Of a DNA stretch of 64,000 bases, positions 1 to 64,000 are shown piece by piece. The position numbers were made by a program, and so were the translations under genes. The DNA lies in assembly GCF_024700885.2 (NCBI RefSeq), contig NZ_CP117016.1. The stretch is one strand, 5' to 3'. Position 1 is the stretch's first letter; the number at the start of each line of letters is the position of its first letter. This stretch comes from Escherichia coli. GTDB taxonomy: Bacteria; Pseudomonadota; Gammaproteobacteria; Enterobacterales; Enterobacteriaceae. The notes beneath the pieces were generated by a model that saw only the letters and a program-made list of their open reading frames with translations, was not told where the DNA came from and did not search any database.

Positions 1-41
1 GGTTGTTTTGCCGTGGTCAACGTGTCCGGCAGTCGCAATAA

Positions 42-1433
42 TCATTTCAACAACATCTCCAAAAACCGTTGCTCATCTTCAAGGCAGCGTAAATCCAGCC
101 ACAATCGTCCGTCATAAATACGACCAATCACCGGCACTGGCAATTCACGCCAGCGGGCGGCTAATGACTCAAGGTGGCTACCGCGTCCATCATGGGGTGT
201 AAACGTTAATGCCGCACTCGGCAGGCGATCAACCGGCAGCGAACCACTGCCAATCTGCGAAAGACATGGCATAACCTGTACCGCAAACTCCGCGCCGTAA
301 TGTGTGGCAAGGGGGGCCTGTAAACGTTGTGCCTGGATTTGAATGACCTCTGCGCTGCGGGTAAGCAGACGCAGGGTCGGTAATTTTTCACTCAGCGCCT
401 CAGGGTGTAAATAAAGACGCAGCGTGGCTTCCAGCGCCGCGAGGGTCATTTTATCCGCGCGTAATGCACGCTTCAGTGGATGGCTTTGCAGGCGGGCGAT
501 CATCTCTTTTTTACCAACAATAATTCCAGCCTGCGGCCCGCCTAACAACTTGTCGCCGGAGAAGCTCACCAGACTGACGCCCGCCGCAATCAACTCCTGC
601 GGCATTGGCTCTTTCGGCAAACCGAACTGGCTAAGATCGACCAGCGAGCCACTGCCTAAATCAGTCACTACGGGAACATCCAGCTCTTTGCCGAGCGCCA
701 CCAGTTCCGCTTCATCTATCGCTTTGGTGAATCCCTGAATGCTGTAGTTACTGGTGTGTACTTTCATCAACAGCGCGGTATTTTCATTCACCGCCTGACG
801 ATAATCATTAGCGTGCGTGCGGTTGGTGGTCCCCACTTCGTGTAGGGTGCAGCCTGCCTGACGCATGACATCAGGAATACGAAACGCGCCGCCAATCTCC
901 ACCAGTTCGCCGCGAGAAACCACCACCTCTTTCCCGCTGGCAGTGGCCGCCAACATCAATAACACCGCCGCCGCATTGTTATTAACGATACAGGCATCTT
1001 CCGCTCCCGTAATGCGGCACAGCAGCTGCGCCAGCGCCCGATCGCGATGTCCGCGTCCGGCGTCGTCCAGATCGTACTCGAGGGTCACTGGCGAACGCAT
1101 AGCCTGCGCAACGGCTTCCACCGCGGCTTCTGCCTGTAAAGCTCGCCCAAGATTGGTATGCAGCACGGTTCCCGTCAGGTTGATCACCGGACGCAGCGCG
1201 CTCTGCGCCTCCTTCGTCAGTCGGGCATCGACTTCTTGCGCCCAGTTTTCACACCATGCGGGCAGCGTCTGGCTGTCACGAATCACTTCTCGCGCTTCGT
1301 CAAGCATCTGACGCAGCAATTCCACTACGCGGGTGTGGCCATAAGTATCACGCAAAGAAAGGAAGGAGCTATCGCGCAATAAGCGATCAATAGCCGGAAG
1401 TTGACTATAGAGGGAACGCGTTTCGGTTGTCAT
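42..1433 (-). CDS. selA: L-seryl-tRNA(Sec) selenium transferase
   Basis: 463-aa ORF, N-terminus [19 protein letters not shown] matches recalled SelA; full length; gene order selA-yibF-rhsA. Confidence 0.93.
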
Positions 1434-1530
1434 AGGAAACCTGGCTGATCAAGGCCCTCTCACACGGAGAAGGGCGTTTAACATAACCACGGATTGTAAC
1501 GTGAGATGGGTCAGGAGGACATATCGCGCA

Positions 1531-2139
1531 TCAAGCCTTTGGCGGTTCGGTGCGAGCAAAACTTTCGCGGCTAAACAGGTTTTCGACCAGTTTGACTAAG
1601 TGTGGGCGGTCGACACACCAGCCTGGCGCAACGCGGCGGAAATTGAGATATCCGACGGCACAGGCAATGGCGATAGTCGCCAGATTGACCGTATCGGTTT
1701 TGAGCGTGCCATCGACCAGATATCCTTCCAGCACATCCAGACTGCGGTTGATTTTCTCCCGCTGGCGTAACAATTCATCTTCAGACTGCTGCGCCGCCGG
1801 ACGCGCCTGTTCACGCACCGATACCAGCCCGGCATCCATAATGCCATCCGCCAGCGCCTCAATTTTGCGCACCCGCAACGACTCCAGCGGATCGCGCGGC
1901 AACATCGCCGGAGCGACATTCATTAATTCAATATATTCAGCGATGATCGGCGAATCAAACCAACATTCGCCCTCTTCGGTCACCAGCACCGGCACTTTCC
2001 CTAACGGGTTAAATTGCGCCACGCCGTTGTCCGCGTTATAGGGCAGTTCATTAATAAATTCGAAAGTTATGCCCTTTTCTAACAACAGAATAGAAAGTTT
2101 GCGTACAAACGGGCTGGTGTAGCTACCGACGAGTTTCAT
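1531..2139 (-). CDS. yibF: glutathione S-transferase-like protein
   Basis: 202-aa ORF with GST-like N-terminus ([14 protein letters not shown]); position between selA and rhsA. Confidence 0.88.
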
Positions 2140-2367
2140 GCCGAGTCCTTTGTGCGAGGAAAAATATCAGTATGGCCTGGTGATGGGAAAAAGGGCAGAA
2201 AATGTTGATGGTTTGTTACTTCCCAATAAATCACATATTTATCATGGTGATATAAATATTTTCCTAATTGTTCTTATCTGACAGATATCTCACTTAAGGC
2301 TTTCTTATAAATCTGTAGGGTTTCGCCTGTCAGCAGACAAATAACCCGATAAAACAAGGATGAGCAG

Positions 2368-5300
2368 ATGAGCGGAAAACCGGCGGCGCGTCAGGGCGAC
2401 ATGACGCAGTATGGCGGTAGCATTGTTCAGGGTTCAGCCGGGGTACGTATTGGTGCCCCCACCGGCGTGGCCTGTTCGGTGTGCCCCGGCGGGGTGACGT
2501 CCGGCCATCCGGTCAATCCGCTGCTCGGTGCGAAGGTCCTTCCCGGCGAAACCGACCTTGCCCTGCCCGGCCCGCTGCCGTTCATCCTCTCCCGCACCTA
2601 CAGCAGTTACCGGACAAAAACGCCCGCGCCGGTGGGGAGCCTCGGCCCCGGCTGGAAAATGCCCGCGGATATCCGCTTACAGCTGCGCGATAACACACTG
2701 ATACTCAGTGATAACGGCGGCAGGAGCCTGTATTTTGAGCACCTGTTTCCCGGTGAGGACGGTTACAGCCGCAGCGAGTCACTCTGGCTGGTGCGCGGCG
2801 GCGTGGCGAAACTGGATGAAGGTCACCGGCTGGCCGCACTCTGGCAGGCACTGCCGGAAGAGCTTCGCCTGAGTCCGCATCGTTATCTGGCGACGAACAG
2901 TCCGCAGGGGCCGTGGTGGGTACTCGGCTGGTGTGAGCAGGTGCCGGAGGCGGATGAGGTGCTGCCCGCGCCGCTGCCGCCGTACCGGGTACTGACCGGG
3001 CTGGTGGACCGCTTCGGGCGCACACAGACGTTTCACCGTGAGGCTGGCGGCGAAATCACCGGCGTGACGGATGGCGCAGGCCGTCACTTCCGGCTGGTAC
3101 TGACCACGCAGGCGCAGCGGGCAGAAGAAGCCCGGCAGCAGGCCATTTCCGGCGGGACGGAACCGTCCGCTTTTCCTGATACCCTGCCGGGTTACACCGA
3201 ATATGGCCGGGACAACGGCATCCGTCTGTCTGCCGTGTGGCTGACACACGACCCGGAATATCCGGACAACCTGCCAGCCGCGCCGCTGGTACGCTATGGC
3301 TGGACGCCGCGTGGCGAACTGGCGGCGGTGTATGACCGCAGCAATACACAGGTGCGCAGCTTTACTTACGATGATAAATACCGGGGCCGGATGGTGGCGC
3401 ACCGTCACACGGGCCGACCGGAAATCCGTTACCGTTACGACAGTGACGGGCGGGTGACAGAACAGCTAAACCCGGCGGGCTTAAGCTACACGTATCAGTA
3501 TGAGAAAGACCGCATCACCATCACCGACAGCCTGGACCGCCGTGAAGTCCTGCACACGCAGGGCGAAGGCGGGCTGAAGCGGGTGGTGAAAAAGGAACAC
3601 GCGGACGGCAGCGTCATGCAGAGTCAGTTTGACGCGGTGGGCAGGCTTAAGGCACAGACGGATGCCGCAGGCCGGACGACTGAGTACAGCCCGGATGTGG
3701 TGACGGGACTCATCACGCGCATCACCACACCGGATGGCAGGGCATCGGCATTTTACTATAACCACCACAACCAGTTAACGTCAGCCACCGGGACTGACGG
3801 GCTGGAGTTGCGCCGGGAATATGATGAATCCGGCCGTCTGATTCAGGAAACCGCACACAACGGCGATATCACCCGCTACCGTTATGATAATCCACACAGT
3901 GACTTACCCTGCGCAACGGAAGATGCCACCGGCAGCCGGAAAACCATGACATGGAGCCGTTACGGTCAGTTGCTGACCGTCACTGACTGTTCCGGTTATG
4001 TAACCCGTTATGACCATGACCGTTTTGGTCAGGTGACGGCGGTGCACCGCGAGGAAGGGCTGAGTCAGTACCGCGCATACGACAGCCGTGGACAGTTAAT
4101 TGCGGTGAAAGACACGCAGGGCCATGAAACGCGGTATGAATACAACGCCGCCGGTGACCTGACCGCCGTCATTGCCCCGGACGGCAGCAGAAACGGGACA
4201 CAGTACGATGCGTGGGGAAAGGCCATCCGTACCACGCAGGGCGGTCTGACGCGCAGTATGGAATACGATGCTGCCGGACGGGTCATCCGCCTGACCAGTG
4301 AAAACGGCAGCCACACCACCTTCCGTTACGATGTACTTGACCGGCTGATACAGGAAACCGGCTTTGACGGCCGCACACAGCGTTATCACCACGACCTGAC
4401 CGGCAAACTTATCCGCAGCGAGGATGAGGGGCTGGTCACCCACTGGCACTATGACGAAGCAGACCGCATCACGCACCGCACCGTGAAGGGTGAACCGGCA
4501 GAGCAGTGGCAGTATGATGAACGCGGCTGGCTGACACAAATCAGCCATCTCAGCGAAGGCCACCGGGTGACGGTGCATTACGGGTATGATGAGAAAGGCC
4601 GCCTGACCGGTGAGCGCCAGACGGTGCATCACCCGCAGACGGAAGCACTGCTCTGGCAGCATGAAACCAGACACGCTTACAACGCGCAGGGACTGGCGAA
4701 CCGCTGTATACCGGACAGCCTGCCCGCCGTGGAATGGCTGACTTACGGCAGCGGCTGGCTGGCAGGCATGAAACTCGGCGACACACCGCTGGTGGAGTAT
4801 ACCCGCGACCGCCTGCACCGGGAAACGCTGCGCAGCTTCGGCCGTTATGAACTCACCACCGCTTATACCTCTGCCGGGCAGTTACAGAGCCAGCACCTGA
4901 ACAGCCTGCAGTATGACCGCGATTACACCTGGAACGACAACGGCGAACTCATCCGCATCAGCAGCCCGCGACAGACCCGGAGTTACAGCTACAGCGACTC
5001 CGGCAGGCTGACCGGCGTCCACACCACCACCTCAAATCTGGATATCCGCATCCCGTATGCCACGGACCCGGCAGGCAACCGCCTGCCCGACCCGGAGCTG
5101 CACCCGGACATCACCCTCAGCATGTGGCCGGATAACCGTATCGCCCGTGACGCGCACTATCTTTACCGGTATGACCGTCACGGCAGACTGACGGAGAAAA
5201 CCGACCTCATCCCGGAAGGGGTTATCCGCACGGACGATGAGCGGACTCACCAGTACCATTACGACAGTCAGCACCGGCTGGTGCACTACACGCGGACACA

Positions 5301-6555
5301 ATATGCAGAGCCGCTGGTCGAAAGTCGCTATCTTTACGACCCGCTGGGCCGCAGGGTGGCAAAACGGGTATGGCGGCGTGAACGGGACCTGACGGGCTGG
5401 ATGTCGCTGTCACGGAAACCGGAAGTGACCTGGTACGGCTGGGACGGCGACCGGCTGACCACGATACAGAACGACAGAACCCGCATCCAGACGGTTTATC
5501 AGCCGGGGAGCTTCACGCCACTCATCAGAGTTGAAACCGCCACCGGTGAGCTGGCGAAAACGCAGCGCCGCAGCCTGGCGGATGCGCTTCAGCAGTCCGG
5601 CGGCGAAGACGGTGGCAGTGTGGTGTTCCCGCCGGTGCTGGTGCAGATGCTCGACCGGCTGGAAAGTGAAATCCTGGCTGACCGGGTGAGTGAGGAAAGC
5701 CGCCGCTGGCTGGCATCGTGCGGCCTGACGGTGGAGCAGATACAAAACCAGATGGACCCGGTGTACACGCCGGCGCGAAAAATCCACCTGTACCACTGCG
5801 ACCATCGCGGCCTGCCGCTGGCGCTTGTCAGCACGGAAGGGGCAACAGAATGGTGCGCAGAATACGATGAATGGGGCAACCTGCTGAATGAAGAGAACCC
5901 GCACCAGCTGCAGCAGCTCATCCGCCTGCCGGGTCAGCAGTATGATGAGGAGTCAGGCCTGTATTACAACCGCCACCGCTATTATGACCCGCTGCAGGGG
6001 CGGTATATCACTCAGGATCCGATTGGGCTGAAGGGGGGATGGAATTTTTATCAGTATCCGTTAAATCCGGTTCAGTATATAGATTCAATGGGACTGGCAT
6101 CTAAATATGGACACTTAAATAATGGCGGATATGGAGCGAGACCCAACAAACCGCCTACGCCCGATCCAAGTAAGTTGCCAGACATAGCGAAACAATTAAG
6201 ACTGCCATATCCTATTGACCAGGCCAGTAGTGCGCCTAATGTTTTCAAAACATTCTTCAGAGCATTAAGTCCTTACGATTACACACTGTATTGCAGGAAG
6301 TGGGTAAAACCCAATCTGACTTGTACGCCGCAGGATGATCCCCAGTATCCAGGGATGGAGACAAAGACAGCAAGTGATTACCTGCCACAGACAACTTGGC
6401 CAACAACTCAATTACCACCAGGATATACTTGTGCAGAACCCTATTTATTCCCAGACATTAATAAACCCGATGGGCCAGCAACAGCAGGGATAGATGATTT
6501 GGGTGAAATTTTAGCTAAAATGAAACAGAGAACATCGAGAGGAATAAGAAAATGA
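2368..6555 (+). CDS. rhsA: Rhs polymorphic toxin: PAAR-like N-terminus, YD-repeat core, variable C-terminal toxin tip
   Basis: 1395-aa ORF; N-terminal [17 protein letters not shown] (PAAR-like); many YD/RYxYD repeats; core ends with the DPIGL motif near nt 6016-6030, followed by an AT-rich ~175-codon tip of unrecognised family. Confidence 0.93.
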
Positions 6556-7121
6556 AAAGAGCTTTGTTCTTTTTGCTGATGATATTCGTTAGTTTTGGTG
6601 TTATAGCTAATTGCGAAACACAAGCTAAAGATCAAGATTGCTTTACCATTTTCACTAAGGGTACTATTTTTTCCGCGTTTCCTGTCTTAAATAATAAAAC
6701 CATGTGGAGATGGTATCAGAATGAGGACATAGGTGAGTATTATTGGCAAACAGAGCTTGGTATATGTAAAAATAACAAATTCACACCAAGCGGGGCGAGA
6801 CTCTTAATTCTCGTCGGATCACTACGCCTTAATGAAAATCATGCAACCAAAGGAACGTTGCAGGAGTTGCTAAATACAGCAGAAAAAACGGCGTTTCTCG
6901 GCGATCGGTTTAGAAGTTATATAAGAGCGGGTATCTATCAAAAAAAGAGCAGTGATCCAGCTCAGTTGTTGGCAGTCCTTGATAATTCAATCATGGTTAA
7001 ATATTTTAAAGATGAGAAGCCAACTTATGCTCGAATGACAGCACATCTCCCGAACAAAGATGAGTCTTACGAATGTTTAACAAAAGTACAGCATGAACTG
7101 CTTCGTAGTGAAGAAAAATAA
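6552..7121 (+). CDS. putative cognate Rhs immunity protein, secreted (N-terminal signal peptide)
   Basis: start codon overlaps the rhsA stop (ATGA at 6552-6555); GAGG RBS about 10 nt upstream; N-terminus [21 protein letters not shown] is signal-peptide-like; AT-rich like the rhsA tip. Confidence 0.6.
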
Positions 7122-7289
7122 AATCTCTTCCTGAGAAAATAAATTAACTATTCGAAAAAATATGTTCTTAATGGGTATCCAGGAACACCAGAAGGTCGAT
7201 TTGGAAAAATGGATTCCGATGGTAAGAATATCATATATTCTGAATGTAATGTTTTACCCACAACTTTTGAGATTCGATAGGTGTAGAGC

Positions 7290-7637
7290 ATGAGAAACTC
7301 ACTAATATTACTTATTATGATATTGTTTACAATATCACACTCAGTATTTGGAAAAGAAAATTCAGCGGAAATTTTAGTAAATAGTCGTGAAATGGCTTTG
7401 GAATTATCATATGTTTATATTAAATATATATACGGGAAAGAAAAAGCAGAATTTCAGAAACCATATAGTATTACAGATGACAATAATTGTTGGAAAATCG
7501 AGGGAAAACAACCGAAGACGTTAGGAGGAAATTTTACAATACTAATAGCGAAAAAAGATGGGCAAGCGTTGGATGTAATACACAAAATAATCCACTGTTC
7601 AGACGATTCAAATATTTTACCAAGGTGTGTTTCGTAA
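7290..7637 (+). CDS. small secreted hypothetical protein, possible orphan immunity protein
   Basis: 115-aa ORF with signal-peptide-like N-terminus MRNSLILLIMILFTISHSVFG; has a frameshifted paralog at 9240-9507; sits in the Rhs-associated AT-rich region. Confidence 0.5.
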   Translation: MRNSLILLIMILFTISHSVFGKENSAEILVNSREMALELSYVYIKYIYGKEKAEFQKPYSITDDNNCWKIEGKQPKTLGGNFTILIAKKDGQALDVIHKIIHCSDDSNILPRCVS

Positions 7638-7839
7638 CTATTTTGTGTACAATATGACTCTACATATCGACGAAAAAACCACTTGATTTGACAGGAACAC
7701 ATTCAAAAAAATTTCTTTTTCATTTCAGGAGCGATTTTCATCTGTTACTTGAAGTATCTGTGAGATTAAGTGACTCCCCCTAACGTCGTACTAAATAGTA
7801 ATTACTGGCCATACCGGGAGCAGTATTCGGCGCTTCCCA

Positions 7840-8080
7840 CATGCAGCAGAATAACCGCATCAGCGAAGATGTATTGTATTTTTACTATCACAATGTGTAC
7901 GGACGGTTTATGGAAAAGAATGAACATTAGATACGCGATGCGGCGGCAGGTTACACGGTTATCACTACGATAGCCAATACTGGCTGGTGCATTACCGCCG
8001 TGAACAATAGGACGCCGTACTGCTGGAAATTTCTTACCTTTATGACTCCCCGCGCCGCCGTATTGGGAAACGGGAAGCAA
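7840..8080 (+). pseudogene. decayed internal fragment of an Rhs core
   Basis: aligns by eye to rhsA nt ~5130-5370 (e.g. relic GYHYDSQYWLVHY and YLYDSPRRRIGKR vs rhs[14 protein letters not shown] and [13 protein letters not shown]); interrupted by stop codons; GC-rich patch inside an AT-rich region. Confidence 0.6.
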
Positions 8081-8654
8081 TCAAGATGAGGCTGATATAA
8101 TGTGCGGAATGCCTGAGTATTTTTAGAATAGGGGGGTAATATGTTTGATAGAATATATCTTGGTGATCGAGCAATAAAAAATTGAATTTGATTTATGGAG
8201 TAAACAAATTAGAATTCAGGTTAATTTAATCTCAAGGATAGCCTATGGTACAACAGAATGGAATTTTTATGATAATGAAGACTTAGAAGATGGTTATTTG
8301 GTATTTTCAGATGTTAGTTTCTTCAATATAACTCCTAATGGCTCTATTCCAGATGATTATATAATTTCAATAATTACAGATAATGTCAATGTTGAATATT
8401 TTGAATCAACTATAGTTGCTGTTGGTCAAATTCGAAACACAAATGTTGGTGACATTGATAATATTGGTGAATGTCAAATTTTCATCAGGTATAAAGACAG
8501 CTGGATTGAGAATAAACTCAAAGAAAAAATAATTGAATAACCATGTTATGTATAGACATTTTAGATGGAACGAACCAGAGGAAGGCATGCCTCCGACTTG
8601 GGTTATATGGGCACGGAGTTTTAGTGTAGTGAACTCAACGACGCAAACCGAATA

Positions 8655-8720
8655 ACCTGCCGCTGGCGCTTATCAGCACGTAAGGGACAACAGCGTAGTA
8701 CGTAGAATAATCCTACCCAC
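8655..8720 (+). pseudogene. short decayed relic of the Rhs core 3' end
   Basis: cctgccgctggcgcttatcagcacg is near-identical to rhsA 5811-5835 and to the yibJ copy at ~10669-10693; similarity decays downstream and is interrupted by stops. Confidence 0.5.
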
Positions 8721-8792
8721 GTAGTATGGACACAGGCCTAAGCGAGGTTCTGGTTTTCAAATTTTTCGGGAGTTAGATGATTGGAGGAACAG

Positions 8793-9158
8793 ATGATAAG
8801 AATCGCATTTTTAATAACCAATAAATTTCTTGAGATAGATAGTACCACTCTTGCTGGATATGATTTTAGCGGGATGAATCTACATCGTGCCACCCTCAAT
8901 GGTTATTGTCTTGATGGGGCGAAATTTGAAAAAACTCATTTAAGAAATGTAATGATTCAACATACATCAACTAGAAATGCTGTCTTTCGCAATGCGGCTC
9001 TGATGAATGCTATTCTGAATAACTCAGATTTCACTGGAAGTGATTGTAGTAATTCAAGGTCAATAGGTGAAAATTTTAAAGCAATAGATAATCATGGGAA
9101 AGATATAATAAATGGAAAAGGATTGCCTAATGTTTGCAAAATACATGACAACGTATAA
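8793..9158 (+). CDS. pentapeptide-repeat protein, hypothetical
   Basis: ORF with GGAGG RBS 5 nt upstream of ATG 8793 (the track ORF begins at an in-frame TTG at 8781); sequence shows pentapeptide-like periodicity (GMNLHRATLNGYCLDGAKFEKTHLRNV...AVFRNAALMNAILNNSDFTGSD). Confidence 0.5.
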   Translation: MIRIAFLITNKFLEIDSTTLAGYDFSGMNLHRATLNGYCLDGAKFEKTHLRNVMIQHTSTRNAVFRNAALMNAILNNSDFTGSDCSNSRSIGENFKAIDNHGKDIINGKGLPNVCKIHDNV

Positions 9159-9239
9159 GAAAATATTATTCAGAACCTATGTGATTGTATCTTTATTTTT
9201 ACATACAACACATGGGCGCAGTGTAATAATATTATTATA

Positions 9240-9507
9240 ATGCGCAAGTATGAAAGTGAGGGGAAATACACCGTTAGAAATTTGGTCAAAAATAAAGCTA
9301 TAGCATTGGAATTAGCTGAGATGTATGTTAAAAATCGTTATGGACATGATGCCGAAGAAGAAAAAAAAACCATACAAAATCATGGAATTACCAACAAGTT
9401 GGATTGTTGAAGGCACCATTGAATCAGACCAAATTGCTGGTAGGGTTTTTATTATAGAAATAGGCAAAAATGACGGGAGAATTCTAAATTTTGGCCACGG
9501 AAAATAA
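9240..9507 (+). pseudogene. frameshifted paralog of the 7290-7637 gene, interrupted in an A9 homopolymer
   Basis: frame A (9240-9410, MRKYESEGKYTVRNLVKNKAIALELAEMYVKNRYGHDAEEEKK) and frame B (9325-9507, ...PYKIMELPTSWIVEGTIESDQIAGRVFIIEIGKNDGRILNFGHGK) together align with the 7290 protein (SREMALELSYVYIKYIYGKEKAEFQKPYSITDDNNCWKIEG...ILIAKKDGQALDVIHKI); the frames meet at the A9 run 9361-9369; losing one A restores one ORF. Confidence 0.6.
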
Positions 9508-9611
9508 GTATGTAAGGATAAACAAACATCGTGTGTGCTGATGGCAGAGTAGGTGGAGGACTCCAGACAGTCAAACGATAGAAAAAGATAGTCTTTATGG
9601 AGGTTCCTGCA

Positions 9612-10454
9612 ATGTCGAATACATACCAGAAAAGAAAGGCAAGTAAAGAGTATGGTTTATACAATCAATGTAAGAAACTAAATGATGATGAATTATTTCG
9701 CTTACTTGATAATCGCAATTCATTGAAAAGGATTTCATCTGCCAGAGTATTGCAGCTAAGAGGTGGGCAAGACGCTGTTAGATTGGCAATTGAATTCTGC
9801 GCTGACAAAAATTATATCCGTAGAGATATAGGAGCATTTATACTCGGGCAAATAAAAGTTTGCAAAAAATGCGAAGATAGCGTTTTTAATATTTTAAAAA
9901 AGATGGCACTGAATGATAAAAGTGCTTGCGTTCGAGCTACAGCAATCGAGTCAACTGCTCAGCGATGCAAGAAAAACCCAATTTATTCACCTAAAATAGT
10001 AGAACAATCTCAAATTACTGCTTTTGATAAATCGGCTAATGTCAGACGTGCTACGGCATTTGCTATTTCTGTTATCAATGATAAAGAAACAATTCCACTA
10101 TTGATTAATCTGTTAAAAGATCCAAATGGAGATGTCAGAAACTGGGCCGCATTTGCAATAAATATCAATAAATATGATAATAGTGATATTAGGGATTATT
10201 TTGTGGAGATGCTTCAGGATAAAAATGAGGAAGTCCGTATTGAAGCAATAATCGGACTTTCCTACAGAAAAGATAAAAGGGTTTTATCTGTTTTATGCGA
10301 TGAGTTAAAAAAAAATACTGTTTATGATGATATCATTGAAGCTGCGGGTGAATTAGGTGATAAAACGCTACTTCCTGTTTTAGATACTATGTTGTACAAG
10401 TTTGATGACAATGAAATTATAACTTCCGTTATTGATAAGCTGAAGCGTTCATAG
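9612..10454 (+). CDS. yibA: HEAT-repeat protein
   Basis: N-terminus MSNTYQKRKASKEYGLYNQ at the internal ATG 9612 matches recalled YibA; repeated D/N-x-x-VR-x-x-A HEAT-like units; lies between Rhs modules. Confidence 0.8.
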   Translation: MSNTYQKRKASKEYGLYNQCKKLNDDELFRLLDNRNSLKRISSARVLQLRGGQDAVRLAIEFCADKNYIRRDIGAFILGQIKVCKKCEDSVFNILKKMALNDKSACVRATAIESTAQRCKKNPIYSPKIVEQSQITAFDKSANVRRATAFAISVINDKETIPLLINLLKDPNGDVRNWAAFAININKYDNSDIRDYFVEMLQDKNEEVRIEAIIGLSYRKDKRVLSVLCDELKKNTVYDDIIEAAGELGDKTLLPVLDTMLYKFDDNEIITSVIDKLKRS

Positions 10455-10495
10455 CGTGAGTTGCCTATGCACAGTGAGGTATTCCCGCCGGCACG

Positions 10496-11305
10496 GTGCA
10501 GATGCTCGACCGGCTGGAAAGTGAAATCCTGGCTGACCGGGTGAGTGAGGAAAGCCGACGCTGGCTGGCATCGTGCGGCCTGACGGTGGCGCAGATGCAA
10601 AACCAGATGGACCCGGTGTACACGCCGGCGCGAAAAATCCACCTGTACCACTGCGACCATCGCGGCCTGCCGCTGGTGCTTATCAGCACGGAAGGGGCAA
10701 CAGAATGGTGCGCAGAATACGATGAGTGGGGCAACCTGCTGAATGAAGAGAACCCGCACCAGCTGCAGGGGCGGTATATCACTCAGGATCCGATTGGACT
10801 GAAGGGGGGATGGAATTTTTATCAGTATCCGTTGAATCCGATAACTGATATTGACCCGTTGGGATTAGCGACCTGTTTATACAGCATAACTTTAGGTATG
10901 CTTTCATGCGTTTCAGATACGCCAAGTGATGATAATTCTTATGGTGTGCTTACTATTTCAGTCGCCTCTGGTAATAATGGTAATAATATGCAATGTAAAA
11001 ATAATCCTGGTTGTACACACTTACAAAATAGAGGCCCAATACCTCCAGGGGTATGGAGCTGGAATGTTAATGGTCCTGGAGCAACTAATAGAAAACCTAA
11101 TGGTATACGTTTAGTACCGTCAGCAAATACAGAAACGTATAATCGTGATGGATTTTTAACACATAGTTGTTTAAACGCTTTTGGTCCATCTTTAGGACCT
11201 CGATTCTGTTCCGAGGGTTGTATAACTGGTTCATCTAATGACATGCAAAAATTAAATGAGCTAATATTTTCAGAGCCAGATAGCACATTAACAGTGACGG
11301 ACTAG
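10496..11305 (+). CDS. yibJ: orphan Rhs C-terminal fragment (3' core plus alternative toxin tip) with L,D-transpeptidase-like motif
   Basis: nt ~10472-10840 are near-identical to the rhsA 3' core (5616-6070) including [18 protein letters not shown]; the tip then diverges; tip contains H-S-x14-S-E-G-C-I-T (His codon 11162-11164, Cys codon 11219-11221); symbol is positional only. Confidence 0.7.
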
Positions 11306-11309
11306 AAAT

Positions 11310-11705
11310 ATGGCAAGGTTATTAACAATTGTGCTTTTTTTCTCTATTTCTGCGAATGCAGTTACTGTAAACCAATTTCAGAGAGAGTTGGATTTGGCAG
11401 ACAAGGCAATATTATGGGCACTAATATCAGCCAGTACCCAAGAGGGACGAAAAGCGTGTTCACTTAGCTATTTTTCATGTAAAGCCGCAGAGGCTGAACT
11501 CGGACTGGCATATATGGCTGCTAATGATAACAAGGCATTTCTCACATCCTTATCTAGAATAATGATGTACAAAATAGATGCTGGACTTTCCGAATCCTAT
11601 ACATGCTATTTATTAAGCAAGGGAAAGATCATAAGACCATATCTGAAGAATCTAAATCCACACCAACTTGTCGCTGATTGCATTGAAACTGTAAATAAAA
11701 GATAA
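11310..11705 (+). CDS. putative immunity protein for the orphan Rhs tip, secreted
   Basis: starts 4 nt after the yibJ stop; N-terminus MARLLTIVLFFSISANA is signal-peptide-like; AT-rich. Confidence 0.55.
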   Translation: MARLLTIVLFFSISANAVTVNQFQRELDLADKAILWALISASTQEGRKACSLSYFSCKAAEAELGLAYMAANDNKAFLTSLSRIMMYKIDAGLSESYTCYLLSKGKIIRPYLKNLNPHQLVADCIETVNKR

Positions 11706-12283
11706 AAATAAAAAAATCATTGATATAGATTCAGTTAATATTTGCAATGATAATAAAAATATAAATTGGAGAGTTAATAGTACTATTGTAGCCATTGATG
11801 ATTCTATAAAATGCATCGATGAATAATAACTTAATTATATTTAAAAATATATTAATGACTCACTCTCCAGGAGTTTTTTAACTTAGTGTTATAATGAATA
11901 CGATAATTAAAAGTGAAGAGAAAAATAGTTGTATACATATATTACATGAACCTACATTGTGATCTATAAATTAAATATTTTTAAATGTGACTGTCATCCT
12001 TCAGATAATAAAGCCATCATCGCAATAGATGGAAAAGCACTCCTGCTCTTTTTTGATTAGAGCCGTGGCAGAGGAACAACTCATATCATCATTGCGATCT
12101 CGACAATGTATGGTCTGATCCTTCGGCAGATCAAGACGGATAAAAAATCCAATGAGTTCACACTCATCCCGAACTTCTTAACATAATGGATATTAACGAA
12201 AAATCATCGCAGCCAATGAAGTAATATGCAAAAATAATTAGTCCTTACAGGGAGCAAAGTTCCATAATCTCCCCCTTCCCTAC

Positions 12284-13420
12284 TCAATGATCCAAATAAA
12301 GATAATGCATCCAACTGGTCATTCTCAGCAGCACCTTCCGCATCACCGAAACATGGCTGAAATGGTCGGAGTAAACTGCCACCTGGGCGTAGATGCCGTC
12401 GGGTAAGGCATCGATATCAGCGTTAGGGTCCAGTTCAATGGTTCCCAGCACACCGTCCGTGCCGGGCACGACCGTTAATGATTGCAATACCCCCTGCGCC
12501 TGATAAGAACCGCCTGGCACGACAGGTAAAATACTGGTCAGTTTGCCGTGGAACACCTGCCCAGGTAGCGCGTTAAACACCACTTCCGCATCATCGCCGG
12601 GTTTCAGACGTAACAGCGAGTTTTGCCGAAATTGGGCGACAATTTGCCGTTTTTGCTCGGGGATGAAAACCATCACCGGACGCAACGGCAAGGCAGCTGC
12701 GTATGTACCTGGGCGGATCAGTACCTGAGTAACGTAGCCATTGCTCGGCGCGCGAATGACAGTCTGCTCAAGGTTATATTTTGCTTCAGTAAGTTGCGCT
12801 CTTAAGCTCACAATCTGCGATTGCTCGCCGTTAACCATACTATCGAGCTGGCTCTGGATCTGCGCCTGCTCCGCCACCGAGCCTTTCACCAGCGCATCCT
12901 GCGCGAGGAAATTTTGCCGCGCATCGTCGATGTCACGTTCCGAGAACGGATTCACCGCCGCCTGGCTGCCTTTCAGATAACGTTGATAATTATTAAACAG
13001 ACGGTCGCGCTCCGCTGAAACCTGGGTGGTGTTGGCCTGCGCTTCAGTGAGCTGCGCGCGCAGCGTCTTTATATTATGCGTCGCCGTCATCAGGTCAGCC
13101 TGAAGTCTGTCAACTCGCGCCTGGTAACGAACCGGGTCGAGCTTAAAAAGCACCTCGCCCTTTTGAATAAGCTGATTATTCTTGTCAGTGACTTCAGTAA
13201 CAATTCCCGTCACCTGTGGCGTGATGGGGATCGCAATCACTGCCTTTTGCGCGGTAAAAGTGTAAGGGTGGTTGTAGTTCATCAACAAAATCAAACCACT
13301 CACCAGAAACACGCCTCCCAGCGCCGCCGTCGCCAGCGTCCACTGATTTACCGGAATGCGGAAGATTTTAAAGACCGCCCACGCCAGCGCCACGTAAGTT
13401 AAAACAATCAATAGATCCAT
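12284..13420 (-). CDS. yibH: HlyD-family membrane fusion-like protein
   Basis: 378-aa ORF with N-terminal TM segment and long coiled-coil region; position upstream of mtlA. Confidence 0.8.
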
Positions 13421-13422
13421 AT

Positions 13423-13785
13423 TTAGATCTCCGGGAACGTGGAATAGTCAGTCTTTTTCTCGGCGGCGAGTTGATGCTCCAGCCGGGAAATTCGGTCAGA
13501 AAGTGCGGCGATTTCCGGGTCAGCCGCTTTCTCCTGCGACGCAACATGTGACTGCATACCCCAGCCACGCTCCGGTTGATAGAGCGTCGCCCAGATCCAC
13601 AGAAACGGCCAGATAACATGCAGAGTAAACAGGCTCACCCAGCCCGCCGTATGAATAGCGTCGGCATGGGGATGGTTGCGCTTTTTGGCAATCAGATAAG
13701 GGATGTCATGTATCGCGATGATTCCATAAAAAATCACCAGAAAGACGAAGATCAGCACTCCCAACGCGAAATAGTTTAGAAACAT
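13423..13785 (-). CDS. yibI: small inner membrane protein (DUF3302-like)
   Basis: 120-aa ORF with two hydrophobic segments; 2-nt gap downstream of it to yibH, co-oriented. Confidence 0.75.
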
Positions 13786-14001
13786 ATCTGCCTCGGATTC
13801 ACGTTTATCGGTGTTGTTTTTTGGCTGGCAGCCAGAAGGGAGTCAGGCTGATATTTTGACAATAATTCGGGTTCGCGATTCTCGCCATAACACCAAAGAA
13901 TAATTTTTAGAGGTGATGAGTTGCTTAGTTACATAACGATTTTATGACGAAGGCATAACATGCTGCAGATCACATCAGGTGAACGCCGTAAGAAAATATC
14001 T

Positions 14002-14178
14002 TGTGATTCAGATCACAAAGATTCAACAAACTAACAAAACAAAAATGTGACATTACTCACATTTAAATGCCATTTTTAGCGAAAATCGCCGCCTTGTTGC
14101 TTTTTTACACAGTCGTTTTGTGATGAGCATCACGTCAATTACCTCTCTACCCCCTATATTTATGTGACTGATATCACA
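14002..14178 (+). promoter_or_regulatory. mtlA regulatory region with four CRP-like palindromes (TGTGA-N6-TCACA)
   Basis: tgtgattcagatcaca 14002-14017; tgtgacattactcaca 14046-14061; tgtgatgagcatcacg 14119-14134; tgtgactgatatcaca 14163-14178; all upstream of mtlA ATG 14322. Confidence 0.75.
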
Positions 14179-14321
14179 CAAAAGGCCGTCGACTGGACAG
14201 TTAACCGATTCAGTGCCAGATTTCGCAGTATCTACAAGGTCCGGCTACCTCTGCCGCCACATTAACAAAAAACCTCGGGCTTCCAGCCTGCGCGACAGCA
14301 AACATAAGAAGGGGTGTTTTT

Positions 14322-16235
14322 ATGTCATCCGATATTAAGATCAAAGTGCAAAGCTTTGGTCGTTTCCTCAGCAACATGGTGATGCCAAATATCGGCGCGT
14401 TTATCGCGTGGGGTATCATCACCGCGTTATTTATTCCAACAGGGTGGTTACCGAACGAAACGCTGGCGAAGCTGGTCGGGCCAATGATCACTTATCTCCT
14501 GCCGCTGCTGATCGGTTATACCGGTGGTAAGCTGGTAGGCGGCGAACGTGGCGGTGTAGTCGGTGCCATCACCACCATGGGCGTTATCGTCGGCGCAGAT
14601 ATGCCAATGTTCCTTGGTTCTATGATTGCAGGTCCGCTGGGCGGCTGGTGCATTAAGCACTTCGACCGCTGGGTAGACGGTAAGATCAAATCCGGTTTTG
14701 AGATGCTGGTGAATAACTTCTCCGCAGGCATCATCGGGATGATCCTCGCTATTCTGGCATTCCTCGGCATTGGCCCGATTGTTGAAGCCCTGTCCAAAAT
14801 GCTGGCTGCGGGCGTTAACTTCATGGTTGTCCATGACATGCTGCCGCTGGCGTCTATCTTTGTTGAACCGGCGAAAATCCTGTTCCTCAACAACGCCATT
14901 AACCACGGTATCTTCTCGCCGCTGGGTATTCAGCAGTCCCATGAACTGGGTAAATCCATCTTCTTCCTGATTGAAGCTAACCCAGGTCCGGGTATGGGCG
15001 TGCTGCTGGCGTACATGTTCTTTGGTCGTGGTAGCGCTAAACAGTCTGCGGGCGGTGCGGCAATCATCCACTTCCTGGGCGGTATCCACGAAATCTACTT
15101 CCCGTATGTGCTGATGAATCCGCGTCTGATTCTGGCCGTTATCCTCGGTGGTATGACTGGCGTGTTCACGCTGACTATCCTGGGCGGTGGTCTGGTTTCT
15201 CCGGCATCTCCGGGTTCTATCCTTGCTGTACTGGCGATGACACCAAAAGGTGCTTATTTCGCTAACATCGCGGGTGTGTGTGCGGCGATGGCTGTCTCCT
15301 TCGTTGTCTCTGCTATTTTGCTGAAAACCAGCAAAGTGAAAGAAGAAGATGATATTGAAGCAGCAACTCGTCGTATGCAGGACATGAAAGCTGAGTCTAA
15401 AGGTGCGTCTCCGCTGTCTGCGGGCGATGTGACTAACGACCTGAGCCACGTACGTAAAATCATCGTTGCCTGTGATGCCGGTATGGGTTCCAGTGCAATG
15501 GGCGCAGGCGTGCTGCGTAAGAAAATTCAGGATGCAGGTCTGTCGCAGATTTCTGTTACTAACAGCGCGATCAACAACCTGCCGCCAGATGTGGACCTGG
15601 TCATCACTCACCGTGACCTGACCGAACGCGCTATGCGCCAGGTTCCGCAGGCACAGCATATTTCGCTGACCAACTTCCTCGACAGCGGCTTGTACACCAG
15701 CCTGACCGAACGTCTGGTTGCTGCCCAGCGCCATACTGAAAACGAAGTGAAAGTGAAAGACAGTCTGAAAGACAGCTTTGACGATTCCAATGCTAACCTG
15801 TTCAAGCTAGGCGCGGAGAACATCTTCCTCGGTCGCAAAGCGGCCACCAAAGAAGAAGCGATTCGTTTTGCTGGCGAGCAACTGGTGAAAGGCGGTTACG
15901 TTGAGCCGGAATACGTTCAGGCGATGCTGGATCGTGAAAAACTGACCCCGACTTATCTGGGTGAGTCTATCGCGGTGCCACACGGTACGGTTGAAGCGAA
16001 AGATCGCGTACTGAAAACGGGCGTGGTGTTCTGCCAGTACCCGGAAGGCGTGCGCTTCGGTGAAGAAGAAGATGACATTGCCCGTCTGGTGATTGGTATT
16101 GCTGCCCGTAACAACGAGCACATTCAGGTTATCACCAGCCTGACCAATGCACTGGATGATGAATCCGTCATCGAGCGTCTGGCACACACCACCAGCGTGG
16201 ATGAAGTGCTGGAACTGCTGGCAGGTCGTAAGTAA
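14322..16235 (+). CDS. mtlA: PTS mannitol-specific EIICBA component
   Basis: 637-aa ORF, N-terminus [31 protein letters not shown] matches recalled MtlA; full length. Confidence 0.97.
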
Positions 16236-16245
16236 TCCAATCCTA

Positions 16246-16301
16246 CCCTCTCCTCACGGAGAGGGTTTGGGTGAGGGAAAAGCCTCACCCCAGCCCTCTC
16301 G
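16246..16301. repeat. GC-rich nested palindromic element in the mtlA-mtlD intergenic region
   Basis: ccctctcc(16246-16253)-tcac-ggagaggg(16258-16265); gggtgagg(16269-16276)-gaaaag-cctcaccc(16283-16290); a third ccctctcg copy at 16294-16301 could pair alternatively with ggagaggg. Confidence 0.6.
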
Positions 16302-16329
16302 GGTAAAAACATTGATGAAGGTTAATACT

Positions 16330-17478
16330 ATGAAAGCATTACATTTTGGCGCAGGTAATATCGGTCGTGGCTTTATCGGTAAACTGCTGGCAGACGCGGG
16401 TATCCAACTGACGTTTGCCGATGTCAATCAGGTGGTACTTGATGCCCTGAATGCCCGTCATAGCTATCAGGTTCATGTGGTCGGTGAAACCGAGCAGGTA
16501 GATACCGTTTCCGGCGTCAATGCCGTCAGCAGCATTGGTGATGATGTCGTTGATCTGATTGCTCAGGTTGATTTAGTCACTACCGCCGTTGGTCCGGTTG
16601 TGCTGGAACGTATTGCTCCGGCAATCGCCAAAGGGCTGGTGAAACGTAAAGAACAAGGTAATGAATCCCCGCTGAACATTATCGCCTGTGAAAACATGGT
16701 ACGCGGCACCACGCAGCTGAAAGGCCATGTGATGAACGCCCTGCCGGAAGATGCCAAAGCGTGGGTAGAAGAACACGTTGGCTTTGTCGATTCCGCCGTT
16801 GACCGCATCGTGCCGCCTTCGGCTTCTGCAACCAACGATCCGCTGGAAGTGACGGTAGAAACATTCAGCGAATGGATTGTTGATAAAACCCAGTTCAAAG
16901 GCGCGCTGCCGAACATCCCAGGAATGGAGTTAACCGACAACCTGATGGCATTTGTCGAACGTAAACTCTTCACCCTGAATACAGGTCATGCTATAACCGC
17001 GTACCTCGGAAAACTGGCCGGTCATCAGACCATTCGTGACGCTATTCTCGACGAGAAAATCCGCGCGGTGGTAAAAGGTGCGATGGAAGAAAGTGGTGCA
17101 GTATTGATCAAGCGCTACGGCTTTGACGCAGACAAACATGCGGCGTACATCCGGAAAATCCTCGGTCGTTTCGAGAACCCGTATCTGAAAGATGATGTAG
17201 AGCGCGTAGGCCGTCAGCCGCTGCGTAAACTGAGTGCTGGCGACCGTCTGATCAAGCCACTGCTCGGAACGCTGGAATATGGTCTGCCACATAAAAACCT
17301 GATTGAAGGTATTGCCGCTGCAATGCACTTCCGCAGTGAAGATGATCCGCAGGCTCAGGAACTGGCAGCACTGATCGCTGACAAAGGTCCGCAGGCGGCG
17401 CTGGCACAGATTTCCGGTCTTGATGCCAACAGCGAGGTTGTATCCGAGGCGGTAACCGCTTATAAAGCAATGCAATAA
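16330..17478 (+). CDS. mtlD: mannitol-1-phosphate 5-dehydrogenase
   Basis: start at internal ATG 16330 ([20 protein letters not shown], Rossmann motif) gives 382 aa; the longer track ORF from 16147 runs through the intergenic palindromes. Confidence 0.96.
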
Positions 17479-18065
17479 TGGTGGACCAGGCGCAGGATAC
17501 CCTGCGCCCGAATAACAGATTGTCAGATATGCAGGCAACAATGGAACAAACCCAGGCCTTTGAAAACCGTGTGCTTGAGCGTCTGAATGCTGGCAAAACC
17601 GTGCGAAGCTTTCTGATCACCGCCGTCGAGCTTTTGACCGAGGCGGTAAATCTTCTGGTGCTTCAGGTATTCCGCAAAGACGATTACGCGGTGAAGTATG
17701 CTGTAGAACCGTTACTCGACGGCGACGGTCCGCTGGGCGATCTTTCTGTGCGTTTAAAACTCATTTACGGGTTGGGCGTCATTAACCGCCAGGAATACGA
17801 AGATGCGGAACTGCTGATGGCATTGCGTGAAGAGCTAAATCACGACGGCAACGAGTACGCGTTTACCGACGACGAAATCCTTGGACCCTTTGGTGAACTG
17901 CATTGCGTGGCGGCGTTACCACCGCCGCCACAGTTTGAACCTGCAGACTCCAGTTTGTATGCAATGCAAATTCAGCGTTACCAACAGGCTGTGCGATCAA
18001 CAATGGTCCTTTCACTGACAGAGCTGATTTCCAAAATCAGCTTAAAAAAAGCCTTCCAAAAGTAA
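17478..18065 (+). CDS. mtlR: mannitol operon repressor
   Basis: 195-aa ORF; ATG overlaps the mtlD stop (TAATG); operon position. Confidence 0.93.
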   Translation: MVDQAQDTLRPNNRLSDMQATMEQTQAFENRVLERLNAGKTVRSFLITAVELLTEAVNLLVLQVFRKDDYAVKYAVEPLLDGDGPLGDLSVRLKLIYGLGVINRQEYEDAELLMALREELNHDGNEYAFTDDEILGPFGELHCVAALPPPPQFEPADSSLYAMQIQRYQQAVRSTMVLSLTELISKISLKKAFQK

Positions 18066-18080
18066 GCAACGTCTGCTTAC
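18062..18080. terminator. perfect 7-bp inverted repeat spanning the convergent mtlR and yibT stop codons
   Basis: gtaagca-acgtc-tgcttac; on the minus strand the hairpin is followed by UUUUGG, so it likely terminates yibT; no U-run on the plus side. Confidence 0.5.
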
Positions 18081-18286
18081 TGCCCCTCTACCTGCTTCGG
18101 CCGATAAAGCCGACGATAATACTCCAGACGTTGTAGATATAACGGCACGCTTTCATCAGGTATTCCGGACGGAATCGCGTTACGGGGAGGTAGTTTTTTC
18201 AGATACTCCCGGAACGCCTGGCTCGATGCCATGAAATCTACGGCTTTATCGATAAGAAGCGGAACGTTTTCACCTAATTTGCCCAT
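18077..18286 (-). CDS. yibT: small protein YibT
   Basis: 69-aa [32 protein letters not shown]; position after mtlR. Confidence 0.75.
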
Positions 18287-18569
18287 GATGATATCTCCGT
18301 ATTACCCCGCGCCGGGAATGCGCGGCCGCCAATTTTAGTTTAGATCCCGGTATAAATGACATTAAGGAAAACGTGCTCAATCCTCAATAATCATCCGTTT
18401 CTATTAACTATCTTTTTTCTTTAAATTTCTTAATTAATCAATAAATTGCGTAGTTTTTAAGCATGTTAATGTTTACGTTATAGAACTATTGCAATGTCAT
18501 CAGTTGTGAACAAAGCACCTGGTCGCGCATACTAGGGGCTATAAATTTATCTTTATCAGAAGCCATCAC

Positions 18570-18932
18570 ATGAAAGAAGTCGAAAAAAACGAAATCAAAC
18601 GTCTCAGCGATCGTCTGGACGCCATCCGCCACCAGCAGGCCGATCTGTCGCTGGTTGAAGCCGCAGACAAATATGCTGAACTGGAAAAAGAGAAAGCCAC
18701 TCTGGAAGCAGAAATTGCTCGCCTGCGCGAAGTTCACAGCCAGAAACTCAGTAAGGAAGCACAGAAGCTGATGAAGATGCCGTTCCAGCGCGCGATTACT
18801 AAAAAAGAGCAAGCTGATATGGGCAAACTGAAGAAGAGCGTTCGCGGACTGGTCGTTGTGCACCCAATGACCGCGCTGGGCCGCGAAATGGGCCTACAAG
18901 AGATGACAGGGTTCTCTAAGACTGCGTTTTAA
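18570..18932 (+). CDS. yibL: ribosome-associated protein YibL
   Basis: 120-aa [29 protein letters not shown]; position. Confidence 0.8.
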
Positions 18933-19490
18933 GTTCCTTTCTCGTCGCTGTAATTACAGCCACTCACGATTTACTCGCTCCTGCTGGCACATGCAGGGGC
19001 CTGTTTTAGCGATCGAATATTTATAACGTTCTTAACATTATATATTCAACTCCACCTACACTTCTGAGCGCTCGGAGCAGGCTAAATTCTGAAAATCCGG
19101 TACAAATTAAAGAATGATGTATCAATATTAACAATGAATTGCCGCATATCAATGCTTGAAACATAATTAATTATTTAAATTTTTCTATCAGCATCGCAAA
19201 CTTCGCAATAAAACATCACTCAACTGAATATTTACCTTTCCCTGCCCTGGGCCTTTATCCGGTGAAACATTTGACATTGATTGACACCGATCATTAAAAT
19301 CCGCGCGATTAATATTATTGGCTACAAACCGAAATTGTTTGACACTTAATAACATATTCGCACAACCAATTAATACAAAAATTCTCTAACAAATTTATTT
19401 GTCGGATATGCTCCACTCTAATCATTCATAAAAAAAATGATTGTGCCGTAATTATCAACTGTATCGGGATTATGAAAAGGAATTCATCCT

Positions 19491-20174
19491 ATGAACCTAA
19501 AGAAAACACTGTTAAGCGTGTTAATAATAGTGCCTCTCTGCTTATTGGCAGGGTGTGACTATATTGAAAAAGCGAGTAAGGTCGACGACCTCGTTACACA
19601 GCAAGAGTTGCAAAAAAGCAAAATTGAGGCGCTTGAGAAACAACAGGAACTCGATAAGCGAAAGATAGAACATTTTGAAAAACAACAAACTACTATCATA
19701 AATAGTACCAAGACGCTCGCTGGCGTGGTGAAAGCGGTTAAAGACAAACAGGACGAATTTGTCTTTACAGAATTTAACCCGGCACAAACACAATACTTCA
19801 TTCTAAATAACGGTTCTGTCGGTTTGGCAGGTCGGGTGCTGGCTATTGATGCGGTTGAAAACGGCAGCGTTATTCGTATTTCACTAGTCAATCTATTAAG
19901 CGTTCCCGTATCAAATATTGGCTTTCATGCGACATGGGGCAATGAAAGACCCACCGATGCCAAAGCTCTGGCGAAGTGGCAACAATTACTTTTCAACACC
20001 ACCATGAATTCCACTCTGCAATTAATGCCTGGTCAATGGCAAGACATTAATCTGACATTAAAAGGCGTTTCGCCTAATAACCTGAAGTATCTGAAGTTGT
20101 CCATCAATATGGCAAATCTCCAGTTCGACACTGTTCAATCTGCTGAAACTCGGCAGCGAAAAAACAAAAAATAA
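19491..20174 (+). CDS. coiled-coil lipoprotein, SadB-like candidate autotransporter-adhesin helper
   Basis: 227-aa ORF; signal peptide with lipobox LLAGC; heptad-rich segment (QQELQKSKIEALEKQQELDKRKIEHFEKQQ); immediately upstream of the adhesin gene and co-oriented. Confidence 0.55.
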   Translation: MNLKKTLLSVLIIVPLCLLAGCDYIEKASKVDDLVTQQELQKSKIEALEKQQELDKRKIEHFEKQQTTIINSTKTLAGVVKAVKDKQDEFVFTEFNPAQTQYFILNNGSVGLAGRVLAIDAVENGSVIRISLVNLLSVPVSNIGFHATWGNERPTDAKALAKWQQLLFNTTMNSTLQLMPGQWQDINLTLKGVSPNNLKYLKLSINMANLQFDTVQSAETRQRKNKK

Positions 20175-20217
20175 ATGCAGCTTCTGCGCTTATATCAAGG
20201 AATAGAGAGCATCAATA

Positions 20218-33278: not shown

Positions 33279-33710
33279 TTATTTGCCGCGCACCAGAGGT
33301 AAGTTTTCGCCAGCCCAGCCAGCAACGCCCTCTTTCAGCACGAATACTTGCGCAAAACCAGCTTTCGTCAGCGCGTTTGCAGGCTCCTGGCACTGCATGC
33401 CAGAACCGTCTACCACGATAACCGGTTTGTCTTTGTGCTTCTCAAGCTCACCAACATTGTTGGCTTTGATTTCGCTCGGCAACAGGTTGATAGAACCTGC
33501 GATATGGCCTTTACGGAAGTCATCACGCTGACGTAAATCCACAACCACAGCGTCTTCTTTGTTGATCAGACGCGTAGCTTCACCACGAGTAATCACCTTC
33601 ACTTTCGAGGTCAGGCTCTTAAACGTAGTCACAAGAACCGCCACCAGTAACGCGATCCAGGCGATACTCAGTATGGGATGACGGCCAACAAATTGCATAA
33701 TTTCTTGCAT
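33279..33710 (-). CDS. yibN: rhodanese-domain protein
   Basis: start at internal Met ([15 protein letters not shown]) gives 143 aa; N-terminal TM segment. Confidence 0.85.
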
Positions 33711-33954
33711 GGGGGGTAACAACTCCCGACGTAGTGATTAAAAAAACCAGGAAAGGAGTATACCTGCGCGGTGCGGCAAATACAGCCAGCGCGTTAACTG
33801 GAATGCAATTTTGCGGGGCGCGACGAAAAAAAAGCGCAAATCTGGCATCGGCTTGCTGCGAGCGGTCGTATATTTTGATCTTCAGAGGCTATTTTATCGA
33901 TTCAGCTGTAGTAAAATTACGCAAATTTTGACTCTTGAGTATGAGGTTGTCGCA

Positions 33955-35499
33955 ATGTCGGTTTCTAAAAAACCTATGGTACTGGTGATTCTGGATGGCT
34001 ATGGCTATCGTGAAGAACAGCAGGATAACGCCATTTTTAGTGCTAAAACCCCGGTAATGGATGCACTGTGGGCCAATCGTCCGCATACCCTGATCGACGC
34101 TTCCGGTCTGGAAGTCGGTCTGCCTGACCGTCAGATGGGTAACTCCGAAGTAGGCCACGTTAACCTGGGTGCCGGCCGCATCGTGTATCAGGACCTGACT
34201 CGTCTGGACGTTGAAATCAAAGATCGCGCTTTCTTCGCTAACCCGGTACTGACTGGCGCGGTAGATAAAGCGAAAAACGCAGGCAAAGCAGTTCACATTA
34301 TGGGTCTGCTGTCCGCAGGCGGCGTACACAGCCACGAAGATCACATCATGGCGATGGTAGAACTGGCCGCTGAACGCGGCGCAGAAAAAATCTACCTGCA
34401 CGCATTCCTTGACGGTCGCGACACTCCACCGCGCAGTGCCGAATCCTCGCTGAAAAAATTCGAAGAAAAATTTGCCGCACTGGGCAAAGGCCGCGTAGCG
34501 TCCATCATTGGTCGTTACTACGCCATGGACCGCGATAACCGTTGGGATCGCGTTGAAAAAGCTTATGACCTGCTAACTCTGGCGCAGGGTGAGTTCCAGG
34601 CCGATACCGCCGTTGCTGGTTTGCAGGCTGCTTATGCTCGCGACGAAAACGACGAATTCGTGAAAGCGACCGTTATCCGTGCAGAAGGTCAGCCAGACGC
34701 GGCAATGGAAGACGGCGATGCGCTGATTTTCATGAACTTCCGTGCTGACCGCGCACGTGAAATCACTCGTGCATTCGTGAACGCTGATTTCGATGGCTTC
34801 GCGCGTAAGAAAGTGGTTAACGTCGATTTCGTGATGCTGACCGAATACGCCGCTGACATCAAAACTGCGGTTGCTTACCCACCCGCTTCCCTGGTTAACA
34901 CCTTCGGCGAGTGGATGGCGAAAAACGACAAAACTCAGTTACGTATTTCCGAAACCGAAAAATATGCCCACGTTACTTTCTTCTTCAACGGTGGCGTAGA
35001 AGAGTCGTTCAAAGGCGAAGATCGCATTCTGATCAACTCACCGAAAGTGGCTACCTACGATCTGCAACCGGAAATGAGCTCCGCAGAGCTGACCGAAAAA
35101 CTGGTTGCGGCAATCAAGAGCGGCAAATACGACACCATTATCTGTAACTATCCGAACGGCGACATGGTAGGTCACACCGGGGTGATGGAAGCGGCGGTTA
35201 AAGCGGTTGAAGCGCTGGATCACTGCGTGGAAGAAGTCGCGAAAGCAGTTGAGTCCGTGGGTGGACAACTGCTGATCACCGCTGACCACGGTAACGCTGA
35301 ACAGATGCGCGATCCGGCAACGGGTCAGGCACACACGGCACACACCAACCTGCCAGTTCCGCTGATTTATGTTGGTGATAAGAACGTGAAAGCGGTTGAA
35401 GGCGGCAAACTTTCTGACATCGCGCCGACCATGTTGTCGCTGATGGGTATGGAAATCCCGCAAGAGATGACTGGTAAGCCGCTGTTCATCGTGGAATAA
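33955..35499 (+). CDS. gpmM: 2,3-bisphosphoglycerate-independent phosphoglycerate mutase
   Basis: start at internal ATG 33955 ([21 protein letters not shown]) gives 514 aa. Confidence 0.95.
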
Positions 35500-35532
35500 T
35501 CCCTCCCCATGAGGGGAAAGGCGATTAATACC

Positions 35533-36792
35533 ATGACACGGGCCGTGAAACCGCGCAGGTTTGCAATCAGGCCCATCATCTACGCCAGCGTTCTTAGCGC
35601 TGGCGTATTGTTGTGCGCCTTTTCCGCCCACGCGGATGAGCGTGACCAACTCAAATCTATTCAGGCAGATATCGCCGCGAAAGAGCGCGCGGTACGCCAA
35701 AAGCAACAACAACGCTCCAGCCTGCTTGCTCAGTTGAAAAAGCAGGAAGAAGCGATCTCGGAAGCCACCCGTAAGCTGCGCGAAACGCAAAACACGCTCA
35801 ATCAACTGAATAAACAGATTGATGAGATGAACGCGTCGATTGCCAAACTGGAGCAGCAAAAAGCCGCCCAGGAGCGCAGCCTCGCCGCACAACTGGATGC
35901 CGCATTCCGTCAGGGCGAGCATACCGGTATTCAGCTGATTCTCAGCGGTGAAGAAAGCCAGCGTGGACAGCGTTTACAGGCTTATTTCGGCTATCTCAAC
36001 CAGGCGCGACAAGAAACCATTGCTCAGTTGAAACAAACGCGTGAAGAAGTCGCTATGCAACGCGCCGAGCTGGAAGAGATACAGAGCGAGCAACAAACGC
36101 TGTTGTATGAGCAGCGCGCCCAACAGGCGAAGCTGACCCAGGCGCTGAACGAACGTAAAAAGACGCTGGCAGGGCTGGAGTCTTCCATCCAGCAAGGTCA
36201 GCAACAGTTGAGCGAGCTGCGCGCCAACGAATCCCGTCTGCGTAACAGCATTGCCCGTGCGGAAGCCGCGGCGAAAGCGCGTGCTGAACGAGAAGCGCGT
36301 GAGGCCCAGGCGGTTCGCGACCGCCAGAAAGAAGCGACGCGCAAAGGCACCACCTACAAACCGACCGAAAGCGAAAAATCGCTGATGTCCCGAACTGGTG
36401 GCCTGGGTGCGCCGCGTGGTCAGGCATTCTGGCCAGTTCGCGGGCCGACGCTGCATCGCTATGGCGAGCAGCTACAGGGCGAATTACGCTGGAAAGGAAT
36501 GGTTATCGGTGCCTCTGAAGGTACTGAAGTTAAAGCAATTGCCGACGGTCGGGTGATTCTGGCTGACTGGCTGCAAGGCTACGGTCTGGTGGTGGTGGTT
36601 GAGCATGGTAAAGGCGACATGAGTCTTTACGGCTATAATCAGAGCGCACTGGTGAGCGTTGGTTCGCAGATTCGCGCGGGCCAGCCGATTGCACTGGTGG
36701 GCAGCAGTGGCGGTCAGGGTCGGCCTTCACTCTATTTCGAAATTCGCCGCCAGGGTCAGGCGGTCAATCCACAGCCGTGGTTGGGAAGATAA
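35533..36792 (+). CDS. envC: murein hydrolase activator EnvC (coiled coil plus LytM domain)
   Basis: start at ATG 35533 (MTRAVKPRRFAIRP) gives 419 aa; long coiled coil then a LytM-like C-terminus. Confidence 0.93.
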   Translation: MTRAVKPRRFAIRPIIYASVLSAGVLLCAFSAHADERDQLKSIQADIAAKERAVRQKQQQRSSLLAQLKKQEEAISEATRKLRETQNTLNQLNKQIDEMNASIAKLEQQKAAQERSLAAQLDAAFRQGEHTGIQLILSGEESQRGQRLQAYFGYLNQARQETIAQLKQTREEVAMQRAELEEIQSEQQTLLYEQRAQQAKLTQALNERKKTLAGLESSIQQGQQQLSELRANESRLRNSIARAEAAAKARAEREAREAQAVRDRQKEATRKGTTYKPTESEKSLMSRTGGLGAPRGQAFWPVRGPTLHRYGEQLQGELRWKGMVIGASEGTEVKAIADGRVILADWLQGYGLVVVVEHGKGDMSLYGYNQSALVSVGSQIRAGQPIALVGSSGGQGRPSLYFEIRRQGQAVNPQPWLGR

Positions 36793-36795
36793 GTT

Positions 36796-37755
36796 TTGTT
36801 TCCATTTCGTCGTAACGTTCTTGCATTTGCCGCTCTGTTGGCGCTCTCCTCCCCCGTAATTGCTGGCAAGCTTGCCATCGTCATTGATGATTTTGGGTAT
36901 CGCCCGCACAACGAAAACCAGGTGCTGGCGATGCCTTCCGCTATCTCCGTCGCTGTATTACCCGATTCACCGCACGCCAGAGAGATGGCGACCAAAGCGC
37001 ATAACAGCGGTCACGAAGTGTTGATTCATCTACCGATGGCACCACTGAGTAAACAGCCGCTGGAGAAAAATACGCTACGCCCGGAGATGAGCAGCGACGA
37101 AATTGAGCGCATTATTCGTAGTGCGGTCAATAACGTGCCCTATGCCGTGGGGATCAACAACCACATGGGCAGCAAGATGACCTCTAACCTGTTTGGTATG
37201 CAGAAAGTGATGCAGGCGCTGGAGCGTTACAATCTTTACTTCCTCGACAGCGTAACCATCGGTAATACCCAGGCGATGCGCGCAGCGCAAGGCACTGGCG
37301 TGAAGGTGATCAAACGGAAAGTGTTCCTCGACGATTCGCAAAATGAAGCGGACATCCGTGTGCAATTCAATCGCGCAATTGACCTGGCACGTCGCAACGG
37401 TTCGACCATTGCCATTGGGCATCCTCACCCTTCAACGGTACGCGTGTTACAACAGATGGTTTATAACCTGCCGCCAGACATTACGCTGGTGAAAGCCAGC
37501 AGCTTGCTGAATGAACCGCAGGTTGATACGTCTACACCGCCGAAAAACACTGTGCCCGACACACCGCGTAATCCGTTCCGTGGCGTGAAGCTCTGCAAAC
37601 CGAAGAAACCGATAGAACCTGTTTATGCTAATCGCTTCTTTGAAGTATTAAGCGAAAGCATCAGCCAGAGCACGCTGATCGTTTACTTCCAGCATCAGTG
37701 GCAAGGCTGGGGCAAACAGCCTGAAGCGGCGAAGCTTAACGCTAGCGTAAATTAA
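36796..37755 (+). CDS. yibQ: divergent polysaccharide deacetylase-family protein
   Basis: 319-aa ORF with signal peptide; position after envC. Confidence 0.85.
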
Positions 37756-38776
37756 AGGCGCTACGCGTAATGCGATGGTGCGACCGCGTTTTGTCGCGCC
37801 ATTGCCATAAGCGGAAAGACCACAGTAACGCCTGATAACCCACCTTCACGCTGCGCACATTGGTAATCAGGCGCTTATACATACCGGAAGTAAATATCTC
37901 GGCAATCATCCGTTGGCGGGTAATAATATCCGGCTCTTTGCGCACCGCATGGCAAACACGCAATGCTTCGTAAGTTATTTGCTGATGAAATTCCGGATAA
38001 ATCGTAATTTTGTCGGCATAATTTCGATTTAATTTCTCTAGCAGGCGGGTAATCTTAATATAGTGACGTTGATAATTAAGGTTTTTATTCCCTTGTCTGT
38101 TCAACCGACTCACTGACGTATTATGCAGATAATATTTATATAACGATTGCTCGGTATATCGCGCACGCAGCGCGTTAAACATGAATTCTGTTGTCCAGAC
38201 AATATCCTGATGATGTAATCCGGCAATAAATTTAATGTTATTTTTTACAATAACATCGCGGCGATAAATCCCCATCCAGACAACGTGAGTCCAACGGCGG
38301 GAAGAAAGCCCCATCCGCAACCAATCCGGGCCGGTTAATACGCCGGTTGAGCGAAGGCGATCGGTGGGGATGGATTGCCAGGTTTCTCCCGTTTCACGAA
38401 AACACCAGTCAGCGTTGCACTGCGCCACGTCGAGGTCGTCCTCTAACGCCATGGTCATCAGCGTTTCGTACATGGTGGGATACACCTCATCGTCAGCATC
38501 GACAAAAGCGACATATTTGCCCGTCGCCGCCTCGATCCCACGATTACGCGCCACCGATGCGCCAGCATTCGCCTGATGCAACAAACGAACGTGCGGATAG
38601 TTTTCTGCGTAATGCTTTGCTATTTCAACAGAATTATCCGTTGAACCATCGTTAATAATAATGATTTCCAGAGCAGTCCAGGTTTGCGTAATTAAAGATT
38701 CCATACACGTGCGGAAATCATCGCCCGCATTATATAACGGGATAATAACACTAAGTTTATTGGTGCTGTTCATCAT
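37742..38776 (-). CDS. waaH: family-2 glycosyltransferase
   Basis: 344-aa [24 protein letters not shown] with DxD motif region (VDADD); formerly yibD. Confidence 0.85.
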
Positions 38777-38985
38777 AAATTACCGACGACCTCTGAAGTT
38801 ATCCTGACGTTTTACAGGCTTTGTATTAAGAAACTATTAAGCCTGTGAGATATTATTTTTACAGGTGAGAGAGTCACTTCAGGGTAGAGAGATAATGAGA
38901 ACAGCTATATAAGAGATCAGCGCAATTACCCATTCTTTATTTTACTGACAGCATTTTACATATTTAACAGATTATCCTCAGGAAA

Positions 38986-39007
38986 AAGGGCTGGAATACC
39001 AGCCCTT
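38986..39007 (-). terminator. rho-independent terminator downstream of tdh
   Basis: aagggctgg-aata-ccagccctt; on the minus-strand transcript the hairpin is followed by UUUUUCC. Confidence 0.6.
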
Positions 39008-39014
39008 GTTTGTG

Positions 39015-40040
39015 TTAATCCCAGCTCAGGATAACTTTCCCGGACTGGCCCGAACGCATGGCGTCAAAGCCCTTCTGGAAATCATCGATAGAGAAACGAT
39101 GGGTAATGATCGGCGAAAGATCGAGGCCAGACTGAATCAGCGCCGCCATCTTGTACCAGGTTTCAAACATCTCACGACCGTAAATACCTTTAATGAACAA
39201 TCCTTTAAAGATCACTTTGGTCCAGTCGATAGACATATCAGACGGTGGAATACCCAGCATCGCAATACGACCGCCGTGGTTCATGGTGTCGAGCATGGTA
39301 CGAAACGCTGGCGGCGCACCGGACATTTCCAGACCGACATCAAAGCCTTCGGTCATGCCCAGTTCTGCCATCACATCATTGAGGTTCTCTTTAGCGACGT
39401 TAACCGCACGGGTGATACCCATTTTACGCGCCAACTCAAGGCGGTATTCGTTAACATCAGTAATCACCACGTTACGTGCACCAACGTGTTTCGCCACCGC
39501 CGCCGCCATAATACCAATCGGGCCTGCACCAGAGACCAGCACATCCTCGCCCACCAGATCAAACGACAGCGCGGTATGCACGGCGTTACCGAAGGGATCA
39601 AAAATGGAAGCCAGATCATCGGAGATATTGTCAGGGATTTTGAAGGCGTTGAACGCCGGAATCACCAGATACTCGGCGAAGCAGCCCGGACGGTTAACAC
39701 CGACGCCGATCGTGTTGCGGCACAGATGGGTACGACCGCCACGACAGTTGCGACAGTGACCGCAGGTGATATGGCCTTCGCCAGAAACGCGATCGCCAAT
39801 CTTGAAGCCTTTCACTTCCTGACCAATACCTACCACTTCACCGACATATTCATGGCCCACGACCATCGGCACCGGGATAGTTTTTTGCGACCACTCATCC
39901 CAGTTATAGATGTGAACGTCAGTCCCGCAGATGGCTGTTTTACGGATTTTAATCAGCAGATCGTTATGCCCGAGTTCCGGTACAGGAACGTCGGTCATCC
40001 AGATGCCCTCTTCCGCTTTCAGTTTGGATAACGCTTTCAT
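39015..40040 (-). CDS. tdh: L-threonine 3-dehydrogenase
   Basis: 341-aa [35 protein letters not shown]; zinc-ADH family. Confidence 0.96.
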
Positions 40041-40049
40041 CTCACATCC

Positions 40050-41246
40050 TCAGGCGATAACGCCCAGTTGTTTACCAATACGCGTGAATGCTTCTACTGC
40101 ACGCGTAATTTGCTCAGGGGTATGCGCCGCAGACATCTGGGTACGAATACGCGCCTGACCTTTCGGAACGACCGGATAGAAGAAACCGGTGACGTAAATC
40201 CCCTCTTTTTGCAGCTCACGAGCAAATTTCTGCGCTACTACCGCATCGCCAAGCATGACCGGAATAATGGCGTGATCGGCTCCCGCCAGGGTAAAGCCCG
40301 CCGCCGACATTTGCTCACGGAACTGACGCGCGTTCGCCCACAGACGGTCACGCAGCTCGCTACCCGCTTCGACCATCTCCAGCACTTTGATGGAAGCGGC
40401 AACAATGGCCGGTGCCAGCGAGTTGGAGAACAGGTACGGACGAGAACGCTGGCGCAGCCACTCAACCACTTCTTTGCGCGCCGCGGTATAACCACCAGAA
40501 GCCCCGCCCAGCGCTTTACCAAGCGTACCGGTGATAATATCGACCCGGCCCATCACATCGCAGTATTCATGGGAACCACGACCATTTTCACCGACAAAAC
40601 CGACCGCGTGGGAGTCGTCTACCATCACCAGGGCATCGTATTTATCTGCCAGATCGCAAACGCCCTTCAGGTTGGCAATCACGCCGTCCATTGAGAACAC
40701 ACCATCGGTGGCAATCAGCACATGACGCGCACCGGCTTCACGCGCTTCTTTCAGACGTGCTTCCAGCTCCTGCATATCGTTGTTGGCATAACGATAGCGT
40801 TTAGCTTTGCACAGACGCACACCATCAATAATAGACGCGTGGTTCAGTGCGTCGGAGATAATGGCGTCTTCCGCGCCCAACAGCGTTTCGAACAGGCCAC
40901 CGTTAGCATCAAAGCAGGAAGAGTAGAGAATCGCATCTTCCATCCCCAGGAAGGCCGCCAGTTTTTGTTCAAGCTCTTTATGGCTGTCCTGAGTGCCGCA
41001 AATAAAACGCACCGAAGCCATGCCGAAACCGTGAGAATCCATTCCCGCCTTTGCCGCCGCAATCAGATCCGGATGATTCGCCAGTCCGAGATAGTTATTG
41101 GCACAAAAGTTAATGACGTGGCTTCCATCAGCCACAGTGATATCTGCTTGCTGCGCAGACGTAATAATGCGCTCTTCTTTAAACAACCCTTCCGCCCGTG
41201 CGGTTTCCAGATCGTTGGTTAACTGCTGATAAAATTCTCCACGCAT
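40050..41246 (-). CDS. kbl: 2-amino-3-ketobutyrate CoA ligase
   Basis: 398-aa [39 protein letters not shown]-dependent family. Confidence 0.96.
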
Positions 41247-41459
41247 TGCGATTCTCCAGACAGGGCAAATTCCAGCACATATTACCCAAACTTATAGGTC
41301 GCGACGAGATGACGCGTTAACACTTCTGCAAAATTCAGGATAAATAACGTCCATCAATCTCACTTTTGGCGAATGGCTGAAGCCAACGCCGTGTAGTGAT
41401 ATGATAGAAGCATTCGTGTCTGAGATTGTCTCTGACTCCATAATTCGAAGGTTACAGTT

Positions 41460-42392
41460 ATGATCATCGTTACCGGCGGCGCGGGCTTTATCGGCAGCAA
41501 CATCGTTAAAGCCCTGAATGACAAAGGCATCACCGATATTCTGGTGGTGGATAACCTGAAAGACGGCACCAAGTTTGTGAACCTGGTGGATCTGGATATC
41601 GCGGACTATATGGATAAGGAAGACTTCCTGATCCAGATTATGGCTGGCGAAGAGTTCGGCGATGTCGAAGCGATTTTCCACGAAGGTGCGTGCTCTTCCA
41701 CCACCGAGTGGGACGGCAAGTATATGATGGATAACAACTATCAATACTCCAAAGAGCTGCTGCACTACTGCCTGGAGCGCGAAATCCCGTTCCTGTACGC
41801 TTCTTCTGCAGCCACTTACGGCGGTCGCACCTCCGACTTTATTGAATCCCGCGAATATGAAAAACCGTTGAATGTCTACGGTTACTCAAAATTCCTGTTT
41901 GATGAATATGTTCGCCAAATCCTGCCGGAAGCCAACTCGCAGATTGTTGGCTTCCGCTATTTCAACGTTTATGGACCGCGTGAAGGCCATAAAGGCAGCA
42001 TGGCGAGCGTCGCTTTCCATCTCAACACTCAGCTTAACAACGGTGAATCACCGAAGCTGTTCGAAGGTAGCGAGAACTTCAAACGTGACTTCGTCTATGT
42101 GGGCGACGTGGCAGATGTAAACCTGTGGTTCCTGGAAAATGGCGTTTCCGGCATCTTCAACCTCGGTACTGGTCGTGCGGAATCCTTCCAGGCGGTAGCC
42201 GATGCAACGCTTGCTTATCACAAGAAAGGCCAGATCGAATACATTCCGTTCCCGGATAAACTGAAAGGCCGCTATCAGGCGTTCACGCAGGCAGATCTGA
42301 CGAATCTGCGCGCGGCGGGTTATGACAAACCGTTCAAAACCGTTGCCGAAGGCGTAACGGAATATATGGCCTGGCTGAATCGCGACGCATAA
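41460..42392 (+). CDS. hldD: ADP-L-glycero-D-manno-heptose 6-epimerase
   Basis: 310-aa [26 protein letters not shown]; formerly rfaD. Confidence 0.96.
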
Positions 42393-42401
42393 GAGCTCTG
42401 C

Positions 42402-43448
42402 ATGAAAATACTGGTGATCGGCCCGTCTTGGGTTGGCGACATGATGATGTCGCAAAGTCTCTATCGCACGCTCCAGGCGCGCTATCCCCAGGCGATAATC
42501 GATGTGATGGCACCGGCATGGTGCCGTCCATTATTATCGCGGATGCCGGAAGTTAACGAAGCTATCCCTATGCCTCTCGGTCACGGAGCGCTGGAAATCG
42601 GCGAACGCCGCAAACTGGGTCATAGCCTGCGTGAAAAGCGCTACGACCGCGCCTACATCTTACCCAACTCCTTCAAATCTGCATTAGTGCCTTTCTTCGC
42701 GGGTATTCCTCATCGCACCGGCTGGCGCGGCGAGATGCGCTACGGTTTACTCAACGATGTACGTGTGCTCGATAAAGAAGCCTGGCCGCTAATGGTGGAA
42801 CGCTATGTCGCGCTGGCCTATGACAAAGGCGTTATGCGCACAGCACAAGATCTGCCGCAACCATTGTTATGGCCGCAGTTGCAGGTGAGCGAAGGTGAAA
42901 AATCATATACCTGTAATCAATTTTCGCTTTCATCAGAACGTCCGATGATTGGCTTTTGCCCGGGTGCGGAGTTTGGTCCGGCAAAACGCTGGCCACACTA
43001 CCACTATGCAGAACTGGCAAAGCAACTGATTGATGAAGGTTATCAGGTGGTTCTGTTTGGCTCGGCGAAAGATCATGAAGCGGGCAATGAGATTCTTGCC
43101 GCTTTAAATACCGAGCAGCAGGCATGGTGCCGGAACCTGGCAGGGGAAACACAGCTTGATCAAGCGGTTATCCTGATTGCAGCCTGTAAAGCCATTGTCA
43201 CTAACGATTCTGGCCTGATGCACGTTGCGGCGGCGCTCAATCGTCCGCTGGTTGCCTTGTATGGTCCGAGTAGCCCGGACTTCACACCGCCGCTATCCCA
43301 TAAAGCACGCGTGATCCGCCTGATTACCGGCTATCACAAAGTGCGTAAAGGTGACGCTGCGGAGGGTTATCACCAGAGCTTGATCGACATTACTCCCCAG
43401 CGCGTACTGGAAGAACTCAACGCGCTATTGTTACAAGAGGAAACCTGA
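42402..43448 (+). CDS. waaF: LPS heptosyltransferase II
   Basis: 348-aa ORF MKILVIGPSWVGDMMMSQSLYRTL. Confidence 0.95.
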   Translation: MKILVIGPSWVGDMMMSQSLYRTLQARYPQAIIDVMAPAWCRPLLSRMPEVNEAIPMPLGHGALEIGERRKLGHSLREKRYDRAYILPNSFKSALVPFFAGIPHRTGWRGEMRYGLLNDVRVLDKEAWPLMVERYVALAYDKGVMRTAQDLPQPLLWPQLQVSEGEKSYTCNQFSLSSERPMIGFCPGAEFGPAKRWPHYHYAELAKQLIDEGYQVVLFGSAKDHEAGNEILAALNTEQQAWCRNLAGETQLDQAVILIAACKAIVTNDSGLMHVAAALNRPLVALYGPSSPDFTPPLSHKARVIRLITGYHKVRKGDAAEGYHQSLIDITPQRVLEELNALLLQEET

Positions 43449-43451
43449 CGG

Positions 43452-44411
43452 ATGCGGGTTTTGATCGTTAAAACATCGTCGATGGGCGATGTTCTCCATA
43501 CGCTGCCCGCACTCACTGATGCCCAGCAGGCAATCCCAGGGATTAAGTTTGACTGGGTGGTGGAAGAAGGGTTCGCACAGATTCCTTCCTGGCACGCCGC
43601 CGTTGAGCGAGTTATTCCTGTGGCAATACGTCGCTGGCGTAAAGCCTGGTTCTCGGCCCCCATAAAAGCTGAACGGAAAGCGTTTCGTGAAGCGCTACAA
43701 GCAGAGAACTATGACGCAGTTATCGACGCTCAGGGGCTGGTAAAAAGCGCGGCGCTGGTGACGCGTCTGGCGCATGGCGTAAAGCATGGAATGGACTGGC
43801 AAACCGCTCGCGAACCTTTAGCCAGCCTGTTTTACAATCGTAAGCATCATATTGCAAAACAGCAGCACGCCGTAGAACGCACCCGCGAACTGTTTGCCAA
43901 AAGTCTGGGCTATAGCAAACCGCAAACCCAGGGCGATTATGCTATTGCACAGCATTTCTTGACGAACCTGCCTACAGATGCTGGCGAATATGCCGTATTT
44001 CTTCATGCGACGACCCGTGATGATAAACACTGGCCGGAAGAACACTGGCGAGATTTGATTGGTTTACTGGCAGATTCAGGAATACGGATTAAACTTCCGT
44101 GGGGCGCGCCGCATGAGGAAGAACGGGCGAAACGACTGGCGGAAGGATTTGCTTATGTTGAAGTATTGCCGAAGATGAGTCTGGAAGGCGTTGCCCGCGT
44201 GCTGGCTGGGGCTAAATTTGTAGTGTCGGTGGATACGGGGTTAAGCCATTTAACGGCGGCACTGGATAGACCGAATATCACGGTTTATGGACCAACCGAT
44301 CCGGGATTAATTGGCGGATATGGGAAGAATCAGGTGGTTTGTAGGGCTCCGCTAATGAATTTAAATAATTTAGAAGCAGCGGCTGTTTATAAAAAAATCA
44401 CATTAATTTAA
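43452..44411 (+). CDS. waaC: LPS heptosyltransferase I
   Basis: 319-aa ORF MRVLIVKTSSMGDVLHTLPALTDA. Confidence 0.95.
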   Translation: MRVLIVKTSSMGDVLHTLPALTDAQQAIPGIKFDWVVEEGFAQIPSWHAAVERVIPVAIRRWRKAWFSAPIKAERKAFREALQAENYDAVIDAQGLVKSAALVTRLAHGVKHGMDWQTAREPLASLFYNRKHHIAKQQHAVERTRELFAKSLGYSKPQTQGDYAIAQHFLTNLPTDAGEYAVFLHATTRDDKHWPEEHWRDLIGLLADSGIRIKLPWGAPHEEERAKRLAEGFAYVEVLPKMSLEGVARVLAGAKFVVSVDTGLSHLTAALDRPNITVYGPTDPGLIGGYGKNQVVCRAPLMNLNNLEAAAVYKKITLI

Positions 44412-44458
44412 TAAATAGTAAGTGGGCATTATACCCACTTACTTAGTCAACGCTTTTA

Positions 44459-45712
44459 TTATTGTGGTTCATTTTTACTCAAAAACGATATAGACAGGAA
44501 GAGGCACACAATCCACGATGCCGGTATTGGTTTAGCATGTGTAATGACATCACTAATGCCAAATAACATAATAGAAGCAGGGAAAACCAAGAGTATATAT
44601 TTTTTCTCTCGTATACAGTAATAGATCATTGCAACATAGAACATAATAAGAACAAGAAGACCAATTTTTCCTTTCGTGGAAAGAGATTCCACAATTTCGT
44701 TATGCATATGTACATCAAGGAATAATAAAGCTCCACTATAAATATTATTTTCTGCACTTAATGCTTTTATCTTTTCAGCACGCTGCTCAAGAGATTGCCA
44801 ATTAAAACCATCAGGACTTCCTTTAATTCCTGCATTAACCATTGCAAAACGTGCTCCGACCGAGGATTGACTGTTATTTTTTGTAGCATATGAAATAACA
44901 TCAGCTTTTAATGAATTAATTCGCCTATCAATTTCCTTATTAAATATCAAACCACAAGCAAGTAGCAATATAAAAACACCACTCAATCCTTTAAATAAAA
45001 ACACTTTTTGATCACGATGCTGAAGAAATAATATGACCATAATCATAAGTGGGAATGTGAAAATTGCCGCACGCGTTCCTGTCATCATTACTGCTGCAAA
45101 GCTTAAAGCAAAGTTAGCATAAAATAGAAACCATTTATATTTCGATTGCATTTTTATGAATACAATTGAAGAATATAAAGTTGTAAATGTAATCACATAA
45201 GCCGCAATAGTCGCTGCCCCCATCTGACCAATATTCCCATTCATGGCGGAGAGGGGAATGCGGTCTGCATGCAAATATATCCCTTGATAATATGCTCTAC
45301 ATAGCATGATTATTTGAACTAAGATAGCTGAAATAAAATGTAGTTTTTCATTTTGCCTGAATTTATTTTTACTTAGTAATAAAAATGTCAACGAGCTAAA
45401 TACTAATAGTTTTCCAGACTCAAGGTAGCCTCGATAAGCATTTCTATATACTACATCTTCTGTTTTATAAAATTCATACCATATAAGGTTCATTGCACCC
45501 AAAAGAAGTAAACCAAGAATTAATATAATGACATTTTTATTATAATTGTGCTTTTTATTTACAATTAATAAGAAAAGAGAAAATGCACCTGTCGCATTAA
45601 TTATTTTAGTGGTGATATTAAGATCAATTGGCACAAACAACAAACCGATTAAATACAATAAAAAAATAAAATTACAGCTATTATTTCGAAATTGCTCAAT
45701 TTTTACTTCCAC
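44459..45712 (-). CDS. waaL: O-antigen ligase
   Basis: 417-aa polytopic membrane ORF, AT-rich; position at the end of the waa outer-core operon. Confidence 0.85.
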   Translation of the reverse strand: MEVKIEQFRNNSCNFIFLLYLIGLLFVPIDLNITTKIINATGAFSLFLLIVNKKHNYNKNVIILILGLLLLGAMNLIWYEFYKTEDVVYRNAYRGYLESGKLLVFSSLTFLLLSKNKFRQNEKLHFISAILVQIIMLCRAYYQGIYLHADRIPLSAMNGNIGQMGAATIAAYVITFTTLYSSIVFIKMQSKYKWFLFYANFALSFAAVMMTGTRAAIFTFPLMIMVILFLQHRDQKVFLFKGLSGVFILLLACGLIFNKEIDRRINSLKADVISYATKNNSQSSVGARFAMVNAGIKGSPDGFNWQSLEQRAEKIKALSAENNIYSGALLFLDVHMHNEIVESLSTKGKIGLLVLIMFYVAMIYYCIREKKYILLVFPASIMLFGISDVITHAKPIPASWIVCLFLSISFLSKNEPQ

Positions 45713-45746
45713 GTTAATATCTCACAACAAATTGAAATTAACAATC

Positions 45747-46520
45747 TCATTTCAAAAGAGAAAAAAAAGCCACCTTTATCCAGGAGCGTATAAACTTCAT
45801 TCTTTTCTGAAGCCTTGTTCTAGGTTGTTTTTTTTCCGATGTTAATAGCCTTTCACTTTCAAGATGACTATTAAACTCATTTAAAATAGGATGTAATATT
45901 ATTTCGTCTAAATAAAACTCTTTTATAATATTATGTTGATGCATTAACTTCCAGCTATCAGCTCGATAGGTGCCATAATCCTTTGTCAATTTGAGCAACT
46001 TTTGTGCCATATCTTTATTCATCAAATATGAACATGTACGACGAATTTTATTTTTATTGAAATTAACACGCCGAAAAGTACAAGTACTTACCTTAACTTT
46101 ACTAAAAAGGCTTTGCCCCAATACCGGATAATCATGTAATCCTTTCTGTCCTCCAAGCAAATACAAATTATTATGTTTTAACTTGTCTTTTTCAGGAAGA
46201 TTAAAATATTGCAGAAATTTTTTAAATTTCTCATTGACGATAACATCATCCTCGAGAATGACTGCCCATTCTATATTTTTATCTATCATATCCTTATATA
46301 TAAGCTGATGACTTAATGTACAAGCAATTTCTCCATCAGTCATTTCTGCGCCGACACCACTTAATCTCATTTTATCAATAATTTCTTTATTTTGAGGGTC
46401 TTTAGCATCTATGGCATCAAAAAAATCAAAATTAATATTTAATCGATGAAAAACATCATTTATTTTATTTCTTCGCTCAATATCTCTTTTAAGTGAGACA
46501 ATATAAATGGGCAGGTTCAT
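45747..46520 (-). CDS. waaV: LPS outer-core beta-glycosyltransferase (GT25-like)
   Basis: 257-aa ORF MNLPIYIVSLKRDIERRNKINDVF; position between waaW and waaL as in R1 (waaV) or R4 (waaX) core types; symbol uncertain. Confidence 0.5.
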   Translation of the reverse strand: MNLPIYIVSLKRDIERRNKINDVFHRLNINFDFFDAIDAKDPQNKEIIDKMRLSGVGAEMTDGEIACTLSHQLIYKDMIDKNIEWAVILEDDVIVNEKFKKFLQYFNLPEKDKLKHNNLYLLGGQKGLHDYPVLGQSLFSKVKVSTCTFRRVNFNKNKIRRTCSYLMNKDMAQKLLKLTKDYGTYRADSWKLMHQHNIIKEFYLDEIILHPILNEFNSHLESERLLTSEKKQPRTRLQKRMKFIRSWIKVAFFSLLK

Positions 46521-46551
46521 TAAAAAATCTCTGGGTGATTAATCTTAATAA

Positions 46552-47580
46552 TTATTTGGAAAAATGCTTACGCGCTATTTTCTTACTATAATAGAGCATG
46601 AAATAGTAAAATGAAGATGCAATATTACCATTTCTTTTCAAATGTCCGGATTTCACTTGATACTGCTTTTCATTCGTGGCTGGAATAAACGCCACATCAT
46701 TCCAGCAAGAAGCCTGATAAGCCTCATTAAAATACTTCTGGCAGGGATAATTCGTCCAGTCGTTCCAGGGCTTCGTTACGCCAACATAATGAATCAGCTT
46801 AGTATCATCGGTAATGGTCTTTTTATAATCTTCATCGCTTTTATTTTTTAACTCATAGTCAATGCCATAAAAGCAATCATAATCGCCGCTAATAAAAATA
46901 CAATGACCAAAGAACAGAATATTTAAAATATCCTGATCAAGGCATTTATACTTCGTATGCTGCGGGTCACTTGCCAGCATAGCAATGGCTTTATTCATAA
47001 AATCATTTTTCGCCCATGCTTCAAGCTGCAGATATACTACACCGGCGTTGAAATAATTACCTGGAAGTCCCTCTATAGCCAGACGCTTCGCTGGTTTTTC
47101 CTGCATAAAAGGCACATCTTTAATAACAGCTGCGAACTTATCGCCATCAAAATTAATATCAAGCAATCCAGCTAATGAGCCTTTACAGATGACATCAGCA
47201 TCGATATATAACAGATTTTCAATAACTTCACTCAGATACTGGAACGCAACTAAACGGAAGAATGTTGCATAAGACCACTGTTTCAGGCTGGGGAAGATAT
47301 CAATAAAGGCACTGGAGACTTTATAAATTCTTACTTCAACGTTAGCATTTTTGCTAGTAAAAGCGTTAACACGTTGTAGATAATCTTCATCAATGTAGTC
47401 GGTAAAGAGATGAAACTTAACCGCAAGGTCCGGGTTATGCATAATAACTGATTGCATAGATACTGCCGCACCAAATAAAAAGTTGCGGTCAATACCGTAA
47501 GCGATATTTAACACACGATCGGTGTTAGTAATTTTCCCAGAGACAGTGACTTCAGTAATACTCTCAGCTAATAAATCCAT
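46552..47580 (-). CDS. waaW: LPS outer-core GT8 glycosyltransferase
   Basis: 342-aa ORF with GT8 features (NIAYGIDRNF; DxD at YIDADV); one of three GT8 paralogs in the locus. Confidence 0.65.
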   Translation of the reverse strand: MDLLAESITEVTVSGKITNTDRVLNIAYGIDRNFLFGAAVSMQSVIMHNPDLAVKFHLFTDYIDEDYLQRVNAFTSKNANVEVRIYKVSSAFIDIFPSLKQWSYATFFRLVAFQYLSEVIENLLYIDADVICKGSLAGLLDINFDGDKFAAVIKDVPFMQEKPAKRLAIEGLPGNYFNAGVVYLQLEAWAKNDFMNKAIAMLASDPQHTKYKCLDQDILNILFFGHCIFISGDYDCFYGIDYELKNKSDEDYKKTITDDTKLIHYVGVTKPWNDWTNYPCQKYFNEAYQASCWNDVAFIPATNEKQYQVKSGHLKRNGNIASSFYYFMLYYSKKIARKHFSK

Positions 47581-47605
47581 GTTGGTTCCGTTTTGACTGT
47601 GTGGT

Positions 47606-48298
47606 TTACGCTTTGCCTTTTAATTTTTTAATAAATTTGCGTAGTTTGGTTCTGTAGATTACTGAATAGTAGCCATAATCTTTTATTTCGTTGGCAATAC
47701 CCAGGTGACGTTCCATGGCCAGACGATCACGAGCTTTACGCTCTGCCGTACAGCTTTTACCGGATAGGTCAATTATCCTGACACCATCTTTACTAACGAT
47801 AAAGTTACCCCGGTGTGGGTCGCCCGATAGCATATTTAAGGCATGCAATTTTTCCATTGAAGCCTTAATTTCTGCTTTAACATTTTCTGGAATAATCGGC
47901 ATATCATTGAGCTCTACGCCCTCGACATACTCGATAAGCATGATAAAAACACTGGCATAGTTGAAAAATTTACGCTCAGCCAGAAAATAAAAATCATTAG
48001 GAAAAGTAAGACCTGCACTTCTGACACGATCGGTTTCAACGATCAAATTCTGATAGTAGTCACCTTTTACAAAAGATTTAAAAAAACGTTCATTCCTTTT
48101 CGTTTTCGGAGCAAAGACTTTAAAAACATAGCGACCATATTTCGTATCAATCAACGATACTTTGGTATCATCAATATTACGTAATACTTTTACTGTTTTA
48201 AAATTATAGGCCAGTATTTCATCAAAGATTTCTTTATATTTATTATCATTATCTTTGTAATAAAATGAGAAGCCGCGATAACGTATACTTGTAATCAT
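47606..48298 (-). CDS. waaY: LPS core heptose II kinase
   Basis: 230-aa kinase-like ORF (MITSIRYRGFSFYYKDNDNKYKEIF) lying between GT8 genes. Confidence 0.8.
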   Translation of the reverse strand: MITSIRYRGFSFYYKDNDNKYKEIFDEILAYNFKTVKVLRNIDDTKVSLIDTKYGRYVFKVFAPKTKRNERFFKSFVKGDYYQNLIVETDRVRSAGLTFPNDFYFLAERKFFNYASVFIMLIEYVEGVELNDMPIIPENVKAEIKASMEKLHALNMLSGDPHRGNFIVSKDGVRIIDLSGKSCTAERKARDRLAMERHLGIANEIKDYGYYSVIYRTKLRKFIKKLKGKA

Positions 48299-48307
48299 AA
48301 GAGTAAT

Positions 48308-49303
48308 TTATTTCTTAAGCTTGTACTTAATTAATGAAGTTATGCCTTTTATATACTCACCATGGGCAAACAGATGCTTATATTGTTTCTGCATTTCTGC
48401 AACAGTCCGCGCCTCTTTAAGAGGATATTTCTTCCAGGGAGATTGTTCACGCGCGATATTAAAGTATGATGCAGACGGATATCCAGCCCAGCTATGCCAT
48501 GGTTTAGTTATCCCTGTATAGTGAATCAACACTGTTTTATCGGTAATGGTTTGCTGATACTTTCGATGACTACGATCATAAAGTTCGTTTTTCAGGGTAT
48601 AAATAGTATCAAAATCCTTCGCAAGGTAGATATTATTCATATTAAATGCGATATTCAACGCATCCTGATCTAAATATTTAAGAGAGCCATATTTAGTTTC
48701 CCCTCGTAAAAGTTTGAGTAAATACGGTGTCAAATTTGCTTCATGCCATTTTTTAAGATTGACATAGATAACGCCTGCATTGAAATAACGTCCATTCATT
48801 TCGGGAATGTTGAGGCGTTTTGCACATGCCGCCTGAGTACTATCATTGTCAGGAATGACCGCAGCAAACTCATCTTTAAATATAATTTCTGTGAGAGGTT
48901 TCAGGCTTCCTTTACAAACAACATCGGCATCCAGATACAGCAGTGTGGAAATACTTTCACTCAGATATTCAAAAGACAATACCCTGAAGTATGTCGCGTA
49001 CGACCAAAACTGTGACGTCGGCAGATCAGCAAAGTATTTGGGGTCAATTAAATATACAATAATTGAGGTATTAAATTGTTTTGCTGTTTCATTAAATGAC
49101 TTTAAATAATCATCATCCACATAATCAGTGAAAACATGAAAGACAAAATTAATATCTGAATTATTAATCAAAACGGAAGAAATTGAAACGCCAGCACCAT
49201 ACAAAAAATTCTTATCGATACCGTAGGAAACATTTAGCTCTGGGGCGTTTTCTTTTTTATTATCTGCTAAATACGAAAACCGTTCTTTTATAAATTCATT
49301 CAT
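48308..49303 (-). CDS. waaT: LPS outer-core GT8 glycosyltransferase
   Basis: 331-aa GT8 ORF (NVSYGIDKNF; YLDADV); position between waaO and waaY. Confidence 0.65.
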   Translation of the reverse strand: MNEFIKERFSYLADNKKENAPELNVSYGIDKNFLYGAGVSISSVLINNSDINFVFHVFTDYVDDDYLKSFNETAKQFNTSIIVYLIDPKYFADLPTSQFWSYATYFRVLSFEYLSESISTLLYLDADVVCKGSLKPLTEIIFKDEFAAVIPDNDSTQAACAKRLNIPEMNGRYFNAGVIYVNLKKWHEANLTPYLLKLLRGETKYGSLKYLDQDALNIAFNMNNIYLAKDFDTIYTLKNELYDRSHRKYQQTITDKTVLIHYTGITKPWHSWAGYPSASYFNIAREQSPWKKYPLKEARTVAEMQKQYKHLFAHGEYIKGITSLIKYKLKK

Positions 49304-49319
49304 TTAACTTTTCTCAATT

Positions 49320-50336
49320 TCATTTTATTATCTTTAAATAAAAATAATAAATATAATTCATTATCCCGTTAATTGGTTTATTTTGTTTAAAATTATGCTT
49401 GGCGCAATAACGAGCATAGTTTGAGTTAACTGGCCGCATTAACGGTTCATTTTTCCAGGGCGATGCTTCTTTGGCTTTGATAAAAGGTTGCGCACTTGGA
49501 TAACCGGCCCAGTAATGCCAGGGTTTTGTCGGGCCGACATAATGAATTAATACGGTTTCATCATTAATTGGACAAACAAATGATTTTTTTAATTCATAAT
49601 TTAAACTAAATTGCGTATTGTATTTAGCATCAATGAATTTAACTTTCCCTAACAGGATAAGATTAAGGATATCTTGATCCATATAGGTTAAACGGGAAAC
49701 GATGGCTTTATCAGCAAGCATCGACATCGCTTTAGCAGAAACGGACTCCTGCGCCCACGCTAGTGTATTAATTAACAGGACACCTGAATTAAAGTAACCC
49801 TTTTCAAGTTCATTACACTGCAGACTTTGACCCCGTAACGACCACCAGTTAGCATCGCGTTCAGTAACAACAGCAGCAACGTTATTGGCAAGATCCATTG
49901 TTATCAGCGGCTTTAAGTTTCCCTGACAGGCGATATCAGCATCCAGGTAAAGGATCTTATCTTGTTGATCAATAAAGTAATCTGCAATTACAAAACGGAA
50001 ATACATGGCAATAGACCAATTTTTGGTCGTCGGTAATGCCTTAAGCCGTTCACAATTTACTAGATGGATCTGGATACAGGTACGATAGCTTTTCGCCAAT
50101 TGGGCTAAACGCTGGATATCGGCTTCAGGGATAGCATCAATAAAAACGTGGAAAACAAAACTCACGTCGTTGTTATGTAACAAAACTGACGTGATTGAAA
50201 CACCACAACCAAAAAGAAAGTTTTTATCAATGCCATAAGAAACATGGAATGATGATGCCACTGACGCCGCTGGCCTTTCATCGAAGATGATTGTCTTATT
50301 GATCATCTCTTGTGGATTAAAATAGTGGGCACTCAT
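49320..50336 (-). CDS. waaO: LPS outer-core GT8 glycosyltransferase
   Basis: 338-aa GT8 ORF (HVSYGIDKNF; YLDADI); position next to waaP. Confidence 0.7.
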   Translation of the reverse strand: MSAHYFNPQEMINKTIIFDERPAASVASSFHVSYGIDKNFLFGCGVSITSVLLHNNDVSFVFHVFIDAIPEADIQRLAQLAKSYRTCIQIHLVNCERLKALPTTKNWSIAMYFRFVIADYFIDQQDKILYLDADIACQGNLKPLITMDLANNVAAVVTERDANWWSLRGQSLQCNELEKGYFNSGVLLINTLAWAQESVSAKAMSMLADKAIVSRLTYMDQDILNLILLGKVKFIDAKYNTQFSLNYELKKSFVCPINDETVLIHYVGPTKPWHYWAGYPSAQPFIKAKEASPWKNEPLMRPVNSNYARYCAKHNFKQNKPINGIMNYIYYFYLKIIK

Positions 50337-50351
50337 ATTTCTCTCCGGAAA

Positions 50352-51149
50352 TTACAACGATTTTCTAATCGTTCTTTCCCTGATTTTTGTGGCTTTTGCT
50401 TCTGCTTGCGACAGCAGCCCTTGTTCCTGCTTGAGAATGTCTTTAAGCGGGGCGACAAAATACTCTTTCATAAACCGCCAGATATCCCGCTGAGTCAGGC
50501 TAATATTCATCGAAGAAAAATAAAGCCCTATAAGATCTTTATCGCGCCAACGACGTGGAACGCGCGTGCGAAGCTGCGCCCGGTGCAGGTCAATTACCGA
50601 AATTTTTAACTCCTCTTCCTTACCGGAAAAAGGCAAGTGCAGCAGGAAATGACAGATATAACAGTCACGGTGGTTAATGCCCGCAGCATGCATATCGCGC
50701 ACCATCGTCGCGACACGCTTAATAAGCATACGCTTTACGCGAACATCTGGAGGGTTAGTCGCCCAGTCAGCACAGTAATCTTCCAGACTTATGGTTGGTG
50801 TCAGATCTTCGGTAATAATAAATGAAGTTCTGGTAAGCGGATTCATGCCTTTTTCGCCAAATGCCACCCCATACATAGTATCAACGCCGACATCCCGCAG
50901 TCGATGAATCGCATTCCATTCGCGGTCTGCGCCTAATACTGGCATCCGCAATGAGAGTAAATTTTTGATTATCTCTTTCAGGGTCGTGCCGCGATGCCAT
51001 TTGAGAAAATAGCTTTTGCCCGCCATTTCAAAGCGCAGAGTGCGGCGAGTTTCCAGTTCACGAAAAACCTCACCCTGCAAGGTTTTAACTTCCTCAAAAG
51101 GATCTTTACCACGCCATAACGTGGCAAACGGCTCTTTAAGTTCAACCAT
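50352..51149 (-). CDS. waaP: LPS core heptose I kinase
   Basis: start at internal Met ([22 protein letters not shown]) gives 265 aa; the track ORF extends 3 codons further upstream. Confidence 0.9.
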
Positions 51150-52266
51150 CCAGACCACCCGTTATGATATCCGCCGCTTTTTCTGGCAGACTGTATAAAT
51201 CTTGTGTATCAGCATAATGTCGCGCATTTTCCGCCCAGGCCTGGCGCAATGAAGATTGCGTTAACGCTTTGCGTAAAATCTCATTCAATGTTTCCTGGCG
51301 GAATGGCTCAGCAATAGCCTCGCCGCAATTGGCGTCAACAATATAATGCGCATAGCCACAAACGGCTGTCGTTAGTACCGGTAATCCTGCAGTAATCGCT
51401 TCCAGCAGCACAATTCCCGCCGCTTCCTGGTAGGCAGGATGCAGTAATAAATCCGCCGCCGCCATTAATTCCGAGACATCGTTGCGCCCCGAGAAGAAGT
51501 GAACATTACTGCGCACGCCGCGTTTTTCTGCCAGCGCCTCAAATTTTCGCGGTTTATCCTGCCCAACAACATATAGCAATGTGTTGTGGCGCAGCGAATC
51601 CGGTAACGAAGCAAGTGCTTCAATGGAACGATCGACACCTTTACGCGTGAAGTCTGAACCGACCTGCAACAATAAATATTGTTGTTCGGTTATTCCATTC
51701 TTCTTACGGAAGATTTCACGGCTATTAGCTGGCTGCTGGCTATATTTACGATCAGGATAAATCCCCGGTGGCAGAATATGAAAACGCTCCGCTTCAGTCT
51801 GATAATGTTTCTGGAAATCGGCGATTTGCTTATCTGTCAGCATCAGCAGCTGTGTCGGCTTGCCCTGTTCGAAGGTTGCCCGCTCAAAGGCGGCATAATG
51901 GCGATAACGTGACGTCAAGCGATAGAAAAAGCCTTTTTCCTGCGCTACTTTCTCGGCATAACAAACATCAGCGGCATAATAAACGTCCAGCCCCGGCATT
52001 TTGTTGAATCCAACGACTTTATCGACGGGATGTTCGCGTAAATGTTTTTGCACCCAGGCAAAATACTCCGCATTGCGCCCGTGATTGGTATGCGATTTAA
52101 CCGGCACTTTGATCAGTTCAAATACATCAGGGCATTCGCCTTCCCACGACTGGGTATAAACCCGAACATGATGACCTCGGGCGGCGACTGTCTGAGCAAT
52201 ACGCATAAAATCGCGCTGCAAACCGCCAAAGGGAAAATATTTATATAAACAAAAAGCAACGATCAT
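51142..52266 (-). CDS. waaG: LPS core glucosyltransferase I
   Basis: 374-aa [29 protein letters not shown]4 family. Confidence 0.95.
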
Positions 52267-53321
52267 AACGACGTACCTGTCGTGGAGGAGGGCAGTAATT
52301 TATCGACAGCAGCAATGACATCTGCCGCCGGAATAACCGAAAGATACATCTCATTTCGGTCACGCTGATCGCGCGTTGGCATTTCCCGGTAATCTCCCGC
52401 CCAGAATTGAATCATGTTATTTGACCAGGGACGCCAGAAAATATGGTCTGTCGCACCAAACAGCGATATCAGCGGCGTATTAACTGCAGCGGCAATATGC
52501 GCCGGTGCGGAATCAACGCCAATAAACAGCTGCGCATGATCGATTAACGCACCAAGTTCCGGGAAGGTCACCTTTCCGGCCAGCGCCGTTACTGGTGGCG
52601 TCTGGCATCCCTGGGCAATTTCATTGACGCAGGCCAGATCGTCTTTATCTGGGCCGGACGTCAGAACGACTTCATAACCACGCGCATGTAAGGCATCAAT
52701 CACAGCGGAAAACTTGGCGTTGTCCCAGCATTTGAAGATTTGCCGCGCCGTAGGTTGGATAACCACATAATTTTGTCCAACACCAGCGTGATCAAGTTCG
52801 CGACGCATACGTTTCCAACTTGCAGGCGGGTAACTCATGGTTGTCTGCTTCACCAACGAATCAAGTCCCAATGGTGTCAGCACGGATAAGTTACTTTCCA
52901 CCACATTTCCACCCTGCAACGGCACCAAATGGGTGAAACTTTTACGCCAAAAAGCAGACTGCCGATGATGATAATCCTGGGAAATTTTCACACGGGCATT
53001 TAATAAGCGAACCAGTATAGCAACCATCCATTGATCGGTAAGATTAACGATAAGGTCATACTTATTGGCACGTAATACCTTGATGAGATGAAAAAAGTTG
53101 GAAATTTTTTCTGCGGCTTTTGCTTTTTTATTTTTTATGCCGTAGAGCGCGTTAATCTCTGGATTTTCAGACAGGATCGGGATGGTGTCCTGATAAAGCA
53201 GCACATCGATTTTTGCGTCAGGGTAATTTTTTTTCAGCGAACTAATGACGGGAGTAGTTAATAACATATCCCCATGAAAACGCATCTTAATGAGCAAAAT
53301 TCTTCGAAATGGCTTATCCAC
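52263..53321 (-). CDS. waaQ: LPS heptosyltransferase III
   Basis: 352-aa ORF with heptosyltransferase-family features; first gene of the outer-core operon; exact start uncertain. Confidence 0.88.
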   Translation of the reverse strand: MDKPFRRILLIKMRFHGDMLLTTPVISSLKKNYPDAKIDVLLYQDTIPILSENPEINALYGIKNKKAKAAEKISNFFHLIKVLRANKYDLIVNLTDQWMVAILVRLLNARVKISQDYHHRQSAFWRKSFTHLVPLQGGNVVESNLSVLTPLGLDSLVKQTTMSYPPASWKRMRRELDHAGVGQNYVVIQPTARQIFKCWDNAKFSAVIDALHARGYEVVLTSGPDKDDLACVNEIAQGCQTPPVTALAGKVTFPELGALIDHAQLFIGVDSAPAHIAAAVNTPLISLFGATDHIFWRPWSNNMIQFWAGDYREMPTRDQRDRNEMYLSVIPAADVIAAVDKLLPSSTTGTSL

Positions 53322-53370
53322 AAGTAACTCTTTTTGTTGAGATTATCCGATTAAGGTGAAGCAGAAAAAG

Positions 53371-53382
53371 CACGCTACCGCC
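53371..53382 (-). promoter_or_regulatory. ops element (RfaH recruitment site) in the waaQ operon leader
   Basis: plus strand cacgctaccgcc is the reverse complement of GGCGGTAGCGTG, about 50 nt upstream of the waaQ start on the minus strand. Confidence 0.75.
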
Positions 53383-53733
53383 CCAGGCTCAACAGCTACC
53401 TGAATACTGATACCGCACTGATATTGACGCGCTAGTGTATCACTTCTTTCGCGGCAATCCGACCCGAATGATTTTTAAGCACATTGTTGATTTTCAATAA
53501 AGAAATCAATCAAATAAAATCATTAGCAACCATATTCTTTCACTGTTGCTCTGCGATTCCTTCCTGCACGTACTGCAGAAATCAATGAATCGCATAAAAA
53601 TACAAAAAAAGTATAGATGTTCAGCAAGAATTGGCGGGTAAATTGCTATTTAAGTCAAAAACGGGAAAAGTAATGGTAAAGCCACAGCTAAATACATAGA
53701 ATCCCCAGCACATCCATAAGTCAGCTATTTACT

Positions 53734-55498
<1,765 letters not shown>

Positions 55499-55505
55499 CG
55501 TTTAT

Positions 55506-55527
55506 GCCGGATGGTATGCCATCCGGC
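55506..55527. terminator. perfect 9-bp hairpin between convergent coaD and mutM
   Basis: gccggatgg-tatg-ccatccggc. Confidence 0.55.
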
Positions 55528-55536
55528 GCGCATGAA

Positions 55537-56346
55537 TTACTTCTGGCACTGCCGACAATAAAACGTTGCCCGCTGCGCATGTTTAGTCGCCACAATCGGC
55601 GTACCGCACACCCGACACGGCTCGCCTTTTCGCCCGTAAACCTGCAATTCTTGAGCGAAATAGCCCGGTTTACCGTCGCTTTGCAGAAAATCTTTCAGCG
55701 TTGTACCGCCCTGCTCAATCGAACGCAGCAACACCGCTTTAATCACCTGAGTTAACAATTCACACTCTGCCAGCGACAGTGATGACGCCAGCCGATCCGG
55801 ATGGATCCCCGCCGCAAACAGAGATTCGCTGGCATAGATATTCCCTACGCCTACCACCAGCTTGTTATCCATCAGCCACGGTTTAATCGCCGTTTTTTTC
55901 TTCGCGCACTTCTGATGCAGGTACTCACCGTTGAAATCGTCGCTAAGCGGCTCCGGTCCAAGATGGGCCAGCACATTATGCCCTTCCAGCTCTTTGGTCC
56001 ACAGCCAGGCACCAAAGCGGCGCGGATCGGTGTAGCGCAGCACTTTACCGTTGCTCATCACCAAATCAACATGGTCATGCTTTTCAGGGGGAAATTCTTC
56101 TGGAAGGATGCGCAGGCTGCCAGACATCCCCAAATGAATGATAATCCAGCCCTCCGGCAGCTCCAGCAGCAGATATTTAGCCCGCCGCTGCACGCTAAGC
56201 ACTGGTTGATCACTTAATCGGTAAATCTCTTCTGAAACCGGCCAGCGCAAGCGTCCGTTGCGCACCACCGCATGAAGAATGGTTGCACCAACGAGATGCG
56301 GTTCTATGCCGCGACGGCTGGTTTCAACTTCGGGTAATTCAGGCAT
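55537..56346 (-). CDS. mutM: formamidopyrimidine-DNA glycosylase
   Basis: 269-aa [24 protein letters not shown]-terminal zinc finger CRVCGTPI...CRQCQ. Confidence 0.96.
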
Positions 56347-56397
56347 AGCATCTCCAGGAATGAACAGATGCAGTCAATATGGGGGCAAGCAGATAAC

Positions 56398-56424
56398 AAA
56401 AAACCCCGCCGGAGCGAGGTTTTT
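56398..56424 (-). terminator. rho-independent terminator of the rpmB-rpmG operon
   Basis: minus-strand transcript forms CCUCGC-UCCG-GCGGGG followed by a U-run; just downstream of the rpmG stop. Confidence 0.6.
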
Positions 56425-56443
56425 TGTTACATCAAAGCGAGAA

Positions 56444-56614
<171 letters not shown>

Positions 56615-56631
56615 TTATTTCCTCTAAGTAC

Positions 56632-56889
<258 letters not shown>

Positions 56890-57084
56890 TTAGCTCGAGC
56901 TTCGTATGGGGTATTGGCGCCTCGTCAGGCTTTACAGCCCGGTCATCGCAGTTCTATGTGAACTCTCGATTGCCAGGCCCAAATGCCAAACCCGAGATTC
57001 TCAAAGGTGGCGTAGTATACGCTGACTCAGCGATGTGCTCAAGTCCCGAACAGACAAAGATCCCGAAGGATCGCGCATAGCGGG

Positions 57085-57759
57085 TTAAATCCAGCCGCGT
57101 TCGGCAAAAGAAACATACTCTCCACGCCCAATCACGATATGGTCGAGCACGCGTAAATCCATGAACTGACAACTCTTTATTATCCGTTCATTAATGAGTT
57201 TATCCGCTTTACTGGGTTCAGCACAACCCGAAGGGTGATTATGTGCAAGGATCAGCGCCGAGGCGTTTATTTTTATCGCTTCGCGGATAATTTCCCGAGG
57301 ATGGACTTCAACATGGTTTAGCGTGCCGGAAAAAAGACGGCTATGCGTTATAACCCGGTGTTGTGAGTCGAGAAAGATCACCATAAAGATCTCCCGCTCC
57401 TCACCCGTGAGCTGGCTTTGTAAAAATTCCCGCGTCATCTCCGGGCTGAGTAAAGGGCTTTCTTCACGCATCCGCACGTTGTAGTAACGCCGCGCCAGTT
57501 CAGCAATCCCCTTTAACTGGGCAAATTTCGCCACGCCAATTCCATGAACACCACTAAATTGTTCATATTCAGAGGTTAACAAGCCATAAAGAGAGCCGAA
57601 ATTCTCCAGCATCTCTTTTGCCAGGGTTAATACATCTTTACCGCGCGTTCCGGTACGCAGAAATAGCGCCAGCAGCTCGACATCAGTTAAGGCGCTAATA
57701 CCAAACTTCAGCATTTTTTCGCGCGGCATCAACAGCTGTGCATTGTTTTTCACCTTCAC
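57085..57759 (-). CDS. yicR: RadC-like JAB-domain protein (UPF0758)
   Basis: 224-aa ORF; JAMM-like motif HNHPSG; position. Confidence 0.88.
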
Positions 57760-57924
57760 CTCCTTTGTGGTGCTCGCATCCTGTCATAGCCGTTCCGTTA
57801 AATCGACGGCCAGTTTTCAATCCTGGAAAGCGCCTCGCAAAGTGATTCTCAGGTGAAGGCACGACAACAAAAGTATTGTGATAAAATCGCCAACTTCTGG
57901 TGTCACCCAACAGGAAAAATCATC

Positions 57925-59145
57925 ATGAGCCTGGCCGGTAAAAAAATCGTTCTCGGCGTTAGCGGCGGTATTGCTGCCTATAAAACCCCTGAACTGGTGC
58001 GTCGTTTGCGCGATCGCGGGGCCGACGTCCGCGTAGCCATGACCGAAGCGGCAAAAGCCTTTATCACCCCACTTAGCTTGCAGGCGGTTTCTGGTTATCC
58101 CGTTTCCGACAGTCTGCTGGACCCGGCAGCCGAAGCCGCTATGGGCCATATTGAGCTGGGTAAATGGGCTGATTTAGTGATTCTCGCCCCTGCCACGGCA
58201 GATTTGATTGCCCGTGTTGCTGCCGGAATGGCGAATGATCTGGTATCGACGATTTGTCTGGCCACACCTGCGCCTGTAGCCGTGCTCCCCGCCATGAACC
58301 AGCAGATGTACCGTGCCGCTGCCACGCAGCATAATTTAGAGGTGCTTGCTTCCCGTGGTTTGCTTATCTGGGGGCCAGACAGTGGCAGTCAGGCTTGTGG
58401 TGATATCGGCCCTGGGCGAATGCTCGATCCGTTAACCATTGTTGATATGGCGGTAGCGCATTTTTCGCCCGTCAACGACCTGAAACATCTGAACATTATG
58501 ATTACCGCCGGCCCGACGCGTGAACCGCTCGATCCGGTGCGTTATATCTCTAATCACAGCTCCGGCAAGATGGGTTTTGCTATCGCCGCCGCCGCTGCCC
58601 GTCGTGGCGCGAACGTCACGCTGGTATCAGGTCCGGTTTCACTACCGACGCCACCGTTTGTTAAACGTGTTGATGTGATGACCGCGCTGGAAATGGAAGC
58701 GGCCGTGAATGCTTCTGTACAGCAGCAAAATATTTTTATCGGCTGTGCCGCCGTGGCGGATTATCGCGCAGCTACCGTGGCCCCAGAGAAAATCAAAAAG
58801 CAGGCCACGCAGGGTGATGAATTAACAATAAAAATGGTTAAAAACCCCGATATCGTCGCAGGCGTTGCCGCACTAAAAGACCATCGACCCTACGTCGTTG
58901 GATTTGCCGCCGAAACAAATAATGTGGAAGAATACGCCCGGCAAAAACGTATCCGTAAAAACCTTGATCTGATCTGCGCGAACGATGTTTCCCAGCCAAC
59001 TCAAGGATTTAACAGCGACAACAACGCATTACACCTTTTCTGGCAGGACGGAGATAAAGTCTTACCGCTTGAGCGCAAAGAGCTCCTTGGCCAATTATTA
59101 CTCGACGAGATCGTGACCCGTTATGATGAAAAAAATCGACGTTAA
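57925..59145 (+). CDS. coaBC: phosphopantothenoylcysteine decarboxylase / phosphopantothenate-cysteine ligase
   Basis: start at internal ATG 57925 ([20 protein letters not shown]) gives 406 aa. Confidence 0.95.
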
Positions 59146-59581
59146 GATTCTGGACCCGCGCGTTGGGAAGGAATTTCCGCTCCCGACTTATGCCACCTCT
59201 GGCTCTGCCGGACTTGACCTGCGTGCCTGTCTCGACGACGCCGTAGAACTGGCTCCGGGTGACACTACGCTGGTTCCGACCGGGCTGGCGATTCATATTG
59301 CCGATCCTTCACTGGCGGCAATGATGCTGCCGCGCTCCGGATTGGGACATAAGCACGGTATCGTGCTTGGTAACCTGGTAGGATTGATCGATTCTGACTA
59401 TCAGGGCCAGTTGATGATTTCCGTGTGGAACCGTGGTCAGGACAGCTTCACCATTCAACCTGGCGAACGCATCGCCCAGATGATTTTTGTTCCGGTAGTA
59501 CAGGCTGAATTTAATCTGGTGGAAGATTTCGACGCCACCGACCGCGGTGAAGGCGGCTTTGGTCACTCTGGTCGTCAGTAA
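59123..59581 (+). CDS. dut: dUTP diphosphatase
   Basis: 152-aa [38 protein letters not shown]. Confidence 0.95.
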
Positions 59582-59687
59582 CACATACGCATCCGAATAA
59601 CGTCATAACATAGCCGCAAACATTTCGTTTGCGGTCATAGCGTGGGTGCCGCCTGGCAAGTGCTTATTTTCAGGGGTATTTTGTAAC

Positions 59688-64000: not shown

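Follow-up and report, generated by a model that had tools for sequence, protein, structure and literature searches.

Genomic context of the AT-rich interval

The DNA analysed here is a stretch of 64,000 nucleotides from Escherichia coli (contig NZ_CP117016.1), hereafter the window, and the interval under study covers its positions 11706-12283. This 578 bp gap has a GC content of 30.8%, against 49.1% across the whole window, and its opening 283 bp reach just 20-21% GC. It is flanked on the left by a 131-codon plus-strand immunity ORF that ends at 11705, and on the right by yibH (12284-13420, minus strand), which encodes an HlyD-family protein of 378 aa and is convergent with the immunity gene. 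The longest ORF lying wholly within the gap has 33 codons, and a 54-codon minus-strand ORF (11652-11816) spans its left edge. Nine ORFs of at least 20 codons were counted, compared with 7.0 +/- 1.9 in dinucleotide shuffles; the mean longest ORF of these shuffles was 50 codons and 93% of them held an ORF of at least 33 codons, so that the ORF content of the gap is within chance expectation. The AT-rich, ORF-poor gap described in the original prediction is real, and both its position and its description are correct.

The gap forms the right-hand end of the RhsA island, which in E. coli is inserted between yibF and yibH; an rhs locus between these two genes was listed by Jackson et al. 2009 (PMC2935791). 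In K-12 MG1655, the corresponding segment aligns with the window at 96% identity. The up-to-date K-12 RefSeq annotation places there yibV, encoding a PF15596 family protein, followed by the pseudogene yibU and by yibH, and neither an sRNA nor a small protein is annotated at this locus. The 1,395 bp around the gap (11306-12700) are found at 100% identity in at least 24 E. coli genomes among the matches listed, and at least 80% of their length is covered in 3,665 of 5,426 E. coli genomes. The junction between island and core lies at 12282/12283, one base outside the yibH stop codon, and genomes devoid of RhsA match the window only beyond it. Indeed, about 1,700 E. coli genomes align with the window only from 12283 or 12284 on, and in the RhsA-less strain ZH063, in which yibF and yibH have the same orientation and are 70 bp apart, homology to the window begins with CTCAATG, the first base of which corresponds to 12283. 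Given this break of homology in RhsA-less strains, the whole gap is island DNA. On the core side, the yibH stop codon occupies 12284-12286 and its start is at 13420, with yibI (13423-13785) preceding it by 2 bp; compared with K-12, yibH shows a dN of 0.002, a dS of 0.058 and a pS of 0.055.

On the island side, rhsA (2368-6555) is followed by a succession of small genes and pseudogenes of the immunity type (6556-10460), which according to the annotation of strain elppa4, whose demonstrated identity to the window is confined to 11306-12700, include NTF2-fold immunity genes, fragments with pentapeptide repeats, DUF6258 and the HEAT-repeat gene yibA; the GC content of this region is 37.5%, against 59.6% for the rhsA core. 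Next comes an orphan Rhs tip (10496-11305), in which a GC-rich end of the Rhs core (55-62% GC) precedes an AT-rich toxin domain. The ORF bears the DPIGL...DPLGL motif of the Rhs core end, is annotated as a "tlde1 domain-containing protein" in elppa4 and ends 4 bp upstream of the immunity gene. The latter, a member of the Imm57 family, is therefore found directly downstream of a polymorphic-toxin module, and the two form a putative toxin/immunity pair.

A frameshifted Imm57-family immunity gene at the left of the gap

The Imm57-family (yibV-type) immunity gene is a frameshifted pseudogene spanning 11310-11826 on the plus strand, of which 11310-11705 is open (131 aa) and the remainder, 11706-11826, lies within the gap. 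In strain elppa4, which equals the window exactly over 11306-12700 (the range to which the identity applies), the equivalent of 11310-11826 is annotated by PGAP as "Imm57 family immunity protein, frameshifted"; by the PGAP criteria, the "orphan immunity gene" of this strain is thus a truncated pseudogene. Residues 30-127 of the open part match Pfam PF15596 (model positions 2-100 of 100) with an E-value of 1.4e-44 and a score of 150.7 bits, against a cut-off of 25. The complete domain sits to the left of the gap, and the gap holds the post-domain tail alone. The N-terminus of the protein is signal-peptide-like, which would fit a toxin acting in the periplasm.

Intact Imm57 genes (522 bp, 173 aa) are annotated in B1.H1.39 and EcE.ESBL.COL, and a protein search retrieved a 542-member cluster of 173-aa proteins. 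In an alignment of nine genomes, including the window, K-12, B1.H1.39, EcE.ESBL.COL, 361 and TW10690, the window alone lacks the bases AAATA, one copy of a short direct repeat, at plus-strand position 11692/11693, and its gene measures 517 bp against 522 bp for the intact form. This 5-bp deletion shifts the reading frame and therefore leads to the premature stop at 11703-11705. The full-length frame of 173 aa is not kept in the window: the open part ends after 131 aa, and a further 40 codons are out of frame. The out-of-frame tail (11706-11826, plus strand) can be read in frame 2 as ...KKIIDIDSVNICNDNKNINWRVNSTIVAIDDSIKCIDE*, with its stop codon at 11824-11826. It aligns to the very C-terminus of a 175-aa homologue (55% identical) and, being conserved there, is a genuine part of the Imm57 protein. 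Where the gene is intact, the immunity ORF extends to 11826 and the true intergenic distance is therefore 457 bp; part of the apparent length of the gap is due to the frameshift of the immunity gene.

The tail also contains an A7 tract (11710-11716), which is an indel hot spot and is represented by A8 in K-12 and by A6 in strain 361. Poly-A slippage as a way of restoring full-length Imm57 in the window was considered and rejected, the stop at 11703-11705 being upstream of this tract. Furthermore, the K-12-type haplotype carries a 1-bp deletion in the region encoding the signal peptide (indel site 11334). Imm57 is intact in two of the nine sampled genomes, and the alignment indicates that it has been inactivated independently at least four times in E. 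coli, namely by the 5-bp deletion, by the 1-bp deletion, by A7->A8 and by A7->A6.

The K-12 gene yibV (b4615) is the ortholog of the window gene, likewise an orphan PF15596/Imm57 gene beside RhsA orphan toxin tips, and in both the C-terminal tail has been lost by frameshift. The lesions differ, however: K-12 yibV combines the 1-bp deletion in the signal-peptide region with A7->A8, whereas the window carries the 5-bp deletion at 11692/11693. The window gene keeps its N-terminus and an ORF of 131 aa, while K-12 YibV has 111 aa.

A relic of an ISAs1/ISEc1 element at the right of the gap

A fragment of an ISAs1-family (ISEc1/H-repeat) transposase, corresponding to codons ~95-171 of 378, is present on the plus strand at 11987-12211. 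Indeed, (i) this segment shares 75-79% identity with ydcC/ISEc1 genes in blastn searches (best 78.9%), (ii) in a tblastn search with YdcC, 56% identity was found over residues 96-159 (E 1e-21), with residues 156-167 aligning in another frame, and (iii) the NCBIfam model transpos_ISAs1 was matched over its positions 69-133 of 314 with an E-value of 9.4e-12 and a score of 44.7 bits; that this score falls short of the 70-bit cut-off is explained by the partial coverage of the model, 65 of 314 positions. A weak match to Pfam DDE_Tnp_1 (E 0.0043) was also obtained. The segment is homologous to the ISAs1 DDE transposase, and it is damaged: an in-frame TAG occurs at 12058-12060, a frameshift is located near 12170, and the region of the second catalytic Asp (...TTDAMG... 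in YdcC) reads as degenerate in the translations. The complete transposase ORF of ~378 aa is absent, with only codons ~95-171 and ~370-378 remaining.

The latter codons belong to a second block (12240-12276, plus strand) that was aligned to the end of ISEc1, in the orientation of the first block and collinear with it. This block of 37 aligned bases, 27 of which are identical (73%), spans the last nine codons or so of ISEc1, the stop codon (TAA, 12265-12267) and the next nine bases, and 8 of 500 shuffles scored as well against the whole IS. Since other E. coli ISEc1 copies cease to match at that same point, the block probably represents the 3' end of ISEc1 with its right terminus. Approximately 600 bp of ISEc1 sequence are deleted between 12211 and 12240, and nothing corresponds to the left ~390 bp of the IS, the spacer upstream of the transposase fragment being without similarity to ISEc1. 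The element does not have both termini and is a relic, not a mobile member of the ISAs1 family. Its dead right terminus is located 6 bp from the junction between the RhsA island and the core.

H-repeats are classic Rhs-associated elements. Intact copies of H-repeat/ISEc1 (ydcC, yhhI) belong to the same IS family as the relic and are likewise located at the downstream end of Rhs islands; they encode a 378-aa transposase, whereas the relic retains ~20% of the gene and the right terminus, at 72-79% nucleotide identity, and has lost its left end. Rhs tips carrying H-repeats were also described in the E. coli W genome paper (PMC3032704). At the orthologous position in K-12, yibU (b4652; K-12 3769948-3770146, equivalent to window 11989-12186) is, like the window relic, an internal fragment of an ISAs1/ISEc1 transposase with stops and frameshifts. 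The two differ by 14 substitutions, and the frame of the window fragment is continuous over a longer distance (codons 96-159) because the extra G found in K-12 at ~12070 is absent. The annotation of yibU ends at the equivalent of 12186, whereas homology in the window could be traced to 12211 and in the detached block at 12240-12276. It had been proposed that the gap could hold further decayed Rhs-associated ORFs, and this is borne out by the frameshifted 3' tail of Imm57 and by the ISAs1/H-repeat transposase relic. The interval is "empty" only in appearance, and consists of relic DNA made up of two decaying genes and a short spacer.

The spacer, RNA features and divergence of the gap

The spacer that separates the two decaying genes (11827-11988, 162 bp) has a GC content of 20% (0.204) and no detectable coding or IS homology. 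Of 5,426 E. coli genomes, 3,699 carry a single copy of it, at this locus every time, and no second origin was found for it in searches against ISEc1, the rest of the window, genuine plasmids and other parts of E. coli genomes. On the plus strand, a weak hairpin (7 pairs, -4.1 kcal/mol in the centroid structure) followed by T6 is predicted at 11857-11879, with the hairpin itself at 11857-11875, 30-50 nt past the ancestral Imm57 stop. It was missed by the terminator scan, and could possibly act as a weak terminator of the orphan toxin/immunity transcript.

Searches with the Rfam 15 covariance models over 10500-14400 on both strands gave 0 matches at E<=1, and the scan for intrinsic terminators returned no site on either strand of 11706-12283. 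The hairpin after the yibH stop is weak (6-bp stem, 14-nt loop, z -1.07), and folding of four candidate segments gave z-scores between -1.07 and +0.65. In a sliding structure scan of both strands, 21 of 26 windows had z-scores from -1.9 to +1.7, the other five ranging from -2.1 to -2.5. The lowest values of the scan (about -2.5) fall on two inverted repeats at the DNA level. One (11766-11774/11862-11870) brackets the ancestral Imm57 stop and has a z-score of about -2.3 on both strands; the other, in 12013-12100, has z-scores of about -1.8 to -2.7 on both strands. Both are probably due to chance, such values being unremarkable among 26 windows.

The end of the island exists as two haplotypes that are ~6% diverged, one of the window/B1.H1.39/EcE.ESBL.COL type and one of the K-12 type. 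When the window is compared with K-12-type genomes, the spacer is 5.0% diverged, the IS fragment 5.2-6.0% and the gap as a whole ~6%; essentially two haplotypes are compared, with 8-14 substitutions per segment, and the power of the test is limited. The value for the whole gap equals the synonymous divergence of yibH (dS 0.058), and the gap therefore shows no sign of constraint; the comparative alignment that had been proposed as a check for conservation speaks against it, with divergence at about the synonymous rate. The dS of Imm57 between the two haplotypes is ~0.14, more than twice that of yibH, which suggests an older split or recombination at the edge of the island.

Alternative readings of the gap

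A consensus scan of the spacer revealed a plus-strand promoter-like element, TTAACT...GATAAT (11878-11907), which faces the IS relic and, beyond it, the 3' end of yibH, and an overlapping extended -10 motif, TGTTATAAT, at 11887-11895. This promoter could be active and produce a non-coding transcript across the dead IS, ending near a T6 run at 12049-12054 (~150 nt) or reading on into yibH from its 3' end, antisense to the gene; it would then modulate yibIH through convergent transcription or antisense pairing. The promoter-like hexamers and the good extended -10 are consistent with such activity, and the -10 hexamer TATAAT is kept in all nine aligned genomes. Moreover, a genomic-SELEX site, bound in vitro by the σ70 holoenzyme, was reported between yibV and yibU in K-12 by Shimada et al. 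2014 (PMC3946193), with the identical hexamers TTAACT/GATAAT. In view of this site and of TGTTATAAT, some transcription from the spacer is plausible. Against an active promoter, promoter-like matches are no commoner in the region than in shuffles (6 versus 5.1 +/- 2.3), and the common K-12-type haplotype has TT in place of the TG of the extended -10. In addition, neither a canonical terminator downstream nor an Rfam family was found, and divergence is at the neutral rate. The parts of the supplements of Adams et al. 2021 that were available (Term-seq 3'-end map) likewise hold no entries for yibU, yibV or yibH.

On balance, an active spacer promoter with a non-coding transcript is unlikely. Spurious binding sites for RNA polymerase abound in acquired AT-rich DNA, and the promoter-like element is presumably an incidental site of this kind. 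Of the promoter prediction suggested for the gap, the consensus match at 11878-11907 stands, while the number of matches does not exceed that in shuffles. It is very unlikely that, as a more specific proposal would have it, transcription from the spacer promoter crosses the ISEc1 relic and reaches the 3' end of yibH in RhsA-plus strains (about two thirds of E. coli). If true, the core yibIH operon would be under convergent or antisense control by the island in these strains, and free of it where yibF directly follows yibH.

The hydrophobic 28-codon minus-strand ORF quoted in the original prediction is present, with the exact sequence, at 12081-12167, and could encode a small hydrophobic protein of the membrane type. 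It starts with ATG and is open in eight of the nine sampled genomes, the exception being TW10690, in which it is destroyed by a 1-bp deletion. On the other hand, the ORF lies antisense within the transposase relic, whose sense frame explains the sequence, and shuffles of the gap yield short ORFs in comparable number and of comparable length. Between the two haplotypes, 4 of the 28 residues differ (P19L and N4L among them), and five of the seven nucleotide changes were counted as non-synonymous. Searches of Pfam and NCBIfam gave no family match for the 28-aa product, and K-12 has no small-protein gene annotated here. The ORF does not show the conservation under purifying selection that would be expected of a small membrane protein gene. 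A protein-coding role is scarcely credible, and the ORF owes its existence to chance. The suggestion that the gap could hold a small protein or an sRNA accordingly finds no support, given the absence of Rfam matches and of a terminator in the scans, the neutral divergence, the broken ORF and the lack of such a gene in the K-12 annotation.

Finally, the probability that the gap carries the promoter or a regulatory region of yibH, as had been envisaged on the basis of adjacency and nothing else, is practically nil: the stop and not the start of the minus-strand yibH faces the gap, which is its 3' flank; yibH lies downstream of yibI, so its promoter must sit beyond 13785, on the mtlA side; and ~1,700 E. 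coli genomes keep yibIH without any of the gap.

Proposed origin and significance

The gap, which forms the distal edge of the RhsA island, is with high probability decaying relic DNA devoid of function. Arrays of orphan Rhs C-terminal tips and immunity genes arise by C-terminal displacement, as described by Jackson et al. 2009 (PMC2935791). The region studied here resembles these arrays: it is likewise located downstream of rhsA at yibF-yibH, its distal cassettes are progressively decayed, and an orphan tlde1-domain tip and Imm57 lie directly left of the gap. It shows no qualitative difference from them and is an ordinary example.

In the proposed scenario, C-terminal displacement would have pushed older orphan toxin/immunity cassettes and H-repeats downstream, where they would erode (PMC2935791; PMC3032704). 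The last ~40 codons of the orphan Imm57 gene were thrown out of frame by the 5-bp deletion of this lineage, and the 162-bp spacer of 20% GC would have been inherited along with the Imm57 cassette. The ISAs1/ISEc1 element is devoid of its left end (~390 bp) and of ~600 bp from its interior, and its probable right terminus abuts the yibH stop. The gap drifts at the synonymous rate and gathers indels in homopolymer tracts. Presumably no product is made from it, and its sole role is likely positional, as the convergent 3' flank of the plus-strand toxin/immunity pair and of the minus-strand yibIH.

In summary, two decaying genes and a spacer together explain the whole gap. Both of its gene components were already in public annotation, yibU in K-12 and the frameshifted Imm57 by PGAP, and the present analysis makes two minor additions, namely the detached IS right end at the edge of the island and the recurrent independent inactivation of Imm57. 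The importance of these observations is small beyond annotation hygiene; the repeated loss of Imm57 illustrates relaxed selection on the distal orphan cassettes.

Follow-up and report, generated by a model that had tools for sequence, protein, structure and literature searches.

CRP-type palindromes upstream of mtlA in Escherichia coli as sites CRP2–CRP5 of the known mtlADR operator

The spacer between the divergent genes yibI and mtlA of Escherichia coli carries a dense cluster of CRP-type palindromes, which raises the question of whether these are functionless chance matches in an AT-rich spacer, control elements of yibIH, or parts of an operator that belongs to the mannitol operon. The DNA analysed here, referred to as the window, is a 64-kb stretch of one E. 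coli genome. An earlier sequence-only reading of this window had claimed four TGTGA-N6-TCACA sites upstream of mtlA, three of them perfect in both half-sites and one ending in TCACG, had called the array unusually dense for a single promoter, and had related it to the known multi-CRP architecture of the mtl promoter.

The CRP core consensus is TGTGA-N6-TCACA, with G4 and C13 as the weightiest positions (PMC3105977). The whole window was searched with this pattern allowing at most one mismatch, and site strength was expressed as core-match counts, which were set against null models. Five matches of at least 9/10 were found, four of which cluster before mtlA exactly where the earlier reading had placed them (Table 1), including all three 10/10 matches of the window, which sit in the yibI–mtlA spacer. 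The mismatch in the 9/10 member of the cluster is confined to the last position (TCACG), leaving G4 and C13 intact. The gene downstream is indeed mtlA, as shown by its score against the profile of the mannitol PTS transporter IICBA (Table 1). The fifth match of the window (45182, 9/10) falls within a 417-aa ORF and was treated as chance. Around it, at 45032-45197, three CRP-like cores occur in 165 bp (8/10 at 45032 and 45056, 9/10 at 45182), all within the same ORF (- strand, 44459-45712), and these are probably chance matches.

Table 1. Coordinates in the window of the genes, CRP sites, putative promoter elements, conserved spacer motifs and repeat copies at the mtl locus
Feature	Position	Strand	Sequence	Core match	Centre (position relative to +1)	Remarks
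yibH	12284-13420	-				
yibI	13423-13785	-				start at 13785, divergent from mtlA
31-nt repeat, first copy	13920-13950		GTTGCTTAGTTACATAACGATTTTATGACGA			
CRP1, weak fifth site	13959-13974		CATGCTGCAGATCACA	7/10	13966.5 (-262.5)	
Spacer motif	13992-13998		AAAAATA			5' of CRP2
CRP2	14002-14017		TGTGATTCAGATCACA	10/10	14009.5 (-219.5)	
Spacer motif	14025-14030		AACAAA			near midpoint of CRP2-CRP3 spacer
CRP3	14046-14061		TGTGACATTACTCACA	10/10	14053.5 (-175.5)	
31-nt repeat, second copy	14096-14126		GTTGCTTTTTTACACAGTCGTTTTGTGATGA			
Spacer motif	14101-14109		TTTTTACAC			17-25 bp 5' of CRP4 centre
CRP4	14119-14134		TGTGATGAGCATCACG	9/10	14126.5 (-102.5)	TCACG
CRP5, promoter-proximal	14163-14178		TGTGACTGATATCACA	10/10	14170.5 (-58.5)	
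Putative -35 hexamer	14194-14199	+	TGGACA			from start site implied by published site positions
Candidate Cra (FruR) operator	14201-14214	-	ACTGAATCGGTTAA			in -35/-10 spacer
Putative -10 hexamer	14217-14222	+	CAGATT			17-bp spacer after TGGACA
Inferred +1 of mtlADR	14229	+				CRP5 centre 14170.5 + 58.5, published S1-mapped numbering
mtlA, mannitol PTS enzyme IICBA	14322-16235	+				1324 bits vs NF011663 (PTS mannitol transporter IICBA)
mtlD, mannitol-1-phosphate 5-dehydrogenase, 382 aa	16330-17478	+				
mtlR, repressor	17478-18065	+				NF008234 (MltR family), 256 bits; collinear with K-12 mtlR

The total of five matches is modestly above the mean of 1.86 in shuffled windows, and five were reached in 3 of 100 shuffles; the whole-window count is unremarkable, and it is the clustering that stands out. 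The composition of the 536-bp yibI–mtlA spacer predicts only 0.018 sites scoring 9/10 or better, with a Poisson probability of about 5e-9 for four or more, and when the spacer was simulated 20,000 times with a first-order Markov model, two sites were the most that any run contained. The cluster is not due to chance. The centres of the four sites are 44, 73 and 44 bp apart. Pairs of sites of at least 8/10 at a distance of 43–46 bp occur only twice in the 64-kb window, namely as CRP2/CRP3 and CRP4/CRP5.

A recent study (Lee et al., NAR 2026, 54:gkag751, PMC13421365) assigns five CRP sites to the mtl operator, whose centres lie at -262.5, -219.5, -175.5, -102.5 and -58.5 and are thus 43, 44, 73 and 44 bp apart. 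This five-site architecture is credited to Ramseier & Saier 1995 (Microbiology 141:1901) in the later literature. In the published operator, CRP1 keeps 7 of the 10 conserved nucleotides and CRP2 and CRP3 keep all 10 (PMC13421365). The four palindromes of the window are therefore assigned to CRP2–CRP5, because their spacings and centres agree with the published ones; the assignment is made by spacing, core score and the promoter implied by the 2026 paper. At the position expected for CRP1 (centre 13966.5), 43 bp upstream of CRP2, the core score is 7/10, agreeing with the published count, and the right half-site alone is good. The earlier reading thus held as to CRP and as to the known multi-CRP promoter, whose CRP2–CRP5 spacings are the 44/73/44 bp found here, but CRP1 escaped it, as did the role of the 43–46-bp spacing in recruiting the repressor MtlR. 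We regard it as nearly certain that the four palindromes are CRP2–CRP5 of the mtlADR operator, with the weak CRP1 43 bp further upstream, and that they act through the CRP/MtlR mechanism. The CRP array of mtlA is already known in detail; the reading is correct and is no discovery.

Earlier genome-wide work had also singled out this region. In a genomic SELEX experiment with CRP, the yibI/mtlA spacer came second in clone number (38 clones; PMC3105977), and a PhyloScan analysis based on a CRP matrix puts it at the head of four of the six columns of its top-20 table under the name mtlA and of a fifth under yibI (PMC1794230). The matrix scan that the earlier reading had proposed as a check is therefore already in print. 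Binding of cAMP-CRP to the mtl sites was observed by EMSA using the K-12 sequence (PMC13421365), whose half-sites are identical to those of the present strain.

Compared with the K-12 mtlADR operator, the present locus has the same 43/44/73/44-bp spacings and the same flanks, yibI on one side and mtlA-mtlD-mtlR on the other, and the differences are at the strain level only. The 536-bp spacer differs from that of K-12 MG1655 by 13 substitutions and no indels; the 50 half-site positions of CRP1–CRP5 are free of substitutions, and the 30 N6 positions contain five (one in CRP1, none in CRP2, one in CRP3, two in CRP4 and one in CRP5). The N6 differences in CRP1, CRP3, CRP4 and CRP5 could cause slight shifts in affinity. 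A 901-bp query that takes in the spacer and its flanks (13600-14500) has matches of 100% identity in several E. coli chromosomes, and of 5426 complete genomes of the species, 5404 contain it. Further downstream, the mtlA–mtlD spacer (16236-16329) measures 94 bp here vs. 229 bp in K-12, in which an extra 135-bp REP/BIME-like palindrome block (GCCTGATGCGCTACGCTTATCAGGCC ... GCCGGATAAGGCGCTTACGCCGCATCCGGC), absent from this strain, is found.

The function of the individual sites is known from published experiments. The mtl promoter is weak and is activated by CRP, whose binding needs cAMP, and a crp deletion strain does not grow on mannitol (PMC13421365). Chromosomal replacement of single sites showed CRP2, CRP4 and CRP5 to be essential, CRP3 to be of minor importance and CRP1, which is poorly occupied, to be dispensable; CRP5 was proposed to contact RNA polymerase (PMC13421365). 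MtlR, a repressor devoid of a DNA-binding domain, acts by bridging two CRP dimers. Its supershift in EMSA requires sites 43–46 bp apart, with an optimum of 44–45 bp, and it binds fragments with CRP1-2, CRP2-3 or CRP4-5, but not the CRP3-4 fragment (73 bp); a malK operator re-spaced to 44 bp is bound as well (PMC13421365). Induction occurs by sequestration, in which dephospho-EII-Mtl keeps MtlR at the membrane, and dephospho-HPr competes for MtlR, giving glucose priority over mannitol (PMC13421365). The MtlR-CRP-DNA ternary complex and its relief by dephospho-EII-Mtl were reported for both K-12 and S. enterica (PMC13421365).

In the present strain, the CRP1-2, CRP2-3 and CRP4-5 spacings of 43, 44 and 44 bp all lie in the 43–46-bp range over which MtlR supershifts, and a gene of the MtlR family (profile match of 256 bits) shares the operon with the paired CRP sites, as an MtlR-CRP-DNA operator requires. 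At high cAMP, CRP dimers would occupy CRP2, CRP3, CRP4 and CRP5, and the dimer at CRP5 (about -58.5) would aid the recruitment of RNA polymerase to TGGACA-17-CAGATT. The upstream dimers would also be required, probably through shaping of the DNA, and the 73-bp gap, which puts CRP3 and CRP4 on one helix face (about seven turns), may play an architectural role. The 44-bp pairs CRP2/3 and CRP4/5 would then serve as docking platforms for an MtlR dimer. During mannitol transport, dephosphorylated EII-Mtl (MtlA) would draw MtlR to the membrane, leading to induction of the operon, and in the presence of glucose dephospho-HPr would free MtlR from EII-Mtl.

The conservation of this arrangement was surveyed across species using a degenerate pattern for the conserved N-terminal peptide of MtlA, by which loci from 120 species were retrieved. 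Sites of at least 8/10 were scanned up to 700 nt upstream, and the counts in Table 2 cover the loci with at least 450 nt upstream.

Table 2. CRP-site arrangements upstream of mtlA by lineage (sites of at least 8/10)
Lineage	Loci	Four sites at 43-46/72-74/43-46 bp	Any 43-46-bp pair
Enterobacterales	44	43	44
Aeromonadales	8	7	8
Orbales	7	0	7 (43-44 bp)
Pasteurellales	2	0	2 (43-44 bp)
Vibrionales	15	1	10
Firmicutes	12	0	0
Actinobacteria	21	0	0

The spacings are 44/73/44 in 36 Enterobacterales species, 44/72/44 in five and 44/74/44 in two, and they are 45/73/44 in six Aeromonadales species and 45/73/43 in one; with the threshold lowered to 7/10, 44/73/43 is seen in many Vibrionales. No 43–46-bp pair of sites of at least 8/10 was found upstream of mtlA in the 33 Gram-positive loci. 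Among 50 species, CRP2 has a mean core match of 9.68/10 and CRP3, CRP4 and CRP5 are also conserved, and conservation of CRP1 is confined to the close relatives of Escherichia. The information content in these 50 species is 1.71–1.82 bits for the core vs. 0.38–0.48 for N6, values that are inflated by the selection of sites of at least 8/10, and unlike them the frequency of 43 in 44 Enterobacterales is an unbiased statistic.

Other arrangements were noted in the same survey. The Pasteurellales loci (Actinobacillus, Cricetibacter) carry three perfect CRP cores at 40/44 bp, and several Vibrionales (Vibrio, Enterovibrio) have extra upstream sites 36–45 bp and 51 bp apart before a 44–45-bp pair, both of which are lineage-specific variants of the array. 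In 18 of 23 actinobacterial mtlA loci (Mycolicibacterium, Mycobacterium, Gordonia, Nocardioides) there is a single conserved palindrome, ATGTGAY-N4-RTCACC, with a 9/10 CRP core. Only its centre varies, and it lies 100–132 nt 5' of the conserved MtlA codons, either upstream of or within the coding sequence; a CRP site of mycobacterial type is one possible reading, some other operator a second.

The promoter elements listed in Table 1 are putative, being placed from the start site that the published site positions imply. A generic sigma-70 scan of the spacer found no consensus promoter, which is expected because the promoter is weak and activator-dependent, and is no counter-evidence. The motif 'agaTt' in the putative -10 is the best-conserved promoter element across the 50 species and the window, with TAGAGT in Yersinia; the putative -35 is conserved as 'ctggaca' in the Enterobacteriaceae listed and is TACGC in Yersinia, Providencia and Acerihabitans. 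The layout of mtlAp is that of Class III, with at least two CRP sites (here five) in front of a weak sigma-70 promoter and a proximal site that is class I-like. However, the CRP5 centre at -58.5 leaves 46.5 bp to the first base of the putative -10. A canonical class I site, at -61.5, would be 3 bp farther away, and therefore CRP5 on its own is not easily reconciled with simple class I activation. The S1-mapped mtl start site may also be worth re-measuring.

Between the two hexamers lies a match to the Cra (FruR) consensus, which we take to be RSTGAAWCSNTHHW. Enterobacteriaceae keep this candidate operator, whereas Yersinia and Providencia do not, and its placement between -35 and -10 would suit the reported repression by Cra. 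Cra and Fis sites were reported in the mtl promoter without positions (PMC13421365). The DNA between the CRP sites is conserved in part as well, since all three spacer motifs of Table 1 (AAAAATA, AACAAA and TTTTTACAC) are kept across the 50 surveyed species. These motifs might serve as Fis sites or as bending elements, or they might be DNA that lies close to MtlR. In the published work, the spacers were described as sharing no mutual similarity, and their cross-species conservation was left uncommented (PMC13421365).

The conserved motifs, taken together with the reported binding of Fis and Cra to the region and with the Cra-consensus match on the - strand, could suggest a sandwich of the CytR type or with another co-regulator, in which a DNA-binding repressor sits between the CRP dimers with the spacer motifs as its operator, and MtlR does not act alone. 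In CytR-type promoters the CRP sites are about 52–53 bp apart, in contrast to the 44 bp found here. Moreover, the supershift needs just purified MtlR, CRP and DNA, MtlR also binds when an arbitrary insert sets the malK sites to 44 bp, and repression by MtlR is intact after deletion of cra or fis (PMC13421365). A second repressor of this kind has only a small chance of being part of the operator, and bridging of CRP dimers by MtlR remains the preferred reading.

It was also considered whether the array chiefly controls the divergent yibIH rather than mtlA. The sites do lie within the divergent spacer, the region is labelled 'yibI' in some PhyloScan rankings (PMC1794230), and Shimada et al. place both flanking genes downstream of CRP sites (PMC3105977). 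However, among the 39 species with a four-site array and at least 1.5 kb upstream, a yibI homologue was found at the locus in 7 and none in 32, and therefore the array belongs with mtlA. The CRP5 centre also keeps a near constant distance of 199–206 nt to the conserved N-terminal codons of MtlA that served as the search anchor in Enterobacteriaceae, and chromosomal site mutants lose mtlD expression and growth on mannitol (PMC13421365). Control chiefly of yibIH is very improbable on this evidence; a secondary effect of the array on yibI in E. coli is possible. As for functionless chance palindromes in an AT-rich spacer, the modest excess in the whole window is compatible with them, but the spacer statistics and the K-12 substitutions, which miss every half-site position, are not, and the idea is refuted, with practically no probability left to it, because the sites and their spacings are kept in 43 of 44 Enterobacterales and 7 of 8 Aeromonadales and because binding and mutant data have been published (PMC13421365, PMC3105977).

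With the palindromes taken as CRP2–CRP5 of the mtlADR operator, the distance between the two pairs deserves attention. This gap is as tightly conserved as the 44-bp spacings, measuring 72–74 bp throughout 50 species that belong to the Enterobacterales and Aeromonadales. With a helical repeat of 10.5 bp, 73 bp corresponds to 6.95 turns, and therefore CRP3 and CRP4 are in phase. The one exception among the Enterobacterales, Edwardsiella hoshinae, has spacings of 44/63/44 (sites at -351.5, -307.5, -244.5 and -200.5 from the pattern match), and its gap of 63 bp (6.00 turns) is shorter by 10 bp, or one helical turn, so that the phase of CRP3 and CRP4 is kept, in what is a single data point. The conserved 72–74-bp gap, the loss of one turn in Edwardsiella and the conservation of short spacer motifs hint that the 44/73/44 geometry may be under selection as a whole, with activation and repression both working through one wrapped or looped (CRP)4-(MtlR)2 particle of fixed shape, a tentative proposal that we consider less likely than not. 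The conservation of gap, phase and motifs would be compatible with such a fixed higher-order complex and does not prove one. Such a complex, like helical-phase-dependent remote activation, was raised only as a possibility, with no cross-species test, by Lee et al., who examined the operator architecture in four other species (PMC13421365).

A tandem duplication of two site pairs (117-bp period) was considered and rejected as the origin of the present-day sequence: the repeat search returned only the CRP cores and one 31-nt repeat, and the pair spacers have no mutual similarity. The two copies of this 31-nt direct repeat (Table 1) are 71% identical; the first closes with a degenerate TATGA, and the second reaches into CRP4, where it takes in sequence of the left half. 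The repeat may be due to chance or may be a relic of module duplication.

Several other systems resemble the mtl operator in part. The malEp-malKp region, credited to Vidal-Ingigliardi & Raibaud 1991, contains three to four adjacent CRP sites and, like mtl, forms a higher-order nucleoprotein complex before a sugar-transport operon. However, the specific regulator of the mal region is an activator, MalT, and that of mtl is a repressor, and CRP2 and CRP3 of malK are 34 bp apart and do not support MtlR binding unless re-spaced to 44 bp (PMC13421365). In CytR-CRP complexes (e.g., at deoP2), as a passage of the 2026 paper relates, the repressor contacts two DNA-bound CRP dimers as MtlR does (PMC13421365), but CytR itself binds DNA, through a domain and at an operator of its own, MtlR has no such domain, and the spacing of the CRP sites differs too. 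The pap operon, also treated in a passage of that paper, is activated by remote CRP at -215 in a helical-phase-dependent manner (PMC13421365), and mtl likewise has an essential remote site, CRP2 at -219.5. The phase dependence of pap is paralleled in mtl by the 73-bp (or 63-bp) gap that keeps CRP3 and CRP4 in phase; in contrast, pap relies on one remote site along with Lrp and PapI, whereas mtl uses four CRP dimers.

The mtl spacer is among the densest and highest-affinity CRP regions of E. coli, and the 2026 work showed the mtl operator to be the docking platform from which MtlR derives its promoter specificity by site spacing alone (PMC13421365). To this, the present analysis adds a small comparative increment: the four-site geometry and the in-phase 73-bp gap are kept across Enterobacterales and Aeromonadales and are seen in many Vibrionales. 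This conservation of geometry supports the published suggestion of an architectural role for the upstream sites.

Follow-up and report, generated by a model that had tools for sequence, protein, structure and literature searches.

A palindromic element between mtlA and mtlD with the features of a diverged inverted BoxC pair, and its possible role in the mtlADR mRNA

Introduction

REP palindromes between malE and malF reportedly stabilise the upstream mRNA, a result that is said to go back to Newbury et al. in 1987. Other hairpins between cistrons are processed by RNase III or RNase E, as in rpsO-pnp, the sites of T7 early mRNA, and papBA. The BoxC repeats of Escherichia coli reportedly entered the literature with Bergler in 1992 and Bachellier in 1996–99, and the PIT elements, by the same kind of account, with Hoyne and Maher in 2000 and 2002.

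BoxC, PIT, and TMECO were equated by Holder et al. (2015, PMC4666352). A total of 22 E. coli BoxC repeats, with the consensus ttttCCCCTCACCCtaaCCCTCTCCCCaaaGGGGCGAGGGGac, were listed by Petrillo et al. (2008, PMC2267715), and 23 TMECO copies are found in MG1655 (PMC4666352). The strict TMECO pattern is CCCTCNCCC-N3-6-GGGNGAGGG-N3-GGGNGAGGG, and five MG1655 sites are inverted pairs made of a type-A unit (TTA) and a type-B unit (CCG/CTG), in which partial deletions leave a hairpin, i.e. the "palindrome effect" (Holder et al. 2015, PMC4666352). Stable intrastrand triplexes arise from TMECO oligonucleotides in vitro, but DMS footprinting reveals no triplex in vivo, and the duplex is formed once the complement is present (PMC4666352). 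The flanks of TMECO loci show raised variability, and Salmonella has been reported to be without any TMECOs (PMC4666352). In the part of the work of Hoyne and Maher that is cited in the same study, PIT/BoxC elements had no promoter or terminator activity and left RNA polymerase unaffected (cited in PMC4666352).

Here, we describe a composite palindromic element in the spacer between mtlA and mtlD, two genes of the mtlADR operon. It lies in a stretch of 64,000 nucleotides of E. coli DNA, the whole of which we call the window. An initial annotation of this DNA had noted nested palindromes with alternative pairing at this site, and proposed that they could affect mRNA stability or the mtlA/mtlD expression ratio, or be an ordinary intergenic repeat. 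A search of the literature on the mtlA-mtlD spacer, and of later TMECO/PIT work, found nothing further.

Materials and methods

Orthologous spacers were taken from 80 Enterobacterales loci with close MtlD relatives, one genome per species, from the Enterobacteriaceae and Erwiniaceae. The alignment of the element (A2) contains 67 non-identical rows, i.e. 65 distinct orthologues (locus L013 duplicates L011) together with the window and K-12 (L001). A profile HMM was built from the 22 BoxC sequences in the supplement of PMC2267715 and used to search both strands of the 64-kb window (128 kb). Hairpin A was scored per sequence and not by column counts, because MAFFT misaligns its left arm.

Results

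Layout of the spacer and anatomy of the element

In the window, mtlA (637 aa) occupies positions 14322–16235 of the + strand, based on the ORF list and on the RefSeq annotation of identical E. coli DNA, and ends with a TAA stop codon at 16233–16235. The mtlD gene (382 aa) begins with an ATG at 16330 and extends to 17478 on the same strand (sequence, ORF list, and annotation), with mtlR downstream at 17478–18065 (+). Over 351 nt spanning the site, the sequence matches E. coli 2012C-4221 at 100% and an O157 strain at 99.4% identity, and the annotation places mtlA and mtlD on the two flanks. The spacer has 94 nt, of which the composite element, consisting of hairpin A, hairpin B, and a third CCCTCTC motif, covers 16245–16303. 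The 26 nt between the end of the element and the mtlD start codon form a conserved, A/U-rich leader and ribosome-binding region, TAAAAACATTGATGAAGGTTAATACT (16304–16329, +), with the mtlD Shine-Dalgarno sequence GAAGG at 16317–16321 (+).

Hairpin A (16245–16266, +) consists of ACCCTCTCC (A-left, 16245–16253), the loop TCAC, and GGAGAGGGT (A-right, 16258–16266); the repeat search recovers it as a perfect stem of 9 bp, and its energy alone is -16.4 kcal/mol. A-left begins 9 nt past the mtlA stop codon in the window. Hairpin B (16269–16290, +), which is joined to hairpin A by the linker TTT in the window, is made of GGGTGAGG (B-left, 16269–16276), the loop GAAAAG, and CCTCACCC (B-right, 16283–16290), with 8 bp and -15.5 kcal/mol. 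The linker CAG separates B-right from the third motif, CCCTCTC (16294–16300, +), which is followed by GGG (16301–16303). The sequence CCCTCTCCNNNNGGAGAGGG would be expected 0.09 times per window, even when 3 mismatches are allowed. The palindromes and third motif placed at 16246–16301 by the initial annotation can be read directly from the sequence, and the repeat search agrees with both their position and their description.

The same bases allow an alternative long helix (S2; 16259–16300, +), in which GAGAGGGTTTGGGTGAGG pairs with CCTCACCCCAGCCCTCTC over 18 positions, 16 of them Watson-Crick, and which excludes hairpin A. Its two arms of 18 nt each (16259–16276 and 16283–16300) are 89% complementary in the repeat search. 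When hairpins A and B form instead, a mini-hairpin CCC-TCTC-GGG is possible downstream of them and is seen in computed folds.

A diverged member of the BoxC/PIT/TMECO family

The BoxC profile has a single significant match in the window, running from 16281 to 16246 on the minus strand with a score of 21.1 bits (E = 1.5e-5), and the orthologous mtl elements score up to 45.7 bits against it. The match corresponds to one complete BoxC/TMECO-like unit, CCCTCTCC-TCAC-GGAGAGGG-TTT-GGGTGAGGG (16246–16277, minus strand in the published BoxC orientation). Next to it lies a truncated and inverted second unit, CCTCACCC-CAG-CCCTCTC-GGG (16283–16303, +), which contains what had been noted as a "third copy" of the left-arm motif (16294–16300). 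This second unit covers positions 7–24 of the profile (the left half; 16283–16300, + strand) with 5.5 bits, a score that is not significant alone, and, read on the opposite strand as GAGAGGGCTGGGGTGAGG, it is similar to the type-B TMECO linker (Holder et al. 2015, Table 1, PMC4666352). Two BoxC repeats in inverted orientation automatically give rise to both the third copy and the alternative pairing.

The resemblance to the family extends to the order of the three blocks CCCTCTCC, GGAGAGGG, and GGGTGAGGG, to loops of 3–4 nt, and to the intergenic position of a copy from a multi-copy, dispersed family. As in the known inverted pairs, a unit with a TTA/TTT linker (TTT here, TTA in most genera) adjoins an inverted unit with a CTG/CCG linker, which reads GAGAGGG-CTG-GGGTGAGG on the minus strand and is partly deleted, with a hairpin left behind. 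Polymorphism is seen in the upstream flank, which varies among strains, while the element itself is kept across strains and genera. The mtl copy also differs from typical ones in being part of an operon transcript, at a distance of 26 nt from a ribosome site, and in its conservation across many genera, Salmonella among them; typical copies are variable from one E. coli strain to another.

The strict TMECO pattern is absent from both strands of the window in a regular-expression search. It fails in the E. coli mtl copy because the first two blocks (CCCTCTCC and GGAGAGGG) have 8 nt and not 9; 24 of the 67 orthologous mtl elements do match it. A BLAST search with the 63-nt mtl element against 5426 E. 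coli genomes finds its own locus only, i.e. 1 place per genome, while the median for a canonical BoxC query is 19 per E. coli genome. The mtl copy is too diverged to cross-match other BoxC copies by BLAST and, since BLAST found no such copies, the link to the family is drawn from the literature and the profile. The copy is missing from two published E. coli lists, i.e. the 22 repeats of Petrillo et al. (2008) and the 23 of Holder et al. (2015). Judged by its sequence, the element is a diverged, previously unlisted member of BoxC/PIT/TMECO, in which a complete unit adjoins a truncated inverted one in an arrangement already known for the family.

The idea of an "ordinary BIME/REP-like repeat" was right as to a dispersed repeat and wrong as to the family, with REPs being absent from the window and present just upstream of the element in K-12-type strains. 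Likewise, the search for the motif elsewhere in the genome has a divided answer, with canonical relatives at many places and the mtl copy itself at one.

Upstream DNA and E. coli alleles

In K-12 and most E. coli strains, the spacer measures 229, 318, or 419 nt, and the extra DNA, located upstream of the element, consists of a degenerate hairpin (ACCCTCTCCacatGGAGAAGGT) and one or more REP palindrome pairs (BIME). In the window, the DNA between two CCCTCTCC direct repeats seems to have been deleted, and a query specific for the resulting junction recovers this short form from 868 of 5426 complete E. coli genomes (16%), O157:H7 included. A REP/BIME identity for the element (the GCCGGATG...CGGCCTAC type) was rejected, given that the REP pair lies wholly within the 135–325 nt that are missing from the window and that the BoxC sequence is unrelated to it.

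Similar insertions are seen across the alignment. Between the mtlA stop codon and hairpin A, 39 of the 67 spacers carry inserts of 29–171 nt (145 nt in K-12), which include REP-like palindromes, BIME, ERIC-like elements, and extra BoxC, while A-left starts 7–14 nt past the stop codon in the other 28, including the window. Closeness to the mtlA stop codon is not essential, because the 39 insert-bearing spacers all keep the element.

Conservation across the Enterobacteriaceae

The composite element is located just upstream of the mtlD ribosome site in 66 of the 80 loci, always in the order hairpin A, linker, hairpin B, linker, CCCTCTC-GGG, leader TAAAAACATTGATGAAGGTTAATACT, and ATG. Carriers include Escherichia, Citrobacter, Salmonella, Klebsiella, Enterobacter, Kosakonia, Leclercia, and Lelliottia, along with Pluralibacter, Yokenella, Phytobacter, Siccibacter, Cedecea, Buttiauxella, Atlantibacter, Franconibacter, Mangrovibacter, and others. 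Both Salmonella loci in the sample (L017 and L023) retain the mtl copy. The only parts that vary freely are the apical loop of hairpin B (6–25 nt) and the DNA from the mtlA stop codon to hairpin A.

A set of 58 distant loci has less than 0.6 identity to the window at mtlD four-fold sites (mean 0.525), and over the 43 columns of the element its identity to the window is 0.92. In the same loci, the leader has a mean identity of 83% to the window vs 52.5% at the four-fold sites. Within E. coli, the element is present in 5404 of the 5405 genomes that have the region, with an identity of at least 99% in 4829. Ordinary BoxC loci come and go between strains; e.g. the inverted BoxC pair at lldD-trmL of K-12 is absent from the window.

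All genera share features that the canonical consensus lacks, namely the truncation of the second unit, the linker CAG, and the junction GGGTAAAAACATT. Because truncation and junction are shared among genera, independent insertions are ruled out, and the same shared features argue against homogenisation by canonical BoxC copies. Of the 14 loci without the BoxC pair, 13 are Pantoea or have a Pantoea-type spacer, with two unrelated GC hairpins at the equivalent position, and the last (L081, an uncultured Cedecea) retains a single hairpin. From these spacers, it seems that some stable hairpin is generally required between mtlA and mtlD. The deep conservation of the mtl BoxC pair, as read from these alignments, is a new and unexpected result.

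Folding, covariation, and strand bias

The minimum free energy (MFE) of the spacer is -40.2 kcal/mol, compared with -26.1 +/- 3.3 kcal/mol for 200 shuffles (z = -4.25), none of which is as good. The long helix is the MFE structure and hairpins A and B form the centroid, so the alternative folds anticipated by the initial annotation both emerge from RNA folding of the spacer.

Across the 67 orthologues, 91.4% of the cells in the 19 column pairs of the long helix are paired, and 7 pairs, with 21 cells, carry changes in both partners. In 500 shuffles, these values are never attained, although the orthologues are related sequences and such controls overstate significance, and pairing falls to 36–58% when the partner is slid by 1–3 columns. 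RNAalifold independently predicts the long helix. The core arms are almost invariant, and the covariation comes mainly from the linker, e.g. TTC/GAA in Klebsiella oxytoca, CCA/TGG in Siccibacter colletis, and TTCC/CGAA in Buttiauxella, and from hairpin B, with the compensatory double changes GGGAAAGGG/CTCTTTCCC in Franconibacter and GGGTGAAAGG/CCTTTCACCC in another lineage. The informative changes are drawn from at least 6 separate lineages, and those in hairpin B restore Watson-Crick pairs and break the purine-triplex register with A-right. For the outer stem of the long helix, in which A-right faces the third motif, the evidence is of two kinds, conservation and G·U variants.

Outside the linker, the non-Watson-Crick cells, read on the mRNA-sense + strand, comprise 48 G·U vs 6 A·C. 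This excess of G·U is the pattern expected when the mRNA-sense strand folds; folding of the non-template DNA strand would also give it. Overall, the element displays the conserved helices, compensatory changes, and transcribed-strand bias of structured RNAs in general, in a set of related sequences with an invariant core.

Hairpin A is present in 67 of 67 orthologues with 7–14 bp, and its arm lengths and loop-closing pairs co-vary. Its arms occur as CCCTCTCC/GGAGAGGG and CCCTCTCCCC/GGGGAGAGGG, both arms have a CT/AG insertion in K. michiganensis, and a C-G pair at the loop has become U-A in Mangrovibacter. In a few genera (Entomohabitans and Siccibacter turicensis), the third motif has changed with CCC...GGG kept, and this drift fits better with the three-hairpin state than with the long helix.

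A-right can pair either with A-left or with the third motif, and these mutually exclusive pairings, as first noted in the window, are retained in about 67 species with close energies. The probability that A-right pairs upstream averages 0.58 across species, vs 0.41 for downstream pairing (0.55 and 0.45 in the window), and the isolated energies are -37.5 kcal/mol for A, B, and the mini-hairpin and -33.0 kcal/mol for the long helix. In these models, the two folds are both retained and lie close to each other in energy. Blocking A-left in silico switches the fold to the long helix, and a ribosome at the mtlA stop codon, 9 nt upstream in the window, would cover A-left.

Searches for other signals at the element were negative. 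A scan with Rfam 15 at permissive E-values returned microRNA models as best matches (E = 0.66–1.4), far below gathering scores. There is no sigma-70 promoter at the element, and a scan of 15900–16700 revealed no intrinsic terminator there; the helix is followed by GGGTAAAAACATT, which is an A-run and not a U-run. Neither the element nor its third motif is complementary to the mtlD Shine-Dalgarno or ribosome site. An RNase E-like RNWUU motif is present in the leader of 60 of the 67 orthologues, compared with 34.65 in shuffles, which is a hint at most, given that the motif is short and the sequences related. A G-quadruplex in the G-rich arm, which reads GGG-AGA-GGG-TTA-GGG-TGA-GGG in many genera, was considered and rejected, as there are no more than three G3 tracts in the E. 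coli copy, the complementary C-rich arms lie in cis, and for DNA the structure has been excluded by NMR (Holder et al. 2015, PMC4666352).

Discussion

We propose that the mtlA-mtlD spacer carries a diverged inverted BoxC pair that is selected because it folds in the mtlADR mRNA, where it would most likely be a nuclease barrier or a processing signal, and we give this reading a probability of roughly one half. An mRNA-level role is plausible in light of the conservation, the covariation, and the G·U strand bias, and we infer that the selected molecule is RNA. The barrier or processing role is speculative; it is suggested by form and conservation, after the precedent of REP in malEFG.

Under this proposal, the BoxC pair would have been fixed in the mtlA-mtlD spacer before the sampled genera of Enterobacteriaceae diverged, and selection would retain it for its folding within the mtlADR messenger RNA. 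The RNA might take one of two states, i.e. three hairpins (A, B, and the CCC-N4-GGG mini-hairpin) or a single helix of about 18 bp with A-right paired to the third CCCTCTC, and such two-state behaviour would be a built-in result of the inverted-pair architecture. The folded RNA may block 3' exonucleases and protect the mtlA segment, and/or the helix may be an RNase III-type substrate, with the conserved A/U-rich stretch downstream of it (TAAAAACATT) as the place of RNase E-type cleavage. As an outcome, the mtlA and mtlD-mtlR parts of the transcript would be uncoupled in their fate, and the mtlD ribosome site would be spared upstream pairing.

The proposed action is modelled on REP/BIME, where a barrier to 3' exonucleases gives unequal expression within an operon. 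Like REP, the mtl element is a GC-rich palindrome of a dispersed family inside an operon; the two differ in that their sequences are unrelated, and the BIME of K-12-type spacers is a separate insert of 135 nt or longer located upstream of the BoxC pair. Like the intercistronic hairpins cut by RNase III and RNase E, the element lies between cistrons and has a long, near-perfect helix in which an internal mismatch is conserved, followed by single-stranded A/U-rich RNA. However, with about 18 bp, the mtl helix is at the short end for RNase III, and the resemblance is one of form only. A broader formulation, in which the mtl copy is a co-opted or even ancestral BoxC whose two-state RNA sets the ratio of mtlA to mtlD-mtlR by nuclease processing or translation coupling, can be offered only tentatively.

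Several other explanations need to be weighed against selection for a folded mRNA. The element could be a functionless relic that leaves the mtl operon unaffected, an ancient BoxC insertion that has simply survived or whose sequence is homogenised by gene conversion with other BoxC copies. Such a relic would suit a family that is dispersed (with a median of 19 BLAST matches per E. coli genome for a canonical copy), has no function found in vivo (PMC4666352), and has an inverted-pair layout that yields the alternative pairing automatically. We nevertheless regard it as unlikely: the element is 92% identical where neutral four-fold sites are at 52.5%, conversion from canonical copies would erase the mtl-specific truncation, CAG linker, and GGGTAAAAACATT junction, Salmonella keeps the mtl copy despite being reported without TMECOs, and ordinary BoxC loci turn over between strains, as does the lldD-trmL pair missing here. 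The initial annotation had named a common dispersed repeat without effect on the operon as the outcome that would speak against its idea; the first half of this describes the family well, but the mtl copy is far more conserved than the family norm. The raised variability of TMECO flanks and the triplexes formed by TMECO oligonucleotides in vitro (PMC4666352) could instead point to a function in the DNA, as an intrastrand triplex, cruciform, protein-binding palindrome, or recombination hot spot. The upstream flank is unstable here as well, with a BIME indel between CCCTCTCC direct repeats in E. coli and, in other genera, insertions of REP, ERIC, or additional BoxC sequences, and the + strand is the non-template strand, whose folding gives an equal G·T bias. 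A DNA-level function is improbable all the same, because no triplex is seen in vivo by DMS footprinting (PMC4666352), the changes GGGAAAGGG/CTCTTTCCC and GGGTGAAAGG/CCTTTCACCC restore Watson-Crick pairs at the expense of the triplex register with A-right, the E. coli copy, whose blocks are only 8 nt long, does not match the TMECO pattern, and an element that promotes instability would not be so stable itself.

The remaining explanations also place the function in RNA. Translation of mtlA to its stop codon could melt A-left and drive the RNA into the long helix, altering mtlD translation or cleavage and making the output of mtlD dependent on the translation of mtlA. The near-equal energies of the folds in most species (means of 0.58 vs 0.41) agree with such a switch, as does the position of A-left, 7–14 nt after the stop codon in 28 of the 67 spacers and within reach of a terminating ribosome; moreover, blocking A-left in silico, besides yielding the long helix, lowers the predicted accessibility of the Shine-Dalgarno sequence from 0.51 to 0.22. 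We find this switch rather unlikely, as 39 of the 67 spacers, K-12 with its 145 nt included, put hairpin A beyond the ribosome yet keep the element, and there is no candidate for a ligand or factor. Control of mtlD translation in particular was rejected, considering that the change in accessibility is modest and depends on predicted, uncertain long-range pairs with the coding sequence, and that no stretch of the mtlD ribosome site is complementary to the third motif. Lastly, the element could be the RNA target of MtlR, a predicted non-catalytic RNA-binding repressor with a HEPN fold. Repression through RNA binding was proposed for MtlR, DNA binding not having been found (Anantharaman et al. 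2013, PMC3710099), and a conserved structured RNA inside an MtlR-controlled operon would be a natural candidate. However, a 2026 study (PMC13421365) shows that repression comes from MtlR docked on CRP at the mtl operator and ends when EII-Mtl sequesters MtlR, an account in which the spacer is not mentioned. All 14 loci without the BoxC pair still have mtlR (77–81% identity), i.e. the two do not co-occur. A role of MtlR as the RNA partner is thus very improbable.

Members of BoxC/PIT/TMECO have been catalogued for thirty years without a function, the instability of their flanks being the sole property assigned to them. If the mtl copy is indeed selected for its folding in the mtlADR mRNA, this would be the first function for any member of the family, a question open since the early 1990s. 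Should it prove inert, it would still exemplify a diverged family member overlooked by pattern-based censuses. The mtl copy offers a clean and genetically tractable test case for whether such repeats can control mRNA stability, processing, and unequal operon expression, with a natural control in the 16% of complete E. coli genomes that have no adjacent BIME.

Repeats in the mtlA–mtlD spacer

The short form of the mtlA–mtlD spacer found in the window is carried by 868 of 5426 complete E. coli genomes. In K-12-type spacers (K-12 itself, L001 296-440, and L003, L004, and L007), the diverged inverted BoxC pair (16245-16303 in the window) is preceded by an extra degenerate hairpin (ACCCTCTCCacatGGAGAAGGT) and by 1–3 REP pairs (BIME), and the window allele (16236-16253) appears to have arisen by deletion between the two CCCTCTCC direct repeats. 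The short-spacer form has no stop in the mtlD frame from mtlD back to an ATG at 16147 within mtlA, i.e. a 443-aa ORF (16147-17478, plus strand). The 443-aa "mannitol-1-phosphate 5-dehydrogenase" of the E. coli B354 record (P0002) is probably a start-codon mis-annotation that the stop-free spacer gave rise to.

Other genera carry additional repeats between the mtlA stop codon and the first hairpin of the BoxC pair (hairpin A, 16245-16266 in the window). Citrobacter werkmanii (L011 2281-2412), C. youngae CCUG 30791 (L013), and Enterobacteriaceae RIT691 (L051) have an insert of ~130 nt at this position, which includes gtgaatccccaggagc.tacataagta.gtgactggggtgagcg, a match to the ERIC/IRU core represented in the ERIC primers. 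REP-like palindromes occupy this slot in Citrobacter, Salmonella, and Klebsiella, and in Cedecea neteri (L061) it contains a complete additional BoxC. With ERIC-like, REP-like, and extra BoxC inserts all at one site, this slot therefore collects several repeat families.

The spacers of Pantoea and relatives (91–99 nt; L069, L071, L073, L075-L080, and L082-L085) are without BoxC, and instead hold two tandem GC hairpins of a different motif (GGGGCGGGcaaGCCCGTCCC and GGGGCGGatttGCCCGCCC). A T-rich tail after the second of these makes it resemble an intrinsic terminator or attenuator placed between mtlA and mtlD.

Variation around the mtl operon

The mtlR–lldD interval includes ~6.9 kb in the window strain that is missing from K-12. 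Most of this is an ORF of 1909 aa (20218-25947, plus strand) for a trimeric autotransporter adhesin, recognizable by its ESPR signal and its YadA head, stalk, and anchor domains. The lldD–trmL spacer, 13 kb from the conserved mtl BoxC copy, also differs between the two strains. In K-12 it spans ~165 nt (L086 319-515) and contains the inverted BoxC/TMECO pair #17/#18 (Holder 2015, PMC4666352), whereas in the window it is only ~15 nt long (29863-29877) and has no BoxC. This difference is the usual presence/absence polymorphism of the BoxC family.

Several Enterobacter and Pluralibacter genomes (L020 5125-5305, L024 5125-5360, L025 4809, L028 4793, and L030 4668-4757) have canonical TMECO units matching the strict pattern ~1 kb 3′ of mtlR, some of them as inverted A+B pairs. 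Their presence shows an active or abundant TMECO family in these genomes, beside the conserved mtl copy.

Follow-up and report, generated by a model that had tools for sequence, protein, structure and literature searches.

A weak stem-loop common to the 3' ends of the convergent genes mtlR and yibT in Escherichia coli

Does a palindrome that takes in the stop codons of two convergent genes shape the ends of both transcripts, and does it tie the evolution of the two proteins together? The question is raised by the junction of mtlR and yibT in Escherichia coli, situated in the stretch of 64,000 nucleotides analysed here (in the following, the window). A preliminary description of this DNA had proposed that the two genes share a 3' end structure at the nucleotide level, which would constrain both C-termini.

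The inverted repeat first described (GTAAGCA/TGCTTAC, 18062-18068 and 18074-18080, 7 bp) is exact and is extended by one more A-T pair to 8 bp (Table 1); positions 18060-18082 of the window read AAGTAAGCAACGTCTGCTTACTG. The ORF coordinates bear out that the stop codons of both genes are situated within the palindrome, the spacing from stop to stop being 11 bases, and the RefSeq annotation of matching E. coli genomes places mtlD, mtlR, yibT and yibL at the locus. The hairpin folds with -9.5 kcal/mol on the + strand (z = -4.5 against shuffles) and with -9.0 kcal/mol on the - strand (z = -0.9), the modest value of the latter z-score being due to a flank that folds readily anyway. With only three G-C pairs the 8-bp stem is weak, yet it passed the stem criterion of the terminator scan described below. 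The palindrome is a weak, AU-rich stem-loop common to the 3' ends of two tail-to-tail genes.

Table 1. Features at and near the mtlR-yibT junction (positions in the window)
Feature	Position	Strand	Basis and remarks
Perfect inverted repeat of 8 bp, AGTAAGCA (18061-18068) / TGCTTACT (18074-18081), loop ACGTC of 5 nt	18061..18081	either	sequence, folding
mtlR CDS, 195 aa	17478..18065	+	TAA at 18063-18065 in the 5' arm; ORF list and RefSeq annotation of matching E. coli genomes
yibT CDS, 69 aa	18077..18286	-	stop at 18077-18079 (TTA on +) in the 3' arm; ORF list and RefSeq annotation of matching genomes
U-rich tail UUUGGAAGGCUUUUUUUAAG, 50% U, antisense to the mtlR codons ...KKAFQK	18041..18060	-	fails the U-tract criterion of the scan
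C-rich, G-poor stretch GCCCCTCTACCTGCTTCGGC, 50% C, rut-like, without U-run	18082..18101	+	base composition
Equivalent of the K-12 yibT 3' end 3776158; RNA ends ...AAGCAGACGUUGCUU	18064..18064	-	Term-seq, Adams et al. 2021
GC-rich 9-bp inverted repeat GTGGCGGCG / CGCCGCCAC in mtlR	17907..17931	-	inverted-repeat search; -19 kcal/mol on the - strand

Two further features of the window may be recorded here. Another perfect inverted repeat, of 9 bp with a 3-nt loop (AGCTGATTT/AAATCAGCT), is found within mtlR at 18022-18042, where it codes for ELISKIS, and is followed by A7 at 18044-18050; almost all of the 80 species sampled share it at the nucleotide level. The combination of this repeat with the A7/U7 run (18022-18050) was rejected as a terminator, because the run is misplaced relative to the hairpin on either strand and because no mapped 3' end coincides with it. 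Downstream of yibL, positions 19491-25947 contain an ORF of 227 aa with a lipoprotein-like N-terminus and then a highly repetitive, adhesin-like ORF of 1909 aa; in K-12, lldP follows directly after yibL, so that this segment constitutes strain-variable content.

Concerning the origin of the palindrome, a large part of it comes with the arrangement of the genes. TAA facing TAA is self-complementary, and the overlap with both stop codons is therefore a by-product of compact convergent packing. Five of the eight pairs are forced in this manner: the facing stop codons account for three of them, and the other two arise because both final sense codons, AAG (Lys) in MtlR and CAG (Gln) in YibT, end in AG. 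The remaining three pairs are free and belong to the spacer; if the coding flanks are held constant, their probability is 0.0156 (about 1/64), and comparison with shuffled spacers places the real one in the top 1-5% (p = 0.012 for the + strand, 0.048 for the - strand), an excess that for this junction is suggestive and not compelling. The palindrome might thus be a functionless by-product, with five pairs obtained for free, three spacer pairs arisen by chance or drift, and the RNA 3' end at K-12 position 3776158 (see below) made in some other way. We consider this rather unlikely. In a genome with hundreds of convergent gene pairs, a coincidence of about 1/64 is nothing remarkable; however, the 64-kb window contains 33 perfect inverted repeats with arms of 8 bp or more and a loop of 3-8 nt (around 24 distinct sites), against 7.6 +/- 2.9 expected from Markov simulations, such that repeats of this size are enriched about 3-4 times over chance.

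The proposed constraint on both C-termini fails. In the cross-genus sample, comprising 80 species of Enterobacteriaceae with MtlR, this protein ends in ...SLKKAFQK in nearly all species, including around 43 without an adjacent yibT as well as species without the palindrome; the exceptions are ...KKAFHK at three Kosakonia-type loci and three residues added after SLKKAFQK at three Klebsiella/Raoultella loci. According to a 2026 study (PMC13421365), the C-terminal helices of MtlR constitute its CRP-binding interface, which provides an explanation of this conservation at the protein level. The C-terminus of YibT is its most variable region (VEGQ, VEKQ, VEEQ, VEEK, EEERG, QQEEK, and others). Since the end of MtlR is near-invariant regardless of yibT and palindrome, and the end of YibT varies freely, no measurable constraint is exerted by the palindrome on either protein. 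The dependence, if there is any, is reversed: the conserved MtlR codons for KKAFQK, read as their reverse complement, make up the U-rich tail of the yibT transcript. Palindromes spanning the stop codons of convergent genes, largely free where TAA faces TAA, are therefore not evidence of coupled protein evolution, and the present case is a useful caution for scans made from sequence alone.

Within E. coli, the hairpin is found almost throughout. In K-12 MG1655 the palindrome is identical (3776155-3776175, with mtlR at 3775572-3776159 and yibT at 3776171-3776380; window positions correspond to K-12 positions minus 3,758,094). Among 5426 complete E. coli genomes, around 99% keep the hairpin in two sequence versions, namely a type with a spacer of 11 nt (4000 genomes) and a type with a spacer of 10 nt (1351 genomes), the latter found for example in UPEC 536 as AAGTAAGT-ACTTTC-GCTTACTT and still pairing over 7 bp plus a U-G wobble on the + strand. 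In E. albertii, GCG...CGC replaces GCA...TGC, a double change from A-T to G-C by which the inner pair is kept. Retention in two versions that both pair, as well as this double change, argue against a functionless by-product. On the other side, the covariation in the Escherichia alignment is not significant (one compensatory pair in one lineage, equalled by 138 of 500 shuffles), and in three Escherichia lineages (L001, L003, L006) a deletion of 7 nt between TTAC direct repeats has removed the 3' arm and left around -3 kcal/mol, a deletion type that is represented by a single one (CUPF09, NZ_CP182142) of the 5426 E. coli genomes. The deletion junctions themselves (L001:2085-2100 and its counterparts in L003 and L006) possess 4 nt between the stop codons, with loops GTAA or GCGA.

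Across the 80 species, yibT is convergent with mtlR in around 37, with stop-to-stop distances ranging from -12 to +28 nt. The Salmonella junction possesses no hairpin, several Citrobacter exhibit unrelated hairpins that span the stop codons, and in Klebsiella/Raoultella mtlR and yibT overlap by 12 nt, for which reason the palindrome is impossible in Klebsiella. At 34 distinct junctions, the test for spacer structure gave median shuffle p values of 0.26 (+) and 0.39 (-) and thus no general signal. With this null result and the Salmonella junction lacking the hairpin, conservation of the palindrome across enterobacteria, which had been suggested as a check, is to be rejected: the hairpin is lineage-specific. 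Its restriction to Escherichia and some Citrobacter, with the losses mentioned above, is what a by-product would lead one to expect.

Some variants of gene order were encountered in the same sample. In Klebsiella indica (L068), K. oxytoca (L070), and Raoultella terrigena (L080), the yibT stop codon is situated inside the mtlR CDS (around 2079-2090). The gene yibT is missing from Enterobacter, Kosakonia, and relatives, where yibL is the next gene on the same strand, around 50-60 nt after mtlR (e.g., L019:2088-2509 and L066:2061-2476); in many genera, the mtlR-yibL spacer contains a short conserved motif (...TGTATCCTT...).

An intrinsic terminator consists of a G+C-rich stem-loop of around 5-14 bp, with the RNA 3' end situated in a U-tract around 7-9 nt past the stem. 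The earlier statement that a U-run is present on the yibT side only is correct but generous, as the tail on the - strand, UUUGGAAGGCUUUUUUU, is interrupted; the tail on the + strand reads GCCCCUCUACC. The scan demanded at least 5 U in the 8 nt immediately 3' of the stem, which neither tail provides (UUUGGAAG with 3 U in 8 on the - strand; GCCCCUCU on the + strand). Over positions 17300-18700 and on both strands, the scan for consensus terminators and promoters found nothing (0 terminators), and an Rfam scan of 16100-19500 returned no relevant family, the only match being a spurious, sub-threshold one to U4 elsewhere. The palindrome is not a textbook terminator, and for the mtlR transcript, owing to the lack of a U-tract, the hairpin cannot be an intrinsic terminator at all.

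A transcript 3' end maps to the hairpin, and indeed inside it; the finding that the preliminary description had named as a refutation, 3' ends that do not map near the hairpin, is therefore not what the data show. In Supplementary file 1 of Adams et al. 2021 (PMC7815308), K-12 Term-seq gives for yibT a "primary" 3' end at 3776158(-), antisense to mtlR, found only at LB OD 2.0 and with 40,273 average reads; "primary" is a label that there requires no more than a gene situated less than 50 bp upstream. The register was checked, the mapped nucleotide being character 51 of the listed 61-nt string, as shown by the SgrS entry, in which this character is the final U of the U8 run. The end falls inside the 3' arm, 3 nt before the 8-bp stem reaches its base, and not at the place expected for intrinsic termination. 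Its counterpart on the other strand is the second base of the mtlR TAA, and counted from the first base of the yibT UAA it is situated 15 nt downstream.

The strongest end on the - strand is another one, 3775997/8 (window 17903/4), with 31,772 (LB 0.4), 107,627 (LB 2.0), and 25,150 (M63) reads (PMC7815308). It is present in all three conditions, is 2.7-fold stronger than the end at the palindrome, lies 160 nt beyond that end, and is situated 3 nt past the GC-rich hairpin of Table 1, which reads GUGGCGGCG-GUGGUAA-CGCCGCCAC as RNA and whose repeat codes for AALPPPP in MtlR. Transcripts from the yibT side that end at 3775998 carry a tail of around 175 nt antisense to mtlR. Two 3' ends are thus documented for the yibT mRNA, of which the one at the weak shared hairpin is minor and the other, 160 nt further on and antisense to mtlR, is major; this result is mainly of value for annotation. 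Supplementary file 2 of the same study (PMC7815308) gives Rho regions at 3775490(-) with a score of 6.0 and at 3775884(+) with a score of 4.2; they derive from 800-nt windows, and the span of the latter includes the junction and is too coarse to be assigned to the palindrome.

On the + strand, no 3' end from mtlR to yibL is listed in the three Term-seq conditions, none of which induces the mtl operon; the absence is attributable to this lack of induction. The TERMITe supplements contain no entry for the site, and a literature search yielded no terminator described for E. coli mtlADR.

Two observations on neighbouring inverted repeats are added here. The repeat at 17907-17931 retains 5.6 Watson-Crick pairs where yibT is adjacent and 2.3 where it is not, a split that follows the phylogeny. 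The mtlA-mtlD spacer (16245-16290) contains two adjacent, G+C-rich inverted repeats of 8-9 bp (ACCCTCTCC...GGAGAGGGT and GGGTGAGGG...CCTCACCC) and, in K-12 Term-seq at LB OD 2.0, an orphan 3' end at 3774365(+), an indication of partial termination or of processing in this spacer.

The explanation that we favour, with modest confidence, is a leaky stem-loop shared by the two 3' ends, in which read-through RNA stopped by Rho is trimmed back to the GC-rich hairpin. On the yibT transcript, the palindrome would act as a leaky, proximal determinant of the 3' end at which a minority of the RNA ends, and from the position of that end and the adjoining tail we infer either inefficient termination against the interrupted U-rich tail combined with trimming, or exonuclease arrest. 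The majority of polymerases would continue for around 160 nt antisense into mtlR and be stopped by Rho further downstream, and their RNA would then be trimmed to the stronger, GC-rich hairpin. Rho-terminated RNAs are described by Dar & Sorek 2018 (PMC6061677) as ending just past stable stem-loops without U-tracts, and the text of Adams et al. (PMC7815308) agrees; the distal end, 3 nt after a strong hairpin and with a Rho region beyond, fits this pattern.

For the mtlR transcript, all steps of which we infer from the composition of the strand and the Rho data, the hairpin would be at most a barrier to exonucleases. After release of the ribosome at the TAA, the C-rich stretch downstream would offer a plausible entry site for Rho, the C/G ratio on the + strand being around 2 in 78-nt windows starting at 18010-18050. 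Given the absence of a U-tract, the C-rich and G-poor stretch, and the Rho region nearby, Rho-dependent termination is the most likely route on this strand.

The favoured explanation is consistent with a hairpin that is moderately stable on both strands, identical in K-12, and kept in nearly all E. coli. Counting against it are the null result of the scan, the three G-C pairs, the non-significant covariation, the loss of an arm in three lineages, and the lack of a hairpin in Salmonella, as well as the position of the yibT end: neither intrinsic termination nor exonuclease arrest typically leaves an end inside the descending arm, where it is found here instead of 7-9 nt past the stem. This position fits no simple model; it may be due to trimming into an AU-rich lower stem that frays easily, to a ribosome boundary at the yibT stop codon, or to processing. 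For the by-product alternative, the same position is an argument in its favour, an end defined by structure being unexpected within a stem. The end could then stem from endonucleolytic processing, or a ribosome positioned at the yibT stop codon could halt 3'-to-5' trimming, a candidate suggested by the distance of 15 nt from the first base of the UAA. Processing is also what Adams et al. (PMC7815308) hold responsible for most of the 3' ends that they scored, which were situated in 5' UTRs and ORFs. Against this stands the coincidence of the end with the hairpin to within 3 nt.

A further alternative is a collision-type, overlapping bidirectional terminator, in which the hairpin would pause both polymerases, and head-on as well as trailing collisions would release the transcripts, resulting in short overlapping 3' ends without U-tract or Rho. 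A hairpin between convergent genes that is part of both transcripts and unlike an intrinsic terminator matches the description of this class (10.1101/2022.10.23.513370), and the yibT end falls within the hairpin. Most of the - strand RNA, however, reads through to 3775998, such that termination at the hairpin is inefficient, and no opposing mtlR 3' end is reported. Furthermore, the yibT end is seen at LB OD 2.0, where the mtl operon should be poorly transcribed and collisions should be rare, whereas the model predicts a higher efficiency for highly expressed pairs (10.1101/2022.10.23.513370). We therefore judge this mechanism improbable here.

The palindrome as the binding site of a dimeric DNA-binding protein is the least likely of the alternatives and hardly credible. 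The symmetry, with arms of 8 bp and a spacer of 5 bp, is the only feature in favour of such a site; it would be situated at the 3' ends of both genes and far from either promoter, and the genera do not share its sequence. Nearby, a ChIP-seq site of PhoB (K-12 3776578) in the divergent promoter region of yibT and yibL (window 18287-18569; PMC10294691) is the only binding reported, and a protein-binding palindrome was accordingly rejected.

The PhoB site bears on a regulatory reading of the locus, as yibT is a PhoB-activated member of the pho regulon according to RNA-seq (PMC10294691). The antisense overlap with the gene of the mannitol repressor could be of regulatory interest, and mtlR-yibT might then form a regulatory excludon in which polymerases pause or collide at the hairpin, a possibility that we regard as very doubtful. 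If it were true, induction of yibT, in stationary phase or by PhoB under phosphate limitation, would send polymerases and the antisense tail of around 175 nt into the 3' end of mtlR, the mannitol repressor would be lowered, and stress signals would become coupled to the use of mannitol; the yibT end opposite the mtlR stop codon would in this case reflect an interplay of sense and antisense transcription and not simple termination.

Compared with canonical Rho-independent terminators, the palindrome is similar in that on the yibT strand a stem-loop is followed by a U-rich stretch, with a 3' end at the element. It differs by its three G-C pairs, by the interrupted U-tract (UUUGGAAGG; UUUGAAAGG in K-12), by an end that lies within the stem and not in the U-tract, and by the lack of a U-tract on the mtlR strand.

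The excludon comparison rests on transcription across the junction. Convergent excludons, said to have been described by Sesto et al. in 2013, reportedly consist of overlapping 3' UTRs of neighbouring genes. In MG1655, mtlR-yibT is listed among the convergent pairs with overlapping transcription in Table 1 of ExcludonFinder (PMC12288877; RNA-seq, criterion of 50% coverage), and the distal Term-seq end is likewise antisense to mtlR, in line with this class. The class is further characterized by reciprocal expression or by dsRNA processing through RNase III; in the latter respect, the supplements of the p19 dsRNA capture contain no entry for mtlR or yibT and hence no dsRNA from them.

The overlapping bidirectional terminators (the class of Ju et al. 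2019, from SEnd-seq; preprint of Wang et al. 2022, 10.1101/2022.10.23.513370) resemble the locus in possessing one hairpin between tail-to-tail genes that is part of both transcripts, and a palindrome without the appearance of a canonical intrinsic terminator. Of the paired ends that characterize the class, the yibT-strand end alone is seen here, as a minority species and at LB OD 2.0 only, mtl being uninduced in all three conditions, and most of the RNA runs on for 160 nt.

The protective stem-loops of Rho-terminated RNAs described by Dar & Sorek 2018 (PMC6061677) are matched on the mtlR strand by a hairpin without U-tract that is followed by a C-rich stretch, and on the other strand the strong distal hairpin, with the end at 3775998 just past it and the Rho region downstream, fits well. 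The palindrome itself differs from those stem-loops in being much weaker than the distal hairpin (-9 vs -19 kcal/mol) and in having no mapped end on the mtlR strand. Shared hairpins of convergent genes, hairpins that protect Rho-terminated RNAs, and convergent excludons were all known before, and both the yibT end and the transcriptional overlap stand in published tables; new are the link between the yibT end and the palindrome, the distribution of the latter in the population and the phylogeny, and the refutation of the idea of constraint. Among these systems, the palindrome is an ordinary, leaky, shared 3' stem-loop of a kind common between tail-to-tail genes.

Follow-up and report, generated by a model that had tools for sequence, protein, structure and literature searches.

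An AT-rich region upstream of the sadB-upaG adhesin operon of Escherichia coli with a probable H-NS-silenced promoter and a conserved distal element

The intergenic region at 18933-19490 likely contains a single near-consensus sigma-70 promoter (P1) that drives the sadB-upaG operon and is silenced by H-NS in culture. The first gene of this operon encodes a lipoprotein that helps in export, and the second a trimeric autotransporter adhesin. The region is already known: it is the published H-NS-repressed promoter region of the upaG/ehaG locus, rediscovered here. Apart from a modest map of the conserved promoter, the sole new detail is a distal conserved element 5' of P1; no description of the core promoter or of the distal element of upaG/ehaG was found in the literature searched.

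Identity and history of the locus

The gap of 558 bp separates yibL, whose stop codon ends at 18932, from a SadB-type lipoprotein gene with its ATG at 19491 (Table 1). All positions refer to the window, which is the whole 64-kb stretch of DNA that was analysed. E. coli strain 1190 (canine, Scotland) matches the gap at 100%, and its RefSeq gene order is mtlA-mtlD-mtlR, yibT (on the opposite strand), yibL, a DUF3251 lipoprotein, a 1909-aa YadA-like protein, and lldP. The lipoprotein, named SadB/YajI family lipoprotein in RefSeq, matches Salmonella SadB (PDB 4C47) over residues 23-227 with an E value of 2.6e-69. The large protein, encoded after a spacing of 43 nt, matches trimeric-autotransporter families, and the Pfam domains ESPR, YadA_head, YadA_stalk, and YadA_anchor match its orthologues. 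The CFT073 counterparts of the gene pair are C_RS20890 (old tag c4423, DUF3251) and upaG. According to an earlier description, the sadBA genes form an operon that is flanked by the mtl and lld operons and that K-12 lost by deletion (Grin 2014, PMC3953254). Here a SadB-family lipoprotein gene lies directly 5' of a YadA-anchor trimeric autotransporter gene, between mtl and lld, and the locus is the sadBA/c4423-upaG/ehaG operon. The preliminary description of the window had placed an AT-rich control region in front of a lipoprotein-adhesin gene pair, and this is borne out by the matched identities of both genes and by the position of the gap directly 5' of the operon.

Table 1. Features of the yibL-sadB intergenic region and its flanking genes (window positions)
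Feature	Position	Strand	Remarks
yibL	18570-18932	+	ORF; YibL family ribosome-associated protein in RefSeq (strain 1190); left edge of the gap
yibL terminator-like hairpin, GCTCCTGC-loop-GCAGGGGC, then CTGTTTTAG	18977-19008	+	terminator scan; the hairpin itself at 18977-19000
Distal element, TAAATT-CTGAAAAT	19083-19096	+	core TCYGAA (19088-19093) invariant; -10-like hexamer before it
Conserved block GAAAA	19091-19095	+	13-sequence alignment; distal element
Conserved block TTTGACA	19270-19276	+	13-sequence alignment; -35
P1 -35, TTGACA	19271-19276	+	TTTGAC invariant in the 11-sequence alignment; TTGAC(A/T/C) in 17/17 orthologues
Second TTGACA	19281-19286	+	within the P1 spacer; TTGATA, TTAATA, TTGCCA and others in other alleles
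Conserved block ATTA, start of ATTAAAAT	19293-19296	+	13-sequence alignment; -10
P1 -10, TAAAAT	19295-19300	+	18-nt spacer; TAnnAT with a 17-18 nt spacer in 17/17 orthologues
GC-rich discriminator CCGCGCG and predicted start at ~G19307/A19308	19301-19308	+	start at the usual 6-8 nt from the -10
Best match to the H-NS high-affinity motif, GCGATTAATA	19305-19314	+	score 10.4 vs 11.4 for the proV sites; on the predicted start
Third TTGACA	19339-19344	+	within the predicted 5' UTR; not conserved
Shine-Dalgarno site AAGGA	19477-19481	+	conserved block of the 13-sequence alignment; 9 nt 5' of the ATG
sadB-type inner-membrane lipoprotein gene	19491-20174	+	DUF3251; signal peptide, lipobox LLAGC
Trimeric autotransporter adhesin gene	20218-25947	+	1909 aa; positional orthologue of UpaG/EhaG/SadA

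Within the adhesin gene, 6.1 tandem copies of a 234-bp (78-aa) unit with 96% identity occupy 21835-23250, and an additional 300-bp repeat lies at 23548-24095. The adhesin is 1447 aa long in R10, 1624 aa in strain 536, 1778 aa in CFT073, and 1909 aa here, a range that is probably explained by differences in repeat copy number. An overlapping gene of 552 nt, oloz5029, has been claimed to lie antisense and wholly inside ehaG in E. coli EDL933, where it would have a sigma-70 promoter and a terminator of its own (PMC9927249). Variation was also observed in the lipoprotein gene. Codon 3 of sadB is TAG, not TTG, in E. coli O55:H7 DEC5E (L008:1373-1381, compared with L007:1458-1466), so RefSeq starts this gene downstream at ATT; the disrupted start may impair the display of EhaG in this strain. 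For Salmonella SadB, lengths of both 227 aa and 243 aa are on record (L027:1801-2484 and L026:1801-2532, respectively). The 243-aa form has the same start codon and a 3' extension that overlaps the start of sadA by 4 nt, which suggests a stop-codon loss or frameshift in some serovars.

The position of the locus from yibL to lldP is the same in E. coli, E. albertii, E. fergusonii, E. marmotae, E. ruysiae, Pseudocitrobacter, and Salmonella. The adhesin gene has 52% GC; AT-richness is confined to sadB (41%) and the gap. The locus is ancient and syntenic in at least three genera; K-12 lost it, and the others did not gain it. The silencing proposed in the preliminary description had been termed xenogeneic, which is doubtful because the locus keeps the same mtl-lld position in Escherichia, Salmonella, and Pseudocitrobacter; taken together with the GC content of the adhesin gene, this gives no support to a foreign origin of the region. 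In place of 18933-25968, K-12 carries 96 bp (L004:5029-5124) that include a REP-like GCCGCATCCGGCAAG. The K-12 deletion begins at the yibL stop codon and ends 276 bp short of lldP, and because K-12 lacks the whole interval, the upaG terminator (~25970-26005) serves downstream of yibL in that strain.

Composition and conservation of the intergenic region

The region had been described as about 560 bp of very AT-rich, non-coding DNA. Its GC content is 35.7% overall and is not uniform, with 50% over 18933-19020 and 33% over 19021-19490, compared with 49% for the 64-kb window. The very AT-rich character therefore holds for 19021-19490 but not for the first 88 bp, which are most simply read as the yibL 3' end and its terminator. 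RNA folding of 18925-19030 gave -28.4 kcal/mol (z = -2.57). Since ~7% of the 470-bp stretches in the 64 kb are equally AT-rich as 19021-19490, the composition of the gap is marked and not extreme. The yibT-yibL gap (18287-18569) has a GC content of 36.7% (30% over 18400-18599), which is close to that of the sadB upstream gap, so low GC alone does not single out the latter. Elsewhere, 10933-11826 is among the most AT-rich stretches of the window (minimum of 26% GC near 11521) and contains a tlde1-domain gene and a frameshifted Imm57-family immunity gene, which by product names alone look like a type VI secretion effector/immunity pair. The non-coding assignment of the gap stands: the only open reading frames encode 20 to 55 aa in DNA that is not conserved between alleles, and no Rfam family reached its threshold. 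An Rfam 15 search of 17500-21000 at permissive thresholds returned only a chance match to U4, whose 18.3 bits fall below the gathering score of 46 (E = 0.44).

Seventeen orthologous yibL-sadB gaps were collected across Escherichia, Pseudocitrobacter, and Salmonella. The set includes six E. coli alleles, Escherichia spp. E1V33 and E4742, E. albertii, E. fergusonii, E. marmotae, E. ruysiae, three Pseudocitrobacter species, and, reached via the PDB sequence of SadB, one divergent Salmonella (L018) and two classic S. enterica. Alignments used an 11-sequence set, and block conservation was scored on 13 non-redundant sequences. The 17 gaps measure 382 to 558 bp with 30 to 36% GC and, apart from the near-identical strain 536, are 50 to 73% identical to 18933-19490. 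Mean column identity of the 13-sequence alignment is 56%, and exactly four blocks are at least 84% conserved among these orthologues; they fall in the distal element, the -35, the -10, and the Shine-Dalgarno site (Table 1). Among complete E. coli genomes, sadB-like DNA is present in 4,149 of 5,426, in identity classes of at least 95%, 80 to 90%, and 60 to 80%. This intergenic allele is found with at least 90% identity in 1,221 E. coli genomes and with 60 to 80% identity in 659, and it is unrecognisable by BLAST in EhaG-type genomes.

The three TTGACA hexamers that had drawn attention to the region were all recovered on the + strand, at 19271-19276, 19281-19286, and 19339-19344. Three copies in 558 bp exceed chance (mean of 0.20 in dinucleotide shuffles; P for three or more, 0.0005), and the hexamer is under-represented over the 64-kb window (22 found versus 37 expected). 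Six of these 22 occurrences are copies inside the adhesin-gene repeats. The multiplicity is not functional evidence, because only the 19271 copy is conserved and paired with a -10. The third copy belongs to a 17-nt imperfect direct repeat of 19270-19286 (repeat D1). A role of the second and third copies in promoters or in a direct repeat (10-bp spacing) for a response regulator was rejected, as these copies are not conserved beyond UpaG-type alleles. The multiplicity is thus confined to UpaG-type alleles and is not a functional array.

Core promoter P1 and silencing by H-NS

P1 matches the sigma-70 consensus at 11 of 12 positions and is the best consensus match of the area in a promoter scan. 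Its near-consensus hexamers are set apart by a spacer within the 16-18 nt range, and they are more conserved than their flanks. The -10 variants among the orthologues are TAAAAT, TAGAAT, TAGCAT, TAACAT, and TATCAT; as all of them are TAnnAT, the retained positions are those that matter most for sigma-70. A GC-rich discriminator follows the -10 in most orthologues. The usual spacing from a -10 places the most likely transcription start near 19307, which would give a 5' UTR of ~184 nt; the distance from the -10 to the ATG ranges from 163 to 232 nt among orthologues. The predicted leader has no unusual RNA structure (z = -0.25 versus shuffles). The literature searched by locus tag yielded no usable transcription start site or ChIP data for the locus.

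Two further details of this segment were noted. A second conserved -10-like hexamer, TAATAT, lies at 19310-19315, 3 to 8 nt past the predicted start, and its TAATA hardly varies within the 11-sequence alignment; a usable -35 is lacking, and the hexamer overlaps the best H-NS-motif match. This hexamer could act as a sigma-70-dependent pause element or belong to the H-NS site, and together with the distal element it shows that some of the constraint in the region lies beyond the model of P1 and H-NS. An FNR-like TTGAC-ACCG-ATCAT in the P1 spacer was considered because STM3690 is listed as Fnr-regulated, and it was rejected, being not conserved and absent in Salmonella.

EhaG and UpaG levels reportedly rise in hns mutants, and direct binding by H-NS has reportedly been seen in a gel shift. 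The upaG/ehaG promoter region of pathogenic E. coli (Totsika 2012, AEM 78:2179; Valle 2008) is the same locus, with H-NS as a negative regulator: UpaG is placed among the autotransporters of uropathogenic E. coli (UPEC) repressed by H-NS (PMC5012682, citing Totsika 2012). Over-production of TosR in CFT073 raises c4423 by a log2 fold change of 5.1 (~30-fold), and the silent adhesin genes auf, yqi, yfc, and F9 rise together with it (PMC5956150). TosR is a PapB-family AT-DNA binder and a proposed antagonist of H-NS and Lrp (PMC5956150). These CFT073 results transfer to this gap because the CFT073 gap is 94.6% identical to 18933-19490 and has the identical core promoter. Loss of fur in Salmonella raises hns 3.1-fold and lowers STM3690 (sadB) 4.2-fold (PMC3212961), and SadA is undetectable in cultured Salmonella (Grin 2014, PMC3953254).

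The sequence of the gap was compared with an H-NS matrix built from 11 footprinted sites (Lang 2007, Table 1; high-affinity motif tCGATAAATT). The region has 8 matches scoring at least 7, compared with 3.2 in mononucleotide shuffles, of which 1.4% reach this number, and its motif density is the highest of any 500-bp bin in the 64-kb window. This clustering is weak evidence, because the motif is low in information and AT-rich DNA matches it easily. With regard to GC content, 19021-19490 falls in the lowest ~7% of 470-bp stretches, as befits an H-NS-silenced region. P1 looks strong by sequence, yet the operon is silent in culture; the motif on the predicted start would fit repression through occlusion at that point together with spreading. 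H-NS would nucleate on AT-rich DNA, with 19305-19314 at the start point as the best candidate site, and would then spread or bridge over the flanking AT-rich tracts and block RNA polymerase, presumably by occlusion; AT-DNA-binding antagonists such as the PapB-family TosR would relieve the block. H-NS silencing, which the preliminary description had proposed from base composition, thus agrees with the published repression of UpaG (PMC5012682), the induction of c4423 by TosR (PMC5956150), and the motif cluster.

The upaG locus of CFT073 shares with this one the flanks (yibL, the DUF3251 gene, the trimeric autotransporter gene, and lldP), the -35, the spacer pattern, and the -10, while the adhesin of strain 1190 is longer (1909 aa) with its 6.1 copies of the 234-bp repeat. 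The upaC, upaH, F9 fimbriae, tos/TosR, and pap/PapB systems likewise have an AT-rich upstream region, are silent in laboratory culture, and are de-repressed by loss of H-NS or by over-production of an AT-DNA-binding antagonist. Unlike these systems, which are mostly strain-specific islands, the sadB-upaG locus is ancient and syntenic with deeply diverged alleles, and no regulator gene is linked to it.

Distal conserved element and alternative readings

The distal element is present in 16 of the 17 orthologous gaps, 157 to 183 bp 5' of the -35 and between flanks that are ~55% identical. Only P. cyperus lacks it; the gap of this species is shorter by 160 bp and keeps P1. The element was described by the degenerate pattern GGCTAWAWTCYGAA, and AWTCYGAAAAW occurs 2 times in the 64-kb window versus 0.62 expected. 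Comparison by eye with sigma-E, sigma-54, sigma-28, sigma-32, CRP, FNR, IHF, Fis, Lrp, RcsAB, ArgR, MetR, Cra, marbox, and ops gave no convincing match. A sigma-E promoter was rejected despite the likeness of TCTGA to a sigma-E -10, as there is no GGAACTT -35. The pattern of conservation makes the element a candidate for an undescribed cis-signal of sadBA/upaG/ehaG that Escherichia, Salmonella, and Pseudocitrobacter have in common, serving either as the site of an anti-silencer regulator or as a -10-only sigma-S-like promoter; we consider this nearly evenly balanced, leaning slightly to the negative.

The orthologous operon of Salmonella (sadBA; Grin 2014, JBC; PDB 4C47) offers a distant comparison. 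It also lies between mtl and lld, the two genes are separated by 43 to 44 nt in both loci, and its upstream gap is also long (487 bp) with 32 to 34% GC and a promoter of TTGACC-18-TATCAT, but this gap is only ~54% identical to the one described here. Its distal element is altered (ATTCCGAATTTTT) and stands 157 to 158 bp from the -35, compared with 183 bp here, and its leader of ~225 nt is longer than the ~184 nt predicted here.

It is possible, if doubtful, that a dedicated regulator or anti-silencer binds the distal element and influences P1 over ~180 bp, for example by disrupting H-NS bridges or by looping, with H-NS as the default repressor. An island of 8 to 10 bp is invariant in 16 of 17 gaps with its spacing of 157 to 183 bp kept while the DNA between has diverged, the TCnGA core is a short palindrome, and E. 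albertii and Salmonella L018 have a second copy. However, the distances to the -35 (157/158, 171/172, 179, and 181 to 183) are not in consistent helical phase, and a near-constant distance could simply mean few insertions or deletions.

A second promoter, P2, at 19083-19096 that drives or contributes to expression is unlikely. TAAATT would serve as its -10 and transcription would start within CTGAAAA, giving a leader of ~400 nt that runs through P1. The element is among only four conserved islands, and the hexamer before CYGAA is TATAAT in Escherichia sp. E4742, CATAAT in E. fergusonii and Salmonella L018, TATATT in S. enterica, TAAAAT in R10 and E1V33, and TAAATT in this allele; GGC or AGC often precedes it, with G-14/C-13 as in sigma-S-type promoters. 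Against this, no -35 is conserved, the consensus promoter scan did not call P2, and P. cyperus lacks the element while P1 remains. Three of the 13 alleles (E. albertii, P. corydidari, and E. ruysiae) lack the -11 A whereas TCYGAA is invariant, and a core better kept than the -11 A is the reverse of the normal pattern in a -10.

That an unannotated gene for a small RNA or a small protein lies within the gap is very improbable. Its unusual length of 558 bp, roughly kept across genera (382 to 558 bp), could be read in this way, but the leader fold is unremarkable against shuffles, the 20- to 55-aa reading frames lie in DNA of ~55% column identity, and no block is conserved besides the promoter, the Shine-Dalgarno site, and the distal element. 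A phase switch, whether an invertible promoter like fimS or a switch of the Dam/OxyR (agn43) or Dam/Lrp (pap) type, is scarcely credible and is largely refuted: phase variation is known for some E. coli adhesins and the gap has two GATC sites, one of them inside the P1 spacer (19289-19292), but that spacer site is lost in R10, E1V33, and the EhaG-type alleles, the inverted repeats are only short, imperfect, and AT-rich, and no inverted form exists, because all 1,872 of the 1,872 full-length matches in complete E. coli genomes are colinear and in a single piece.

Transcription from P1 under silencing by H-NS is the preferred account of the region. Uropathogenic and enterohaemorrhagic E. coli and Salmonella have UpaG, EhaG, and SadA as adhesins, which have been considered for use as vaccine antigens and as scaffolds for surface display. 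According to the Salmonella literature, it is unknown under which conditions sadBA is natively expressed (Grin 2014, PMC3953254). The placement of the core promoter and the distal element provide concrete targets for reporter and pull-down work, and the distal element, if it is a true signal, could point to the natural inducing condition of the adhesin.

Follow-up and report, generated by a model that had tools for sequence, protein, structure and literature searches.

An Escherichia coli orthologue of the Salmonella lipoprotein SadB, a probable helper of the adjoining UpaG/EhaG-type adhesin

The stretch of E. coli DNA analysed here (hereafter the window, 64,000 nucleotides) carries the gene order mtlA-mtlD-mtlR-yibT-yibL-[sadB-TAA]-lldP-lldR-lldD, in which TAA denotes a trimeric autotransporter adhesin gene. 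The frame designated sadB occupies 19491..20174 on the plus strand. It is intact and of full length in the ORF list of the window, begins with an ATG and would encode a prolipoprotein of 227 aa with a mature form running from Cys22 to Lys227; its assignment as a sadB orthologue draws on this ORF list, on the match to PDB entry 4C47 and on the predicted fold (see below). An SD-like AAGGA (19477-19481) lies 9 nt 5' of the start codon. The sequence of E. coli strain 1190, a canine isolate (NZ_CP023386.1), is 100% identical to the window and has the same CDS annotated (WP_001049677.1). The first-pass annotation had described a lipoprotein gene co-oriented with the adhesin gene and 43 nt upstream of it. 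Indeed, sadB, with its stop codon, extends to 20174, and the adhesin gene starts with the ATG at 20218, which leaves exactly 43 nt between them. Two minus-strand ORFs inside sadB (19542..19793 and 19559..19891) are mechanical and unsupported.

The downstream gene (20218..25947, +) encodes a protein of 1909 aa, the presumed client of SadB, which is placed in the UpaG/EhaG/SadA group of trimeric autotransporter adhesins by its Pfam domains and by its positional orthologues, annotated upaG or ehaG in other strains. The domains detected are ESPR (PF13018, 4.9e-15), YadA_head (PF05658, 4.6e-57), YadA_stalk (PF05662, 1.2e-149) and, over residues 1849-1909, YadA_anchor (PF03895, 6.3e-19). From ESPR through anchor, the protein is thus a complete type Vc trimeric autotransporter. 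The gene contains a tandem array of a 234-bp (78-aa) unit at 21835-23250 (6.1 copies, 96% identity) and a 300-bp repeat at 23548-24095 (1.8 copies). Adhesin length is 1909 aa in the window, 1778 for UpaG, 1658 in a cattle strain and 1588 or 1616 for EhaG, a variation that probably stems from repeat copy number. Salmonella differs in this respect, since SadA, at 1461 aa, is shorter than the window adhesin and has a different repeat array.

A signal peptide (aa 1-21), the lipobox LLAG|C22 and an Asp23 at position +2 can be read directly at 19491..19559 (+). The N-terminus, MNLKKTLLSVLIIVPLCLLAG|C22-D23-Y24, has two lysines in a basic n-region, a hydrophobic h-region and a canonical L-A-G-C lipobox, in agreement with the earlier description of a 227-aa lipoprotein with a clear lipobox. 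Cys17 was considered as the lipobox cysteine and rejected on account of the Leu at -1. Window SadB is therefore predicted from its sequence to carry a type II signal peptide with a lipid-modifiable Cys22. The G-C-D-Y stretch is unchanged in 5/5 E. coli sadB alleles compared, and D-Y is also found in the Salmonella SadB chain, the structure of which begins after the cysteine. According to the '+2 rule' of the Lol pathway, an Asp at +2 after the lipidated Cys causes retention in the inner membrane (Lol avoidance). D23 is the predicted inner-membrane retention signal of window SadB. In Salmonella SadB, lipidation of Cys-22 and an inner-membrane location have been demonstrated experimentally (PMC3953254).

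Family databases are of little help in naming the protein. Searches of Pfam-A (2025 copy) at E <= 0.01 and at E <= 10 give no family for window SadB, an ETRAMP match being spurious as it falls on the signal peptide. No NCBIfam model threshold is reached (PRK11530 gives 16 bits where 158 are required). RefSeq labels the protein 'DUF3251 domain-containing protein' and, in newer records, 'SadB/YajI family lipoprotein'. The first-pass annotation had proposed a similarity search against SadB, and such a search is decisive: with phmmer, the sole strong match among PDB sequences is 4C47 chain A, Salmonella enterica SadB (E = 2.6e-69). The alignment pairs query residues 23-227 with chain residues 3-207 and is gapless, with 109/205 identical residues (53%). 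The coiled-coil part is the less conserved, at 44% identity, and the C-terminal domain (aa 93-210) reaches 61%. Two further phmmer matches in the PDB (a gp41 helix and a designed coiled coil, E = 0.016-0.06) are explained by their coiled-coil composition alone. These data identify 19491..20174 as the E. coli orthologue of Salmonella sadB. Given the published mtl/lld position, the sadBA locus as a whole is orthologous, beyond mere analogy.

A scan of all seven registers finds in window SadB a single unbroken heptad register from V31 to F90 (19581..19760, +). This corresponds to nine heptads with a polar, Gln-rich core, and gives substance to the heptad-rich region recorded in the first-pass annotation. 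The 18 a/d positions are V L Q Q I L Q D I F Q I T L V V Q F, i.e. 5/18 Gln. The nine-heptad trimeric coiled coil of Salmonella SadB is described as weak and polar, with Gln as 6/18 core residues (PMC3953254). Both the heptad core and the basic tail are kept, at the protein level, in all five E. coli alleles compared. A C-terminal beta-sandwich domain, extending over approximately aa 91-213 (19761..20129, +) and having a helix between strands at aa 157-167, is predicted from the identity to SadB, a structural model and Foldseek. The AlphaFold2 monomer model, computed from a four-sequence alignment and of moderate confidence (mean pLDDT 64), comprises one long helix (16-89), eight strands (90-206) and the helix 157-167. 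The model matches the architecture of the Salmonella SadB crystal structure, which has a nine-heptad coiled coil and two four-stranded sheets with a short helix in the beta5-beta6 loop (PMC3953254). When it is compared with the PDB by Foldseek, three 4C47 chains come on top (E = 7e-19 to 3e-17), followed by YajI (2JWY; E = 8e-4, 13% identity in the structural alignment). The C-terminal domain is therefore modelled as a beta-sandwich with the SadB/YajI topology, including the helix placed in the long loop between beta5 and beta6. An LTLKGVSPNNL-YLK motif is kept in all five alleles save at its one variable (K/G) position. By analogy with 4C47, window SadB would be a trimer.

Taken side by side, Salmonella SadB (STM3690, PDB 4C47; Grin et al. 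2014, J Biol Chem 289:7388, PMC3953254) and window SadB are alike in length, in Cys22 and in Asp at +2. In both, a Gln-rich coiled coil of nine heptads precedes a beta-sandwich at the C-terminus, the fold of the window protein being predicted, and both genes lie directly 5' of a TAA gene between mtl and lld, with a spacer of 44 nt in Salmonella and 43 nt in the window. The resemblance to the SadB/SadA arrangement, which had been suggested at the outset, is borne out by the full-length match to 4C47, the best Foldseek E value and the mtl/lld locus. The lipoprotein genes found 5' of upaG (UPEC) and ehaG (EHEC/EPEC) likewise share the 227-aa architecture, the 43-nt spacer and conserved ESPR and anchor regions in the adhesin. 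YajI, an E. coli paralogue, is also a lipoprotein of the same beta-sandwich topology. However, its gene resides between yajC-secDF and nrdR-ribDE-nusB and is unlinked to an autotransporter (PMC3953254). The identification of the window protein as YajI was rejected: 2JWY was not found by phmmer in the PDB sequences at E <= 1, identity in the structural alignment is low, PRK11530 stays below its threshold, and the gene sits at the mtl/lld locus.

SadB is one of only two described dedicated TAA helpers. The other is TpgA of Acinetobacter, helper of the TAA AtaA, likewise a small envelope protein that is encoded beside its adhesin and promotes display. By this precedent, window SadB could be a TpgA-type anchor of the adhesin, linked to the outer membrane and peptidoglycan, rather than an inner-membrane assembly factor. 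This is very improbable. TpgA, built of BamE-like and OmpA-like domains, has neither its sequence nor its fold in common with SadB, and it attaches to the barrel and to peptidoglycan on the side of the outer membrane, whereas window SadB has no BamE-like or OmpA-like domain (Pfam to E <= 10) and a predicted fold of the SadB/YajI type. Moreover, the Asp+2 retention signal is invariant and Salmonella SadB is an inner-membrane protein.

The region between yibL and sadB (18934..19490, +) is AT-rich (33-35% GC in the composition profile, that of sadB being about 40%), is absent in K-12 and is presumed to be regulatory. Its best sigma-70-like promoter match, by consensus only, is TTGACA-18-TAAAAT (11/12; 19271..19300, +), about 190 nt 5' of sadB. 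The stretch around this candidate is the best-conserved intergenic part between alleles (0.94-0.98 identity). Repression of upaG by H-NS is mentioned in a passage of PMC5012682 that cites Totsika et al. 2012, and H-NS probably silences the promoter region of sadB and the adhesin gene in the same manner. The 43-nt spacer (20175..20217, +) contains a purine-rich SD-like stretch, AAGGAATAGAGAG, at 20197-20209. It is identical in three alleles and 37/43 nt are identical in EhaG-linked alleles, the length being always 43 nt. A hairpin scan finds no terminator-like site on the plus strand between sadB and the adhesin gene; a 4-bp spacer hairpin, GCAG-CTT-CTGC, was dismissed as it is not conserved in EhaG-linked alleles. 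The same scan detects a terminator-like hairpin of 13 pairs with a T-rich tail (25971..26010, +), 24 nt past the adhesin stop codon, that likely marks the 3' end of a two-gene transcript, and another after yibL (18977-19000). It would appear, then, that sadB and the adhesin gene are co-transcribed as one unit. Rfam gives no match in the sadB locus. Its only match in the window is a JUMPstart element (53371-53409, minus strand, 55 bits) in the waa LPS-core gene region.

Conservation of sadA and of a lipoprotein gene directly upstream of it, between the mtl and lld operons, has been described in Escherichia, Salmonella and Shigella, with a sadB-sadA spacer of 44 bp in Salmonella and joint loss of both genes in K-12 (PMC3953254). 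In K-12 MG1655, lldP comes 371 nt after yibL. Homology to the window ends at 18933 and resumes at 25969, leaving 18934-25968 (7,035 bp) missing, and this block comprises exactly the AT-rich upstream region and both genes. MG1655 has 95 nt of unmatched sequence (L008:5030-5124) in its place. The right boundary of the missing block falls at the terminator-like hairpin 3' of the adhesin gene. A different rearrangement is found in APEC E18055 (O2:K1:H7, NZ_CP126940.1; L002:4096-6472), where a small hypothetical ORF and an IS91-family transposase stand instead of sadB and most of the adhesin gene; a 3' adhesin pseudogene is left.

Where the lipoprotein gene is present, a YadA/ESPR/UpaG gene adjoins it in all 24 of the full-coverage matches sampled across the ranking, and the EhaG loci are organised likewise. 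It may be argued that a genuine SadB homologue could nevertheless have an adhesin-unrelated role in E. coli, with an envelope function of its own and mere linkage to the adhesin gene, since the paralogue YajI exists without an autotransporter partner. Against this, adjacency and the fixed 43-nt spacer persist even between alleles whose proteins differ by as much as 34%, the pair was lost jointly in K-12, and the IS91 insertion in the APEC strain removed sadB together with the 5' part of the adhesin gene. In the literature, moreover, SadB homologues were recovered as TAA neighbours, in Enterobacterales only.

A sensitive blastn search finds a sadB homologue in 4149/5426 complete E. coli genomes, always on the chromosome, the median being one copy in each genome. 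Nucleotide identity of the best match per genome is >= 95% in 744 genomes, 90-95% in 13, 80-90% in 1121 and 60-80% in 2271. Such divergence among alleles is unusual for a chromosomal gene at a fixed locus. Four alleles (L003:7089-7772, L004:7079-7762, L005:6387-7055 and L006:6457-7140) were compared with the window gene (19491-20174). At the protein level, window SadB is 89% identical to the UpaG-linked allele, 86% to the cattle-strain allele and 66-67% to the EhaG-linked alleles. Between the window allele and three others, dN/dS of sadB is 0.09-0.13 with dS of 0.6-1.9; dS of mtlR and mtlD in the same comparison is only 0.03-0.2. The sadB gene is thus under purifying selection in E. coli. The low dN/dS, combined with a dS far above that of mtlR and mtlD, points to ancient or imported allelic lineages maintained by such selection. 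Beside the locus, yibL (18570-18932) encodes a protein (YibL, WP_000665680.1) that is identical in the five strains compared, yet its dS is 0.27-0.58, which looks like a hitch-hiking gradient next to sadBA.

A dN/dS of about 0.1 between alleles and the match to 4C47 (E = 2.6e-69) both indicate that sadB is more than a chance ORF. Could it be a decaying, non-functional remnant carried along with the adhesin gene? The Salmonella operon is silent in the laboratory, the unit was lost in K-12 and is disrupted in some strains, and one partial copy occurs among the E. coli matches (H75, 46% coverage). Decay of the window copy is nonetheless scarcely credible, because the gene is full-length and gapless against SadB over the mature protein, its lipobox, SD-like site and start codon are intact, selection against amino acid change is evident from the dN/dS, and the partner adhesin is itself intact from ESPR to anchor.

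The preferred interpretation is that window SadB is an inner-membrane, periplasm-facing trimeric helper that raises display of the adjoining adhesin, and we consider this very probable as an explanation of the whole. This analysis itself establishes the ORF with its sequence features, its homology and fold, the synteny, the joint deletion and the purifying selection; that SadB is lipidated, sits in the inner membrane, forms a trimer and increases display 3- to 6-fold is known from Salmonella only. The same helper role in E. coli, including the chain-synchronising step described below, would follow by orthology. In Salmonella, SadB is tri-acylated and located in the inner membrane (PMC3953254). 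In an E. coli host, co-expressed SadB increased the amount of SadA at the surface 4- to 6-fold, lessened aberrant stickiness and made SadA more resistant to proteinase K. Salmonella with SadB displays SadA more strongly and in clusters, and without it display is reduced and diffuse. In an independent study, the effect of SadB on display was about 3-fold. The Salmonella sad operon is silent in culture.

By extension to the window, SadB would be synthesised as a prolipoprotein, leave the cytoplasm through Sec and receive its lipid on Cys22, and the Asp at +2 would hold it in the inner membrane on the periplasmic side. Its gene would be co-transcribed with that of the adhesin from the AT-rich promoter region, probably under H-NS silencing. 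Once concentrated on the membrane, the weak Gln-rich nine-heptad coiled coil may trimerise and present three beta-sandwich domains. Grin et al. proposed that, by keeping three nascent chains close to Sec, the trimer lets long repetitive stalks assemble in register (PMC3953254). In the window, a SadB trimer would accordingly hold or synchronise, transiently, three unfolded adhesin chains leaving Sec. If so, the synchronised chains would assemble in register, and more folded, protease-resistant adhesin would reach the surface via its own BAM-inserted barrel. With its 234-bp repeat array, the window adhesin is one to which the register problem proposed for repetitive stalks would apply fully. Because no direct SadB-SadA interaction could be demonstrated by cross-linking, pull-down or phage display (Grin et al., PMC3953254), the chain-synchronising step is put forward as a hypothesis.

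Surface display of SadA also occurs in the absence of SadB, but at a reduced level. UpaG and EhaG are reported (Valle 2008 and Totsika 2012) to be functional when expressed alone in K-12 hosts devoid of sadB; on this account, the helper would be dispensable for basic export. Of the two-gene adhesin export module that the first-pass annotation had envisaged, the paired SadB-adhesin locus stands, but 'export' overstates the case, as the effect of SadB in Salmonella is a 3- to 6-fold increase in display and better folding, and export does not require it. That the adhesin can be exported without a helper, and that binding between SadB and SadA has eluded demonstration, could also be taken to favour an adhesin-unrelated role. 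The display phenotypes, measured in both Salmonella and E. coli hosts, speak to the contrary and, together with the conserved linkage, make such a role improbable.

The unit formed by sadB and its adhesin gene is already known, described for Escherichia in the literature and named in RefSeq, and for this reason the feature is an ordinary one of low interest. Identifying SadB rounds off the annotation of this UpaG/EhaG-type adhesin locus, which comes from a canine E. coli isolate, but brings nothing new in kind. In practice, work on this adhesin family, or its use in surface display, calls for co-expression of the helper. The several very divergent, selectively maintained E. coli sadB alleles open a modest new angle, as natural variants that bear on whether helper and adhesin are matched.

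The structure of the window allele bears on this point. Up to about 19800, the 5' half of sadB shares 90-100% identity with the UpaG-linked O6 allele, with a dN of 0.006 over the coiled coil, and the 3' half is 86-96% identical to the cattle-strain allele, with a dN of 0.029 over the C-terminal domain. Window sadB (19430-20180) is therefore a recombinant mosaic of these two alleles. In the window, which is one example, the coiled-coil half of sadB travels with the adhesin N-terminal head type. One might speculate that this pattern goes beyond mere linkage and that, among the old and far-diverged sadB lineages, which exchange half-gene blocks by recombination, variants are tuned to particular adhesin variants, SadB being then a specificity-bearing chaperone. 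We hold this to be improbable; if true, allele-specific matching of helper and client would give a genetic handle on the SadB-adhesin contact.

Two segments near or within the adhesin gene are well conserved among alleles. An island at 20155-20350, composed of the last 20 nt of sadB, the spacer and the adhesin ESPR, is 90-100% identical, and its flanks differ by 15-70%. The C-terminal anchor of the adhesin is identical over the residues compared (the last 40-70). Elsewhere in the window, an Rhs element (approximately 2369-11826) comprises a 4.2-kb RHS core protein gene, then NTF2-fold, DUF6258 and pentapeptide-repeat fragments, then yibA. Beyond yibA lie orphan toxin/immunity remnants, namely an RHS fragment with a frameshift, then a tlde1-domain gene and an Imm57 immunity gene that is likewise frameshifted.

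Follow-up and report, generated by a model that had tools for sequence, protein, structure and literature searches.

Which LPS core type is encoded at positions 44,459 to 53,321 of this stretch of Escherichia coli DNA (the window, 64,000 nucleotides in all)? The core type has a bearing on the phages and antimicrobial peptides able to act on a strain and on the O antigens that can be joined to its core, and therefore being able to call the locus R4, and not R1, is useful for describing a strain with this segment, which is identical to that of E. coli MLI114, an isolate from human stool in Mali annotated with the same gene set. An earlier note on this DNA had recognized an outer-core locus of the R1 or R4 type and leaned towards R1; I will argue here that the region almost certainly holds the waaQ operon, the central one of the E. 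coli waa (rfa) locus, in an R4 core-type version. The R4 locus is already known biology, reportedly described in 1998 in the R1/R4 work of Heinrichs, and R4 is routinely typed in silico, and the value of the result is one of annotation only, with no new biology.

Layout, composition and leader of the operon

Nine intact ORFs follow one another on the minus strand, bounded by the GTG start of waaQ, the first gene, at 53,321 and by the stop codon of the ligase gene, the last, at 44,459. Counted from waaQ, the ORF list gives lengths of 352, 374, 268 (265 from the annotated ATG), 338, 331, 230, 342, 257 and 417 aa, and the Pfam and NCBIfam assignments run in the same order as GT9/RfaQ, GT4, a Kdo/WaaP kinase, two proteins with GT8 plus GT8C, the WaaY kinase, a third GT8 plus GT8C protein, GT25 and Wzy_C/O-antigen ligase, with the three GT8 genes broken up by the waaY kinase gene. 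The order is thereby read as waaQ-waaG-waaP-waaO-waaT-waaY-waaW-waaX-waaL, and the annotation of the identical genome agrees. This bears out the earlier claim, judged now on ORFs, families and the annotation of MG1655, that the arrangement is of the R1/R4 type and not that of K-12; the K-12 order given there (S-B-R-J-Y-Z-U) was slightly off, the annotated one being S-B-O-J-Y-Z-U, and the conclusion that the two differ stands.

The AT-richness noticed earlier for the outer-core genes and waaL relative to waaQGP is also found gene by gene (G+C of 0.30-0.38 versus 0.47-0.48), the values being 0.469 for waaQ, 0.483 for waaG and 0.469 for waaP, then 0.381 for waaO, 0.354 for waaT, 0.352 for waaY, 0.374 for waaW, 0.301 for the GT25 gene and 0.317 for waaL, in a window that has 0.491 as a whole.

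Both neighbouring operons lie on the plus strand, as read from the ORFs and from the annotation of the identical genome: rfaD-rfaF-rfaC (41,460-44,411) converges on the waaQ operon, and waaA-coaD (53,734-55,498), for a Kdo transferase and phosphopantetheine adenylyltransferase, diverges from it. The products of rfaD-rfaF-rfaC, a heptose epimerase and heptosyltransferases II and I, make the inner core that serves the waaQ operon as substrate. A gap of 47 bp separates the stop codons of waaL and rfaC, which converge, and holds a terminator-like hairpin of 12 pairs (44,417-44,443, minus strand). It is the one structure found by a consensus scan, against an expectation of 0.2 from shuffled sequences, and could function for both operons.

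The leader of waaQ carries a JUMPstart element (53,371-53,409, minus strand) that scores 55.2 bits over the full Rfam model RF01707, for which the gathering score is 35 (E 6.4e-10). Inside it, on the coding strand and 50 nt before waaQ begins, the ops sequence GGCGGTAGCGTG can be read directly at 53,382-53,371; it has the GGCGGTAGnnT form used to recognize an ops of the RfaH type and is the predicted RfaH loading site. Overlapping this region, 53,365-53,419 (minus strand) is 98% identical (54 of 55 positions by blastn-short) to the K-12 small RNA rirA, which MG1655 has annotated in its own waaQ leader. I claim no promoter for waaQ, because matches in a consensus scan of the leader were no more frequent than in shuffles.

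Products of the nine genes and a proposed route of assembly

The three proximal genes encode familiar enzymes. The first, waaQ or rfaQ (52,263-53,321), specifies LPS core heptosyltransferase III (Pfam GT9, E 6.1e-69; the NCBIfam RfaQ equivalog at 713 bits with a cutoff of 467) and is named rfaQ in the annotation of the identical genome. It overlaps by 4 nt with waaG (51,142-52,266), the gene for the GT4 glucosyltransferase I that adds the first outer-core glucose onto HepII (Glycos_transf_1, E 2.4e-40; 90% amino acid identity to K-12 WaaG; also annotated as waaG), which in turn overlaps by 8 nt with waaP or rfaP (50,352-51,149 with the ATG of the annotation, and reaching a GTG at 51,158 in the mechanical ORF). 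WaaP is the heptose(I) kinase (Kdo/WaaP, E 2.9e-75; RfaP equivalog at 479 bits, cutoff 170) and shares 83% identity with K-12 WaaP.

Four outer-core genes follow. The product of waaO (49,320-50,336) is a GT8 alpha-1,3-hexosyltransferase for the second outer-core hexose (GT8, E 2.6e-80, plus GT8C; NCBIfam NF011718 at 610 bits, cutoff 461; 50% identity to K-12 WaaO), and the sources differ on its sugar, the NCBIfam name being 3-alpha-galactosyltransferase and the K-12 homologue being annotated as a glucosyltransferase. WaaT (48,308-49,303), a GT8 alpha-1,2-hexosyltransferase (GT8, E 1.2e-72, plus GT8C), has the UniRef representative Q9ZIS6 for its exact sequence, named 'UDP-glucose/galactose:(glucosyl)LPS alpha-1,2-glucosyl/galactosyltransferase', and its accession WP_001001720.1 is also annotated in an R1 genome. 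The heptose(II) kinase gene waaY or rfaY (47,606-48,298) is recognized by Pfam WaaY (E 2.6e-129) and by the RfaY equivalog (400 bits, cutoff 248). The third GT8 gene, waaW (46,552-47,580; GT8, E 2.3e-71, plus GT8C), belongs to a cluster whose members are called WaaW or alpha1,2-galactosyltransferase, and encodes a minor allele, found on only 7 contigs, that is identical to the common cluster member at 335 of 342 residues (98%).

Immediately upstream of waaL lies waaX (45,747-46,520), the R4-defining gene for a GT25 beta-galactosyltransferase (PF01755, E 1.9e-51, the profile covering residues 4-186), whose exact sequence leads to the UniRef representative Q9ZIS2, a 'Beta-1,4-galactosyltransferase'. 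The presence of waaX serves as the R4 criterion in PMC13293308 and PMC11237799, and the literature is divided on the linkage that it forms, beta-1,4 according to PMC13293308 and the UniRef name versus beta-1,3 on GlcII according to PMC3526765. WaaX is distant from the bacterial GT25 proteins of solved structure (8xc8 and 8xlz), aligning with them over the N-terminal 100 residues only at an E value of about 1e-13, in an alignment that includes the acidic 'EDD' motif; acceptor, donor-sugar and linkage specificity are not deducible from the protein sequence.

The operon closes with waaL (44,459-45,712), the R4 allele of the O-antigen (surface polymer:lipid A-core) ligase, found in a cluster named 'Lipid A-core surface polymer ligase WaaL'. 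Its Wzy_C match of 31.5 bits falls 0.2 below the gathering cutoff of 31.7; among solved structures, WaaL 7TPG is a match at E 5.5e-08, in an alignment that takes in the H-x-HN-(E/D)-IVE...G..GL stretch and its conserved His, and identity to K-12 WaaL is 30.5% (E 1e-42).

From homology and the established pathway (the work of Heinrichs and Whitfield as summarised in PMC3526765 and PMC13293308, together with general background), one may propose how these products would act together. A single long RfaH-dependent transcript would start upstream of ops, and the acceptor would be Kdo2-lipid A carrying HepI and HepII, built by WaaA, WaaC and WaaF of the flanking operons. WaaG would then place glucose I onto HepII, with WaaP phosphorylating HepI, WaaQ adding HepIII and WaaY phosphorylating HepII; WaaO would add hexose II in alpha-1,3 linkage, WaaT and WaaW two alpha-1,2-linked galactoses, and WaaX a beta-linked galactose as side branch. 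That one residue would be the distinction between R4 and R1, beta-galactose by WaaX versus beta-glucose by WaaV of R1. Once exported to the periplasmic face, the finished core would receive undecaprenyl-PP-linked O antigen from the R4-specific WaaL.

Core typing, the R4 cassette and rival readings

Typing in silico, one of the checks proposed earlier, gave the R4 amplicon only. Of the primers listed in Table 2 of PMC13293308, R4-F matches exactly at 46,332-46,350 (plus strand) within waaX and R1R4-R, whose site is common to R1 and R4, matches exactly at 46,692-46,711 (minus strand) within waaW, for a product of 380 bp that is the published R4 size, and sites for the R1-F, R2, R3 and K-12 primers were absent from the window at up to 4 mismatches. 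The R1 strain FREC5, run as a positive control, yielded the published 842-bp R1 product. Alignment of the window to FREC5 by blastn locates the difference precisely, with 41,000-44,351 aligned at 97.8% and 46,623-55,500 at 99.0%, and between them an R4-specific cassette (44,352-46,622) for which blastn finds nothing similar in the R1 locus of that strain. It is made up of waaL and waaX together with the 3'-terminal ~60 nt of rfaC on one side and the 3'-terminal ~70 nt of waaW on the other.

One rival is the R1 core type itself (waaQ-G-P-O-T-Y-W-V-L), the type met most often in extraintestinal pathogenic E. coli (ExPEC). In its favour, everything from waaQ to almost the end of waaW, seven genes out of nine, is ~99% identical in DNA to an R1 genome, and the order is the same but for one gene. 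The remaining two genes tell otherwise: the one before waaL encodes a 257-aa GT25 and not a 327-aa GT2, with no similarity between WaaX and the R1 WaaV by BLASTP and no GT2 gene anywhere in the locus, the ligases are only 35% identical, and the R1-F site that gives a product in the control is missing here. That the locus is R1 after all is therefore close to inconceivable, and the comparison of WaaV and WaaX suggested in the earlier note settles the matter for R4, the exact sequence standing under Q9ZIS2. The earlier lean towards R1 and ExPEC also drew on a UpaG-like adhesin, and this part does not hold. Adhesin presence is uninformative on ExPEC because homologues of this trimeric autotransporter gene occur in 4,158 of 5,426 E. 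coli genomes (77%), many of them annotated ehaG and including O157:H7, ETEC and environmental strains; I have accordingly rejected it as an ExPEC marker, and the result, for a window identical to that of a stool isolate, corrects the inference that the region indicates an extraintestinal pathogenic lineage. In published surveys R4 is enriched in phylogroups D, F and G and makes up only 7.9% of UPEC.

A second rival accepts the R4 genes and supposes a hybrid or non-canonical locus, such as an R1/R4 chimaera like ECOR46 or one in which a divergent WaaW alters the outer core, so that the LPS would not be textbook R4. Hybrid waa loci do exist (ECOR46 for R1/R4, and R2/K-12 hybrids; PMC13293308), and the WaaW allele is both rare and different from the common one at 7 residues; however, these substitutions are scattered and leave the 'DAD' motif region (YIDADV) unchanged, every gene in the window is single-copy and intact in the canonical order with no insertion sequence, the identical genome has a single R4 cassette, and the same full-length arrangement is present in 690 genomes. 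I consider a hybrid very unlikely, and I likewise give little credence to the thought that the rare WaaW allele or another strain-specific feature leads to a modified R4 outer core, or that the breakpoints in rfaC and waaW form a recurrent site of R1/R4 switching by recombination.

The canonical R4 reading agrees with how the cassette is distributed. Among 5,426 complete E. coli genomes, waaL and waaX occur as one block in 690 (12.7%) and 1,833 (33.8%) have the R1 cassette, against published frequencies of 12.3% for R4 and 35.4% for R1. A plasmid-borne R4 cassette was also considered and rejected, the three or four 'plasmid' matches being records of 3-10 kb or a 4.9-Mb plasmid-labelled record, most likely chromosome fragments. 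An outer-core/ligase module acquired and exchanged by recombination would be in keeping with the low G+C from waaO through waaL and with the sharp breaks that fall in rfaC and waaW, at the 3' end of each.

Comparison with the known core types

K-12 shares with this locus its chromosomal position between rfaD-F-C and waaA-coaD, the genes waaQ, waaG and waaP (73-90% amino acid identity) and the JUMPstart/rirA leader (98%). In MG1655 the annotated order is waaQ-G-P-S-B-O-J-Y-Z-U, and waaL sits on the other strand as the closing gene of the rfaD-waaF-waaC operon; identity to the K-12 counterparts is only 30-53% for the outer-core GT8 enzymes, for WaaY and for WaaL. A BLAST comparison with K-12 matched none of the nine proteins to WaaS, WaaB, WaaZ or WaaU, and K-12 offers no homologue of the GT25 protein. 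A K-12 core type is rejected on the gene content, on the place of waaL outside the rfaD operon and on the missing primer sites, and the R2 and R3 types are rejected on their own missing primer sites. O157:H7 genomes, in a group (EHEC) published as 97.9% R3, match the locus at the DNA level only in waaQGP, or 34% of the query. Best matches to K-12, R2 or R3 enzymes, which the earlier note had named as speaking against its reading, are consequently not what was found.

R1 (prototype F470, waaQGPOTYWVL) shares the operon architecture, with waaL closing the waaQ operon in both, and differs by the swap of the 2.3-kb cassette that brings GT25 WaaX in place of GT2 WaaV, a difference with the published effect of a beta-glucose side branch in R1 and a beta-galactose one in R4 (PMC3526765). 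Against the R4 assignment the window holds no contradicting sequence feature. The R4 prototype (strain F2513, waaQGPOTYWXL), to which the tie rests on the UniRef name and accession (Q9ZIS2) and the published primers, agrees with the present locus in all nine genes, in their order and in their orientation, and apart from the minor allele of WaaW nothing of substance separates the two.

The waaQ operon and its annotation

On the minus strand of the window, positions 44459-53321 hold nine successive open reading frames, separated by at most about 35 nt and with two short overlaps, which in transcription order encode proteins of 352, 374, 268 (265 from the annotated ATG), 338, 331, 230, 342, 257 and 417 aa. 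Profile searches name these, in the same order, WaaQ (GT9; RfaQ equivalog, 713 bits), WaaG (GT4), WaaP (Kdo/WaaP kinase; RfaP equivalog, 479 bits), WaaO (49320-50336, minus strand; GT8 and GT8C, with NF011718 at 610 bits exceeding its cutoff), WaaT (GT8 and GT8C), WaaY (WaaY kinase, 400 bits), WaaW (46552-47580, minus strand; GT8 and GT8C), WaaX (GT25, E = 1.9e-51) and WaaL (44459-45712, minus strand; Wzy_C/O-antigen ligase). Both the gene families and the coordinates in the earlier note are matched exactly, and its description of the outer-core genes and waaL as AT-rich agrees with a per-gene GC of 0.30-0.38 in the six distal genes, against 0.47-0.48 in waaQGP and 0.49 in the window.

In the 59,321 bases compared, the window is identical (0 mismatches) to chromosome NZ_CP117013.1 of E. 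coli MLI114, from human stool in Mali. The RefSeq annotation there gives the identical set of nine genes, with the rfaD-rfaF-rfaC operon converging on it from one side and the waaA-coaD operon diverging from it on the other. A further lipopolysaccharide (LPS) inner-core modifier lies apart from the three waa operons, 2.7 kb left of rfaD: waaH (yibD; 37742-38776, minus strand), whose annotated product is UDP-glucuronate:LPS(HepIII) glycosyltransferase. WaaL scores 31.5 bits against Pfam Wzy_C, 0.2 short of the gathering cutoff of 31.7 bits, and hits none of the NCBIfam models, so that strict-threshold domain annotation would overlook it; its similarity to K-12 WaaL and to the solved WaaL 7TPG is nevertheless clear. 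Between the WaaW allele and the common cluster member, 7 of 342 residues differ, and the allele is found on only 7 contigs; for this reason RefSeq calls it only 'glycosyltransferase family 8 protein' and not alpha1,2-galactosyltransferase.

Distinguishing R4 from R1

With the typing primers of Trofimova et al. 2025 (PMC13293308, Table 2), R4-F matches exactly at 46332-46350 and R1R4-R, common to both core types, at 46692-46711. Their product is 380 bp long, as published for R4; the R1-F, R2, R3 and K-12 primers have no site in the window with up to 4 mismatches allowed; as a control, the locus of the R1 strain FREC5 yields the published 842-bp R1 product (PMC13293308). The exact 257-aa WaaX sequence is listed in the protein collection under the UniRef representative Q9ZIS2, 'Beta-1,4-galactosyltransferase', the activity also given for waaX in PMC13293308, and the presence of waaX has been used to call R4 as that of waaV to call R1 (PMC11237799).

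When the whole interval was compared by megablast with 5,426 complete E. coli genomes, these fell into three classes: 690 carry all of it, a larger class matches only query positions 2192-8863 (waaW to waaQ), and in the remaining genomes the match is limited to waaQGP. In FREC5, an example of the second class, the place of the window's GT25 gene and ligase is taken by a GT2 protein of 327 aa and another ligase. By blastn the breakpoints are 44351/44352 and 46622/46623, which fall within the final ~60 nt of rfaC and the final ~70 nt of waaW, respectively. Between these, blastn of the two loci detects no DNA similarity; at the protein level the GT25 protein is unrelated to the GT2 protein, and the two ligases share 35% identity. 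The cassette at 44352-46622 occurs in 690/5,426 genomes (12.7%) and the R1 cassette in 1,833/5,426 (33.8%), beside published frequencies among 4,505 genomes of 12.3% for R4 and 35.4% for R1.

Three independent lines, the typing primers, the identity of waaX and the cassette frequency, name this version R4. The R1/R4-type order recognized in the earlier note was therefore right and can be narrowed to R4, and its proposed comparison of WaaV with WaaX is decided for WaaX. Matches to 44352-46622 (waaL, waaX or waaW) also occur in the plasmid-labelled records NZ_CP070033.1, NZ_CP034391.1, NZ_CP059911.1 and NZ_CP134663.1; these are non-mobilizable fragments of 3-10 kb or, in one case, a record of 4.9 Mb, and they look like pieces of a chromosome, or a chromosome labelled as plasmid by mistake, not a plasmid-borne R4 cassette.

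The earlier note had also leaned toward R1 and an extraintestinal pathogenic (ExPEC) background on the strength of a UpaG-like adhesin. The gene at 20218-25947 (plus strand) does encode a 1,909-aa trimeric autotransporter adhesin, with an ESPR signal, YadA head, stalk and anchor (10 YadA-head and 16 stalk repeats), but homologues at 80-95% identity, often annotated ehaG, are present in 4,158/5,426 genomes (77%), including O157:H7, ETEC, animal and environmental strains, and for that reason it is no pointer to ExPEC. Copies at >=99% identity are found in 25 genomes only, the repeat region evidently being highly variable among lineages. In published data R4 is linked to phylogroups D (60.9%), F (51.4%) and G (84.9%), and its share of UPEC is only 7.9%; the R1/ExPEC lean is unsupported. 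Elsewhere in the window, at 2368-11800 (plus strand), there is a 1,395-aa RHS element core protein (DUF6531, RHS repeats, RHS core), after which MLI114 has a string of orphaned rhs fragments, a gene with a tlde1 domain and several immunity-protein genes (NTF2-fold, Imm57), frameshifted or intact; the whole is a toxin/immunity graveyard of the kind typical of rhs loci, adjoining yibF and yibA.

Leader and proposed core pathway

A full-length JUMPstart element lies on the coding strand at 53371-53409 (Rfam; 55.2 bits, gathering score 35), with the ops sequence GGCGGTAGCGTG inside it, 50 nt 5' of the waaQ start; the K-12 leader, from which the small RNA rirA is annotated, shares 98% identity with this stretch. 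RfaH acts by antitermination at JUMPstart/ops operons, and by analogy the leader predicts antitermination-dependent expression of this long operon. Consensus promoter matches in the leader are no commoner than in shuffles and single out no waaQ promoter. At the other end, waaL and rfaC converge with 47 bp between their stop codons, and a 12-pair hairpin sits within this gap.

Judged by homology and by what is established about core assembly, WaaG would transfer glucose I onto the inner-core HepII, with WaaP phosphorylating HepI, WaaQ adding HepIII and WaaY phosphorylating HepII; WaaO would extend the main chain by hexose II, followed by two alpha-1,2 galactoses from WaaT and WaaW, and WaaX would attach the beta-galactose side branch, which is what separates R4 from R1 (PMC3526765), before WaaL would ligate O antigen in the periplasm. 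The WaaX alignment with solved GT25 proteins runs through an acidic 'EDD' motif, and that of WaaL with the solved ligase 7TPG spans a conserved His-containing periplasmic stretch. Donor and linkage specificity cannot be read from sequence, and the sources differ on the WaaX linkage itself, which is given as beta-1,4 (PMC13293308; also the Q9ZIS2 name) or as beta-1,3 Gal on GlcII (PMC3526765). NCBIfam and PGAP name WaaO 'lipopolysaccharide 3-alpha-galactosyltransferase'; it is 50% identical to K-12 WaaO, but the K-12 protein is annotated as an alpha-1,3-glucosyltransferase, and in R1/R4 strains the automated name may misstate the donor sugar.

Comparison with the K-12 and O157:H7 loci

In the K-12 strain MG1655 the annotated order is waaQ-G-P-S-B-O-J-Y-Z-U, with waaL on the other strand within the rfaD operon. 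The window's WaaQ, WaaG and WaaP proteins are 73-90% identical to those of K-12, whereas its other proteins match K-12 WaaO, WaaJ, WaaY and WaaL at only 30-53% identity and WaaX has no K-12 homologue; by megablast, the part shared with O157:H7 genomes is waaQGP only, and O157:H7 belongs to EHEC, published as 97.9% R3. The outcome that the earlier note had named as refuting its reading, best hits to K-12, R2 or R3 core enzymes, is therefore not what is seen, and the waaQ operon here is a textbook R4 locus, already known.

Follow-up and report, generated by a model that had tools for sequence, protein, structure and literature searches.

The waaQ operon and its core type

We analysed a stretch of Escherichia coli DNA of 64 kb (64,000 nucleotides; hereafter the window) in which nine minus-strand genes run from waaQ to waaL over 8.9 kb, with junctions of -17 to +34 nt. 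The first gene of the operon is waaQ (rfaQ, heptosyltransferase III; 52263..53321, minus strand), whose open reading frame scores 713 bits against the NCBIfam RfaQ equivalog NF007742 (cut-off 467), the alignment covering positions 1-351 of the 352 in the profile. It is followed on the same strand by waaG (51142..52266), waaP (50352..51158), waaO (49320..50336), a waaT-like GT8 gene (48308..49303), waaY (47606..48298) and a waaW-like GT8 gene (46552..47580), and then by a waaX-like GT25 gene (45747..46520; GT25 domain, 175 bits) and the O-antigen ligase gene waaL (44459..45712), the assignments of these eight open reading frames coming from NCBIfam and Pfam. The waaL product scores 31.5 bits against Pfam Wzy_C, slightly below the cut-off of 31.7, and its counterpart in strain 7/2, which is ~99% identical across the region, bears the annotation "O-antigen ligase family protein". 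Upstream of waaQ lies the divergent neighbour waaA (53734..55011, plus strand; NF004385, 905 bits). In the window the waaW-like gene has an intact reading frame of 342 aa, and in strain 7/2 it is annotated as frameshifted (20221..21233 of our extract L001).

The start of waaQ matters for all distances given below. We place it at the GTG at 53321, which gives a WaaQ of 352 aa, is invariant among the aligned leaders and is followed by codon-like periodicity. The ATG at 53285, which we take to be the start used in an older 344-aa waaQ annotation, was rejected, since the alignment to the RfaQ profile begins at the very first residue of the protein read from the GTG; starting at the ATG would drop the first beta-strand (ILLIK). 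Initiation signals at the GTG are weak: the Shine-Dalgarno-like sequence is AAGAG, and pairing with the anti-SD yields only -2.4 kcal/mol. The GC content is ~0.49 in waaQ and waaG and 0.31-0.39 in the distal genes, compared with ~0.53 in the flanks, and the low GC of the distal genes together with the weak waaQ Shine-Dalgarno sequence is consistent with an operon of the AT-rich, RfaH-dependent type.

A terminator scan found no strong terminator inside the operon (6 terminator-like matches vs 8.3 expected). At its end, between the convergent stops of waaL and waaC, the scan found its one strong candidate, a 12-bp perfect hairpin (44417..44443) that is likely a bidirectional terminator.

In-silico PCR with published typing primers (PMC13293308) placed R4-F at 46332..46350 and R1R4-R at 46692..46711, both with 0 mismatches, giving the waaX-waaW amplicon of the R4 type (46332..46711, 380 bp). 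The other typing primers (R1, R2, R3 and K-12) have no site within 2 mismatches in the window. By this sequence typing the locus is of the R4 core type. R4 is a comparatively uncommon core type among E. coli. The earlier note, which was made from the sequence alone, had described a waaQ-to-waaL operon, and that description stands here: waaL points the same way as waaQ and closes a run of nine tightly packed genes in a locus typed as R4. The same phrase would be wrong for the K-12 and R2 core types, because there waaL belongs to a convergent hldD-waaFC operon; in K-12 and in the R2-like strain that we aligned, it lies on the opposite strand with hldD-waaFC.

The ops element and the waaQ leader

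Read directly from the minus strand, positions 53371..53382 hold GGCGGTAGCGTG, the exact 12-base ops element (in the minus-strand reading of 53000..53900 it appears as ...gagcctggGGCGGTAGCGTGctttttctgc..., with the 12-mer at 53382..53371). A pattern search of both strands found this one match in 64 kb, even when up to one mismatch was allowed. By a first-order Markov estimate, the two strands of the window together would be expected to hold ~0.007 exact copies, and shuffled sequence gave a mean of 0.24 matches at up to one mismatch. The element is on the same strand as waaQ, i.e., the non-template (coding) strand, with 49 nt between its G12 (53371) and the GTG start and 61 nt from its G1 to the start. 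The earlier note had located an ops element on the minus strand about 50 nt upstream of waaQ, which agrees with both the exact match and the spacing.

All bases with an assigned role are in place. Structural and mutational work has shown that RfaH recruitment needs ops G4, G5, T6, A7 and G8, of which G5 and T6 are read by RfaH, that the C3:G8 pair is required for a hairpin in the non-template DNA, and that T11 and G12 are required for the pause (PMC5995543). At 53382..53371 (minus strand) the 12-nt consensus GGCGGTAGnnTG is satisfied, with G4, G5, T6, A7, G8 and T11 all intact; G5/T6 correspond to 53378/53377, the C3:G8 pair is present at 53380/53375, and the pause dinucleotide T11/G12 lies at 53372/53371. 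The shorter 8-mer GGCGGTAG occurs seven times in the window vs ~1.3 expected, namely in the ops element and at six further places (2413, 27771, 42191 and 58449 on the plus strand; 63737 and 16587 on the minus strand), of which the copy at 42191 is inside hldD on the coding strand. The six were ruled out as ops sites because TG at positions 11-12 is absent in all of them. They are presumably non-functional, by their likeness to the 34 ops-like sites in coding regions of CFT073 that carry no RfaH signal (PMC9765446).

The ops element forms the 3′ terminus of a full-length JUMPstart. The Rfam model RF01707 matches 53371..53409 (minus strand, 39 nt) at 55.2 bits against a gathering threshold of 35, over model positions 1-38 of 38 and with an E-value of 6e-12 when the region is scanned and 6.4e-10 when the whole window is; it is the sole Rfam family above threshold in 64 kb, and the scan found no second JUMPstart in the window. 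A search for the JUMPstart/ops consensus, which the earlier note had proposed as a check, ends in a full-consensus ops within a match above threshold. A permissive Rfam scan also returned the plant miRNA family MIR5284 at 53522..53624, which we dismissed as a chance match (19.7 bits against a gathering threshold of 93; E 0.24). The RF01707 model places a stem of 5 bp, CAGGT/GCCTG, at 53403..53399 with 53389..53385 (minus strand). Across 48 distinct leaders this stem is paired in 99.6% of cells, with only two double changes, and its covariation is weak, the observed score being reached by 43 of 500 shuffles; the stem varies too little to show covariation.

JUMPstart and ops are parts of a larger conserved leader island (53365..53470, minus strand), delimited by a profile of 52 leaders and an alignment of three E. 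coli alleles, which also holds a promoter-like site and a conserved T-tract, CTTTTT (53370..53365). The promoter-like site is a putative extended -10 element, TGaTACACT (53434..53442, minus strand), that is conserved in the leader profile. Where does transcription start? An in-vivo pause in rfaQ has been named rfaQ56U (PMC11077087), and provided that this position equals ops U11 (53372), we infer a start at ~53427, 7 nt past the -10 hexamer. The RNA-seq-derived start of the CFT073 transcription unit projects onto position 53409 of the window. From these two indirect sources the exact start is uncertain by ~20 nt (53427 vs 53409), and under either start, both of them carried over from other strains, the ops element would be within the transcribed leader. 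A sigma-70 candidate further upstream, TTGAAA-18-AATCAT (53497..53468), was rejected since such matches were as frequent as expected from shuffles and its -35 hexamer is not kept in K-12.

The leader may also encode a small RNA. RirA is described as a 73-nt sRNA whose 5′ end is common with that of the waaQ mRNA and which includes JUMPstart and ops (PMC5736990, PMC8745692). Placing this description by the start at ~53427 gives an approximate, putative footprint of 53355..53427 (minus strand). The RirA-encoding sequence is present in the window and conserved in the leader alignments.

Conservation of the leader within E. coli and across species

Within the species the element is very nearly universal. 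A 50-nt block around JUMPstart and ops (53363..53412) has a single match in each of 5422 complete E. coli genomes out of 5426, with 4900 records at >=99% identity and the other 523 at 95-99%. The 601-nt leader query matches 5424 of the 5426, and rfaH is present in 5425. The intergenic region between waaA and waaQ as a whole is less uniform, falling into alleles of >=99% identity to the window (4438 records) and a class of 80-90% (956 records) that includes K-12 and the R2-like strain. Alignment of the window with these two strains showed that ~160 nt (~53480..53640) are heavily diverged between alleles, whereas the waaA-proximal part and the promoter/JUMPstart/ops island are near-identical between core types, so that the intergenic region is a mosaic. 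The diverged segment may mark the recombination boundary of the core-type cassette, or it may reflect different upstream regulation. Two records depart from the usual arrangement: one E. coli record has the leader/JUMPstart block on a plasmid, and in NZ_CP104509.1 the match to the leader query is confined to the waaQ-proximal 46% and falls in two places, a pattern that may reflect an insertion or rearrangement of the leader.

Beyond E. coli, taking one representative genome per species, we compared 72 loci of waaQ. In 45 of them the exact 12-mer precedes the waaQ match by 37-52 nt, and the genera concerned include Escherichia, Citrobacter, Salmonella, Kluyvera, Pluralibacter, Cedecea, Kosakonia, Buttiauxella, Shimwellia and Leminorella. 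In one further locus, that of Citrobacter amalonaticus S646 (L047), a G12A change has removed the pause G, and the leader still passes the Rfam model. In the position-wise profile of 52 leaders the ~105-nt island from 53470 to 53365 peaks at ops, which is invariant there, and among 48 distinct leaders the ops columns do not vary either. On the 3′ side of the island there follow a variable spacer, a conserved AAAGAG and the invariant GTG. The earlier note had staked its reading on the motif being kept at this position in related genomes, and it is conserved both among the complete E. coli genomes and in 45-46 of the 72 species loci.

The species without the element fall into distinct groups. 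Brenneria, Superficieibacter and one MAG without ops have a co-directional gene immediately upstream, so that waaQ is not the first gene, and Providencia, Moellerella, Arsenophonus and Hartigia, likewise without ops, have a different architecture upstream of waaQ. Kluyvera intermedia and K. cryocrescens (L008, L071) have decayed ops elements, AGCGGTAGCGTA and AGCAGTAGCGTA, at the same position and below the Rfam threshold, and no JUMPstart was found in two Siccibacter species (L017, L035) despite a large divergent open reading frame, presumed to be waaA, upstream. Since ops is lost or degraded in Siccibacter and the two Kluyvera species while waaQ is still the first gene and still has a divergent gene upstream, ops is not indispensable everywhere.

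We also observed two unusual leaders of other kinds. Leminorella grimontii (L030) has a tandem arrangement, with an ops-like GGCGGTAGCGTT and then GGCGGTAGCGTG 32 nt downstream (start to start), ~79 and ~47 nt upstream of waaQ, respectively; here the upstream half of JUMPstart has turned ops-like. In Providencia and Moellerella (L039-L059) a recurring TTCGTAAGCATG is found ~225-335 nt upstream of waaQ, in the unusually long non-coding stretch of those Morganellaceae that have no ops there.

Probable RfaH loading and comparison with known systems

What does the 12-mer do? It could have no role, being a GC-rich 12-mer that arose in the intergenic region by chance, and the excess of GGCGGTAG 8-mers in the window and the 34 ops-like sites of CFT073 without RfaH signal speak for this. 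Against this stand the expectation for the exact 12-mer, the match to the full 39-nt JUMPstart model at its whole-window E-value, and the invariance of the motif at the same position over dozens of species while its flanks vary; conservation and the JUMPstart score together refute a chance origin, to which we assign a negligible probability. Alternatively, the main function could lie in the RNA, with RirA or the JUMPstart stem-loop titrating RfaH or regulating in its own right, so that ops is conserved for an RNA function. In Rfam, JUMPstart is indeed modelled as a stem-bearing RNA, and nearly all cells of our alignment keep the pairing. However, RfaH reads non-template DNA according to structural and mutational work (PMC5995543), the rfaQ pause is hairpin-independent (PMC9291695), the leader folds no more stably than shuffled sequence (z = +0.68) and the covariation of the stem is weak, which together make an RNA-level main function very improbable. 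We see RirA as a layer on top of loading on DNA rather than as an alternative to it.

A further scenario would give ops RNA a part in a leader attenuator. In it, once polymerase has moved beyond ops, ops RNA pairs with the conserved upstream AGUGCG/UAUC to form a long, imperfect hairpin followed by UUUUU (53419..53365), at which unmodified polymerase terminates, leaving a short RirA-like RNA, and RfaH-modified polymerase reads through. The hairpin is both the MFE and the centroid fold of the leader, changes in its 5′ arm are mostly pair-preserving, with a covariation score reached by only 1 of 500 shuffles, and the T-tract is conserved; imposed on the 48 leaders, the hairpin is 92% paired, vs 29-51% for slid controls, although these pairing counts are inflated because one of the aligned sequences was itself the source of the hairpin. 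Yet the extended hairpin was not recovered by an unbiased consensus fold (RNAalifold), the base of its stem consists of two G-U pairs and an A-U pair, which is weak for an intrinsic terminator, and a terminator scan of the leader found nothing. In addition, a 73-nt RirA would end ~6-10 nt past the typical release point, the T-tract is replaced in several species (e.g., L052, L025 and L074), and the lack of excess stability relative to shuffles weighs here as well. We therefore regard such an attenuator as unlikely. If it were true, a single 12-mer would be both a DNA loading site and part of an RNA checkpoint, and RirA would be made from polymerases that had failed to load RfaH.

We conclude that 53371..53382 is almost certainly the ops (operon polarity suppressor) of the LPS-core operon that begins with waaQ, at which RfaH would be loaded. 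That loading takes place in the strain of the window is projected from K-12 and CFT073, RfaH control being carried over on the strength of experiments on the CFT073 leader, which is 99.3% identical, and on K-12. The strain is expected to carry rfaH, given its presence throughout the species; the gene lies outside the 64-kb window, and in K-12 it is ~217 kb from waaQ. From what is known of these systems, events at the locus would run as follows. RNA polymerase would start ~45 nt upstream of ops and make its hairpin-independent pause at ops U11 (53372), where the non-template GGCGGTAGCGTG in the paused bubble would fold into a small C3:G8 hairpin that exposes G5 and T6. RfaH would bind these two bases, its C-terminal domain would refold, and the protein would travel with the polymerase over the remainder of the operon. 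Bound RfaH would exclude NusG, with less Rho-dependent termination and fewer H-NS roadblocks in the AT-rich distal genes as the result, and would, through S10, bring a ribosome to the GTG of waaQ, a role with which the weak Shine-Dalgarno sequence and the GTG codon are consistent. All nine genes, waaQ through waaL, are predicted to be expressed as a result.

The ops/RfaH biology invoked here is already known and is textbook material, and the element serves as a sound internal check for a bona fide waaQ operon leader. What the present analysis adds is small: in the rarer R4 core the element and the logic of the operon, waaL being part of the RfaH-controlled unit, are unchanged, and a few enterobacterial lineages have lost or degraded ops. 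By analogy with the strains studied by experiment, both LPS core synthesis and O-antigen ligation in R4-core E. coli appear to be under RfaH control, which bears on serum resistance, phage receptors and virulence. We know of no R4-core strain that has been directly tested for RfaH dependence.

Among RfaH targets the rfaQ leader of K-12 is the archetype, and it serves as a model for class II (backtrack-type) pauses; RfaH itself is named after the rfa locus. The K-12 leader has the identical 12-mer, the same JUMPstart (53409..53371 in the window) and following T-tract, the same position of ops before the waaQ GTG and the same divergent waaA neighbour. It differs in the diverged intergenic segment, with an overall identity of ~83%, and in the end of its operon, which in K-12 is waaU, with waaL in the convergent hldD operon, whereas the operon of the window ends with the waaX-like gene and waaL.

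CFT073, a UPEC strain, is of the R1 core type. Its leader is identical to that of the window at 409 of 412 positions, the three differences (at 53662, 53541 and 53464) all lying outside JUMPstart/ops; the order waaQ-G-P-O-T-Y-W is shared, with 98.1% identity over 46623..53796, waaL is again the last gene, and the published distance from ops G1 to the rfaQ start is the same 61 nt. The two operons differ in their distal pair, a GT2 waaV and an R1 ligase in CFT073 and the GT25 waaX-like gene and an R4 ligase in the window, whose distal genes (44459..46520) have no nucleotide match to the CFT073 R1 cassette. In CFT073 an RfaH ChIP-seq peak (4229289-4239472) extends from the rfaQ leader through c4448 (waaL/ligase), deletion of rfaH makes RNAP occupancy collapse distally in the rfa operon, all RfaH targets are H-NS-bound, and RfaH-modified polymerase reads through in antisense into rfaC, in a study that used RfaH ChIP-seq and RNAP travelling ratios (PMC9765446). 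By analogy, the likely terminator at 44417..44443 may be leaky for RfaH-bound complexes.

The leaders of the O-antigen (wzx/rfb), colanic acid (wza), capsule (kps), hemolysin (hly) and T6SS (tssH) operons resemble that of waaQ in having the ops consensus on the non-template strand and in belonging to the JUMPstart family, with variant positions 10-12 in the ops of hly and kps. They differ from it in their cargo operons and in the distance from ops to the start, which in CFT073 ranges from 40 to 634 nt.
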